A model generated the notes under the pieces. It did no database searches and was not told the DNA's origin. It saw only the letters and a list, made by a program, of their open reading frames with translations. The translations under genes and the position numbers were made by a program. Of a stretch of 64,000 nt of DNA, positions 1-64,000 are shown in pieces. Position 1 is the stretch's first letter, and the number at the start of each line of letters is the position of its first letter. The stretch covers positions 15,073,173-15,137,172 of the forward strand of contig NC_068991.1 in NCBI RefSeq assembly GCF_001194135.2, read 5' to 3'. The DNA comes from Octopus bimaculoides. Its lineage: Eukaryota.

Positions 1-3000
1 GGGTTTTCTCAACAAGGTTCTCGGGAGTTTTAATACGACTCAACGCAGCAGTCCAACCTTTGGAGTAAAGAAGAAAATATACCGCATGAGAAAAAAAACA
101 TAATTAATTACAATCAGAGATAAGCTAAAAATGTAAGCACACACACAAGTATATTATATGACAGCTGAGGGTGGGAGTTTCCTGTTTATGTAGCATGCTT
201 TGTGGCTCATTGTTCTTTTTGTTGTCACCATCCCATAAGTTATTTTTCCACACTTTTTTTATTGATCTCATCCTAATTGCAGCAATTTTCATTGAGTTTT
301 ATGTGCAAAGTATGCACAGGTATCATAATTTACTTGCGGTAAGTACCAGTTTTCTATGTGGGTGTTTAGGAAGATTTAATAACAGATGTGAGGTATAAAT
401 GTATACACGTGATAAATATACAAACGAGAGTGTTACCCATCATATGACAAGTAACTTTGGAAGTATACTTTTGTGACCACAGATAACATCAGGAAATATA
501 ACCTACATACAATAATTATTATTTAGTTTATAGCATTTTCTTTGGTGTTTATACAAAATGTTAAAATTTATACTAATTTTCACCAGAAAAGTATTTATTG
601 CCTTAAAATGAAATTAAGTAAAACAAAGGTGCAGACATGGCTATTAGCCACAGGCACAGCTACTAGGAACAGAAATGGGTGTGTATCTGTGGAGCATGTG
701 GTCTCAGGTTCAGTCCCACAATATAGTACCTGGCTCCAGGCCAACCAAAACCTTGTTCTGCAAATTTGGGGGATGGAAACTGAAAGAAGCCCACTACATG
801 TGGGGGATGGGGGAGACTTTGTCTTGACATTACATGATGGCTGTAAATGTGTGCCACTATCATACAGGAGTTATTCATTTCCAGTCTCCTGCGGAAATTG
901 TGCCTGGCCACAGAAAACCTTGCTTGGAAACAAGAGAGGTTTGGGAGAAGACATCTAACTAGAGAAAATCTACCTCAATAAATTCCATCTGACCCGTATT
1001 TAAGTACAGAAAAGTCATAGTGTCTGTGATATGCATCCATTAGTGGCTGAGTGGATAAGATGACATTGCTTTTCTTTGTTACAAAATAAAAATTCCTCCT
1101 TTGAATCCATTCTGACTATCCAGAAATTAGACAACTGATAACAATCAGAAATCAATCAAACCAAACAAAGCTTAGTCTAAATATAAATATGAACCCCTGT
1201 GATGCCAACACACCTGAGACCACTCTGATTCTGTGATACAAACTTTCTTTAGCATTTAAACTGGCCATATCCAATCCAAATATTCTACCTGTTTTATGCT
1301 CAATTTGGCCAGATTTGGTCTCTTACATCTACTCGACAATGTCATACTAAAAATATACAATCGCATCATCAAAATCTCAAAGCTATGAGATAATGTATGG
1401 CTAATTCAAAACAATGAGAATAAATAATCATTACGTCTGGCAGAATAATTTGAATGCTAAATGGTTATAGTGATCGAAATCAAAAACTTTCACCAAAATT
1501 TTCAAGTTAATTTATGCTCCAATAGCATGTGAGTGGATTTAGTAGAAAGAAACTGAAATAAGCCATGCATGTATGTATGCATATATGTCTGTATAGACAG
1601 ACATGTGCGTGTGTTTGTGTGTTCCTTGTCTTGACATTGCATGAAAGTCGTAAATGAGTGTCACTGTGATACAAGCAGTGTCGCTTGTTTCCAATAGTTA
1701 TTTTAGTAAATTCTTCATTATTTTCTAAATTAATTGAAACAAAGGCAATGTATTAGAAAATCACTATTTTTAAATCTCACAACATGAGATATTCAGCAAC
1801 AGTACTTTGTAGTAAAAATTGTTTGCCAACATAACACGGCAGTCCTGGTTTAGGACTAATGTTGCTGTAATTTAGCCCCAGGAGACATCATCTCCAGTTG
1901 GCTATATGACACGATCTGTGTCCTTATATCCTTGTATTTTAGAATGAGGAAATCTAGCACCACCACCACCACCCCACCCCACCCAGCTCGAAACTATCTG
2001 TATATTGCTTGAAAACAGGTGAGGGTTGGCAACTGGAGAGCATCCAGCTATTGAAAATCTGAGCTGATACACCATCCGATTCATGCAAGCACGGAAAGGT
2101 GGACATTATAACAAAGATGACGATGATAGCACATAAAAAAACCATATTACTGAACAAGTTCATCTCTTTTTAAAGACAGAAAGGTGCTATTTGAGGTGAA
2201 TAATTTTGCTGCCATTTCATACAGGTCAAGTAACTATAGAGAGACTTTCTCACTCAAGATACACTATTACAATTAACAAAACAGCAGAAGATGATGCGAC
2301 AGAAAATTTGTCATGCAATGAGTAATATGGTGTCCGAAATCTTATATAAACATCCCTGTTGTATTTTCAGCTTCAAATTTTGGCTAACATCTAAGTTATT
2401 ACATTAAAATCTTTGCAGTTAATTCTCAACTTGTCAAACTTGTCTAGATCCTGGTAAAACTAACTATATGACTGGCAATCATACTATTCATAACTCGCCA
2501 GACTTATCAACAATCAAGAGAAAACCAGCCCTATTGCTGGCTACGATGCTATTCTTAACTTGCTAAACTTGGCTATAATTTTAATGTCTCTAGCCCTAGA
2601 GCTGACTACCATGCAATTCAGTTTACCAACATGAAATGAGATTACAGTCTCCTGACACTGCTGGTTGATTTAGGAAATAACACTTTACATAACGGGAACA
2701 CAAATGATTCAAATTAATTAATTAAGTCAACCATCAGAGAGATTAGTAGTTTATGCAAGAACTATTGCACTTTGAGGTCTAATCGTAAAAACATAACCAA
2801 TAATTTAAAGAGACATATCAAATTTTCATCATCATCATCAGTTAAAATCCACTTTCCATGTTGGCATGGAATGGATGGTTCTTTTTCCAAATCTAAAGGG
2901 TCCAAGAACTACATCATGCCCCAGTATCTGCTTTGGAACAGTTTCTACTGCTGGATGCCCTTCCTAATACCAACCACTTTACAGTGTGTGCTGGCTGCTT

Positions 3001-4513
3001 TTCTCTTGCCACTGGCACGAGTGAAGACATCAGGTAGTTCGCGAGACTATGAAACCCAAGGTCTGGGGGGGGGGTTAGATTAGGAGACGAAAGGTTAAGG
3101 TATGAGAGAAAGGGTTGGAACGGACCAGGTTCTCGCTACATGGCTACACACACATTTAGGAGTAAGAATGAATCAGTAGTAGCTGCAAAGAGATAAATAG
3201 TGGCAATACCATGGCAGGTGACACCTNNNNNNNNNNNNNNNNNNNNNNNNNNNNNNNNNNNNNNNNNNNNNNNNNNNNNNNNNNNNNNNNNNNNNNNNNN
3301 NNNNNNNNNNNNNNNNNNNNNNNNNNNNNNNNNNNNNNNNNNNNNNNNNNNNNNNNNNNNNNNNNNNNNNNNNNNNNNNNNNNNNNNNNNNNNNNNNNNN
3401 NNNNNNNNNNNNNNNNNNNNNNNNNNNNNNNNNNNNNNNNNNNNNNNNNNNNNNNNNNNNNNNNNNNNNNNNNNNNNNNNNNNNNNNNNNNNNNNNNNNN
3501 NNNNNNNNNNNNNNNNNNNNNNNNNNNNNNNNNNNNNNNNNNNNNNNNNNNNNNNNNNNNNNNNNNNNNNNNNNNNNNNNNNNNNNNNNNNNNNNNNNNN
3601 NNNNNNNNNNNNNNNNNNNNNNNNNNNNNNNNNNNNNNNNNNNNNNNNNNNNNNNNNNNNNNNNNNNNNNNNNNNNNNNNNNNNNNNNNNNNNNNNNNNN
3701 NNNNNNNNNNNNNNNNNNNNNNNNNNNNNNNNNNNNNNNNNNNNNNNNNNNNNNNNNNNNNNNNNNNNNNNNNNNNNNNNNNNNNNNNNNNNNNNNNNNN
3801 NNNNNNNNNNNNNNNNNNNNNNNNNNNNNNNNNNNNNNNNNTATATATATATATATGTATGTATGTATGTATATATAAACAAATTAGAGCAAAGGGAAAG
3901 TTTCAATATTGTTAAATTTCACCAAAAACTTCAAAAGCAAATAGATTTTTAAATAAATGCGAAACCAACAACTTTTACACACACACGCCCCTATTTTGAA
4001 TTTTTTAGGCATTTCTTTACAGTATTTTTAAATATGTGAAATTGGAGATGATATAAAAACACTATCATTAAGAGTGGTATTGAACGAGATGAAAATTTAT
4101 TTATATTTTTAAAATGAAATTTTTAAAAAAAAAAATTGGAGTTCTATATCTTCTGCATGAAAAATATATTTAAATAACAAAAAAAAAAAACCATGCTCAG
4201 AAACAGAATTTTTACAATGATATAAATAATAAATATAACAAGTACAATAATAATGATAATAAAATCAAGATAACATCAATGCTTCTATTATTAGTAGTGG
4301 TAGTAGCTGTGACAGCAATCATTCTGACAGACGTCAACTTTCTCACAAGTGTTCATTCATATATATGCACATGTATATACATACATATGAAAACATGTAT
4401 ACATATGTATATACATATACATATAAGTATGTATTTGTACGCACATCTAAGTACAGGCATAAATGCATATATACATGTGTATACATAAGTACATATGCAT
4501 ACATATATGCATA

Positions 4514-4565
<52 letters not shown>

Positions 4566-5150
4566 NNNNNNNNNNNNNNNNNNNNNNNNNNNNNNNNNNN
4601 NNNNNNNNNNNNNNNNNNNNNNNNNNNNNNNNNNNNNNNNNNNNNNNNNNNNNNNNNNNNNNNNNNNNNNNNNNNNNNNNNNNNNNNNNNNNNNNNNNNN
4701 NNNNNNNNNNNNNNNNNNNNNNNNNNNNNNNNNNNNNNNNNNNNNNNNNNNNNNNNNNNNNNNNNNNNNNNNNNNNNNNNNNNNNNNNNNNNNNNNNNNN
4801 NNNNNNNNNNNNNNNNNNNNNNNNNNNNNNNNNNNNNNNNNNNNNNNNNNNNNNNNNNNNNNNNNNNNNNNNNNNNNNNNNNNNNNNNNNNNNNNNNNNN
4901 NNNNNNNNNNNNNNNNNNNNNNNNNNNNNNNNNNNNNNNNNNNNNNNNNNNNNNNNNNNNNNNNNNNNNNNNNNNNNNNNNNNNNNNNNNNNNNNNNNNN
5001 NNNNNNNNNNNNNNNNNNNNNNNNNNNNNNNNNNNNNNNNNNNNNNNNNNNNNNNNNNNNNNNNNNNNNNNNNNNNNNNNNNNNNNNNNNNNNNNNNNNN
5101 NNNNNNNNNNNNNNNNNNNNNNNNNNNNNNNNNNNNNNNNNNNNNNNNTA

Positions 5151-5334
5151 TTCTTTTACTTGTTTCAGTCATTTGACTGCAGCCATGCTGGAGCGCCACC
5201 TTTAGGCAAGCAAATCGACCCCAGGACTTATTCTTTGCAAGCCTAGTACTTATTCTATCAGTTTCTTTTGCCGAACCGCTAAGTTACAGGGATGTAAATA
5301 CACCAGTATCGGTTGTCAAGTGACGTTGGAGGGA

Positions 5335-5378
<44 letters not shown>

Positions 5379-5475
5379 TGATGGGCTTCTGTCAGTTTCT
5401 GTCTACCAAATCCACTCACAAAGCTTTGGTCAGCCCAAGGTGCCATGAAGTGGGACTGAACCCAGAACCATGTGG
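5151..5475 (-). mobile_element. tRNA-derived SINE family 1 (internal microsatellite), partial
   Basis: Reverse complement of the family 3' end (...CCAGCATGGCTGCAGTCAAATGACTGAAAC...) with an internal (CA)n. Confidence 0.85.
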
Positions 5476-5990
5476 AAACAGATATGGGCTGGTGACAGAT
5501 AGGGCATCTGGCAAAAGAAAATTTGCCTCAAACTCTGTCCGACTCATGCAAGCATGGAAAAGTGGATGTTAAAATGATGATAATGGCTAATGATGTGTTG
5601 GCTTTCTCAAAGACAAAAAACAGTTTTCATGTTTCATAGGCTTTTGTATTTTTCCATGATTCTTTACTAAATATTTTTGTAACCTTACCGTGGATACTTC
5701 ATTATACCAGTTGTGCATTCACATTGTATTCAATTTATTTTAAATGCAGTCAATATTTTCCCCGATTTTTTTTTTTTTTTTTTGGTTAATTCATTTAGGA
5801 ACTAAAAATATTATAGTTAGAGTATTGCTGCCCATTCCCTTATTTTTTTGTATAAAGCTCTGCTTTATTATTGCAAATTTCTAGTATCTTGAACCAATTT
5901 AAATGGACAACATAATGTACGTACGTACGTATGTATGTATGTATGTATGTATGTATTTTATAAATATGTGTTATAGTTAAACAAACTATA

Positions 5991-6586
5991 GGCGCAGGAG
6001 TGGCTGTGTGGTAAGTAGCTTGCTTACCAACCACATGGTTCCAGGTTCATTCCCACTGAGTGGCACCTTGGGCAAGTGTCTTCTACTATAGCTTTGGGCC
6101 GACCAAAGCCTTGTGAGTGGATTTGGTAGACGGAAACTGAAAGAAGCCCGTCGTATATATGTATATATATATATATATATATATNNNNNNNNNNNNNNNN
6201 NNNNNNNNNNNNNNNNNNNNNNNNNNNNNNNNNNNNNNNNNNNNNNNNNNNNNNNNNNNNNNNNNNNNNNNNNNNNNNNNNNNNNNNNNNNNNNNNNNNN
6301 NNNNNNNNNNNNNNNNNNNNNNNNNNNNNNNNNNNNNNNNNNNNNNNNNNNNNNNNNNNNNNNNNNNNNNNNNNNNNNNNNNNNNNNNNNNNNNNNNNNN
6401 NNNNNNNNNNNNNNNNNNNNNNNNNNNNNNNNNNNNNNNNNNNNNNNNNNNNNNNNNNNNNNNNNNNNNNNNNNNNNNNNNNNNNNNNNNNNNNGGCTTC
6501 CAAAGAATAAGTTCTGGGGTCGATTTGCTCGACTAAAAGCAGTGCTCCAGCATGGCTGCAGTCAAATGACTGAAACAAGTAAAAGG
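5991..6586 (+). mobile_element. tRNA-derived SINE family 1 (gap inside)
   Basis: Head GGCGCAGGAGTGGCTGTGTGGTAAGTAGC...GGTTCATTCCC, then (TA)n and a gap, then the family 3' end. Confidence 0.88.
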
Positions 6587-6985
6587 AAAAAAAAAACAAA
6601 AAAAAAACTAGCTATATCATTAGCTGATGATCCTGCAGATATTTACTTATGTAAATTTTAATAGGTGAAACCATGGTACGTAGGTTAATCATTTTTTTTT
6701 CTATTTAGTTTTTTTCATTTGTCTTGCCCTTTTACAGTCTGTTGTGTCGCTAATTTTTTACTGAGAACATATTTTTTCGTGGTTAGATGATTCGGCATCT
6801 ATTTCTAGCATATAGGAATCCACTTTTGCTGGTCATTCCTCTTATTTTTGTACATCATTAATGACATAGAAAGAGAGATACTCAAATGTAAAAATGAAGA
6901 GTGATTCCATTAGCAATTTTTTCCACCATTAACATGCCACAGTTTCACAAGCCTACTTCGAAATTGTTACAACAGAAATATTCTT

Positions 6986-7038
<53 letters not shown>

Positions 7039-7898
7039 CACACACATTACATATACACACACAGGGAGAGAGAGAGAGAGAGAGAGACAGACGTATACAT
7101 ATAAATACATGCAGAATTTAAAATTATCAGACAATGAAATTAAAACACAAATATATATAATCAAGAAGATAATAAAAATTCATTTGTAAATTTTAAAAAT
7201 TTAAGGTTTATATATATATATATGTAGAATATGTAATAAAATTTGTATATATAAGTTCATGGATTAGAAAAGAAAAAAACATAGCAAGCAAACAGATTAT
7301 TAAATTTTTTTTTTATATGTCTTTTTTTATATTTAACCTTCAAACAATATCTACAGTATTGTCAGATATCTAAAACTTGCAATAAATCTATATTATTTAG
7401 GTTTTGGAAGTCCACGCACTATACACCGTACACACATACTAAGATGTACACACACGCATACATACATCTTAGTAGCCCACAGATTGCTGGACTCAGCTGG
7501 GTTCTCGTTTCCAGTCAGGGAGCCTCCTATTTCTCCACTATTTCAATACAAGCAGATACATTTCAGTTTTAGAATTGGTCCAAACAAATTTCAGTTTTTA
7601 AAAGAAAATAATAAATTATGGTAATGAGAATAGTAATAAATTATAAATGTTAATTTATAATTGAAAAAAAAAAAATACAAGTGACTATAAATTTAAATAT
7701 GCTTCAATTGTATTTCATAATTCTAAAGAAATTTTTCTGTTCTTTCAATGAAGAAGCATTTCTGTCTGGATATTATATATAATACACAAGCATGCACACT
7801 CGCTTCTTAACCACGTGGTTTCAAGTTCAGTCCCATGGGTGTCTTCTAATGTAGCCCAGTTAATGGAAACTGCAAGAAACCTGTCATACATGTATGGA

Positions 7899-8004
<106 letters not shown>

Positions 8005-8454
8005 TGTCTGTCTGTCTCTGAATGTGAACTTGCAACTGTGCTTAAAATCTTAAATTCCCACAATTGTCTCTAGTTGAGTGAAACAGTGGCACTATCAAGA
8101 TTCCTTGTTGAGATCATGACCAGCCATTGTGGTCTTTCAAAGACCACTGGAATAAAAGGAAAAAATATCCCACACTTGAAAGACAGGTAAAGGATTAGGG
8201 ACACAGCAACTGGACATAAAATCCTGCCTTGAATGGCGAGATGGTAAAAAAAAGGACATTTAACAAATAAATATATGAAAATATGTCCAGCCATGGGGAG
8301 AATATTGCCCTGCTTGAAAACAGGTGAATGCTAGCCACAGGAAGGGCACCCAACCATAGATCACCTTCAAAGAATTCTATGTGATCTATCAAAGTATGGT
8401 AAAGTGGACACTGAACAGATTGATGTATATGCAAATATAGATGGATGGACAGGA

Positions 8455-8686
8455 GTGGTTAGAGTGTCTATGAATATAAACAGTTTCCTCATTGGACTTT
8501 CAGTAAGGATGGTACTTGCCCATCCTCAGGTCTAGGATTATGTCCAGGATGTCAACCTTTGTCAAAACGGGTGGTAACTGTTACGGTTAAGCTGAATTCT
8601 TTGAAGATCTATGTCAGACCTCCTTACACCCTGTGGCATAGCCATTTTATATAACTTGAAACTGCTGAAGTGTCATCCCTATACAG
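8455..8686 (-). mobile_element. Penelope-like retroelement reverse-transcriptase fragment (pseudogenised)
   Basis: Hand translation with frameshifts and stops: LYRDD...LT*IFKEFSLTV...KVDILDIILDLRMGKYHPY*KSNEETVYIHRHSNH, the Penelope RT motif-5 to thumb signature. Confidence 0.8.
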
Positions 8687-10159
8687 AGCTTAACTATGAT
8701 GGGGAAATAACACAATAAGGTCATATAAATATAATATACTAATATTATATTACATATTATATTAATATATTATATCATAATATATAAACATATATTATAT
8801 TACATTATAGTTGTTTTTTTGTACTGAAACTGAAGCTGAGTGTCTCACAACTCAAGTTGCATGTTGCTACAATTTTTAGGCAATACCATATCCTCTACAA
8901 CATATCAAGCACTCCCTTCTCATTCATTCAACACAAAACAAAACAAAACACGTATGTACAAAGAATAATTTGCTTTCTCAGCAGCACTGAAGTTGAAAAC
9001 ATCAGTTATACAAATTATTTTTTATCTTACTTTGCTTCTGGGAGTATTTATGTTTTTTTTTTGTTTTGTTTTGTTTTTTTTACAAAAATTAAAATATCTA
9101 ATAAATACAAAATTATTTTTGTTGGATAAAATAAAACTACAAAATTAAATAAAAACAATTTTCAAATCTTGTTATTTTCATACATTTTCTGGGAGGCGGG
9201 TGGGGGGGGGGCAAGTTAGCTCTGATCAAGCAGACCTCAGACTTACAATCAAAGACTTATCGTGCTATGACCATTTCATATTTTTCTCTAAGCACTTGTG
9301 TTTGTTTGTCACCCCGGACTTCATCAACGAATGCATCCAACTTCTGAAGATACATGATATGATTTGAGGTACACTGAGCTGCTATTTTTAATGGTCAGAA
9401 CTACCACATAGAGGACCTATCATAAAGGGGAGAGATTAAATCCAATAGCAAATGAACCAATATTAGAATTTTAATTATCATTAAAAAGATACAGTTCTAA
9501 TATATTTCCATTTGTGACTCTTTTCAGGCCTTGTGAATAGTTGGCTTTGTTATCATGTTTCTTGACTATGCTTGTAATTTAGTTTACCTCTTGGTTTAGT
9601 TGGTCAGTTGGCTGCTTTGTTTTTTTTGTTGTTCCCCTCCCCCACAAGCATGGTTGTGTGGCTAAGTATTCTTTGCGACAAAATGGTTTCAGGTTCAACT
9701 GTACTGCAACAGCACTTTAAACCTTTTGATACCAATCCGCCTGAGACTGCCCTTGGTTAGTTTTATGATATAAGCTTCATGCTTAAAAGTGATCCCGGTT
9801 ATTAAAAACTCCCCATCAAAATTTCATGTTAATTTATACTCCAAACACCAACTTATAATGGCAATATTATTTTACTAAATTCTTCGTGATTTTCAAAATT
9901 AATTGAAACACAGTGAGTGTTTTCAAACAGAAAAATGGTAACAAAGGGAGTTAAATGTCTTCTACAATAGCTTCGGGTTGGCCAATGCCTTGCGAGTGAG
10001 TCTGGTAGATAGAAATTGTGTGGAAGTCGTGTGTGTGTGTGTGTGTGTGTGTGTGTTCTATTTTTTAATTATTATAAATCTCCCACCGAGGAGGGAGCCA
10101 GTTTGCAACAAAGATACAAGGCTCTATCTTTGGGATGTAGTTAATACAAACAAATTCAC

Positions 10160-10575
10160 ATTTGGAACTTGAGAAAAAGTCTTGCATATTTTTACTGTTC
10201 CACTCAGATTGTACTTGTACGAATAAGCCGGTCGATTTCTCTTTCTGAAAATCCCAGTTTATCCAGATTCTCCTTTAAGCATTTACTAACAAAACCTAGC
10301 GCTCCAATTATTATTGGTATGAATATGTATTCATAGTTTGGATATAGAGGGTGCAGGTTTCGAAGCCGATGTTCAAAGATATCCTCTTTTTCTTTGATTT
10401 TCAAAGAAATATTTATATCTGCAGGGCAGCTGACCTCTATGATGGTACATACTTTTGCCCCTTCTGTCCCAAACAACAATATCCTGCCTGTTATGTTTAC
10501 ATCTGACAGAAGTTTTGATGGAAATATATTCCACCAGTATTCTTTGAGTTGGTGTTTATGAATGTATTCCATAAA
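10160..10575 (-). mobile_element. Decayed 3' fragment of an RLE-type (R4/Dong-like) non-LTR retrotransposon
   Basis: Frameshifted peptide WWN...KHNR(Q)DIVVWD...CTIIEVSCPADINISLKIKEKE...PIIIGALGFVSKCLKENLDKLG...GTVKICKTF, matching a PD-(D/E)xK restriction-like endonuclease C-terminus. Confidence 0.8.
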
Positions 10576-10922
10576 AGAGGGATTTTTAGACAGTCTTTTT
10601 TGCGGATGGCATTGTAAATTTTTTTAGCAATGTATATGACGTGTGTCCGAGTGTTTGCTCTACTGCCACCAACCTGACCGCCAGTGTCAGTTTCTTCAAC
10701 AAAAGTTGAGTAACTTCAGCAAAATAAACCAATACAATAAGAACCAGACTTTGAAAAAGAAAAAGAAGTACTGGGCTCAATTTATTCAGCTAAACCCCCT
10801 CAAAGTTGGATCCCAGCATGGCTGAAGCAAGCACAGATTTAAGATGTAATGCATATTTTTTTTTTGTTTTTGTTTTTTTTGGAGAGTGGGGTATCTGTTA
10901 ATGATAAGAGAAATGCACTTAC

Positions 10923-11107
10923 CTAGGGTGTGTGGAAAATTGTCCAGCAGGAACACCAGATGGTGGGTAATAAACAGAGTTAGTCTTGACAAGGGCGTTC
11001 GCATTAAGACTGCTACTAGGTCCATTTGACAAGGTCTTAGACACTTGGGGACCATTACTACTAGATCCACTACTTGATTGAAGATTATTTAAAGAAGAAA
11101 TTTGCTG

Positions 11108-11161
<54 letters not shown>

Positions 11162-11184
11162 TTGCTGCTGCTGCTGTTGCTGTT

Positions 11185-11215
<31 letters not shown>

Positions 11216-12351
11216 CTGCTGCTGCTGTTGAGTTTTCCTCTGCATTTCATGCAGCTTTTGCATGAGTATTCGCTGGTGGTCTGTCGATATGGGACCAACG
11301 TAGTAGCGATTGTCCAGTGGCTGTCCGCTGGTAGCCTTAGTGATAACGGGACTGCTGCCCTCCTGACCCTGGTTTGAAGAGGCGGAGGCTGCGGCGGCTG
11401 CGGCAGCGACCATCATCGGGAGCTTACCGTAATGCCGGCCATCAATTTGTAGCGAGCCCAGAGATTTGATGGCAACTACAAGGTCATCAATATTATATGT
11501 AAACTGGATGTCGACTTTATGATTTGGGTGAGGGACGCGCAAGGGCGAGTCAATTAATTTCTTCAAATTCTTCTTCATGTAATTTTTGGTATACAACAGC
11601 GACAGGCTGCTGCCAGTCTTAATGGCATCTTCCACAAAAGCGACACAGTGTGTTGTCCTGTCATCCAAGTAGTTCACTTCGTTGGTCAGCTTTACCAAGT
11701 GGTCCTTCTTTTGCCGACAGGCAAAATCTAATTCAGACATAACGTTCTTCAGCCGCCTCATCACCTCTTGGGTTATCTTCTCCCCGAGGCTCTTGATTTC
11801 ATAGACGACGATCTGCTCCCGATCCCGGATGTCTGTGTGTCTCTGTTTGAGAAGTTGCCTAGCTTGCTTTATCTGCCCCTGCTTTTCTTTAGCTTTCATC
11901 AACAGCTGATTAAGAATCTGCTTCTCCTTGTTGGATGCCTCGTGCACAAATAAGTACTTGTGTTCTTTATGTTCAAGAAGCTGGCAGTCTCGGCAGGTTA
12001 CCTTGTCACAGGTTTCACAGAATAACTTAAGGGGTTCCTGCTTGTGCAATTTACAATAGACAGTCTTTTCACTGCTGATGTTCTGATTACGAATTGCCTC
12101 CTCCTTTGTGACCACCGTGTGGTCCTTAGTAACTCGGACTCTTTTGTGCGCTTGCACACATTGCTTGCACAGCCATTCTCCACAGTCTCCACAGAAGGAT
12201 GTAGCTGAGTCACCCTCCTCACATGCAGTACACAAAAAACTGACATCTTCAGTCTCTTCATTAGAATTGATTTTACTCTCCAGGTAGAATTCGTTGTTTA
12301 TGATAGCTGCTCCTGGGAATTCCATGGAACATGTTGGACATTTCAAACAGT
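10923..12351 (-). CDS. TRIM33: TIF1-family TRIM E3 ligase, coding exon B: RING end, B-box1, B-box2, coiled coil, polyA, polyQ
   Basis: Acceptor ttttcAG at 12353-12352. G from exon A plus AC gives GAC (D), then CLKCPTC completes the RING. B-box1 is CTACEEGDSATSFCGDCGEWLCKQCVQAHKRVRVTKDH. B-box2 is CKLHKQEPLKLFCETCDKVTCRDCQLLEHKEH, very close to the TIF1 B-box2 as I recall it. Donor CCTAG|GTAAGT (GT at 10922-10921), phase 2; exon length 1429 nt. Confidence 0.96.
11102..11230 (-). repeat. Coding CAG/CAA poly-glutamine tract (43 codons: 41 Gln, 2 His)
   Basis: Mixed CAA/CAG repeat in frame within exon B, between ACT (T) and ATT (I). Confidence 0.95.
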
Positions 12352-12520
12352 CTGAAAAGACAAAAAAGAAAAAAACTTCAATTAACAAACAAATAATTTT
12401 ATTTATCTAAATTATGTTTATAGATATATGTACAGGATTCAATGAGTATGGCTCTTAAATACACACTAACAGATTAAGAAACTTTTTCACCAACAGATGC
12501 CCTCAGTCCCAATAATAGAT

Positions 12521-12740
12521 ACATCTTCAAAACAGCACAACAGACAGGTAGACCATTACACCATACACAGACATTCACTCGCAATGTTTCTAGGCTATCA
12601 TATCATAGACACATAGAGGAAAATATTCTAACATCTTCAAAATACCACAACGGACAGGTAGACCATTACACCATTCACAGACATTTACTTGCACCGTTTC
12701 TAGGCTATCCATATCATAGAGACATAGACGAAAATATTCA
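12521..12740. repeat. 110-bp direct tandem duplication
   Basis: ACATCTTCAAAA...GGTAGACCATTACACCAT...GAAAATATTC starts at both 12521 and 12631. Confidence 0.9.
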
Positions 12741-13386
12741 AACACAATATTTTAAGTCTTAAATTATTGTAGCACTTTCTTGATGTAAATCTTTCAGTCC
12801 TGTTAGAAATTAGAGATTTTTAAGGAAAACACAAGAACTGCATGAGTTTAGATGACACTTGGTGACAGGGTGTAATGCATGTTGGTATGCAATCAAGAAT
12901 GTGGTCTTTAGTAGTAGCCCTGCTACTGTCACCTGCGCAAATAGATTAAATAAGTTGATTACAAGAAGTTCTTTTATGAAACGAGACTAAACTTTTTATT
13001 TTCTCACTGTGGAGAGAGCTTAGATTTTAGTTTTCAGTCTAAGGCCATAGCACTTCTTGAAGTTCAGTTATGTGTTGCTGAAGACTCCATGACAGCTGTA
13101 GTTACTTAACAATACAGGCACAATTTCAAAGACATGAATATGACAGTGTGGATATGGAGTTGCATAACTACATGGTCCCAAGTTCTGTCTCATTCTGTGG
13201 CACCTCAAGCAAGTGCTTTCCACTGTAGCCTCACACTGAGCAAAACAAATTTTCAAGAAGAGGGAGAATGAAAATGTTTTTTACAAAGAAGTACAAAATG
13301 AAGAAAATAATATATAAAAAAAAATAATATATAAAAAAACCCCATGCTAGCATGGAAAGCGGACGTTAAACAATGATGATGATGAT

Positions 13387-13774
13387 TATATTGTCTTTGA
13401 GCTTTTAAAGTTCAATGGTAGTCCAGGTATATAATGGTTGGGAAAATAAGGTTGCATGAGAATTGAGATTTGTGTTAGGTTTAAAAAAAGAGAAAAGGGA
13501 CTAAAAGTTTGTGTTAAGCAGGAAGTATGGTGTCAAAACAGGAAGTGTGTGTGTAAGGGGAGACATCTTTTTAGTTGGAGTTATGAACTCTTTTTCAACA
13601 GGAAGTCTACACACACTTCCTGTTTTGACACCATACTTCCTGCTTAACACAAACTTTTAGCACCTTTTCTCTTTTTTTAAACCTAACACAAATCTCAATT
13701 CTCATGCATCCTTATTTTTCCAACCATTATATACATGGATTACCATTGAACTTTAAAAGCTCAAAGACAATATA
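13387..13774. repeat. Long fold-back inverted repeat (MITE-like), ~167-bp arms
   Basis: Arms 13387-13555 and ~13608-13774 are reverse complements with about six substitutions by hand alignment; ~52-nt loop; TATA at both ends. Confidence 0.92.
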
Positions 13775-14368
13775 ATGTATTGGTATATTTATTTTNNNNN
13801 NNNNNNNNNNNNNNNNNNNNNNNNNNNNNNNNNNNNNNNNNNNNNNNNNNNNNNNNNNNNNNNNNNNNNNNNNNNNNNNNNNNNNNNNNNNNNNNNNNNN
13901 NNNNNNNNNNNNNNNNNNNNNNNNNNNNNNNNNNNNNNNNNNNNNNNNNNNNNNNNNNNNNNNNNNNNNNNNNNNNNNNNNNNNNNNNNNNNNNNNNNNN
14001 NNNNNNNNNNNNNNNNNNNNNNNNNNNNNNNNNNNNNNNNNNNNNNNNNNNNNNNNNNNNNNNNNNNNNNNNNNNNNNNNNNNNNNNNNNNNNNNNNNNN
14101 NNNNNNNNNNNNNNNNNNNNNNNNNNNNNNNNNNNNNNNNNNNNNNNNNNNNNNNNNNNNNNNNNNNNNNNNNNNNNNNNNNNNNNNNNNNNNNNNNNNN
14201 NNNNNNNNNNNNNNNNNNNNNNNNNNNNNNNNNNNNNNNNNNNNNNNNNNNNNNNNNNNNNNNNNNNNNNNNNNNNNNNNNNNNNNNNNNNNNNNNNNNN
14301 NNNNNNNNNNNNNNNNNNNNNNNNNNNNNNNNNNNNNNATATTATATATATATATATATATATTATAT

Positions 14369-14751
14369 GTGGCTGTGTGGTAAGTAGCTTGCTTACCAAC
14401 CACATGGTTCCAGATTCATTCCCACTGTGTGGCACCTTGGGCAAGTGTCTTCTCGGGCTAACCAAAGCCTTGTGAGTGGATTTGGTAGACGGAAGCTGAA
14501 GGAAGTCCGTCGTATATATGTATACAAAAATGTATGTGCGTGTATATGTTTGTGTGTCTGTGTTTGTCCCCCCCACCATCGCTTGACAACCAATGGTGGT
14601 GTGTTTACGTCCCTGTAACTTAGCGGTTCGGCAAAAGAGACCGATAGAATAAGTACTAAGCTTACAAAGAATAAGTCCTGGGGTCGATTTGCTCGACTAA
14701 AGGCAGTGCTCCAGCATGGCTGCAGTCAAATGACTGAAACAAGTAAAAGAG
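14369..14751 (+). mobile_element. tRNA-derived SINE family 1
   Basis: Head and tail match the 5991 and 62007 copies. Confidence 0.9.
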
Positions 14752-14811
14752 TCTACATAAATGTTGAACGATGAAAATGAGTGCTGGTGGACATAATTTT
14801 TTTATTTGTGG

Positions 14812-14939
14812 ATTAAGGCTACCATTGGTTTCGTGTTAAGAAAAGTAGGAAAATATCCTACTGTTTTAACAATTTTTCAAATTAAGACACCAGGATATTT
14901 TCTTGCTTTTCTTAACATGAAACCAATGGTAGACTTAAT
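14812..14939. mobile_element. TTAA-flanked MITE hairpin, ~48-bp arms
   Basis: TTAA|GGCTACCATTGGTTTC...GAAACCAATGGTAGAC|TTAA. Confidence 0.75.
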
Positions 14940-15619
14940 TCATATATATAACAGTATCAACTAGACTTTCAGATACTGTTACACACCACATCTTTTTTAT
15001 TTACCTGTAATTTTTAATTTAGCTCAAATGTGTGGCAAGTTTTGATTAATTAGTATTGTGAGTCATTATTATATGCATTTTTATGTATTTATGTGCATTT
15101 ATTTCATTTAATTGATTGTGTGTATATTTCGTTTTCTAGTTTTCTTCGAAAGTAAATTCCAGTATTTCATTCTGTTTCACTCGTCTTATATGCACTAACA
15201 CTTTAGTGTTCATATGGTTAAATGTTACATGTTATGCTTACTGATTCAAATTCCATCATCATTTAACATCCTTTTGAATTAATCATGCTTATTTTGTAGC
15301 TTTATTTTTTGATGTGGTTGTTTATTTGCAGAATGACATTGTGGGGTAAGTGCGACATGCCAGATCTGGCCAGCCTAAACATATGACAAGTAGAATATTT
15401 GGGCTGGATATAGCCAGTTTAACATTTTGGCATTCAGATTATTTTGTCAAATGTAATGCTTATTTATTCACAGTTTTGAATTAATCATGCATTATCTTAT
15501 AGCTTTCAGATTTTGATGATGTGTTTATATCATATTTAAATGACATTGTAACATAGGTGTAATGTCTGTCTACACATTGGGCCTGCATTTCTTCAATATA
15601 ATACTTTTTCAAGGGGTTA

Positions 15620-15905
15620 TGTACTTTTGTCAGATGTCACTTTGTCAAACATCTTTTCGTCCAACATCTTTTAGTCCGATGATTTTTTTTGTCCAACGAC
15701 AGATCCTATCAATAAAATTCTCAATGATTATTTGATTTTGATGTTCACCTTTTTTTCTAAAGAGTTTATTTTAAATTGGACAAAAAGTGGTTGGACACAA
15801 AAAAATCATTGGACAAAAAGATGTGGACAGAGTGACTTTGGACCGAGTGACTTTGGGCCGAGTGACTTTGGGCCGAGTGACTTTGGACGAAAAGTTGGGT
15901 CATGC
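15620..15905. repeat. Element with inverted GTCCAA/TTGGAC motif arrays and a 15-bp tandem (GAGTGACTTTGGRCC x4)
   Basis: The left side repeats TTTT(C/A)GTCC(A/G)A and the right side repeats TTGGAC(A/G)AAAA. The tandem lies at ~15830-15889. Probably a non-autonomous DNA transposon. Confidence 0.65.
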
Positions 15906-17690
15906 TTTTTCAAAATAGCTTCCCCTGATTCCTCTTTCAACACAACTTTATTTTATGGGCTGTTATTTCCATAAAAGCTAAAACGAAAAGAACTTCTTGA
16001 AAATTACTCGAACCTAAAAATACATTTATATATACACACTCACGATGACTTGCATATCTATTTTTAATGTGATCTAGAAAATTCAAACATGAATATGCTA
16101 TTTGTTGTCACAGGAGAACAACTCTTTATGACAAACGCATGTTTGTAAGAAAGTCCCAAACAAAGCAAGAAATCATTTAGTGTAAAGGATTATTGGGAAG
16201 GAGAAATTAAGACAAAAGGAATAAATTTACTTTAGATTTGAAAGAGTTCAGGTCATAAGAATGAGGAAAACAATGAGATGAAAGAGAGTTCCGAAGTCTG
16301 GCAGTTTGAGGGAAAAAAGCCACAATTGTAGATTTCCTTATTCATCAAAGCCCAATATTGATTAACAAAATTCATATCCATTCCATTTTGTTTTTTGTCT
16401 ATTCGTTGTTATGAATGGATTATAATAATTTCTGACAGATGCATGGCCATGCATTTCAGATAGAATAGTTGTTTAAAATGATTTCTGTTCTCCAACCAAT
16501 GTTTTCATCAACCCTTGAAGGGTAAAAGATAATGTTGATCTCAGTGAGATCTGAGCTCTTCTGAGTTCAAATCCTACTGAGATCAACAGGATTGTGATGA
16601 AAAAAAATAATTGATTGTGCTCCTGCATGGTTCTTTGACCTACTGTAACCAAATCTCCCTAAAACCACGGTTAACTATGTCAGAAAAAAAAAAGCCAGAT
16701 TGAATAATGCGGTTCTGGGATACAGTAAATCTCAGGAAAAAAAGCACTGTGAAGTCATGATTAGAATGCATTTGATCATTTATCTGCTTAATCGCTTTTA
16801 AACTACAATAACATCAAGGAATAGTAAAATACAATTTTTTTCAATGAGATTGGCAGCTGTGAAAAATGTGAAAATTCTATAGCAAGACAATTAATCATAA
16901 TGATATTTAGCATCCTCTTTCCATGCTGGCATGGGCTGGAAGGTCTGACCTAGAGCTAGCAAGCAGGGAGCTGTCCAGACTCCAATTGCCTGTTGTGGTA
17001 TGGTTTCTACGGCTGGATGCCCTTCCTAACGCCAACCACTTAACAGAGTGTGCTAGGTGCTTTTTATGTGCCACCGGCATGGGTCCATTTACACAGCACC
17101 AACACAGGAGAATTAACACGGCAAAGGCACGGGTGCTTTTTAAGTGGCACCAGCATCTGAAAGGACAAGCCTGTAATGTGTGGAAGACAGCGGTTTTACT
17201 TAGCTCAACGTGTCTGTCTTATCAAATACAGAAAATCCCTACATCTCCCAGTCCCTTGTCGTTTCCTCAGATCCTTTCTCACCACTTTCTCCCACATCTT
17301 CCTGGGTTGACCCCTTTAACATGTACCCTCGACAATTACAGCTTGTACTTCTTTACGCAGCTGTCCTCATCCATAAGCAGTGTGTGCGTGTGTGTGTTTT
17401 AGATACATACATATATACACACACACATATATACATACAGATATATATATACACACACGCATACATACATACATATATATATTTATTATAGAAGGAAAGG
17501 GGAAAAAATCCGGCTCCAACATGTAAGAATATATCAAAAAACGTTTTTTTGCATATTCTTACATGTTGGAGCATTTTTTCATGTTTCCTTATTTAACTTA
17601 TATATATAATTATCATTTTAGTATAATTTAACAAGGTTTGTAGCATGTTGGCCACTTGATATTATTTACATGATTTTATCCTTGTTTCTA

Positions 17691-17744
<54 letters not shown>

Positions 17745-17965
17745 TATAATATATATAACAAAAAANNNNNNNNNNNNNNNNNNNNNNNNNNNNNNNNNNN
17801 NNNNNNNNNNNNNNNNNNNNNNNNNNNNNNNNNNNNNNNNNNNNNNNNNNNNNNNNNNNNNNNNNNNNNNNNNNNNNNNNNNNNNNNNNNNNNNNNNNNN
17901 NNNNNNNNNNNNNNNNNNNNNNNNNNNNNNNNNNNNNNNNNNNNNNNNNNNNNNNNNNNNNNNNN

Positions 17966-18011
<46 letters not shown>

Positions 18012-20061
18012 TAAAATTTATATGCATATATTTACATTAAAAACTATATGTATATATTTACATTAGAATCTATATGTATATATTTACGTTAAAATATTTA
18101 TCTATATATTTACGTTAAAATATTTATCTATATATATTTACATGAAAACCTATATATATATATATATATTTTACATAAAAACTTTTGTTTTGCATAAAAA
18201 ACATACTTTACATAAAAAATATATATCATCATCATCATCGTATAATGTCCCTTTTCCATGCTGGCATGGGATGGACGGTTTGACAGATCTAAAAAGCCAG
18301 TGGTTGCACCAAGCACCAATCTGATCTGGCAATATTTCTACAGCAGGATGCCCTTCCTAACGCCAACCACTCTGAGAGAGTAGTGGGTGCTTTTTATGTG
18401 CTGCTGGCACAGGAGCCAGTCATGTGGGTCTGGCATCGATCATGTTTGGATAGTGCTTTTTACGTGCTACCAGCACAGGAGCCAGTCAGGCGGACTTGGC
18501 ATCGACCATGTTCAGTATTAGTTTCACAGCTGGCTACTCTGTCTAAATTCAACTATTTTGCAATATACATAGTTACGGTGTAGAAGATGACTAATAAAAG
18601 AAATACTGAAACAGCTTGGTAGAAGCTCTTCAAACCAGCCCAGAAAAGAATTCAAAAATTCAATGAAGATTACAACAAAGCTTTTCAACCCTAGACATTA
18701 GAATCAGAACAAGGAGGAGGAGGAGGAAGAGGAAGGAGTGCTCATATTTTGGTACCACGTCTATGAGAAAGCTTCTACATGGTTGCTTAACTTGGTAAAA
18801 GCACCAGCTAAGATTCCTTCAAGTCACACTAAATCATGTAAACTACTGAATTATAAACTGGACAATATAGTCTCTGATGTACAAAACTGATAGAATGGTC
18901 AAAGCTGGAATACTTTTAGACAATACATCCACTCATTACATCCACACACACACACACACACACACACAGTGGGCTTCTATATCTGCTTGGTCAGCCCTAG
19001 GTGATAGAAGAAGGTACCTGCTTATGATGCCTCAAATTAGGACTAAACCTAAAACCATAAGGTTAGGAAGCAAACTTCTTAAACACAAGCCATGCCAGCA
19101 CCAAAGGAAAGGAGAGAGAAAACATTGATGATAATATAAATAAAACAGCATAAGGAAATACCAAGCATTGGAAATAAAACAAAAACTCATATGTTGGGTA
19201 AAATTAGAAACAATGCTTTGATGTTAACTTAGGCCAGGCAAGAGAACAATCCCAGCCTCTCCAAATGACAAACAGGACTGAAACTACATATTGTTTATAT
19301 CTAAATCAACATCTTGATCCAAACCTCATTATTACGGAAACAATAAATGTTACTATTTCAGAAAATAAACTTTTGTCTCTGTCGTGGAGTGAACCGACAC
19401 ACCCACACGACTGTCAGTGGACTGGACTTAGTCTATAAACAGATGAGCCAGTAAGTCGAACTGTGAGAGCAATAGTCTTGTTGTTGATTCTGTGATTGAG
19501 TATTGGATTGATATTGTGCGAATGGTTATAATAAGATAACTGACATAAGATAATCATTGCTGATTGGGTGCTACTCTGGCATGTGACCTACACCCTAAAG
19601 GGAGATTACTTCAGGTTACTCTTTAGTTTACTTCTCAATTTCTAAAAAGACTTCGTTGACTACAGATTTTTTTACAATAAATTTCTTTGTACATACTTAG
19701 CATTGTAAATGAGTTTTTCAAAATTCTTACTATTTCAATAATAATAAAACCATATTTCATTTATGTCTTAGTAAATAACAATAATAAAAAACCAAGAATA
19801 AACAATATAATAATTAGAATAAGTGCATAGATCACACCAAGTTTGGTAGCTGCGAGTTTTGCAACGTAAAGAAACTAAAAACTAACCTAAAGTAATCACC
19901 CGTTGTAGATCACACAACAAAGTAGCAGTGCTTATTGTTACATTTGGTATTGTGATATATAATATCATAACTGACAATATAATAGTCACCTAACATCAGT
20001 TTAAAACACTTTAATACATTCTGATTACTTACTTTTATGTAAATTAGAACTCGTCATAAAA

Positions 20062-20980
20062 ATGTGGTGGTATTTTGAAGTTCCTGGACTAGTTCTGTAG
20101 TACGCCAACAGATGGCAGCAAACAATTGCATATGCAGTTAGAGCTGGCAGTGATCTTCATGAGGCAGTGTGCTGAGTGACATTGCTGCGTTTACTTCACA
20201 AGTTGTGAAATTTGTGCTTTAGTGATCACATGTATGCTGTAGCCTGTGATTTTTGTCATGGACAGGAACAAAGCGCCAACGTGAAATTTTGCGTTAAACT
20301 TGGGGAAGTCTGATACAAAAACATTGAGCAGGCTTCAGCAGGCTTATGGCAATGGGTCATACGCCATGTTTTAAGTGACATGAGTACTTCAAAGGCAGAA
20401 GAGCATCTCTGGAAGATGATGAGCAATCTGGATGACCTGTCATGAGTGACACCTCCAGAAACATGGTATTATGCATCGGGAATTCATTCCCCAGGGCCAG
20501 ACTGTCAATCAAGAGTTCTACTGCAACGTTTTACAGTGTTTCATGGGGGGGGGGCATTTTGTGATAGCAACTGGATCTGTGGAGCGCAAAGAATTGAATT
20601 CTTCATGGCAACAATGCATCGTCAACAAGGTCTCCTCACTTGTGAGTTTCTCGCCAAAAACCACATGGTATCGCTTCTGCACCCACCCTATTCACCAGAT
20701 TTAGCCCCTGTGGACTTTCAACTTTTCCCCCAAGATGAAAATGCAGCTCAAACGTCACTGTTTTAACACCATTGTCAAGACCTAGAGCGAATCACAGAAG
20801 GTCCTTGACTCACTTACGGACAATGACTTCCAAGACGGATTTCCAAAAATGGTAGGAATGCTGGGACCAGTGTATTGTTGTGCAAGGTGACTATTTCAAA
20901 AAGAGACGATGTTAAAACTTATGTAAATAAACTATTTCTTATTAAACATAACTAGTCCAGGAACTTTCTGATACTTCATA
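20062..20980 (+). mobile_element. Internally deleted mariner (Tc1/mariner) transposon relic
   Basis: Inverted termini GAAGTTCCTGGACTAGTT (~20078-20095) and AACTAGTCCAGGAACTTT (~20950-20967). Transposase pieces include QRANVKFCVKLGKS, EFIPQGQTVNQEFYCNVL and HPPYSPDLAPVDF. The central part is missing at ~20460. Confidence 0.88.
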
Positions 20981-21335
20981 CCGTCTGCAAGAAACTGAAA
21001 TGTTTTCAGTAAGAAAAGATTTTTTTATCAAACAAGGTTTTTTTCAAAGACAAAAGCCCTATTCACATTTAACAGTTTTAGCATGTAAACCAACTATATC
21101 TGGCTCAAGCATTCTACCTGCTTTATGTTCAATCCAACCAGATCTGGCCTCTCATACCTATCTTACAATGTCATTCTAAACAAACAATCACATCATTGAA
21201 ATCATGAAGCTATGAGAAAAATCAAGATTTTCTTTTTGTAAACAGTGATACAGACAGACACACATGCATATATACACAAACATACACACAAAACACACAT
21301 TCATGTTATCATTAAACTAAATATGGTCACAAAGA

Positions 21336-21375
<40 letters not shown>

Positions 21376-21654
21376 GAGAGAGACGGACAGAGGGAAAAAG
21401 AGAGAAAGAGGCCATCACTAGACATTCTAATATGCTGATTCCAAGAAACTAACAAAACACTGTGGGACTGGGAAGACTAACAACAGAAGACATCTTGCCC
21501 AAAGTGTTACACAAGAGAACTGAACATAGAGCTATGTGGTCTACACAGCCAGGTCTACAAAAATCAATGTCAAAATCTGTAGAAATACTGAATACTTCTT
21601 TTAAAGTCGACCACTAGAAAGTATTGACTGATAAGTTCATGATAAGTTTAAAAA

Positions 21655-22216
21655 GACAAAAACCAAAGAAATAAAAATAAGTAGGACATATAAGACCAAA
21701 TGGAAAAGCAACTTCATCAGTTTTCCAACAAGACTCAAAATTTTCAAGTCCCTGATAACTTCAATCCTTCTGTAATTGGTATGAGAGCTGAACTCTTACA
21801 GCTGACACAACACAAAGAAGCCAGGCATTTGAGCACATGTGTTTCAGATTGTTACACATCTCATGCGCAGCACAAAACAAATATCTGGTCAAGCAGCAAG
21901 CCATCAAATTTGACAACAGACAGGAACGACTCCTTGCACAGATAACAAGACAGAAAGTTTGCCTGGTATGGTCACATAACTCACCACAACTCCCTGTCCA
22001 AGGACCATCGTTCAGAGTTACAATTGAGGGAGAGCAAAAAAGATAGGTAGATAGAAAAAAAGCTGGTATGACAACATCAAGGACCTGATATGTCACAACA
22101 CCGTAACTTTGCTATGTATAATAGAAAAGAACAATAGTTATGGCTAACCGCTAAAATGTCAAGAGTAGCATGCCAATGACAGGCAGCAAACAGTTGCGAG
22201 AGAACCTGAGGATGAT
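21655..22216 (+). mobile_element. RTE-clade LINE, ORF2 3' fragment
   Basis: Hand translation across frameshifts: WKSNFISFPTRLKIFKSLITSILL...ES*TLTAD...QAFEHMCFRLLHIS...HKTNIW...WYGHIT.HNSLSK...TIEG...WYDNIKD, then a GATGAT tail. Confidence 0.8.
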
Positions 22217-22235
22217 ATTCTAAATATAACATTTG

Positions 22236-22577
22236 GTGCCAGTACTGCCTGACTGGCCTTCATAGGATTTTCGAGCGAGATCGTTGCCAGTGCCCCTGGA
22301 CTGGCTCCTGTGCGGGTGGCACATAAAATACACCATTTTGAGCGTGGCCTTTGCCAGTACCGCCTGACTGGCCTTCGTGCGGGTGGCACGTAAAAAGCAC
22401 CCACTACACTCTCTGAGTGGTTGGCGTTAGGAAGGGCATCCAGCTGTTGAAACTCTGCCAAATCAGATTGGAGCCTGGTGTTGCCATCCGGTTTCACCAG
22501 TCCTCAGTCAAATCGTCCAACCCATGCTAGCATGGAAAGCAGACGTTAAACGATGATGATGATGATGATGATGATGT
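22236..22577 (+). mobile_element. RTE-tail-type non-autonomous retroposon (family 3)
   Basis: ...GCCAAATCAGATTGGAGCCTGG...GCATGGAAAGCAGACGTTAAACGATGATGAT tail. Related copies at ~16905-17100(-), ~18224-18510(-), ~31890-32025(+) and ~36428-36535(-). Confidence 0.8.
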
Positions 22578-23200
22578 TATCTGTGCTTGAATTTATAGAC
22601 AAGATGTTTAAGCTGCTTAGCAACCAGCATCTATGGAAATAGCTTTCAAGAAGAACTCATCTGTGATTAAAAGAAGGCATCCAATTAGCGTTTCTTAACC
22701 TGTCAACTAAGAAATTTATTGGAGAAAAATTTGTTACCTCATTACCGTCATTGCTATTATCATCGTTAAATTTAATATGGTCACAAAAATGGTGTTCCTA
22801 TGCACACACGTGTATGCGTGCATGTGTCAGTGTGTCAAAGGGTGTCGCTTGACACACTTAGGTTTGCTGATCCCATCACACAAGCAATCAAGAGACCAAG
22901 TGGCAGTATGAGAATTGATATGAGAGTGAATTGAAGGCTGAAGAGGGATGTAGGTTAATCAAATTGGTAGAGAATAACAAGCGATACAGAGAAAGAGTGG
23001 CAGGAAGAGAATTTTAAAAAATTGATGAGATATTTCATAAATTAACAAAGTCAACAAGGAGTTACATTTCAAGACAACCAATCAAATGCAAAAAGATGTC
23101 ATTAAGTGTCACGTACTACTGTTCAGCTAACCAATCAAAGTCTAGATTGGATATTATGAAGATTAAGGAAAACTCAAGGAAAAGTGTGTGTCTCTACATA

Positions 23201-23355
23201 GAGGCATGAACATGGCTATGGGGTTAAGGAGATTACTTCCCAATCATGTGGTCTTGGATTCAGTCCCAGTGTGTGGCACCTTGGGCAAGAGTCTTCCACT
23301 ATAGCTCTGGGCCAACTAAAGCCCATGTTGTGTGTGTGTGTGTGTGTTTGAGTGT

Positions 23356-23433
<78 letters not shown>

Positions 23434-23632
23434 ATATTGTTTGTCTCTCACCATCATTTAACCAGTGTCAGTTTGTTTACATCCCGGTAGAGTAGCAGTT
23501 CAGCGAAAGAAGCCAATAGAATAAGTACCAAACTTAAGAAATATGTACTGGGGGTCAATTTGTTTGACTAAACCTTTCAAGGCGGTGCCCCAGCATGGCT
23601 GCAGTCCAATGACTGAAACAAGCAAACGATAA
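23201..23632 (+). mobile_element. tRNA-derived SINE family 1 (diverged)
   Basis: Head, internal (TG)n and 3' end are all recognisable. Confidence 0.8.
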
Positions 23633-23949
23633 ACAAGAAAGAATGTTGTAATACAGGAATTATCACAATAAATATTCTTATTCAGAAATATTTGTTTGCA
23701 CCATATCTGAGCAGTTAAAACAGAAGACAGCTTGGTGCTATGAAACTATGAAGCAATCATGACAGTTAATTTTTGAGTGTTTGCATTACAGGTGAAAAGC
23801 AGCAGAAGGTTAAGATACGAACATATATGCAAACAATTACACTGAGACACAACATATATACTGAGTTTATACACAGGAACAGATAACCAGCCGTTTATTT
23901 CTTTTATCACAGTCAAGAAATAAGCTTTACAAATCTTCCAAAAGTCATA

Positions 23950-24112
23950 GGCGAAAGATAGGGTTGTGTGGTAAGAAACTTTCTTCCCAACCACATGGTT
24001 CTAGGTTCAGTCCCACTGCATGGCACCTTGGGCAAGTGTGTTCTATTGCCTCGGGCTGATCAAAGCTTTGTGAGTGAATTTGTAGATGGAAACTGAAAGA
24101 AGTCCAATATAT

Positions 24113-24162
<50 letters not shown>

Positions 24163-24830
24163 NNNNNNNNNNNNNNNNNNNNNNNNNNNNNNNNNNNNNN
24201 NNNNNNNNNNNNNNNNNNNNNNNNNNNNNNNNNNNNNNNNNNNNNNNNNNNNNNNNNNNNNNNNNNNNNNNNNNNNNNNNNNNNNNNNNNNNNNNNNNNN
24301 NNNNNNNNNNNNNNNNNNNNNNNNNNNNNNNNNNNNNNNNNNNNNNNNNNNNNNNNNNNNNNNNNNNNNNNNNNNNNNNNNNNNNNNNNNNNNNNNNNNN
24401 NNNNNNNNNNNNNNNNNNNNNNNNNNNNNNNNNNNNNNNNNNNNNNNNNNNNNNNNNNNNNNNNNNNNNNNNNNNNNNNNNNNNNNNNNNNNNNNNNNNN
24501 NNNNNNNNNNNNNNNNNNNNNNNNNNNNNNNNNNNNNNNNNNNNNNNNNNNNNNNNNNNNNNNNNNNNNNNNNNNNNNNNNNNNNNNNNNNNNNNNNNNN
24601 NNNTATATATATATATATTGTATGTGTTTGTATGTCTATGTTTGTACCCCACCACCAGTGTTGGTGTGTTTACATCCTTGTAACTTAGCGATCTGACAAA
24701 GAGAATGATAGAATAGTTACCAGGCTTGCAAAGAAAACAAAAAAGTACTGGTGTTGATTCATTTAGGTCAAAGTTATTCAAAATGTTGCCCCCAGCATGG
24801 CCACAGTCTAAAGACTGAATCAAGATAAAT
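23950..24830 (+). mobile_element. tRNA-derived SINE family 1 (gap inside)
   Basis: Head at ~23950-24105, then (TG)n and a gap, then a diverged 3' end. Confidence 0.8.
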
Positions 24831-25097
24831 GATAGACAAAAAAAAAATTATACAAAACATTAACAGGGCAACTGAACTGCTGCTAAGCACAGGTGGGTGG
24901 AATCCTTCAACAATGGCAGCATAATTTTAACCAAGAAAGTCTCACATTAGCATCCAGCAAAAAGGTTAACAACCTGTAATCATATTTTTTTTAAATTATC
25001 AGCAGTTTGCATAAACCAGTTTCCCCATTGTCAAAGCATGTGAATGTGTGTGTAGGAGGTACACTTTATATACATGTGTGTATATGCATAAACATTT

Positions 25098-25487
25098 GTT
25101 GTTTGTTGGCACTCCATTACTTACGACATCGAGGGTTCCAGTTGATCCGATCAACGGAACAGCCTGCTTGTGAAATTAACGTGCAAGTGGCTGAGCATTC
25201 CACAGACACTTGTACCCTTAACGTAGTTCTCGGGGGGATATTCAGCATGACACAGTGTGACAAGGCTGACCCTTTGAATTACAGGCACAACAGAAACAGG
25301 AAGTAAGAATGAGAGAAAGTTGTGGTTAAAGAGTACAGCAGTGCTCGCCACCATCCCCTGCCGGAGCCTCGGGGAGCTTTAGGTGTTTTCGCTCAATAAA
25401 CACACACTACGCTCGGTCTGGGAATCGAAACCGCGATCCTATGACCGCGAGTCTGCTGCCCTAACCACTGGGCCATTGCACCTCCAC
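25098..25487 (-). mobile_element. Young tRNA-derived SINE (family 2) with 11-bp TSD
   Basis: tRNA-like head GTGGAGGTGCAATGGCCCAGTGGTTAGG...GGTTTCGATTCCC. TSD CATAAACATTT at 25087-25097 and 25487-25497. Confidence 0.9.
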
Positions 25488-25933
25488 ATAAACATTTATA
25501 TACACATATATACACACATATACATGGTGGAGGCTTAATCATTTCAACATCTAATGTTCCGTGCTTTCATAGGTCAGACAAAATTTGATGGAGCAGAATT
25601 TGTACAGTCAGATGTTCTTCCAGTCACCAACCTTCACCTCTTTCCAAGCAAAGAAGTAATTTCTGTACATGATAAATGTACAAAAAGAAGAAAAAAAGAA
25701 TCTCAACAAAACAAAGGAGCAATTTCAAAAGTGATCTTGTAAAAATCAACCAGAGGTGCTTCAACGGTATGGCAAATACAGGACCTACAGATTTACTACT
25801 ATCAACTTTTGGTATGGAAGGCCAGAATGTAAACCTTTCATTATCTGAATATGAGCATAAAATAAAACAGTTCTGTTCTTCAAACACCTCAATTAGAAGT
25901 AAAATACTTTAAATATCCAAAATATTATTTCAG

Positions 25934-26096
25934 TTGCAGCGTGGAAGGTGTTTATAAGCCATTTAAAATAACACACAAAGACCGATAGATTCACTTCAAC
26001 ATTTAAATCTAATTTGTCAAAATTTAAATGTTGAAGTGAATCTATCGGTCTTTGTGTGTTATTTTAAATGGCTTATAAACACCTTCCATGCTGCAA
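25934..26096. repeat. Near-perfect 75-bp-stem hairpin
   Basis: 25934-26008 is the reverse complement of 26022-26096 with one mismatch; 13-nt loop CTAATTTGTCAAA. Confidence 0.95.
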
Positions 26097-26329
26097 TTGC
26101 TTTCGTTCCAACACACGATTTCAGATCAGGTCACTTGCTATGCAAGTACATCTCCGTAATTATTTCAGTTATTTAATGCAAAGATAAAATCAACAAATAA
26201 TCAAGAAGCCTAATACATAAACACTGTCATTATTAAAATACGAACATAAACTGAAGATATTTAAATTTAAGTATTCCATGACGAAAGTGGTTACATTCTG
26301 GACTGGGTTTTTTTTGTTTCTTTTTTTCT

Positions 26330-26377
<48 letters not shown>

Positions 26378-26844
26378 CCTTCCATACTGAAGTTTGATAG
26401 CACTAATTTCATGGGATGCATGTTTGCTTATTGAGCCAATATTAATATAATTAAACAGCTTCTATGTGCAGGCATGGCAGCAGTTAAGAAGGTTGGTCGT
26501 GAGTTCAGTCTCACTGCATGGACCTCGAATAAATGTCTTCTATAGCTGCAAGCCAACCAAAGCCATCAGTGGATTTGGCAGCATGTGTGCATGCATGGGT
26601 TTGTATATATATCCTTGCCTTGACATCATGTGATTGTTGTAAACAAGCACCACCATCATACAAGCTATGTTATGGTTCCCAGTCTTCTGTGGGAACCATG
26701 TTTGATGATGGGAAACAGGTGGGGACTGACAACAGGAAGAGCATCCAGCCACATAAAATTTACTTCAACAAATCCCGTCGGACCCATGCAAACATGGAAA
26801 AGTGGACATCAAATGATGATGATGAACGATGGGCCTCACCGAGG

Positions 26845-27527
26845 CGATGACTTCTGACTGAGACCTTTGGAAATATGCTGTGCGTGAGAAGACCCAGCAA
26901 GCCAAGTGAGACCCAAATCCAAGGACTCTGCCAGAGGTGTAGCCAGCCCACTTATGCGTACCTTTCCTTCATTGGACACTAAACTCTGCTTGCAAGGACC
27001 TGTTGAGGCAAGTGAAATCAAAATCGAACTAAATTCGACGACAGGCACCCATTCCAATGTCGTCTCCTTCATTGGACACTAAACTCGGCTTGCAAAGACC
27101 TGTTGGAGCAAGCGAAAGTGAAATCATGATGGCACCTGTGCCCAGCATTGCCTTCCTGGCACTTGTGCCAGTGGCACGTGTAAAGACATTCGAGCGAGAT
27201 CGTTGCCAGTGCCGCNNNNNNNNNNNNNNNNNNNNNNNNNNNNNNNNNNNNNNNNNNNNNNNNNNNNNNNNNNNGCGGGTGGCACGTAAAATACACCATT
27301 TTGAGCATGGCCGTTGCCAGTACCGCCTGACTGGCCCACGTGCCGGTGGCACGTAAAAGCACCCACTACACTCTCGGAGTGGTTGGCGTTAGGAAGGGCA
27401 TCCAGCTGTAGAAACTCTGCCAAATCAGATTGGAGCCTGGTGCAGCAATCTGGTTCACCAGTCCTCAGTCAAATCATCCAACCCATGCTAGCATGGAAAG
27501 CGGACGTTAAACGATGATGATGATGAT
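26845..27527 (+). mobile_element. Longer family-3 retroposon copy with an internal duplication
   Basis: Same (GAT)n-tailed 3' end as 22236. The 5' part has two copies of CCTTCATTGGACACTAAACTC.GCTTGCAA.GACCTGTT (~26965 and ~27066). There is a short gap inside. Confidence 0.7.
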
Positions 27528-30204
27528 CTAGCTTAAAAGCCACACTGTGTGAACTTTTTAGCTGGCTCCTGTGGCCCAAAACTGAAAAGAGCTAAATAGC
27601 ATGACTACATGTACAATCACTATATGACCCAGTGGTGTTTGATCAGAGGTTAAGGACGGATGAGAATTAATTCTGTAACACAATCAATTTCTATTGTTCC
27701 AGTCCCAAGTTGAATTCTAACTGTTGGCCAATTTGTCCCAAATTTCTTACCTCGACATAAAATTAACGAAGTGAATGTCATGGTTAGAACTCTTTTGTAT
27801 TATCACCTTATATTTCTGCTTTCTATCCTGGCATGGGTAGGAAGGGTTGTCAAGGTCCATGTTATTTACGAGGAGCTACTGCTCTCAGAGACCAGTACTC
27901 GTTAGTAATTTGGTTTGGTTTTGATGGTCACTTGCCATTCTTATCACTAATCACTTTACAGAATGTACTACGAGCATTTTCTTATGGCACTAGAAATAGA
28001 AAGGTTTATAAGTTCTAGACAAAACACGACTAAAGGGACCTCTCAGCCCTCTACTTTCTCTGCTTATTTGCCAACCATTTTAGTGTGTACCAGATATGTA
28101 TGAAGTGGGGGGTGGGGGCAACAGCACAAGGAAACAAAAACCTGTCCAACCACTGAGCTATTTTGTTCAAATGCCTGGGTTGGAAACCAGAAGAACATCC
28201 AGCCATCGAAAATTTACCTCAAAAAAGTTTTGTCTCACCTAACATTAAATCAATGCTGATGAGAAGTTTAATGTATTATCACTTTCATATAAAAAAAAAA
28301 ATAACACTGTTAAAGTGATTCAAAATCCTTTCTTACAAATCAGTTAACATTTGGTTCACATGTTTAAAAAGTGCACCAGTGTATGAATAAATACAGTAAA
28401 CTAGCCTTGGTTCTTTTGCTTGTTGTGGTGACTGCAACCATAATAACAACAGCATAATGGTTAGTATATAGTTTATGATAATGATTGTGAACTTGAACCA
28501 AACGTTGCTCTTTTACAAGCAGTGCATGAAGCAGATTGTTGGTAACCAGTAAGCTACCTTAGCTTTGCTTCTCTCAACATACTACATAAAATCCTAAGTC
28601 TGCAGTCAGGTGGACACTAGATCACAAGCAACAGGTGAACCAATACTAGGCCAGATAGAAATAGCAGCTAAATTTATCTCAGATCACACCTATCACCTAA
28701 AATATAACAATCTGCTTAAAAATAACAAACAAATGTTCCTCAAATCACCTCAGAGAAAGGATTGGGAAGAACGGATTACTGTGGGTCTGAATACTCAGAA
28801 ATAGATGAGATGGTCATGGTTAGAATACCTTTTTATGATATAGGTTTGCTCAACGATGACAACAATAACGCTAACCCTAACTCTAACCTGGAGCTAAACA
28901 ATAATGTCAAAAATAGGGGGTGTTTTATTTAACCACCCTACCAAGGTCAAGTAACATGAATTGCTTGAAACCTAACACCACAGAGGACTAAGTACAGACT
29001 AACAAATTCTTTGTAAGAATTCTGTGAATTTCACGGCAGGAAATTACCATCACATGCTGTTTAATGACTCATTCCTGTTTACTCCAACAAGATTCTTCAG
29101 CACATTTCAAGAAATAAAGTTCCAGTAACTACTGATACATTTCCAACCTAAAAGTTCTTGAATGAATTTTGGCACTTGGCATTCAAGACCATTTCATATG
29201 TTTGTAGGTCATAGCAGTATATACAACTGATACTCAAACCAGGTGAGCTATAGAGCTAAAAAGATTAATAACGATTACATCTATCAACCACACCTCCATC
29301 ATCATCATTTAAGGTTCGTTTTCCATGTTGGCATGGGTTGGAAGATTTGGCAGGAGCTGGCATTACTGTGTGGGAAGCACAGATGTGGATGTGTGGTTTA
29401 GAAGCTTGCTTCCCAACCATGTGGTCTTGGGTTTTGGTCTCATTGCAGAGCACTTTAACCAAGCGATTTTACCAGGGCTGTGGAGTCAAAACAAAAACAC
29501 TTTGACTCCTCTACTATTGGCACCTCTGACTCCAACTCCTCTTTAAGTAGTTGATTGTGGTACATGTCTCATAAGGCATATGCATAAGCTTGTACTTTTG
29601 AATAGGCCTATATGTTATAATTGGGTTTATATTAAAGAATAAAGATATTGTGATTCGGAATCGGTATAGTTTTACTGACTCCGACTCCAGCTACTCCTTA
29701 ATTGCTTCCAAATCCGACTCCACATCCCTGCTTTTTTTACAATACCTGCAGATTGACCAGATTGGCCTTGTAGATAGATTTAGTAGACAGAAACTGAAAA
29801 AAGACTGTTATGAGAGAGAGAGAGATGGGGGGGGGGGGGTACCCTTGCCTCAAAATTATGTGATGTTTGTAAACAAACATCATTATCATACAAATGATGT
29901 TCGTTTCCAGTCTTCCATCGGAAATATGACTGGAAACATGTGAGTGTTGGTAATAGTAAAGGCATCTGGTTGAAGAAAATGTTCCTCAATAAATTTCATA
30001 TGACCCATGCAAACATGGAAAAAAGACTTCAAAAACAATGATAATGGTGATGATATTTATGTTTGTGTGTGGATATTTATATTACCTTTGCATGGAAAAC
30101 TGCCAACGTATCACCTATAGCTAACTCTTCATCTTTAAAGACAAGTGTAATATTAAAAAAAAAAAGCCACTACTTGAAAAATAGGTATGGGTTAATAACA
30201 AGAG

Positions 30205-30590
30205 TGTGGAGGTACAATGGCCCAGTGGTTAGGGCAGCGGACTCACGGTCGTAGGATCGCGGTTTCGATTCCCAAGACCGGGCGTTGTGAGTGTTTATTG
30301 AGCGAAAACACCTAAAAGCTCCACGAGGCTCCGGCAGGGAATGGTGGCGAACCCTGCTGTACTCTTTCACCACAACTTTCTCTCATTCTTTCTTCCTGTT
30401 GTGCCTGTAATTCAAAGGGTCAGCGTCAGCCTTGTCACACTGTGTCACGCTGAATATCCCCCGAAAACTACGTTAAGGGTACACGTGTCTGTGGAGTGCT
30501 CAACCACTTGCACGTTAATTTCACAAGCAGGCTGTTCCGTTGATTGGATCAATTGGAACCCTTGACGTCGTAAGCGACGGAGTGCCAAAC
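30205..30590 (+). mobile_element. Young tRNA-derived SINE (family 2) with 11-bp TSD
   Basis: Same sequence as the 25-kb copy in the opposite orientation. TSD AATAACAAGAG at 30194-30204 and 30591-30601. Confidence 0.9.
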
Positions 30591-31002
30591 AATAACAAGA
30601 GGAGGACAATGCCTAAATAAGTATTTCTCCAAACCATGCTGGCATGGAAAAATGGACATAGAAGAAACAAAACAAATTATGCGCTTTAAATGTCAACCAT
30701 GACTGTTCCATGATGTAAACATTTCAGGTGCCATTTCTGATCTTGGACCAAGTCATTTCCTTCTTTTCTTATCAACTAAGGGCCCAGCATCAACAAAGGG
30801 TAAAATCAGGCAGAGGCAAGTCAATTTACCTGCCCGGATCCAGCAGTGACTGTAGAACAACCAGCCATAGAAACCATATGCCACGACAGACAACTGGAGT
30901 CTGGACAGCTCCCCGACTCGCCAGTTCCTGTCAAGCTACCAAACCCATGCCAGCATGGAAAACGGATGTATGATGATGATGATGATGATGATGATGGTGG
31001 TG

Positions 31003-31037
<35 letters not shown>

Positions 31038-32528
31038 GGTAGTAAGATGGTACAATTGTTAGAACGGTGGACGAAATGTTTAGCAGTATTTTGCCCATCG
31101 CTATGTTCTGAGTTCCAATTCCGCTGTGGTCGACTTCACTTTCATCCTTCTGGGGTTCGATAAAATAAGTACCAGTAAAACACTGAGGTTCATGAAATTG
31201 ACTTATCCCCTCCCCAAAAATTGCTGCCCTTGTGGCAAAATTTGAAACCGTCATCATCATTATCATCACCATAATAATAATAATAATAATAATAATAAGC
31301 AGTGAATACAGTAGATTGGCGGAAATCATAATAGTGCCAGACAAGATACACTGCAGTATTTGTTCTGATATTTGAACATAAACTTTGCTGCATTTGAACT
31401 CAGAAGATAAAGAATTGTCCATAGATACCACGAAGCACTTTGTTCGATGGTCTAATGATTCTGCAAATCCAGTAATGATTTCCAATAGTGAGAGAGCCAG
31501 CAGTACAGCAAAACTTCCAGTGGCCTGAGCATGTCCAAGAAATGGTAACATAAAAGAATCTAATGGAGACAAATAATACTTTACTCACAACTATCTGGTG
31601 GTACAAGAAATCGGAGTTAGGCCCTGAATGAGATACAGGGATTAAACACAACTTGAGATTAAATACAGATATCCAGAGATGGATCACTGCAGTTCAAGAC
31701 AAAAACCTATGGAGGAGAGTGATCTACTTTGATGCTGATGGCAATATTTAGAGTTATCACTCATATAATTTTAGAAAATTAGATAGAATAATGTCATGGC
31801 ATCTGTTCCAGTCTCTGTGCTCGAGTTCAAATCCACTTTGCCTTTTGTTCTTGAGAGTTGATTAAAAGAAAAAAAACATACTTAGGAAGGGCATTGGCAT
31901 TGGCATTAGAAACTCTGTCAAATCAGAATGGAGCCTGGTGTAGCCATCTGGTTTCACCAGACCTCAGTCAAATCGTCCAGCCCATGCTAGCATGGAAAGC
32001 GGACGTTAAACGATGATGATGATGATCAAGGATGTGGATTGGTTGAAACGCTGTAAGATCTGGCCTGATGTCACACAACATGTGCCCAGTTCTGTGCCTT
32101 CTGGTAGCAACATCAGCGACAACACTATTGGCCCTAAAGCACCAGCTTTTCCAACGGACAACATCAGTAGTGTGGAAAGAGACTTGCATGACTGTAACTT
32201 CTGGTCATTCTCAAAATGTCTTGCCTAATCTACACGTATGCAGATGCATGGTCCACTTTGACCAACAGAAGCCCCTAACTGGCTGAGAATTTCAAAATCA
32301 TAGTAAGTTACCAGTTTCTCTGATCCTTAGATAGTAACATACGTGATTTTTGTCAATTTATTCGTTCAAGCCCACAATGAAAATGCTTCGTTCAACAGCA
32401 GATTCTCATTAAGACACAACTTGAGCAAGATTGTAAAATATCCAGAGTTGTCTCCCATACTTCCAAAATTCATCTTACTTCAGCTTTTTTGTTACATGCT
32501 TTTTATATCTTTATCACTCAATTACATT

Positions 32529-32559
<31 letters not shown>

Positions 32560-33466
32560 ACAGGTGGTATTTCAAACTCATCTAACTTATGAATAATTCT
32601 ACCTAAATATACATTTCTGTAGCAATTCTATTTCTAACATCATGACCAAGTTATTTTGGGAAAATTTACAGCTTTGACAAGTATCTCACTATCATGGTTT
32701 CTCTATATTGTATATTACTAGCAATGGTCTTGATTTCAGCTCACAATGACACTTTGCCCAAATGACTTCTACTGTAACCTCAAGGTCGACCCAAATCATG
32801 GGAATGAAACTGGGTAAAAAGACACTATCGGAAAACCTAGCAAATGAAACTATAACAAACGAATTGTAATTTCTCAATCCTTACTTTCTTTAGTCTAGCA
32901 GGCTCACAGAATTATCCCATTTTGATACCAACCAGCTTCGGTTCTAACAACACGAACTTCCTGCTTTAAAACGATCTTAAAACCTATCAAAATTTCATGT
33001 CACCCCAAACATCTACTAAATAATGACAAGGTTATTTCACTAAATTCTTCATTTTCAAAATTACTTGAAACAAGAGCTGTGTATTCCAGCAGAAATATGA
33101 GAAGCAAAGTCTTAAAATGATCAACATTAAAACTGTACATCAAAATTTCATGTTATGTTCTAAACACCAGCTTAATAATGACAAAGTTATTTTTTACAAA
33201 ATTTTTCATTATTTTCAAAATTAATTGAAACGAGGGCTGGGGAACAAAACGACTAACCTAGCCAAGAGTTCAGTGATTCAGAAGTTTACTCATCAACGCT
33301 GTTCTGTGTCAATGATTAAGACGGGGGAACATCTGCTCCCCAACCACCTGATTCCGGCAGCCCAAACAGGCACCATGAAGCTGAAACAGCTAACTTGTCA
33401 CTCAAAGCAGCAACAGGAAACATCATCATTTGGCTGCAGTAGCAGACATTTCCAATCCTCTTTCAT

Positions 33467-33854
33467 GTTGTTGTTGGCACTTCATCGCTTACGACGTCGA
33501 GGGTTCCAGTTGATCCGATCAACGGAACAGCCTGCTCGTGAAATTAACGTGCAAGTGGCTGAGCACTCCACAGACAAGTGTACCCTTAACGTAGTTCTCG
33601 GGGATATTCAGCGTGACACAGTGTGACAAGGCTGACCCTTTGAATTACAGGCACAACAGAAACAGGAAGTAAGAGTGAGAGAAAGTTGTGGTGAAAGAGT
33701 ACAGCGGGGTTCGCCACCATCCCCTGCCGGAGCCTCGTGGAGTTTTTAGGTGTTTTCGCTCAATAAACACTCACAGCGCCCTGTCTGGGAATCGAAACCG
33801 CGATCCTATGACCGCGAGGCCGCTGCCCTAACCACTGGGCTATTGCGCCTCCAC
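33467..33854 (-). mobile_element. Young tRNA-derived SINE (family 2) with 10-bp TSD
   Basis: Same family. TSD CCTCTTTCAT (33457-33466) versus CCTTTTTCAT (33855-33864), one mismatch. Confidence 0.9.
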
Positions 33855-35699
33855 CCTTTTTCATACTCTTTGCAGATTTCATCATCAACTGTGGTCCCAT
33901 AGACAATTAGCACTCATCATCATGAAAAAAATGGAAACCGAGCAGAATTTTTGAGCTCAGAACATGGAGACAGAATAGATGCCAAAGGAAATCTCTCTGA
34001 AACTCTAACAATTCTACAAATTCTGAGCCCTAAACTGGTAATTTATCAACCACAAATAAAAAAATAAAGTTGGCTGCAGCGGAATTTGAATTCAGAGAGC
34101 AAGGGGCCCGGAATAACTGCCACAGAGCTTCCCATCAAATGCTCTGTTTCAGTTAATTCACCACCTTTAGCAAGCAGCAGCACTGAAGACTTAGCTTCTG
34201 GCACTTGTTAGATTCAACTTTTACTTTTCCTTGAGGTACAATCAACGAAGGAACTTTTTACATGGTCACTTGACATGACAGTAATTACAACTAAAATCTC
34301 CCACAAATCCCATCCTACTGTTTAAAATAAATGAAAGGAAACATTATATGAAGACTAAGGAAGGATTCGGTTCCAGATACACCATCTAATGCTTGCAGTT
34401 CATTCTAAGAAAAATTGATTATTTCTTGTTTAGGCACAAGGCCAGCAAATTTGAGGCATAGGGATGTTGATTACAGCAACTCCAGTGCTCTACTGGCACT
34501 TATTATATCAACCCTGAAAGAATGAAAGGCAAAGTCAACCTCAGTGGTATTTGAACTCAGAATGTGAAGAAGTGCTGCTAAGTATTTTGTGCAGTGAGTA
34601 AAGGATTCTGTCAGCTGGCCACTGCCTTCATCTATGAAAAGATGATGACAAACAGACATCAACTTGAAGCAATTCCAAGGTTGATTACGAATCAAAGTGT
34701 TTCTCTTGGGGAGATGGCATGGCATGGCACTACACAAGTTAGTAAAAACTGACAACAGATGGTTCAATAGGTAGAGCAAATAAAAGAATAAGGAGTACTG
34801 GGATCAGATTTAAACTACAGACTATGTAGCTATTCAAGCCAGTTATTATTTTAGCATTTAGTAGCTTCACATTGTAAAACACACCTTATATGTTTCCAGA
34901 ACAACAATTATGAGAGCCATCTTGTGGTCACTCGACTCAGTAGCAACCAAACCAATGACGGAGCCTCTATGTGGTCATTGACCCACTAGAAACAGTGGCT
35001 AAATCTACTTCAAACTACATTCTGCTACCTTTAATAAAAAAAAATTTTTTTTTTTATAAACAAGAACACATTGGATAAAGTAGTCACCGAAATACAAAGC
35101 CTGAAGAAAGATGGGATAACCATGAATAGGATGCTTTCATCATAGGTCTTCTCGTTAAGGCTGATCTTTGGAAATAAAATAGTTCAGCAGAAAGCCTCTG
35201 AGATGAAGTCAATGGGGTCATATCTCACTGAATTGCTATTTTATGAACTGCATCAAGTTACATGATATTCCCAAAGCTAAGGCGCCAACCACAAGGAAAT
35301 TGCAACCTGCTTTGATTATTTGATCTTTTTATATGTTACAGTTGACCCCTGCCAACTGCATATCATATCAATTACATTTGGCAACAACTTTGATATTGAA
35401 CTTGAACTAATCAAGGTGACAATATTAAACCTTTAATGTTGACAATCTTGCACTTGTCTGGGTCACTTGATCCCATTCAAGTGCTACTCCTGAGCACACC
35501 AGCATAAACCATTGATATTTAATTAACACTGGCCAAGATGAGGGGGCTCATTCATATGCTACAGCTAGCACATTAATATAAACTATAAACATTAAAGACT
35601 GACCGAGAGAGGTGACGGCAACAATCCTGCACTCATTAGAGCCACTTGATCTCGTTCATGTACTACAGCTGACCACACCAGTGTAACCCAACGGGTTAT

Positions 35700-35906
35700 C
35701 AGTCTGATTACTGTCAAATGTAATGGTTATTTATTTACGTTGTTTGGGATTATCATTATCTCAAAGCTTTAGAATTCTGATGATGTAACTACATTTTTAG
35801 AATGCCACTGTAGGATAGGCATGAGCGGCTAGATCTAGCTGATTTAAACATAGAACAAATAGAATATTAGGGCTGGACACAGCCAGTTTAAATGCTAAAG
35901 AGTTAA
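35700..35906 (-). mobile_element. Dispersed non-autonomous DNA-element-like repeat (TTAACYCTTTAGCATTTAAAC end)
   Basis: The same repeat occurs at ~1246-1467(+), ~15290-15560(-, two partial copies) and ~21070-21215(+). Superfamily not determined. Confidence 0.55.
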
Positions 35907-36048
35907 GCTATAAAGATTTAACACTAACCAATTTGAGGTGACAATAGCAATCCTGAAGCTGTTTGGACAACTCGACCACATTTATGTGCTACAACTGACC
36001 ACACCTAGCATGTGTATAGCCATCTTCATGAACAACTAACTCTTAAAC

Positions 36049-36738
36049 AAGTTGTTCTCAACCAGGGTTCACATGGTTCTTCAGGGGTTCAATTAAGACC
36101 TTTGTTGTTAAAATTTATGAGCAATAAATTGATCATAATTCTACAATACAGAAAATATTTTTAACAGTTTTATTATAATTCTTAATATTCAATTATAAAT
36201 ATATATATAATAAGATTTTATGGTTATGAAGGTCTATCAGAATGAAACAGGAATCAAGGAGGTCCGTAAAAAAAAATTGAGGACCTGTCTTAAACCAGGG
36301 CTGGCCAACCTGAGGCCCGCGGGCCACATGCAGCCCGCAGATTTTTATCTTGCGGCCTACTTGATACTTTCTTGAAATGGATTTTGTTACACAAATATTT
36401 TAAAAACTTCATCAAAAATTAAAGATTTGACTGAGGACTGGTGAAACCAGATGGCTACACCAGGCTCCAATCTGATTTGGCAGAGTTTCTACAGCTGGAT
36501 GCCCTTCCTAACGTCAACCACTCCGAGAGTGTAGTAATGTAATGAAAAGTAAAAAAGAAAGATACTACTGTTTTTGTAGCAATAATATTTCCTGTTGAAT
36601 CAACAATCATTCATTCATTATTGTAATAATAGCATGAGAAAACAAAATGCTTTCAATTCTGTCAGTATACAAGTGGCCCTCAAAAAACTCACTGTGATTC
36701 AAGTGGCTCACAATGTCAATTCGAGTTGGACAGGCCTG
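36049..36738 (+). mobile_element. Two tandem hAT-type MITEs sharing the 8-bp target TCTTAAAC
   Basis: TCTTAAAC at 36041-36048, 36288-36295 and 36739-36746. Element 2 runs CAGGGCTGGCCAACC...GTTGGACAGGCCTG (36296-36738). Element 1 starts AAGTTGTTCTCAACC (CAGTGGTTCTCAACC-like). Confidence 0.75.
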
Positions 36739-36904
36739 TCTTAAACAGAACTCTGATCAATGTGACAACATTAAACCTATGCAGATGGCACCTGCAGAAG
36801 ATGATTGAAGCGGTCACTGCCAACAATTTGCATGACCAATTCCACAGATGGAGATGGTAATGGACTGGTAGAACCATTATAGCATTGAACTGAAATCTTT
36901 TATT

Positions 36905-37230
36905 TTTTATTTTTTACTCATTTGTCACTTGATTGCAACCGTGCTGGAGCACTGTTTTAAAAGGTTTTTAGTTGGACAAATCAATCCTAGAACTTATTTT
37001 TTTTAAGCTTGATTCTTTTTCCCCTTTTGCCAAACCATAAAGTTACAAGAATGTAAACAAACTAGCACCAGTGGTTAAATGAGGGGAGGGGGGACAGGCA
37101 TAAACACACACACACACACACACACAATATATATGGCGAGCTGCTTTCGGTTTCCATCTACCAAATCCATTTACAAGGCTTTGGCTGGTTTAGGGCTATA
37201 GTAGAAAACATTTGTGCAATATACACACAC
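36905..37230 (-). mobile_element. tRNA-derived SINE family 1 (diverged)
   Basis: Reverse complement of the family body with an internal (CA)n. Confidence 0.7.
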
Positions 37231-38479
37231 ACACATACATATACATACATACATACACATATATAAAATATACTTTAATTGAAATAAAGCTTCCCCAAAA
37301 TTAAACATATTTAATATAATAAATGTGAATGTTAGTGAATCACACTTTTCCAACTTTAATAAACCCTTTCCACTGGAAGCACAAGGCTTCGAATTTTGGG
37401 GTAAGGGATTAAGTCGATTACATCAACCCAGTATGTAACTGGTACTAATTTCTTCGACCCCCGAAAGGATGAAAGGCAAAGTCAGCCTCAGTGGATTTCA
37501 AACTCAAAACCTAACAGCAGATGAAATACCACTTAGCATTTCACCCAGCATGCTAATGATTCTGCCAGCTCACTGCCTTACTATAAAATAATATATAATA
37601 AATGTGAATGTCAGTGTGTCACACTTTTTCAATTTTACTCCTAGAGGCCATAGCCCAACATATCAAACCATTTTGGAATCAGGCTGACTCCGTCAGTAAA
37701 TTAAAAGCATTCCGGGTTGAATCTAGACCCACAATCCTGAAATTTTGGATTCCCAAGTTTTCATTACTGTGACTGCTTTGGGCAATTTTTTTACATGACT
37801 TTTTGCAACAAATTTTTTTGTACGATAATAATTTTTGTAATCTAAAAACCAACTCTGTGAATAAATTAAAACATTCCAGGCCAAATGTGGACCTGCAACC
37901 TTGAAATTTTGGATTCATATGTCTTCATTACTGCTATTGTTTTTGGCGATTTTTTTTACATGAATTTTTGCAACAAATATAATCATCATTGGTATCCAAC
38001 TCTGGAGGAAACAACTGCAACAAATTCTCCAAAACAAGTCAGAGATCTGTTTGCAGATCTTCCCATTCAGGGTCAGTTGCTTGAAAGCTATATACTAGCT
38101 TAAAAGCCAGCCCTATAAGAGAACTGGACTGTACCTTCAAAGTATTCAAATTATTTATTTTAAAACACCCAAGCAAATTATTCTGTGAGATAACCAAAAA
38201 TAGGTCCTAAGTAGGTAATATGTCTGATGAAGAGAACAAGGAGGACGGGATAGGATCTGTGGAAAAGTGATGACATTTCAATGCAGCTAAATAATGGGGG
38301 TGGAGAATGAAGAGTATTAGGGGCCAAGCTTATAGGATACCATTAAGTTAATATCCTATTACGAGCACTACATTATGTTGGTGGCCACGAGACTTACCAC
38401 CCATCAGTCGATATAGGCATACAATAGGCAAATAGGCACCTTGTGTCTGTGAGATATAATCTTTTGTTTATATTTAATC

Positions 38480-38860
38480 TTTCACTTGTCTCAGACATTC
38501 GACTGCATCCATGCTGGAGCACCACCTAGAAGCATTTTAGTCCAACAGATCAACCCTAGTACTATTTTCTTTGTAAAGCCTGGTACTTACTCTATTGGTT
38601 TCTTTTGCTGAACCGCTAAGTTATTGGGACATAAACATAACAACACCAGTTGTCAAGCGGTTGTGGTGGTGGACACACACACACACACATTATATGACAG
38701 GCTTCTTTCAGTTTCTATCTACCAAATCCACTAACAAGGCTTTGGTCAGCCCAAGGCCAGAGTAGAAGACACTTGCTCAAGGTGCCATGCAGTGTGACTC
38801 AAACCAGAACCATGTGGTTGGGAAGCAAACTTTTAACCACACGGGCCATGCCTGCACCTG
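38480..38860 (-). mobile_element. tRNA-derived SINE family 1
   Basis: Reverse complement of the full family body. Confidence 0.82.
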
Positions 38861-40891
38861 GCTAGGAAGTCTGCTTTGGAATCACAAGATCCTGAGTTCA
38901 ATGGTGTGCAGCATTTCTTAAAGTTTCGAGTCTACCCGAGTATTGTGTGTGGAGCTGAGTAAACAGAGGAACTGCAGAGAAACCAGTCTGATAGGCTTTA
39001 CCTGCAATGCAGAACTCTTCCAGCCTTGTCACACTATCTAAGTGATGCTGATTCTACCCAAGAACTTGGTATACGTGTCTGTGGGAATTTAGCCACATAA
39101 CATGTTATGAGTATGTAGGCGGTTTAATTGATCAAAAATAACAGCTGAATACTCCTCGTCGAAAGTGACGGAGATCCATTATTTGAAAGCAATACTTACA
39201 GAATTGTGAAACTATTAAGTCTTTCTGTTTGTTTTTTTAGTGATGAAGGACCAGGATAGATAAACAATGCCTCTATGGATCCCGTAGTGATGCGGGAGGA
39301 GAAAAAAGTGGGGGAGAAAAGATAATCTTTGAAGTATCAAAATACGAAAAAAACAAAAAAAACACTAATGACATTGATCGCCTACGATCTGTATTTTTAT
39401 AAATAAATGTTCTTAATTTAACATTCAAATCATTATTTTCTTGGTATATTAATTGTGTGAATTAGATAATTTTTTCACATGTGCTTTTTGTTAACAATAA
39501 CTCCCACGTTGGTTTTTCAGTTTAAAGAATTCACATATCCCCTGATGATCACTCACATGTCTTATTTTTCTTCAGGTTTTTGTTGCACTTTTATATAGGA
39601 CAGAGTAACACCACCAAAGCAACTTGTCAAAAATAAGGTGGAGGAATAAAGATTTTCAGCAATAAAACAAAATTCATTCTGATGTTAGTTTTACAACGCT
39701 TCCAGCACGAGTTATGTTTTCTTGAATTTCATTTTTAGAAGACGGGAATCAAACCAAATTTCTGACAAATTACACAAGAAAGGTATGGATTAAGGTATAA
39801 GAATCAAAATCCTCATGACACTTCCACCCCCATATTCATGTCTAGAGTACATAAGTCCTCTGATTTGCAAGTGGATTTGTGGATTTCCTTTAAAACAACT
39901 AAAACAGAAAATTCATTTAAACATTCTTTCGACATTCACAACGCCTTAACCAAGACTAACCTCTTTATATATATATATATATATATATACACAAACACCC
40001 ATTATGTGTGTGCGTGTATAACACACACACATACAGACGTATATACTTTAAAATGCCTACATAAACACAAGCCACACATGCACGCACGCGCATTTTATAG
40101 ACATAACTGAAGGCGGGTGGAAGGAGATAGGTGTTTAGACGGAAGGGGGAGAAGGAAGAAGAAAAGGTAGAAGGCGGGTGTTGCGACGGAATGAAGGCAA
40201 AACAGAATAGTGGAATGATGAGGATTTACGGAATGAAGTCAATCACCAACGACGGAATGAAAATGGACATAATGTCGGAAAAGAAGAGAGAGAATGAGAT
40301 TAAACTGCTAGAAAATAAAATGACGATTATGGAATGAAGAACAGCCCGAAAGGGACACACAGTATTAGAAATCCATTAATGACATAAAATAAGGAAAAAT
40401 AAAAAATATCGGAAATAATAGAATCATATACATAAACACACACAGCCTTGTGTTGACTTCAGATTACGAAGCCAAAATGCAAATCCTTTCTAATGTGCAA
40501 ATTTTTATTTAATATTCCAATTTTGTTAATATGCCAAAATATTTCAGATCATTTTAATGGTTTGAAAAAAAAAAAAAATTTTTTTAATTTAGGTTCTTTT
40601 TGAACCGAAAACCTTAGACCTAGTATTTGACTGAGGAAGCCCTATATTCCGCAAACTCCTTCCTGTCTGTCTATAAGCAATTTACAAGTCAAAATCTTTG
40701 CAAGAATTTTTAATGGTTCAAAAATGACAAAATAAATACCTAAATAATACGAATTTATAATTTTAGCTTACATAATCAAAGCTGAAATTGGACTTTTGAA
40801 CCAGGTGTCCTATATATATATGCGAGTAAAAATAAATACAAAAAAGGTGGTTTCTTTGTATGATTGTGTATAGAGGAATATATTATTTTGT

Positions 40892-41145
40892 TTAAAAGAG
40901 TTCCAACACTGTCTGTTTTTTTATGTTTTTTTTATATTCCTGCAGAACCAATTTATATATTTGATCCTTTATATTGAACACTCAATATTTCATCTACATT
41001 CAATACTTTCTTTCATGGTGCCATCCATTTTTATTTTATTTTATTTTATATTATATATTGTATATTCCATATTCTATACCCCACATTGGTTCTGCAGGAA
41101 TATAAATAAAACATAAAAAAACAGACAGTGTTGGAACTCTTTTAA
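40892..41145. mobile_element. TTAA-flanked MITE with ~60-bp terminal inverted repeats
   Basis: TTAA|AAGAGTTCCAACACTGTCTG...CAGAACCAAT (40892-40952) and its reverse complement (41085-41145), which abuts a gap. Confidence 0.78.
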
Positions 41146-42138
41146 NNNNNNNNNNNNNNNNNNNNNNNNNNNNNNNNNNNNNNNNNNNNNNNNNNNNNNN
41201 NNNNNNNNNNNNNNNNNNNNNNNNNNNNNNNNNNNNNNNNNNNNNNNNNNNNNNNNNNNNNNNNNNNNNNNNNNNNNNNNNNNNNNNNNNNNNNNNNNNN
41301 NNNNNNNNNNNNNNNNNNNNNNNNNNNNNNNNNNNNNNNNNNNNNNNNNNNNNNNNNNNNNNNNNNNNNNNNNNNNNNNNNNNNNNNNNNNNNNNNNNNN
41401 NNNNNNNNNNNNNNNNNNNNNNNNNNNNNNNNNNNNNNNNNNNNNNNNNNNNNNNNNNNNNNNNNNNNNNNNNNNNNNNNNNNNNNNNNNNNNNNNNNNN
41501 NNNNNNNNNNNNNNNNNNNNNNNNNNNNNNNNNNNNNNNNNNNNNNNNNNNNNNNNNNNNNNNNNNNNNNNNNNNNNNNNNNNNNNNNNNNNNNNNNNNN
41601 NNNNNNNNNNNNNNNNNNNNNNNNNNNNNNNNNNNNNNNNNNNNNNNNNNNNNNNNNNNNNNNNNNNNNNNNNNNNNNNNNNNNNNNNNNNNNNNNNNNN
41701 NNNNNNNNNNNNNNNNNNNNNNNNNNNNNNNNNNNNNNNNNNNNNNNNNNNNNNNNNNNNNNNNNNNNNNNNNNNNNNNNNNNNNNNNNNNNNNNNNNNN
41801 NNNNNNNNNNNNNNNNNNNNNNNNNNNNNNNNNNNNNNNNNNNNNNNNNNNNNNNNNNNNNNNNNNNNNNNNNNNNNNNNNNNNNNNNNNNNNNNNNNNN
41901 NNNNNNNNNNNNNNNNNNNNNNNNNNNNNNNNNNNNNNNNNNNNNNNNNNNNNNNNNNNNNNNNNNNNNNNNNNNNNNNNNNNNNNNNNNNNNNNNNNNN
42001 NNNNNNNNNNNNNNNNNNNNNNNNNNNNNNNNNNNNNNNNNNNNNNNNNNNNNNNNNNNNNNNNNNNNNNNNNNNNNNNNNNNNNNNNNNNNNNNNNNNN
42101 NNNNNNNNNNNNNNNNNNNNNNNNNNNNNNNNNNNNNN

Positions 42139-42188
<50 letters not shown>

Positions 42189-43845
42189 CCACACAAACTC
42201 ACATGTGCGTGCGTGTGTAGATAAACACAGAGAAACGTGGATGCATTAATTCGTTGTCATAAAATACAAACACTTTTATAGAAAGACACAGAAGTCCTAT
42301 TTCCAAAACAAAAAAAAATTTTAGACTCAAGCACAAAAATCAGAAAAATCCTCTTGACACAGTAAATGAAAGCGAAAAACAAAAAAATGGGAGTGCATAT
42401 TGTTTACATACATGCGCGCACACACACACCACACATTCTATGTATGTATGTACTTGTGTATAAATTGATATGTATGTGTGTGTGGGTGCGTGTGCATGCA
42501 TACGCGCGTGAACGTTTTTTCCCACCAAACATACACAAAATCACAAAGGACGGCCACTTGATTAACTTCGACGATCGACACAAGGCTGCAAATATTTATG
42601 GAGGTCGGCGAATTCGAAGCAAAACCAGTCGATCGCTTCAAATGACCATATTTACTATTAACCTCAAGTTACACACGATGACATTCATTCGACCATAGCG
42701 TGGCGTGTCTGTGTGTGCGTGCATGTGTATGGCTAACATCAGCAGCGATGACTTCGTTAAATGAATGCTCAGAGGTAGTTTTCGGTAGTTAAAATGGCTA
42801 TGCAAGCTACACAAGAACAAACCAAATATACAGACCACTGATAGAAAGACATAAAAAAAAAAATTGACACAAACAGATACCCACCATCTGTGTCAGTTTA
42901 AAAATTCTGTGGAGGTATTTCGGCGGAATTCTGGTGGAATGTTCAGAAAATGTTTGCGAATTTTCTGTTCGACGCACAGGGATTCATGCGATTAAGCAAA
43001 ACAATTATTTTCAATTTTTTTTTTATATATAATTCTCTCCTCCATTCCGATAAATCCTAAAATTTCCCCTCTTTTTCGATTTTTTAAGAGTTTAAAACGC
43101 GGACAACACGATTTTTTTGTTGTTGTTTTTTTTTTGCTCAAATCCCAGCAATGGATCATACCTGGGTGCATCATCAACTATTAAACGTATTTATGAAGAG
43201 AAAAATATTGAAAAACAACCAAGAGCGACGGAAATGCGAGAAAGGTGTCAGGTGGTCGCGGGATGTGGTAAAAACAGCTAAATTGCCCTTAAATCACACA
43301 CAATTTTTCTTTTATTTTTTTTTGCATAATCGTATGAATTCCCGCGTGTAGAACACAAATTTGCAAAACTTCTCTGAAAATTCCAAAAAATAAAATACAA
43401 ATTGAGGGGTTATTATATAGGATGCTTAAACCAGAATCCCCCGTTATTTCTTCTAATACACACAAACGTGTTTTGTGTGTGTGATGTGTGTGCTCTCTCA
43501 CACACAGACAGCGTGAAAGATGTTATTTACGGCTGTCAAGAAGACCCTAGGAAGAAAAAAAAATATCCTCAAATAAGAAGACTTGGTCCTTAATTTGGCA
43601 GAACGGACACCAGCAAATAGCATTCTAAGAACAACCGATAGTATTAAACTGTGCGACGGATTAATAGACAACGGCGAGGTTTGAAACTCAATAACATAAA
43701 TAGTCGTTCAATGACTCGAGCAATCCCTCAGAGTCGCATATTTCTTGACCCAGGAAGAATGAAAGGCAAAACTGGATTCAGTACGACTTGAACACTGAAC
43801 TGGAGAAAACAGTCGAAAGGATTTTGTAGACGTTTAGATGTAGAC

Positions 43846-43998
43846 CGGTGGTTCCCAACATATGGTCCGCAAAGGCAGTAAGTGGGATTCCATGAACTAA
43901 ATTCACTGACAGACCTTTCAAGATACCGGGGTCCGTGGGAAAACTCATTTACAAAAAGGGGTGGAGGGCCTTGGTAGTGAAAAGGTTGGAAACCACTG
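43846..43998 (+). mobile_element. Short hAT-type MITE
   Basis: Termini CGGTGGTTCCCAAC / GGTTGGAAACCACTG; flanks ATGTAGAC and TTGTGGAC (6/8 match). Confidence 0.7.
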
Positions 43999-46900
43999 TT
44001 GTGGACAATTCTCACTTCGCCACCGATATAGCAGTTATGTCCCTTTGCCTTATGAAACGCCTGCAGCTGTCAATTTTTGCTTTTATACATGCACGTGTGT
44101 GTATGTATATATATATATATATATATATACACAAACATTCACACAGAATATTATATTACACAGTATACATACATACACACAGCATACATACATATTATAT
44201 ACACATACACACAGTATACATACATATATATTAAATACACATACACACTTTTGTGGGGGCGTGTACAGTCCCTTTGCTACCCCGAGCCGACTAAAGTCTT
44301 GAATAGTTTTGGTAGACAAACACTTAAAGCCCGTCGTATACGTGTGATTGAGCATGTGTACACGCATGTTTGCCCCCCACCCCCACCCTCAACGGCTTGA
44401 CATTCAGTGTTGGTTTGTTTACGTCAACCTACCAAAGCGATTCAGCAAAATTTACTTGATAGAATAAGCATCAGAGTTTAAAAACAAAAATTACCAGAAC
44501 CGAAACGCCACTGGAAAGTGGGTTAAAAATCAAAACTAGCACCAGCGGTATTTGAACCCCCAGCACGACGGTCACAATAAACGTTTTTTGACCGTACTTC
44601 TACGGATTCTGTCATTACCATCAATACCACTGCCACCAAACGTGGTCATAAAACAACCTGAATTCAACTTATCTAAATCCAGTGATGTGTTATTATTAAT
44701 GTCCGTCTCTACCATTATATACTGGGAGCAAATAACGTGAATGTCGCATTGGTACAAGGCCACAAATTCATGAACGATGTAGTGAGAGGAGAACGACAGA
44801 GGTATACAAGAGAGTTAACTGGACGACTACTAAAAATAATTTCGGTCTTCTAATTTTATTTAATGCAAGGTCAAACAATTATTCTATTAGTTCATTTATG
44901 ATTACCCACCTCCGCCTCAAGTGCGGAGAGCGGGATGAGCATTAACACCCATGCAATCTATCGAAAGTATATGACAAACAACAGATGGTGCCTAAAACGC
45001 GGTGCATCAATCGACCAGCTAGAAACAACAGCCAAGCATCCAATAACACACACTCAATAAAGACAGTGCATAATGAAATACGAGTGAATGTGTGTGTGTG
45101 TATTACACACACACACAGAGGAGTGAGCGAACAAACGAAAGTGGCACTCCAGGCATTTTGTAAGAGTAACATTATTTAATAACAGTTTGACTCAGCTCCA
45201 TATGACTTCTCTAGTTATCTGAGATGGGTTCGTTTGTTCTATGATGCCACAGAGTCACACACACACACACACACAGAGGCCACGGCAGCGTGAATGCCTT
45301 TGTCAAGTCCGTTTAATCAGTGCAAATCCGGTGCCAAAAAAACTAAACAATATACAAGAAAGGTAATTATTTTTGGTGTTATTTCATCGAACCAAAGCTG
45401 GAAAGGCCAAGTTTAACCCTCAACGAAATTTGAACTCGGGTCTTAAAGGGAGGTAATCAAGATATATTTCCGTCTCGATCATTCCAGCGCTTAATTAATA
45501 ACAATTATCGTATTATCGGTTCCAGCCAGAGGTCGTGGCCATGCTGGGGCACCACCATTCATTTTTTTTTTTTAAGGCACGAAACTTAAAAATTTTTTTT
45601 TTCTTTACTGTATGGGATATTATACTCGACTCATATTTCACTAACTCCCCCCCCCCAAAAAAAAATGAAAATTAAATTCGACTGTCGATGGGATTGATCT
45701 CTCAACGATTAGAACTCATAACAGCAGTAGTAGTAGTAGTAGATTCGAATGCAGCACAAGGTTTGGCATTTGCAAAGCCGTAGGCGTGCGTAAATCGACG
45801 GAATCGAACACCTAAGTGTGTTACTGGTACATGACATTTCATGATCAACAAAAAGATTGAAGAAGAAAAGTCGACCAAAGGCAGGTTTCAACACCGATTC
45901 ATATCTCATTAGTTTTACTAAACGAACAGCAATATTACTAATAATGTTTCGTCTAAGCACAAAAATTCAGTATACGAGGGGAGATGGAGCTCAGAGATAA
46001 AAGGCACAAGTTAGATTGAATTGATTTCATTTAGATTTGTTTTGCTTTTACTCTATTGACCCATGAAGTTAAAAGGATCGATTTCACTGGAGATGAAGAA
46101 ACACCAAGAAACAAAAAATTATGCTGAATGACTACAGTACCACACATATTAGATTAGATATGTGTGTGTGTGTCTAGACATACATACCTACATAAATGTA
46201 CCCTCCCGTAACTTACAGGATTTTTTTTTAATTTAATTTACTACAAAACACCTTTCCGATATAAATATTCATTTCTCTGTAAGTTATGAAGAAACAAAGT
46301 CGGAGTGGACACTTGTGTAGGAATAAATAAATAAATAAATAAATAGACAGAGAGTAGAGAGCACCTGCGTTTGGTGTCCGCCTCCACATCCCCCAAATTG
46401 TTCCCTCTTAACTTTCGGATAAACGCGTATTTTTTTCTTTATAGTATTTAGCATATATGTTTTCGAGAGTAGGTTACTATTATGCTGATAAAATATATAA
46501 AAAGAAAAATATATATTTGGCGGGAGGGGGAGTTTCGAATCAATCTTCATTGAAGTAATAACCTACTTGGTGACCATGAATTTCTGTAGCTTTAAATTTT
46601 CACCTTTTTTCCCCCTCTCCTTTCTACTTATATTTGAAACTTCAGCATTACGTAATCTACACTTTCGAAAACGTAATTCTGCAAAATTTCAGTTGAGGAA
46701 ATAAGCATTTTAAATACAGAAAAGTCGAAAAGAATGAGGAACAGAAAGATTCGTAAAGCCTTAAAAATAAATATATAAATAAAACTTTCATGAAAGCAAG
46801 TAGAAAAAAAAGGACCAAACCGTAATTATGGTGTGTTTAAGTTAAATTATAGCAATTAACATTAAACTGAAGGATAACAGACGAATTTTTAGTCGAGTAA

Positions 46901-48772
46901 GCCGTGACTTAGAAGTCACTATCAACTTTTCCTTTCAAGGATTTAAACACACACACTAGTGTAAAATATATATATTTTATATATATATATATATATACAC
47001 ACATGCCTACACACACATTTTAATTCGATGGCATCTGAATGCACGTGGCGCGGAAAGTAACGACACAGTAAAATCAAACTGCCTTCTGTATGTATCATGT
47101 ATTGAGTACACACACCCCTCACTTTTGTTCGTAAACAAACACGTGTGTGTGAGAGAGAGAGAGAGAAAGAATAATGGAATTATAACGATTTAATTATATA
47201 TTAAACATCATAAGTATTCCTAGGAAGATAACTGACAGCTAACAAAACGGTTAAGTATCAACCTATTTTTCCATGTAAAAACAAATTTGAAATTCTACTG
47301 AAATGTACAGGGAACACACAAAAGTTTCGTGGAAAGCGATTCGATAAATAAGTCGAAATTAATCACATTGTGCTAGATGGAAAATTAAACATCACTACAA
47401 AGAACACAAAACAATAATCGTAGGCACAAAGAAAGAAAAGGGTACATAAGCCAATAAAATTTATCGACCCCCACCATCCTAGGTATGAAATGCTACCACT
47501 GCCTATAACTGGCATGTGCGGACTGCTACTTAATGCCTATAACGAAAAGGCGGCCAAACTGAGTTCAGCGCGACTTTGGTATAGAGGTTAAGGCCACACA
47601 GTGTAGAAAATATATACAAGAGTTGGAGCACGACGGGTTGGAGGTAAAGCTGACATGCAAAACGATTCGACTGTAAAATTTAAAATAAAATAATAATAGG
47701 ATATAACAACAAATGAAATAAAATTTTGAAACCTGAATGTGTAGATTGCTTTCTTTCCTTGTTTGTTTTCCTTCTAATTATGTGCACATCAACAATGCTT
47801 TTTTTTTTTATATAAGAAGACCCCCGCCGTGTGTCTGTGAGTGAAATTGAAGAGTTTCCAAAGGAAAGGTGCAAAGTAAAATCATAGGAAAAAACGATCG
47901 AGATTTACGTATTCACGTGTGTGTGTGTATAATATTTATATATATATATATATATACACGTATGTGGGTATGCATGCATCTTGTGAATGACGCGGTAGGC
48001 GGGAGGTTAAATTAACTAGTACAAAAGAAGAAGGACAACAACAAAAATCAACGCGAAGCAAACGCAACTGAAACAGAAAAACATGGAGGAAACGAAAAGT
48101 GGACGTAAGTGGTTAGTTAAGAGTGAAATTTAGCTACTACAAATGCCGATACATGCGTTTACACGAGCATTTACAATGTTTCACTCTAACTACCCTATAC
48201 TTATATAGTAGATTTTGCGTGTGTGTGTGTGTGTGTACACATGCATGCATATACACACACCCTCTGCATATAACCTTAATTCGATTCATAAACTAAGAAT
48301 AGTTGTGCAATGCAACACAATAAACGAACTAATAGAAAGAATCACACATTGATGATGATGATGGAGGGAATGCGTTTATTTGATGTTTCCAGGTGGAAAA
48401 TAAAGTTGAGTATTGACTTTCCGCCAGTGTTAGGTATACATTAGATAACACTGGTGTGTGTGAAAGAAAATTCATCAAGGTGTGAGACGACAGAGTTCCC
48501 GATTCGACATCACACTTGCACTTCTTATTCAATCACTTCTGGTAGACAGACTATTTTATTATAATTTCATAAATGTATGTATGTATGTGCATATATACGC
48601 ACACAGAGACGCGCGCGTGCACACACACACACAAATCATTCATGATCATTGTTTTAACATCCACTTATCCATCTTTACTTTGGATCAGACAGACATACAC
48701 GCACACAAAAAAAAAACTGATATAGTCGTGATATATTTATTGAACATGTGTAACATTCTTACAAGTGCACAA

Positions 48773-48813
<41 letters not shown>

Positions 48814-48899
48814 GCTCTTTTATAAATTAGACTTCCAGCATAGGTACTTTGCGCATTAGATACATTATAGACACTTTTGTGTGTAAGCACAGAGATATC

Positions 48900-50066
48900 A
48901 AAATAAGTATTATGTATCCGTAATTTTTCAATATAGTCCTTGCTTGTTTCAACTTCAAGGGAAAATAACGTTTCCAGTTTGGGGCATGAACCACATTTAT
49001 GCACCCCCTTCTTTCGCTTCTTGGCCCGTAGCAAATCTATTTATCTCTTAAGGTTTCTTTCACCGAGGCAATCAAACAGGTGACAGTGAGAGGGAGCAAG
49101 GTCAGAAGTATGTCGACGATCTTCCAGTACCTCAAATTTCAGTTTCAGAATAACAGTCGTATAAGAACGGGCCATTATGTTGTAAACAACACAAATATCT
49201 TTCAAGAGAACTTCTGCGTGTTTTGCTTCGAAATGCAAGACAGAACTTGTCATGTAACATCTTGCTATAGTGAGCACGGTTTACAGCTGAGCTTTCTCTC
49301 TTGGTTAATACTTCAGTATTGGTCTTCGCTAATCCAAAAATACTATCTGCATCGATTTTCATACTTCGGCTGGCAATAAGGTATCCAGGTTAAAAATCCT
49401 AAGTGACGATCCCCCGCCCCCACCAAAAAAAAAGATTCAAAAGACCTTGGTAGATTTCAAATGATTTTTGTTAGTGCAATTTCGTTTGTTGTTCCGAAGA
49501 TCCATCATGCACAAAACTATATCAATGTCAAGTTCAATGTTGTGAACAATTTTCATGGTAGAACCAAGGTTAATTTGCATATAACGAAATATACCACCAA
49601 TCAATAGTCAGGTATCCATTCAACATAATCAGGTCACTGACTCTTTCAGCGTTGTCATCAGTACAAGACAAGTCATGCATACAGCTCCTTTTTCTGATCC
49701 GCGACACTTGAGCGACCATTTTTGGAATTTTCAATCCATTTGTAGAACCCGTTATGACAAAATACTATTTCCATATCGTGCTAGAATCCTTCGATCGATT
49801 TCGGTTACTAATACACATTAAGCCCACAGAAAATGGGTCACAGAAAGCTTACGCTTCTTTGAGAAAAAAAAAAAACAGAAAAGAAAAAGAAGTGGCAATG
49901 GTTGAACGTAATAACTACAACACCATTACTGACGTTTCAAGTTCAAACCTGTACAATAATGACAAGAGGGGAAACCACAAATAGTGATGCGCGCGCAACA
50001 ACTTTTCCCGCTAATAGGGAAAACAATTTTAAGTGCATTGGGGATAATGAATGACTCACCTTCGTA
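48900..50066 (-). mobile_element. Near-full-length decayed mariner element, different family from the 20-kb copy
   Basis: 5' terminus TACGAAGGTGAGTCATTCATTATCC (50066-50042). Frameshifted transposase: RRILARYGNSIL, FYKWIENSKNGRSSV...DDNAERV, NRAHYSKML.DK, LKFEVLE...SDLAPS.CHLF. The left terminus is not clear. Confidence 0.8.
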
Positions 50067-50853
50067 CGTACGTACGTACCTATTACATACGTGCATGTAA
50101 AGGTGTCAATTTTTTGTGGTATTCTAAGGCTAAGTAAAGACCTCAATAAATTTCAATGTCTGTCTTCAGGATGGCTAAACATACACGTAGGCAGCGATGT
50201 TAATAAGTGTATGTATGTATGTATGTGTGTGTGCATAGATTTATATTTCTAATTTGCTAAGTAAAAGATAAACATTTTGTGTAGACGTATGAGGGTGTGT
50301 GTAAATGTGTGTATTGCTATAATACGATATGTGCAAACATAGAGAGAGTGTGTGTACAAACACACAGCTGATGTTGGACAGGCAACCAGCCTGAGTACAG
50401 AGATAGCCAGCCAGCCAGCCAGCCAGCAGAAACATGTGCCATCATCAAGGACTCGCCTGCCTCTTTGCATCGGTATGCATTCATTTATGGCGACGACATG
50501 GACAGCCATGTTCCAAGATTGGGAGAGGGTGGGGGACACCCGTCAGACATCGGGGTGGCTACAAGACTTCATGTGAAGAGGAAATTTTCAAACAGCATAA
50601 CAAAAAGAAAAATAACTATATACCCATTATATGCAATATATATGCTTATGAATGTATCTATACATAAGTATCTCCATAAATATATGCATATCTATAATTA
50701 TATACATAAATATACACACATATCAATAAATATATATATATATATATATATACATCCATATGCACAAATATTTCGAATTTGCTAAATAGATGATTCTTAA
50801 GAGTGACTAGATTCATATAAACACATCTCAGAACACGTACACGCATATATTTC

Positions 50854-50888
<35 letters not shown>

Positions 50889-51071
50889 CAAACATATTTA
50901 TATAGATTTTTTGGCAAGGATTTCAAAAGAACAATGAATAACAAAATATTATGAAAAACAAAACTTGTTTGAAGACTTAATAGGAAATTTAGGAACACGA
51001 ACGCAAAAATAGTTTCATATGAAAAAGCATTTTAATCTTAACAAGAACGACAGGGTGTGTGTATGTGTGTG

Positions 51072-51104
<33 letters not shown>

Positions 51105-51879
51105 GCAAGACAGACAGACATCACCTAGATAAGGTGTCTGTTAGTCAATGTTGTTTGCAAAAGTGTAATTTTAGGTGCAGGAGGGGGCGAAATCATGAAA
51201 ACTGAGACCACATCATCCATTACAAAATGTCAGTAAATTGATTTTGACCTTTTTTTTTCTTTTTCTACTTTTTTGATGTGTGTTAAGGTGGATATCGGGG
51301 ATCATTTAGAAACTATTTTGTCTTCTCTGCAGAAAAAGTAAAGTGCTTTTGAAGATGATACTTAACCCCCCAGATCAAGCACAATCGAACAGGCTCAGCA
51401 ATATCAAAGACGTTCCTGAAATGACCATTGCATTGATCTATCAAACCTTAAGAACCATTGCAGCTACCCTTCCGTTTTTTTTAAATCAGACAATACTTAT
51501 AACAAAGACTACATTATTTAATGTTCTTCAGTCTTTTTGTTTTGTGAAGGAAACGATCGGATGGTTAGCTGCGCTCTCTAGTAGATCGAACGCCACGAAA
51601 AGGCCTTCTGGTTGATCTAAATAATTTTTGTTTGCTGATGTTCTTGTAGCCTCTCTCCCAACAATTTACAAGAGACTATAAGACATAAGAACCTATAACT
51701 CAACGTGAAAAAACGAAAGACGCCGATGTATACACACTTGAATTTATGTGTGTCTATGGCGTACAGTCAATATTAACATGGATATATCTCACAGAAAATG
51801 TAAAGGACAATAATGTGTTCTTATTAAGATGACGGGTGTATACATGATCGTTAGCAAAATCCCCCGGAAGAATGGGAGA

Positions 51880-52010
51880 GAGAAGTGTTCTGATACCGGC
51901 GGGAATCGAACTCGGGTTTGCAAAGGGACGTAACTGACTACTAAGATGTCAAAAACGTGATATCAGACGCTCTACCGATTCTGCCACCCAGCCATCGACC
52001 TTGTGAAAAC
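51880..52010 (-). mobile_element. tRNA-like SINE head (family 4), not a tRNA gene
   Basis: A-box TGGCAGAATCGG and B-box GAGTTCGATTCCC are too far apart for a cloverleaf. Related fragments at ~31040-31230, ~34440-34630 and ~37380-37580. Confidence 0.6.
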
Positions 52011-52376
52011 AAATGTTCATTTCTTTTATTTGCACCAAGAGAACAAGAAAAATAGAATTTGACATTTACAAAACAAACAATAATATTTAAGTTAATAGAT
52101 ATTTTCGAGATTTTTAGAAACTGTTTAAATAAATTTGCTTCTTCATACACTGAAAATAGTAAATAAATCACCCTAAAATGATAAAAGCCCTAATATTAAA
52201 ATTTCAAAACAAGTAACAAAATTATATACATACGCCAAATCGTACTTTTTTTTTAATAATGGTTATAAAACAAGACAAAAGAAAAATATTTGAATGATGA
52301 TTACTCTGAAATTCGAAATAAAGAGAAAAAAAATATTTATTTTAACTGATAGCAATTTCGTTTGGGGAAAATGGCC

Positions 52377-52423
52377 TTTGCATTTTATACACACAGAGAA
52401 GCATTCACAGACAGACATAGCTC

Positions 52424-52467
<44 letters not shown>

Positions 52468-52483
52468 CTGCTTTTAAATAAAG

Positions 52484-52523
<40 letters not shown>

Positions 52524-52716
52524 GATAAGCATACAATAACATGCACTTCAGCACTGGCCAGTGCATTTTATACAGATACACACAGAGGAACATTCACAGA
52601 CAGACATAGATTTATATATATATAAGCTGCTTTTAAATATATATATATATATATATATACCCATTCACATAGAATATATACAGAGATAAGCATTAAAATA
52701 ACATGCACTTCAGCAC
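52377..52716. repeat. Degenerate tandem duplication built around (TA)n blocks
   Basis: CATTCACAGACAGACATAG...ATAAGCTGCTTTTAAAT...CAGAGATAAGCAT...AACATGCACTTCAGCAC occurs twice. Confidence 0.8.
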
Positions 52717-53939
52717 ATCCACATAGCAGACATACATACACACATATATACACACACACACACACACGTGTATGTGTGTGTGTTTGTAAGTATATATGTA
52801 CACATAACTATGCAATTGTTTTCCACGTCCAATGATGGAAGGTCTCACTCACTACCTGTGTGTGACCGTTATAAAAAAGCCACATTTTCTCTCAAACATT
52901 TGAATTCCACACGCATGCATCTTTATGTATTGATTGTAACACCGAGACGTTCGTTCTTGGAGGTGTTTGCGTCTAAAATAATAATAATGATGATAATTAT
53001 AACTAAAAGTCTACCTGCAAACACAGCTAGATAGATAAAAGAATTGAAATAAATTGCAAAGTAAAGCAGCAATTACTATTATTGAAAAGGTGTACATCAT
53101 CTTATCTACTAGTCAGTCAGCATCTGTGAAGTTTAATAGAAGATGAGAGAGGGCTGAGGTATTATTATTTATTTTTTTATTTACTGTGTATGTAGTAGTT
53201 CAGTGCTTTTATAAAAAAAAAAAACGTGTTTGAATGGGTGAGAGTGAACATGTTTAGGATGAAGAAAGACACTTCGCATTATTTCATACATGTATCCATT
53301 TATACATGTACTTACGTTATGTATGTATGGTAAGTGACACGAGACCTACTTTTTTTCCCCCCTTTCATGATGTATATATATATATATATATATACAGCAA
53401 GGCCAATCTATCTAATAAACCACACACCACTCTATTCAAAAAAAAAAAATCTAAACCACACCTCAAAAAGCCATCATCGAACCCCCCAACACACACACAC
53501 ATACCGCTAACAGAGCTTATCAAAGAGGCAAACCAGACAATGCCAAGCATATCCACAACTGCATATCACCACATGCGAACCCGCCCCTCTCCCCGTCAAA
53601 CGCAGAGGACTCAAAACTGCATTATCGCTACTCACTCGGGCCAGGAAAACCAAAACCACCATCAACTATCATCACTATATATGAAACCCCCCTACACACA
53701 CACACACATACAATCGCCATTGCAATCATCACACCACACTACAGCATGCCCACCTTATTATATCTAACCGCCATATACTAGCCGAAAATCTACATCGGAT
53801 TCATCATTCCCATCCACAGAACATCGCCATTATTCATTCAATGAACACAATAACAAGCTAAAGTGAGCTAGCACCACATTCACCATTAATCACACCTCAC
53901 TACATCCAAATATATAAAAATACCAAACAGCTACCATTG

Positions 53940-54350
53940 AATGAGCGGAGAGAGAAAGGAGGAGAGGCGGGAGAAAGAAAGAATGATAGGAAGGAAGGGT
54001 GGAGAAGGTGAAAAAAGAGAGGTGTATATAGTAATATAGAGAGAGGGAGATGATAAGAGTTAGCGACAGGGGAAAGAGAAGAGTGATGAGAAAAAGATTA
54101 TAGAGAGGGGTGAAGAGACATGCAGCATGGAGTGAACAGTGAGGGAGACACAAGACAGACATAACAAAAAGGGAAAGTGAAGAGGAGAGCGACAAGACTA
54201 TAAGAGGGAGATGGTGAGGGAGAGTCTATAAAGACAGAGCAAGAAATAAGGGGGTGCAAGGAAGTGTGTGTGTGTGTATGCATGTATCTATCTATATATA
54301 TATATATGCGAGAGAGAGAGAGAGAAAGAAAAATGAAAGAGACACAAATT
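53940..54350. repeat. Purine-rich (GA) tract at the start of intron 1 (CT-rich on the transcript)
   Basis: Almost entirely G/A on the + strand. Confidence 0.8.
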
Positions 54351-54494
54351 ACAAGACGTGGTACAATATATATATACATATATATAATGAGGGGTAAGAG
54401 CTGAAAAAATTAAAAGAAAATTTACAGATGAGGTTAATAACCTTCACTCACACCTACCTGCACTGCTTCAGAAATGGAGACAGAAAACTATATA

Positions 54495-54532
<38 letters not shown>

Positions 54533-54557
54533 CTTGCAGAGAAGAAAAAACACTCAC

Positions 54558-57507
54558 CAGAGTCCGACTTGACATTCTTCAAACACGTATCACAAAGTTG
54601 ATGTAGACAAGGTAAAAGTTTGGGGGCTTGTTCTTTGAATCCTGACCCGCACATGGTACATGCCATGCCAGCCGCTTGTTGTTGTTGTTGTTGTTGAGTT
54701 AGGCTCTGATTGTTGTTGTTAATATTAGTGGTTATAGCACTGCTAGTAGTAGTGGTGGTAGTGGTGGTGGTACTAGATGTGGTGGTTGTGGTGGTGGTGG
54801 GGGTGATGGTGCTGACAGCGGCGGCGGCGGTGGTAGTGGCGGCGGCGGTGGTGGTGGTGGTGGTGGTGGTCGTCGTCGTGGTAGAGTTTTGATCCTGTGG
54901 TTGTTGTTGGGATTGATGGGGGTGGTGCCTATTGGTACTTGATCCTGCACATTCACCCCCATCGTCCGTTGGTTTGGCCGCAAGTGTCATTGTCAACGTC
55001 GGCGACGACAATGATGCTGCTGCTGATAGTGGTGCAGATGATGATGATGATGACGACGATGATGATGATGATGATGATGCTGATAGTTGCGACGTCGCAT
55101 CCGTCGCATCCGTCGCCGACAAGAGCGAACTTGTGGACGCTGTTAATGTCGACGACGACAATGCCGCTTGTTTTTGTGGTTGTTGCTGTTGTTTTTGTGG
55201 TTGTTGTTGTGGTGGTGGTGGTGGTTGTGCCGGTGGTGTCGGCGGCGACGGCGAGCCCGTTGCTGTCAGGTCAGCAACAACTACTTCGCCCGCTCCTCCC
55301 ACGACAACGACGCCAGGCGTAGTCGTAGTGTCGGCCGCCAGCACAGAAGCACTGCAACCACCTCCTGTCACGATGATGGCGGCGGAGGAGGAGGATGATG
55401 TCGTTGTCGCTACGGCCGCTCCGGCCACTGCTTTCTGTTGTTGTTGTTTGTCCACCGTGTTTTGTTGTTGTTGTTGTTGATGCTGCTGCAGTTGCTGTTG
55501 TTGCATATCTGTACTACTGGCAGTGGAAGATGATGTTGTTGCTGATGATGATGATGACGACGAGGCAGCGGCACCCGTTGCCAGGTTCGCACCTCCTCCT
55601 TCGACTCCACCATCACCGTCCGCCATAGAAGAAGACGAAGAACAAGAAGCAGAAGAGGTACGGCTTCCAATAATAGTAGTAGCAGTAGTAGTAGTAGTAG
55701 TAGCAGTAGTAGTACTAGTGTTGTTGTTGTTGTTAAGGTGACTACAACTACCACCACCGTTCGAGGCGGTATTGTCCTTTGCACTACAAGTTAATCCCGC
55801 CGACTTTACTATCGCCGATCCGTCAGCGGAACCAGCAGCAGCAGCAACGGTAACGCAGGAGGAGGAGGAGGCGGAGATGTTGCGGGTAGGAGTGGCGTCG
55901 CTGTTGATAGTGCTGCTGATGGTGGTGGTGCTGGCTGTGGTGTTCGTGGTAGTGGTGGTGTTGTCGACGACGACAGGAGAAGTGGAAGAAGAAGTGGAGG
56001 AGGAGGCGGCAGGGGAAGAAGAGGCAGCCGTGTCGACAGCGATCGCGCTTATGCTGCTGACGGAGGCGGCAACGCTGGCAGAGTGTGTGACGATGGTGGA
56101 AGCAGTGGTGAGGGAGGAAAGGGATGAGGAGGCAGAGTCGGTCGTGGTGATGGTGGTGGGAGCGGCGGTGGTAGCGGCAAGAGTAGAGGAAGAGGAAGAG
56201 GAAAAGGCACAGGAAGAAGCAGCGACTGCGTTATTGTTGTTAGAGATGGAGTGGACGGGGACAGAAGCGGAGAAGGAGGGGGAAGCGGAAGGGGAAGAGT
56301 CAGCAGTGACTGCGTTGTTGTTGGTGTTGACGGCGGCGGTGAGGGAGGGAGGAGGAGAAGAGAGAGGAGTGGAAGAGGAATGGTGAGTGGAGTGAGAGGA
56401 AGATGCAGCGACTACGTCGTTGTTGATGATGATGGCGGTGGCAAGGACGGCCGAAGACGAGGTGGATGGGGAAGGAGGGGAAGTGACAGCTAGAAGAGCA
56501 GTGTCGGCGTTGTTAGCGACGACACGAGAGGACGAGGAGGAGGAGGAAGTAGAAGAAGAAGAGAAGGTTGAGGCACGGGAAGTGGAAGTGTTATGAGTGA
56601 TGGTTGTAGTGGTCGTGTTGGTGGCGGCGGCGGCGGTGAAAGTATCATCGTCGGCAATGTCGTTTACGGTGGCGGTGGTGGCGGCGGCAGAGGCTGCAAC
56701 GGCAGCCTCTTGTTGTGTTTCTTGCTGCTGTTGTTGTCGTCGTGATGTCGTTACGGCAGCGGCGATCGACACACGAGAGAAGTTATTTTCACTATCGGCA
56801 TTGCTTTCATCACCACCAACAACATAACCACCATCGCTCATTGTCTCGTAAGAAGTTCTTACACCGCCGGTCGACATACTATCATTGATGCTGCTATTAT
56901 CATCATCATCATCATCATTACTATTATTATTATTATTATCATCAGAAATAACATCATTTTCTTCATCTTCCACACTACCGCGACCTTGTTGTTTTTGTTC
57001 TTGTTGGTTCTGAGAGTGTTTATTATCGGTAATACTTACAGTCGAGATCGAACTCGTTAATAGATGATTACTTTTGCTGTCGTCAGTATTTTGAACGGAA
57101 TCGGTGGTCATTGCACCAGTTTCGACAATCTCCGTACAAGCTGCTGTTGCTGTTGTAATTGTTGTTATTGTTGACATGTCATCATAACAATCTGTCGTAT
57201 AATTAGTATTAATAATCATGCTGTCTCTGGAATTTACGGGTTCGCTTCTCCGTCTCTTCGGTGCCACCGGTTCATCGTCTTCGTCATCTGCTGCTGTTGC
57301 TGTTATCACCCCGGGGCCACTGTTAGTGTTGTTATTGTTGTTGTTGTTGTCGTGATCGTTGGTTTTAGCGGCCTCTGTAGTTATAACATTGTCGCTGTTG
57401 TTGTTGTTGTTGTTATTACTAATGGCCTCTTTGGTGACGGAATAACTATCTTCGGACGATAACGACGGCAGAGGTTTACCACGAAGATCGCCCTCACCAT
57501 GATCCAT
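54558..57507 (-). CDS. TRIM33: TIF1-family TRIM E3 ligase, coding exon A: ~949-aa low-complexity N-terminus plus RING residues C1-C6
   Basis: Open frame of 2950 nt from ATG at 57507 (context AAGAAGATGG, in-frame TAA 12 nt upstream) to CTMC...LLPCLHQLCDTC (RING C-x2-C...C-x-H-x2-C-x2-C). It ends at donor TCTG|GTGAGT (GT at 54557-54556), phase 1. The RING part is near-certain; translation of the whole N-terminus is inferred. The symbol is a family-level assignment. Confidence 0.8.
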
Positions 57508-59580
57508 CTTCTTGTTGGATTATATATCTATAAAGAGAAGAATAGATTATATATATGCACACACATATATATATATACATGTGTATATATGCCATAAATT
57601 TTAGAAAAAATTTGTTCGATTATATCGACGCCAAAGGGATGGAAAGTTAAAAGTTGACTTCGGCCAGATTCGAACTAGGAACGCAACCATTACCCGTATA
57701 CATACACATATAAACACTCATACACACACATATATATATATATATATATGCATGCACATACTCACACACGTGTATATATTCATATGTATACAAACATATA
57801 CATTCAGATGCATACAACACACACGCGCATTTTTTTGTTTGTTTTCTCTATTTACTGAAGTAGTATTATGTATATATAATGTGCCTAGAAATGTTTTTGT
57901 TTTATATATACATATCTTCTAAGCAGGAGCGAAAAGTGTTTTTGTGTGTTTAAATGTGTCAGTTATTTGTTCATAAGTGTAAGTAAAAATATATGTATGT
58001 ACACACGTGTGTGTATACATTGTGCAAAGTTTATGTATATATATATATTAAACTTTTAAATTTTTTTTATTGTTTTTTAATTTCCAAACAGAAGGCGCCG
58101 GCATTAGAAACGAAAAAGGGCGTCTTTGAGAGAGATTTGCTGACCACGTCTACATCACGAGGATGTAAATGATGATGGCTGATAATGAATAATCGTACAA
58201 ATTTCTTCTTCAAAGGCAGCGAATTTTACACGAATTACAGAAAGTTGGGATTAAGTGATGTTCATGCATTATTTTTTTCTTCTTCAAAGAAATATTCGAT
58301 GCCGTTTATTGAAATGGTATTTTGGATTTTTTCAACCAAGGAATCAAAAAACCAGATCGCACATTCGCTCTACCCAGCCCGTAGTATTCTGTGGAAACTT
58401 AAAAGATTTTTAATAGTAAATAAAAACAAATAAGGAATGTAGGGTGAAAGTGGAAATAGTTGAGAAGAATAAGAAGAAGATAAATGCAATTTTAGATCTT
58501 TATGGCGTCGGATAGTGTTCTGAATTACATACTTTAATGGCTCTAAAAAGAAAGGCATGACAAAATATCACACAAAAAAAAAATTGGAACGCAAAAGTAA
58601 AATGAAGTCTCCAGAAACACTTCATTCCTTATAATATATATGTATGGATGTATAACACATACACAATACTATGAATGAAATGCTATAACGGATATTTTAC
58701 ATATGTCTAAAAGTGTGTTTGCGTTTTTTAATGGAGGGATGGAATGGCTGATAATTTACATTGCCTATATATATATATGTATGTGTGTGTGTGTAATGTA
58801 CATTGCCTATATATATAAATATATATATGTAATGTACATTGCCTATATATATATATATATATGTAATCTACATTATATATATAAATACGTGTGTTGAATT
58901 TAAGAAGAAAAAGGAAATGTATAAACAGATAGGAAAACACCAGATGTACAGTAAGCAATAAGTTGCCTTAAAATATACAAAGAGAAATGGGAAGGAAATT
59001 CACTAATTACTTTATTTTTATTATATATATATATATGTATATATATATATGTGTATNNNNNNNNNNNNNNNNNNNNNNNNNNNNNNNNNNNNNNNNNNNN
59101 NNNNNNNNNNNNNNNNNNNNNNNNNNNNNNNNNNNNNNNNNNNNNNNNNNNNNNNNNNNNNNNNNNNNNNNNNNNNNNNNNNNNNNNNNNNNNNNNNNNN
59201 NNNNNNNNNNNNNNNNNNNNNNNNNNNNNNNNNNNNNNNNNNNNNNNNNNNNNNNNNNNNNNNNNNNNNNNNNNNNNNNNNNNNNNNNNNNNNNNNNNNN
59301 NNNNNNNNNNNNNNNNNNNNNNNNNNNNNNNNNNNNNNNNNNNNNNNNNNNNNNNNNNNNNNNNNNNNNNNNNNNNNNNNNNNNNNNNNNNNNNNNNNNN
59401 NNNNNNNNNNNNNNNNNNNNNNNNNNNNNNNNNNNNNNNNNNNNNNNNNNNNNNNNNNNNNNNNNNNNNNNNNNNNNNNNNNNNNNNNNNNNNNNNNNNN
59501 NNNNNNNNNNNNNNNNNNNNNNNNNNNNNNNNNNNNNNNNNNNNNNNNNNNNNNNNNNNNNNNNNNNNNNNNNNNNNNNN

Positions 59581-59615
<35 letters not shown>

Positions 59616-60559
59616 CACACACACACAAATATATGTGTATGTTTAACAACGGTGGATTTGCTTTCGTGAGGATAGAATAAGTTATGGGTGTTTTCATTTG
59701 GAGTTGTTTTTTTTTTATTTTAAGATGTAGACAACAAAATTAGGGGCACATGCACAAGGTCATACATAGATAGAAGAGGAGAGACAAGACAAGCAAGGCT
59801 CAAGGAGGATAACAAAACCGATTATCGATTTAAAGTTACAGGAAGGTTACGAAAGTACAAGAGTAACGCTAATTATGAAAGCGAGTTTCTTTAGTATCTC
59901 GGGAGAAGGGTACTTATTTATAAAATATATATATATATACATAAATATTAATGTGTTGATTGAAATAACGTGCGTCACACAAACGGTTTTAAAAATAAAT
60001 ATGCTACACATAATGGAAGAGTATACTAATGGATATAAATAAATATTTATTACTACTGCAGTTGTTAAACTGCAAGTTAACTATAATATATATATCATAA
60101 GCGTTTCAGCCACGAATTTCCTGTTCTTTTTTTTCTATCTTCTTAAGGTATTTGTGTACTCAGAATGACATTTTAATGTGTTCGTCCCTAATCAAAACTT
60201 AAGTAAAGTGATTTGAGGTAAATTTGGCAGTTGTTTTCTAAGCAGGTTAAGTTATAGAGAGGGTGGTTCTATTTTAATTAGTAATAGTTAGCTATTGTTT
60301 TCGTTCTAGCTCCATTTGATTACTAAAACTTATTTCGTTGTATCTTTTTCCTAAAGTTTTTTTTTTTCTGTGTCTTGTTCGCACTTACCCCTCGTACTCA
60401 ATTAATTAATTAATGTAACAATAATGAAATGGGGTATATCCATTTACGTACGCTACATAAACACACTCACACACATACATACATATATAATATATCTATA
60501 TAAAACTTTCCTGTTTTCGATGTCGGCAGCGTTTATCAAGTGAATTGTTTGTTGTGCTG

Positions 60560-61100
60560 GTTAATCACAATTCGTGATACCCAAAGCACGATTATATGTC
60601 AGCATAGCTATCCGAGGAGGCAAAAAGGAACAAGCAAGGCGGGGTGGGCGCCAAAAGATTGTGCGTAAGTAGACCACCAAAAAAAAATGACGTATATATA
60701 TATTATTGCAATTATCCGGAGTTTTTTTTTTTAATTAGTTACATAATTTAGGGGGAATTCATTATACATTACTAACTGTATGGTAATATCTTACTGCAAG
60801 TGTATATAAGCGAGGTATTAGTATAGTATTTTGCAGTTTGAGATATTTATCAAAACGAATAAACGAAGCCACTTTCAAGTTGACGTATAACTCTCTCAAC
60901 GTGGTGGGCGCGGCTAGGAAGTGTTTGACCCTAGATCTAATCGTACTCTAATTAGGACTGAACAATAACTTCAGGGAACGATCAGATCCTGAAAAACAAA
61001 AACAAAAAAATATCTAACAACGTCTTAACCTAGATTTGATCTCTTAATCACGCCTCGCTCAGTGGAGCAACCGTCTAAAACATTTGACTCATTAAGGCTA
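60560..61100. promoter_or_regulatory. Candidate promoter region
   Basis: CpG-containing, with GC-box-like GGCGGGGTGGG (~60638-60648) and E2F-type TTTTGGCGCC on the minus strand (60647-60656). It sits at the right edge of the CpG-retaining zone, ~3 kb upstream of the ATG. No transcript data. Confidence 0.35.
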
Positions 61101-62006
61101 TGTCCATCTAATTGGAATTTAAGGTGTTTAGTGTAAATGCGTCTGTTTTGTTTACAATTATGAATATTTTTGTGCCGTTTGTGTGTGTTACCTTTCTTTC
61201 TCTCTCTCCCTCTCTTTTTTTCTTCTGTCGCACTTTGTGTCTTTCTTTCGTTCTCTCTTCTTTTCTATATTTCAAGTTATCGCTCTTATTCTCCCTCTCT
61301 CTCTTTTATCTCTGTCTTTCTCCCACTTCCCTTATTACTCTTCATTCTTTCTCTTCCTCTTTTGCAAGAAGGAGAGGAGGTAAAGAAAATAACTGTATTA
61401 CCTCCCCTTAGCTGTTCACCTCTTCATCTTTCTAACTTCTGAATTGTCAGTTTCCCTTTGAAAATATATTTAATTCATTTATTTCCATATTTATTTTTTT
61501 TTGACAAACTACTTGTGTTTCAATTAATTGTTACAATAATGACAAATTTAGCAAATTAATTTTGTCCTTATTAAACAGGTGTTTACATCAAATTTAAACC
61601 GGAAATTTTATCTTGAAACCAGAAGTAGTTTTATATCAGAAGGGTTAAAGAAACTTGTTCTATTTAAAATTAATTCTGTAAATAATTAATTAGTTAATTA
61701 AAATAACCTACAAAGCCATTTTTCTGTCATTGTTATCAAACCAGAAGTTTTTTATAAAATAGTTTGATTTTTTTTTTTTTTTTTTAATCCAACAGATATA
61801 TTTACTGTTTAAATTCTTAAACATATTTTGGTAGAAAGACAAAGAAAATATAAAAATGATTTTAAATTATTGAGAATCCAGAATGTGAGTGAAAAGTATG
61901 TGACCAGCTACAAAGTTAACCTAACATTTTTTAAAATTTGCTGTCTTAAAAAATATAAAAGAAAGAAAACTGGATGATTTTGAATGCAAAGAAATATATA
62001 CATATA

Positions 62007-62386
62007 CTCTTTTACTTGTTTCAGTCATTTGACTGCGGCCATGCTGGAGCACTACCTTTAGTCGAGCAAATCGACCCCGGGACTTATTCTTTGTAAGCCT
62101 AGTACTTATTCTATCGGTCTTTTTGCCAAACCGCTAAGTTACGGGGACCTAAACACACCAGCACCGGTTGTCAAGCAATGCTAGGAGAACAAACACACAC
62201 ATATAGATATATATACATACATACGACAGGCTTCTTTCAGTTTCCGTCTACCAAATCCACTCACAAGGCTTTGGTCGGCCCGAGGCTATAGTAGAAGACA
62301 CTTGCCCAAGATGCCACGCAATGGGACTGAACCTGGAACCATGTGGTTGGTAAGCAAGCTACTAACCACACAGCCACTCCTGCGCC
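62007..62386 (-). mobile_element. tRNA-derived SINE family 1, full length
   Basis: Near-identical reverse complement of the 14369 and 5991 copies; ends ...CAGCCACTCCTGCGCC. Confidence 0.9.
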
Positions 62387-63732
62387 TATGTATATATGGA
62401 GTGTACAAGCATGTCAAAATATGTATGTATACATTATATATATATAAGGAGATGACAAAGGAACAAGATATATAGATATGTGGCACATTGCTGTACTGAA
62501 GAAGACCCGCACACCACAACAGAATTGAGATCCTAAAACCAAGGTACCATGTAAAAGCATTGGTGTGGGTGCTTGTGCTACATGAAAAGCACTCAGTACA
62601 CTTTATGGAGTGGCTAGTATTAGGGAGGGCCTCCAGCTATAGAAACTAAGCCAAAACAGACTATGGAACATGGTGCAACCCCTGGTCTTACCAGTTCCTG
62701 TCTTGCCATCCAACCCTGGCCAGCGTAGAAAATGGACATTAAATGATGATATATATATATATATATATATATATACCTACACACACACACACATATATCA
62801 AGAAAATACCATAGCTCCACAGAAGCTCCAGCCCACAATATCACTCAAAATGCTGAGTCTCTGACAGTCCCTTCTGGCAAAAGTATATTTGCAGCATACC
62901 TAAGACCACATCTCAAAGACTAGCCCTTCTTTCCAGCACCAGAAAATACTTCAGGCCCCAACAACTGTGTGAAATACTTCAGGGCTCAGACGAAATTCAT
63001 AATGGAATACTGCTCCCTCATCTGGGACGTATGTTAACACTATGTGACGATGACATTTGATGTTGAACAACCACTCCCAACCAAACAGGACTCATGGTAT
63101 AGATCATACTATTCATCCTTTTCATCACAAAATACATATGTGGCTTGCGAAATCTCCATTCAGGTGATTTTCCTCACCCTCCTACACCAATCCATCACAA
63201 GGTTACCCATTTACAGCTGAATGGACTAGAGCAGCCTGAAATGATGTATTTTACTCAAGAACACAACACATAGGCAGTCTGGGTATTGAAACCATGATCT
63301 TGCAATCATGGGTACAACACCCTAACCAGTAGACCATGCTGGTACACACTCAGATGTCCTAAACTACAGAAAGGCGACTCAAGTGACTGACACTAAGTCA
63401 CAAATAGACAAGCTCCAACATCTTTCTACTAATATAGTCTCTTCATCAGAGTTAGACTCGTACCTCTACTCAGGCACCCTCAACGCACTCATTTTTTTCC
63501 AACTTTGGTCATGCTACATACAGCTACCCATGTTCTGCACTAACCACTTTCAGCTTCCGTCTACCAAATCCACTCGCAAAGCTTTGGTCAGCCTGGGATT
63601 ATAGCAGAAGGCACTTGCCCAAGGTTTCATGCTGTGGAACTGAACTTGGATTCATGTGGTTGACAAGTTATCTCTTAACCACAGCCATGCCTGCACCTAA
63701 ATAGGTCTGTATACACACACACACACTCTTTA

Positions 63733-63945
63733 CTCTTTTACTTGTTTCAGTCATTTTGACTGTGGCCATGCTGGAGCACCGCCTTTAGTCGAGCAAATCG
63801 ATCCCAGGACTTATTCTTTGTATGCAAAAAGAGACCAATAGAATAAATACTAGGCTTACAAAGAATAAGTCCAGGGGTCGATTTGCTTGACTAAAGGTGG
63901 TGCTCCAGCATGGCCACAGTCAAATGACTGAAACAAGTATAAGAG
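63733..63945. repeat. Fold-back made of two opposed SINE family 1 3' ends
   Basis: 63733-63822 and 63857-63945 are ~90-bp reverse-complementary copies of the SINE tail. Confidence 0.88.
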
Positions 63946-64000
63946 TCAAGAGAATATAATCGAAACAACTTAATGGAAGTATGTCTGTGTGTATATATAT

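What the first reader, a model, noticed from the sequence alone, without database searches (positions are those of the whole stretch)
54661..57507. ~949-aa low-complexity extension in front of a TIF1/TRIM33 RING, encoded by one 3-kb exon
Seen: one frame stays open for 2950 nt through dozens of trinucleotide tracts (polyN, D, Q, S, T, A, P), while the other two minus-strand frames give only short ORFs. The ATG has a strong context (A at -3, G at +4) and an in-frame stop just upstream. A PKRRRS NLS-like motif sits at ~aa 83-88. Known: vertebrate TRIM24/28/33 and fly Bonus carry the RING near the N-terminus. Inference: this lineage added a very large intrinsically disordered region, probably by microsatellite expansion, to a chromatin-reading E3 ligase. 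It could alter condensate behaviour, localisation or turnover. A shorter protein from internal Met628 (MADGDGG, ATG at 55626, weak context) is the alternative.
Basis: partly seen in the sequence, partly recalled or inferred. Interest (0 to 1): 0.7.

Follow-up and report, generated by a model that had tools for sequence, protein, structure and literature searches.

The report
Giant low-complexity tail on TIF1 ligase
The first coding exon of a TRIM24/TRIM33-like chromatin E3 ligase gene carries a real 949-codon open reading frame of degenerate triplet repeats ahead of the RING finger, about 5 to 60 times longer than in the relatives compared, but whether it is translated could not be tested here.

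Summary
On the minus strand one frame is open from ATG 57507 to a consensus splice donor at 54558|54557 (2950 nt). It then joins in frame, across a 42.2-kb intron, to exon 2 (12351-10923). Exon 2 completes a C3HC4 RING and adds two B-boxes and a coiled coil, with best matches to TRIM33/TIF1-alpha proteins (E 1e-72).

The open frame is not chance. No stop occurs where 21 are expected (0 of 5000 codon-position shuffles had none). A random-phase test that keeps local composition gives P between 1e-10 and 5e-5. Thirty of 31 tandem arrays in the exon have periods divisible by three, against 49 of 171 elsewhere in the window.

The 949 residues are rich in Ser, Thr, Ala, Asn and Gln, acidic, without domains or homologues, and predicted disordered. 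In the 16 fetched relatives that show the first RING half (five animal phyla), plus one unidentified metagenome contig, 16-190 residues precede the RING.

Translation, the lineage (cephalopod was only assumed) and any condensate role are untested. Repeat decay shows no third-position bias, so the amino-acid sequence seems weakly constrained. The main rival is a start at Met948, which has a strong context. This is an extreme variant of a known pattern, of moderate to low interest.

The parts
57520..57522 (-). In-frame TAA stop five codons upstream of the ATG. It lies downstream of a possible acceptor (ttatag| with AG at 57529-57528), so no upstream exon can extend this frame.
   Evidence: Direct reading of the sequence. 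The open frame begins SNKKM.
57505..57507 (-). First in-frame ATG, in the context aagaagATGg (A at -3, G at +4).
   Evidence: There is no ATG in any frame between 57527 and 57507.
54661..57507 (-). 949 codons of low-complexity coding sequence: Ser 20%, Thr 17%, Ala 13%, Asn 7.5%, Asp 6%, Gln 6%; net charge -48; 10 aromatic residues. It has three compositional blocks. Residues 1-260 are rich in Asn, Ser, Asp and Thr (GC 0.42). Residues 261-620 are rich in Ser, Thr and Ala (GC 0.56). Residues 621-949 are rich in Ser, Thr, Ala, Gln and Pro (GC 0.55).
   Evidence: No Pfam domain. No homologue among 1.84 billion representative proteins apart from one spurious hit. pLDDT is below 50 for nearly all residues.
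57244..57261 (-). PKRRRS, residues 83-88: the only compact basic patch, resembling a nuclear localisation signal.
   Evidence: Position confirmed. Function is inferred from the motif only.
55624..55626 (-). Internal in-frame ATG of Met628 (tcttctATGg, T at -3, weak context).
54664..54666 (-). Internal in-frame ATG of Met948 (gctggcATGg, G at -3 and G at +4, strong context), two residues before the first RING cysteine. It is the main alternative start.
54558..54660 (-). First half of the C3HC4 RING (C950, C953, C967, H969, C972, C975), with the family motif PKLLPCLH. The exon ends in phase 1.
   Evidence: Pfam zf-RING_5 and zf-C3HC4 match residues 950-980 below their curated cut-offs. tblastn matches from five orthologues at 40-56% identity.
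54556..54557 (-). Splice donor GT, in the context CTG|GTGAGT.
12352..54557 (-). Intron 1, 42,206 nt, splitting the RING. It contains interspersed repeats of about 400 bp, (TA)n and (CA)n microsatellites, and assembly gaps.
   Evidence: The intron lies at the same place in the RING in relative L002, where it is only about 340 nt.
10923..12351 (-). Exon 2 (acceptor ttttcag|AC, donor CTAG|GTAAGT). It encodes the second RING half (C988, C991), B-box 1, B-box 2, the coiled coil, and then poly-Ala, a roughly 55-residue poly-Gln tract and a Ser/Asn-rich tail.
   Evidence: Pfam B-box at 56.7 bits and Trim66-type B-box at 28 bits. TRIM33/TIF1-alpha hits down to E = 1.6e-72 among named full-length proteins and 7e-82 for unnamed ORF calls; tblastn.

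Best explanation
This is the first coding exon of a single TIF1-family gene (TRIM24/TRIM33-like; the Drosophila counterpart is Bonus) on the minus strand.

Shown:
- A 2950-nt exon runs from ATG 57507 to the donor at 54558.
- It splices in phase across 42.2 kb to exon 2.
- Together the two exons encode a complete C3HC4 RING, two B-boxes and a coiled coil.
- The 949 codons ahead of the RING form a patchwork of about 30 decayed triplet-type microsatellites, with periods of 3 to 21 that are nearly all divisible by three.
- These codons have been kept free of stops and frameshifts in one frame.

Inferred:
- The region grew by replication slippage inside coding sequence.
- Selection removed frame-breaking changes but put little constraint on the exact residues.
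- It is translated from Met1 as an acidic, Ser/Thr/Ala/Asn/Gln-rich, intrinsically disordered N-terminal tail.
- The ligase and chromatin-reading work is done by the conserved RBCC core (and presumably PHD-bromodomain) behind it.
- The tail most likely acts generically: as a flexible, heavily modifiable spacer with one NLS-like basic patch, which could tune solubility, self-association or access to the RING. It probably does not act as a specific binding domain.
For: - Frame, start, stop and donor were read directly. The splice to exon 2 is in phase and completes the RING.
- TIF1 identity: E 1.6e-72 (named TRIM33/TIF1-alpha proteins) to 7e-82 (unnamed ORF calls). tblastn finds both exons.
- Open frame beyond chance: 0 of 5000 codon-position shuffles lack a stop (21 expected). 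The longest ORF in 1000 dinucleotide shuffles is 325 codons. The random-phase test gives P from 1e-10 to 5e-5, and each third of the region contributes.
- Only frame-preserving repeats: 30 of 31 arrays have periods divisible by 3 and none has period 1-2. In the rest of the window the figure is 49 of 171, with 3.7% of bases in period 1-2 arrays (Fisher p = 2e-13).
- The tracts are about 10% decayed (56 mismatches in 187 tract codons). At that level of neutral decay about 7 nonsense changes would be expected; none is present.
- As a 5' leader the region would hold 9 further in-frame and 29 out-of-frame ATGs between Met1 and Met948.
- There is no strong internal acceptor and there are only two donor-like hexamers.
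- Disorder: mean pLDDT 32.9, with 929 of 983 residues below 50. No Pfam domain.
- Exon 2, undoubtedly coding, also carries poly-Ala, a roughly 55-residue poly-Gln tract and Ser/Asn-rich tracts. This gene therefore tolerates coding repeats.
Against: - No transcript, ribosome or peptide evidence was available.
- No orthologue of the extension could be retrieved, so frame conservation between species is untested.
- Mismatches within the tracts fall 25/14/17 on codon positions 1/2/3, with 39 of 56 non-synonymous. There is thus no sign of selection on the amino-acid sequence itself.
- Residues 301-600 are so rich in C at codon position 2 that few stops are expected there anyway (about 1.6).
- Met948 has a strong start context, and the invertebrate relatives have only 16-53 residues before the RING.
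- The single-sequence AlphaFold run is a weak test of disorder.
Confidence: 0.7

Rival explanations
1. The main protein starts at Met948, or at Met952. It would be made from a transcription start inside or just downstream of the repeat region. That gives a conventional TIF1 protein with the RING at the very N-terminus. The long upstream frame would then be used only in a minor isoform or not at all.
For: - Met948 sits in gctggcATGg, a strong context.
- All 16 fetched relatives that show the first RING half have short N-termini: 16-53 aa in invertebrates and 124-190 in vertebrates. A relative with the same exon structure has 17 aa.
- There are no homologues and no amino-acid-level constraint in the extension.
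Against: - This does not explain why 947 upstream codons stay open in the same frame, nor why only triplet-type repeats occur there.
- Only two residues would precede the first zinc ligand, fewer than in any relative examined (at least 16).
- From the upstream cap a scanning ribosome would meet 39 ATGs first.
Confidence: 0.15
2. Translation starts at Met628 (ATG 55626). This would give an extension of about 320 residues and leave the first 627 codons as leader.
For: It is an in-frame ATG with G at +4. The repeat-rich middle block contributes least to the open-frame statistics.
Against: - The context is weak, with T at -3.
- The first 300 codons give the strongest open-frame signal of all (log10 P = -5.2 with 60-nt segments). 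Their alternative frames carry 13 and 46 stops.
Confidence: 0.05
3. The frame is an accident of non-coding microsatellite DNA, or the exon length is an assembly artefact of a gap-rich draft genome.
For: - The window has 4268 N and many gaps next to (TA)n.
- Many triplet motifs here (AAC, ACC, AGC, TCC) are free of stops in all three frames.
- CAA-type repeats occur in all three phases, read as Asn, Gln and Thr.
Against: - All shuffle and phase tests reject chance.
- The repeat-period spectrum differs sharply from the non-coding remainder.
- There is no gap inside the exon, and no tract is longer than about 130 nt.
- The frame continues into a conserved RING and splices in phase.
Confidence: 0.04

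Closest known systems
Vertebrate TRIM33 (TIF1-gamma) N-terminal region
   Same: It is a low-complexity, domain-free stretch rich in Ala, Gly, Ser and Pro directly ahead of the RING. There are about 124 residues in the mammalian sequence (P0149) and about 155-190 in teleosts (P0219, P0127). The RBCC core behind it is the same, including the PKLLPCLH motif.
   Different: Here the stretch is 949 residues, 5-8 times longer. It is Ser/Thr/Asn/Gln/Asp-rich rather than Ala/Gly/Pro-rich, and strongly acidic (net -48). There is no sequence similarity between the two N-termini.
Invertebrate TIF1 homologues: Drosophila Bonus (from general knowledge) and the TRIM33-like or TIF1-alpha-like proteins of scallops, mussels, spiders, a brittle star and acorn worms
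   Same: They share the RING, B-box 1, B-box 2 and coiled-coil order, at 36-42% identity over the RBCC. Several also carry a poly-Gln tract after the coiled coil. The intron splits the RING at the same point in relative L002.
   Different: Those proteins have only 16-53 residues before the first RING cysteine. The PHD-bromodomain half could not be compared because it lies outside the window.
Coding-microsatellite low-complexity regions, such as the CAG/CAA 'opa' repeats of Drosophila developmental genes and the Asn/Gln-rich tracts of Plasmodium and Dictyostelium proteins (general knowledge; reviews found, for example PMC11285758 on low-complexity regions at protein termini)
   Same: Runs of single residues are encoded by degenerate triplet repeats. 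They sit at a protein terminus, are frame-preserving, show weak residue-level constraint, and are predicted disordered.
   Different: The scale is unusual: about 30 different tracts are strung together over 2.85 kb in one exon of an otherwise conserved chromatin regulator.

Membership tests
TIF1 subfamily of TRIM proteins (TRIM24/28/33/66, Bonus) | N-terminal C3HC4 RING finger | tested here: met
   The pattern is C950-x2-C953-x13-C967-x-H969-x2-C972-x2-C975-x12-C988-x2-C991 across the exon 1/exon 2 junction. Pfam RING models match the full length, but below their curated cut-offs (23.3 against 27.9 bits; 19 against 21). The PKLLPCLH motif is shared with TRIM33, and tblastn gives 40-56% identity.
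TIF1 subfamily of TRIM proteins (TRIM24/28/33/66, Bonus) | Two B-boxes (type 1 and type 2) after the RING | tested here: met
   PF25287 zf-B_box_Trim66 scores 28.0 bits (cut-off 27) at residues 76-106 of the RBCC query. PF00643 zf-B_box scores 56.7 bits, with two stretches.
TIF1 subfamily of TRIM proteins (TRIM24/28/33/66, Bonus) | Coiled coil following the B-boxes, homologous along its length to TIF1 proteins | tested here: met
   Alignments cover 87-97% of the 350-residue RBCC query and run to about residue 380-430 of the orthologues. The named best hits are TRIM33 or TIF1-alpha proteins. No separate coiled-coil predictor was run.
TIF1 subfamily of TRIM proteins (TRIM24/28/33/66, Bonus) | C-terminal PHD finger and bromodomain | not testable with these tools
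tblastn with eight full-length orthologues finds only exons 1 and 2 in the window. The 3' exons must lie beyond window position 1.
Translated intrinsically disordered low-complexity region of coding-microsatellite origin | Strong compositional bias with no globular domain | tested here: met
   At a 12-residue entropy threshold of 2.0 bits, 645 of 949 residues are masked, against 88 of 511 in the rest of the spliced protein. No Pfam hit. Mean pLDDT 32.9.
Translated intrinsically disordered low-complexity region of coding-microsatellite origin | Repeat units restricted to multiples of three, with one frame kept open | tested here: met
   30 of 31 arrays, against 49 of 171 outside the exon (p = 2e-13). 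Open-frame tests.
Translated intrinsically disordered low-complexity region of coding-microsatellite origin | Evidence of translation or of conservation of the frame in other species or individuals | not testable with these tools
   No transcript, ribosome or peptide data were at hand. No relative of the extension turned up in three protein searches, one exact look-up and one metagenome scan.
Translated intrinsically disordered low-complexity region of coding-microsatellite origin | Purifying selection on the encoded residues (excess of synonymous changes within tracts) | tested here: not met
   Tract mismatches fall 25/14/17 on codon positions 1/2/3 (chi-square p = 0.18), with 17 synonymous against 39 non-synonymous. 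Only the frame appears to be constrained, not the residues.

The most novel reading that the evidence does not exclude
A lineage-specific disordered arm of about 950 residues has been grafted onto the RING end of the animal's TIF1 co-repressor and is functionally important. For example, it might drive or tune nuclear condensates, or gate RING activity, in a genome rich in repeats and zinc-finger genes. Human TRIM33 forms concentration-dependent nuclear condensates and filaments (bioRxiv 10.1101/2025.01.02.630836). TIF1 proteins are also candidate cofactors of expanded zinc-finger repressor families (PMC10547256). A 5- to 60-fold longer tail could therefore change that behaviour.
Probability: 0.15. 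Interest if true: 0.55.

Novelty: new variant of a known kind. Interest (0 to 1): 0.3.

Why it matters
If the tail is translated, a deeply conserved chromatin E3 ligase and co-repressor would nearly double in size through slippage alone, with its catalytic core untouched. That would make it a natural experiment on how much disordered sequence a RING-first TRIM protein tolerates. It would also show whether such tails alter nuclear-body formation. For genome annotation there is a practical point: a gene model starting at Met948 would miss 947 residues. A model starting at Met1 cannot be checked by homology, so it needs RNA or peptide support. Otherwise this is an ordinary outcome of a microsatellite-rich genome.

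Tried and rejected
1. A protein search with the whole exon was swamped by low-complexity words: 8000 candidates, none significant.
2. An exhaustive HMMER search of residues 1-330 against 1.84 billion representatives gave one hit, P0121. It is an unrelated repeat protein and was judged spurious.
3. An exact look-up of the 1017-aa ORF found nothing on record.
4. A masked spliced query retrieved full-length TRIM33/TIF1-alpha proteins from many phyla. Nothing was closer than 42% identity, so no orthologous N-terminus could be compared. The search tool appears to return only proteins between 0.56 and 1.75 times the query length, which explains the short hits.
5. The 10 kb upstream of the best relative's exon 2 (L001) holds no RING first half. 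A second relative (L002) does, with a 17-aa N-terminus.
6. A metagenome scan with residues 1-330 found nothing.
7. The test for third-position bias in tract decay was negative. I therefore dropped the claim that the residues themselves are under selection.
8. A search for internal introns found two donor-like hexamers (57039, 56862) and no strong acceptor.
9. Rfam, tRNA and Pfam scans of the window and of intronic ORFs, run to identify the organism, found nothing.
10. TE origin of the exon is rejected: no interspersed repeat of the window touches it.
Full report
**What is there**

On the minus strand an ORF runs from ATG 57507 to a stop at 54454 (1017 aa). Read directly, the ATG lies in aagaagATGg, and an in-frame TAA sits five codons upstream (57522-57520). 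A possible acceptor (ttatag|, AG at 57529-57528) lies just upstream of that stop, so no upstream exon can lengthen this frame. The frame meets a consensus donor, CTG|GTGAGT, with GT at 54557-54556. The exon is therefore 2950 nt long and ends in phase 1.

The last 34 codons read CTMCGSGFKEQAPKLLPCLHQLCDTCLKNVKSDS, which is the first six ligands of a C3HC4 RING.

**The rest of the gene**

A second long minus-strand open stretch (12406-10922) begins behind a strong acceptor (ttttttcttttttgtcttttcag|AC, exon start 12351). It ends at CTAG|GTAAGT (exon end 10923). Joining 54558 to 12351 gives ...KSDS-D-CLKCPTC... in frame, which completes the RING. Two B-boxes and a coiled coil follow (Pfam). The intron is 42,206 nt long.

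The RBCC part hits TIF1-type proteins at E values down to 7e-82. With a longer, masked query it retrieves full-length proteins named TRIM33 or TIF1-alpha from hemichordates, spiders, echinoderms, bivalves and vertebrates, at 33-42% identity. tblastn with eight of these finds only two places in the window: 54666-54571 (first RING half) and 12367-11408. The PHD-bromodomain exons are therefore outside the window. That part of the 'chromatin reader' label rests on family membership only.

**Is the open frame more than chance?**

Yes, by four tests that control progressively more for composition.

1. The sense frame has no stop in 983 codons. The other five frames have 20-70.
2. Shuffling bases within each codon position keeps the coding-like composition. 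It gives 21.3 ± 4.1 stops and never fewer than 8 in 5000 trials. Dinucleotide shuffles never give an open frame longer than 325 codons.
3. Many of the triplet motifs are free of stops in every phase. I therefore kept all local sequence intact and asked only whether one constant phase would escape the stops seen in the other phases, segment by segment. P is 1e-10 with 60-nt segments and 5e-5 with 300-nt segments, and each third of the region contributes.
4. The repeat spectrum is that of coding DNA. Thirty of 31 tandem arrays inside the exon have periods divisible by three and none has period 1 or 2. In the rest of the window only 49 of 171 are divisible by three, and dinucleotide arrays cover 3.7% of bases (Fisher p = 2e-13).

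The tracts are not young. They deviate from perfect repeats at about 10% of sites (56 mismatches in 187 tract codons). At that level of neutral decay about seven nonsense changes would be expected. No interspersed repeat of the window overlaps the exon, and there is no assembly gap inside it.

**What the 949 residues look like**

- Composition: Ser 20%, Thr 17%, Ala 13%, Asn 7.5%, Asp 6%, Gln 6%; net charge -48; only ten aromatic residues.
- Three blocks differ in composition and GC. Residues 1-260 are Asn/Asp-rich and the most complex. Residues 261-620 are Ser/Thr/Ala-rich. Residues 621-949 are Ser/Thr/Ala/Gln/Pro-rich.
- No Pfam family matches.
- An exhaustive search of residues 1-330 against 1.84 billion representative proteins gave a single hit, to an unrelated repeat protein.
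- A single-sequence AlphaFold model has mean pLDDT 32.9, with 929 of 983 residues below 50. Only the RING half reaches 64-72. This agrees with disorder but is a weak test.

**Constraint**

Within the tracts, mismatches fall 25/14/17 on codon positions 1/2/3, and 39 of 56 change the residue. There is thus no sign of selection on the particular amino acids. What is preserved is the frame. This fits a slippage-built, loosely constrained tail better than a specific interaction domain.

**Comparison with relatives**

In the fetched full-length proteins the first RING cysteine follows:
- 16-21 residues in scallops, mussels and acorn worms;
- 25-53 residues in P0123 (an unnamed Logan protein, source organism unknown; 25), a brittle star (34) and a spider (53);
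- about 124 residues in a mammalian TRIM33;
- about 155-190 residues in two teleost TRIM33 proteins. There the stretch is also low in complexity (Ala, Gly, Ser, Pro).

An unannotated relative on a metagenome contig (L002) has the same exon structure. Its first exon ends just after the sixth RING ligand, it has 17 residues before the first cysteine, and its intron is about 340 nt. The intron position is therefore conserved across at least these two relatives, while the long N-terminus is peculiar to the window's lineage. In kind, it is an exaggeration of what vertebrate TRIM33 already has.

No closer relative than 45% identity could be retrieved.

**Where does translation start?**

There are eleven in-frame Met codons. 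Met1 has a strong context and is the first ATG of the exon. Met948 (gctggcATGg) is also strong and lies two residues before the first zinc ligand.

For Met948 to be the main start, transcription would have to begin inside the exon. From an upstream cap a scanning ribosome would pass 10 in-frame and 29 out-of-frame ATGs. A Met948 start would also leave unexplained why 947 upstream codons stay open in the same frame, and it would give a shorter pre-RING segment than any relative examined. I found no convincing internal intron: two donor-like hexamers and no strong acceptor.

**Conclusion**

The most likely reading (about 0.7) is a genuine 2.95-kb first coding exon whose product begins at Met1. 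It would carry a 949-residue disordered, acidic tail rich in Ser, Thr, Asn and Gln ahead of a conventional TIF1 RBCC core. The tail would have been generated by triplet slippage and kept only in frame.

The main rival (about 0.15) is that the abundant protein starts at Met948 from an internal promoter. A Met628 start (about 0.05), and chance or assembly error (about 0.04), are less likely.

A functional role in condensates is plausible by analogy. Human TRIM33 forms concentration-dependent nuclear bodies and filaments (bioRxiv 10.1101/2025.01.02.630836). TIF1 proteins are candidate cofactors of expanded zinc-finger repressor families (PMC10547256). Nothing here tests that role. The finding is a real and unusually large variant of a known pattern, and its interest is moderate to low until RNA, ribosome or peptide data show that the tail is made.

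Noticed in passing
window 12352-54557 (minus strand); L002 486-829: The RING finger is split by an intron right after its sixth zinc ligand. The intron is 42.2 kb here and only about 340 nt in an unidentified relative on a metagenome contig. The position is therefore conserved while the size differs more than 100-fold.
   Followed up: partly
window about 11100-11235 and 11385-11410 (minus strand, exon 2): The undoubtedly coding exon 2 contains a poly-Gln tract of about 55 residues (with two His), a poly-Ala run and a Ser/Asn-rich tail between the coiled coil and a conserved VYYPP motif. This shows that the gene tolerates coding triplet repeats. Several orthologues also have poly-Gln at this place.
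   Followed up: partly
window about 3230-3880, 4560-5180, 6130-6500, 13800-14380, 24150-24640, 41100-42150, 59050-59600: Seven assembly gaps (4268 N in all) are nearly all flanked by (TA)n or (CA)n microsatellites. This is a short-read draft assembly. The gap at about 59,050-59,600 lies 1.5 kb upstream of the ATG and may hide promoter or 5' UTR sequence.
   Followed up: no
window 25096-25488, 30205-30606, 33456-33854; also 5149-5440, 14369-14755, 38469-38859, 61999-62389, 63547-63947; also 18225-18505, 22281-22566, 27275-27528: At least three families of interspersed repeats of about 250-400 bp (77-95% identity, both orientations) fill the introns and flanks. ARAGORN finds no tRNA-like gene, and four ORFs in or near these repeats have no Pfam match. 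The element types were not identified.
   Followed up: partly
window 30931-31572 (minus strand): A 213-aa ORF inside intron 1 ends in poly-Asn and poly-His runs. It has no Pfam match and is probably another triplet-repeat patch, without the statistical support of exon 1.
   Followed up: partly
window 54897-56386 (plus strand): The antisense strand of exon 1 carries ORFs of 141-204 aa rich in Val, Glu and Asp. They are mirror images of the sense-strand repeats and are interrupted by 20-70 stops per frame, so they are not candidate genes.
   Followed up: yes
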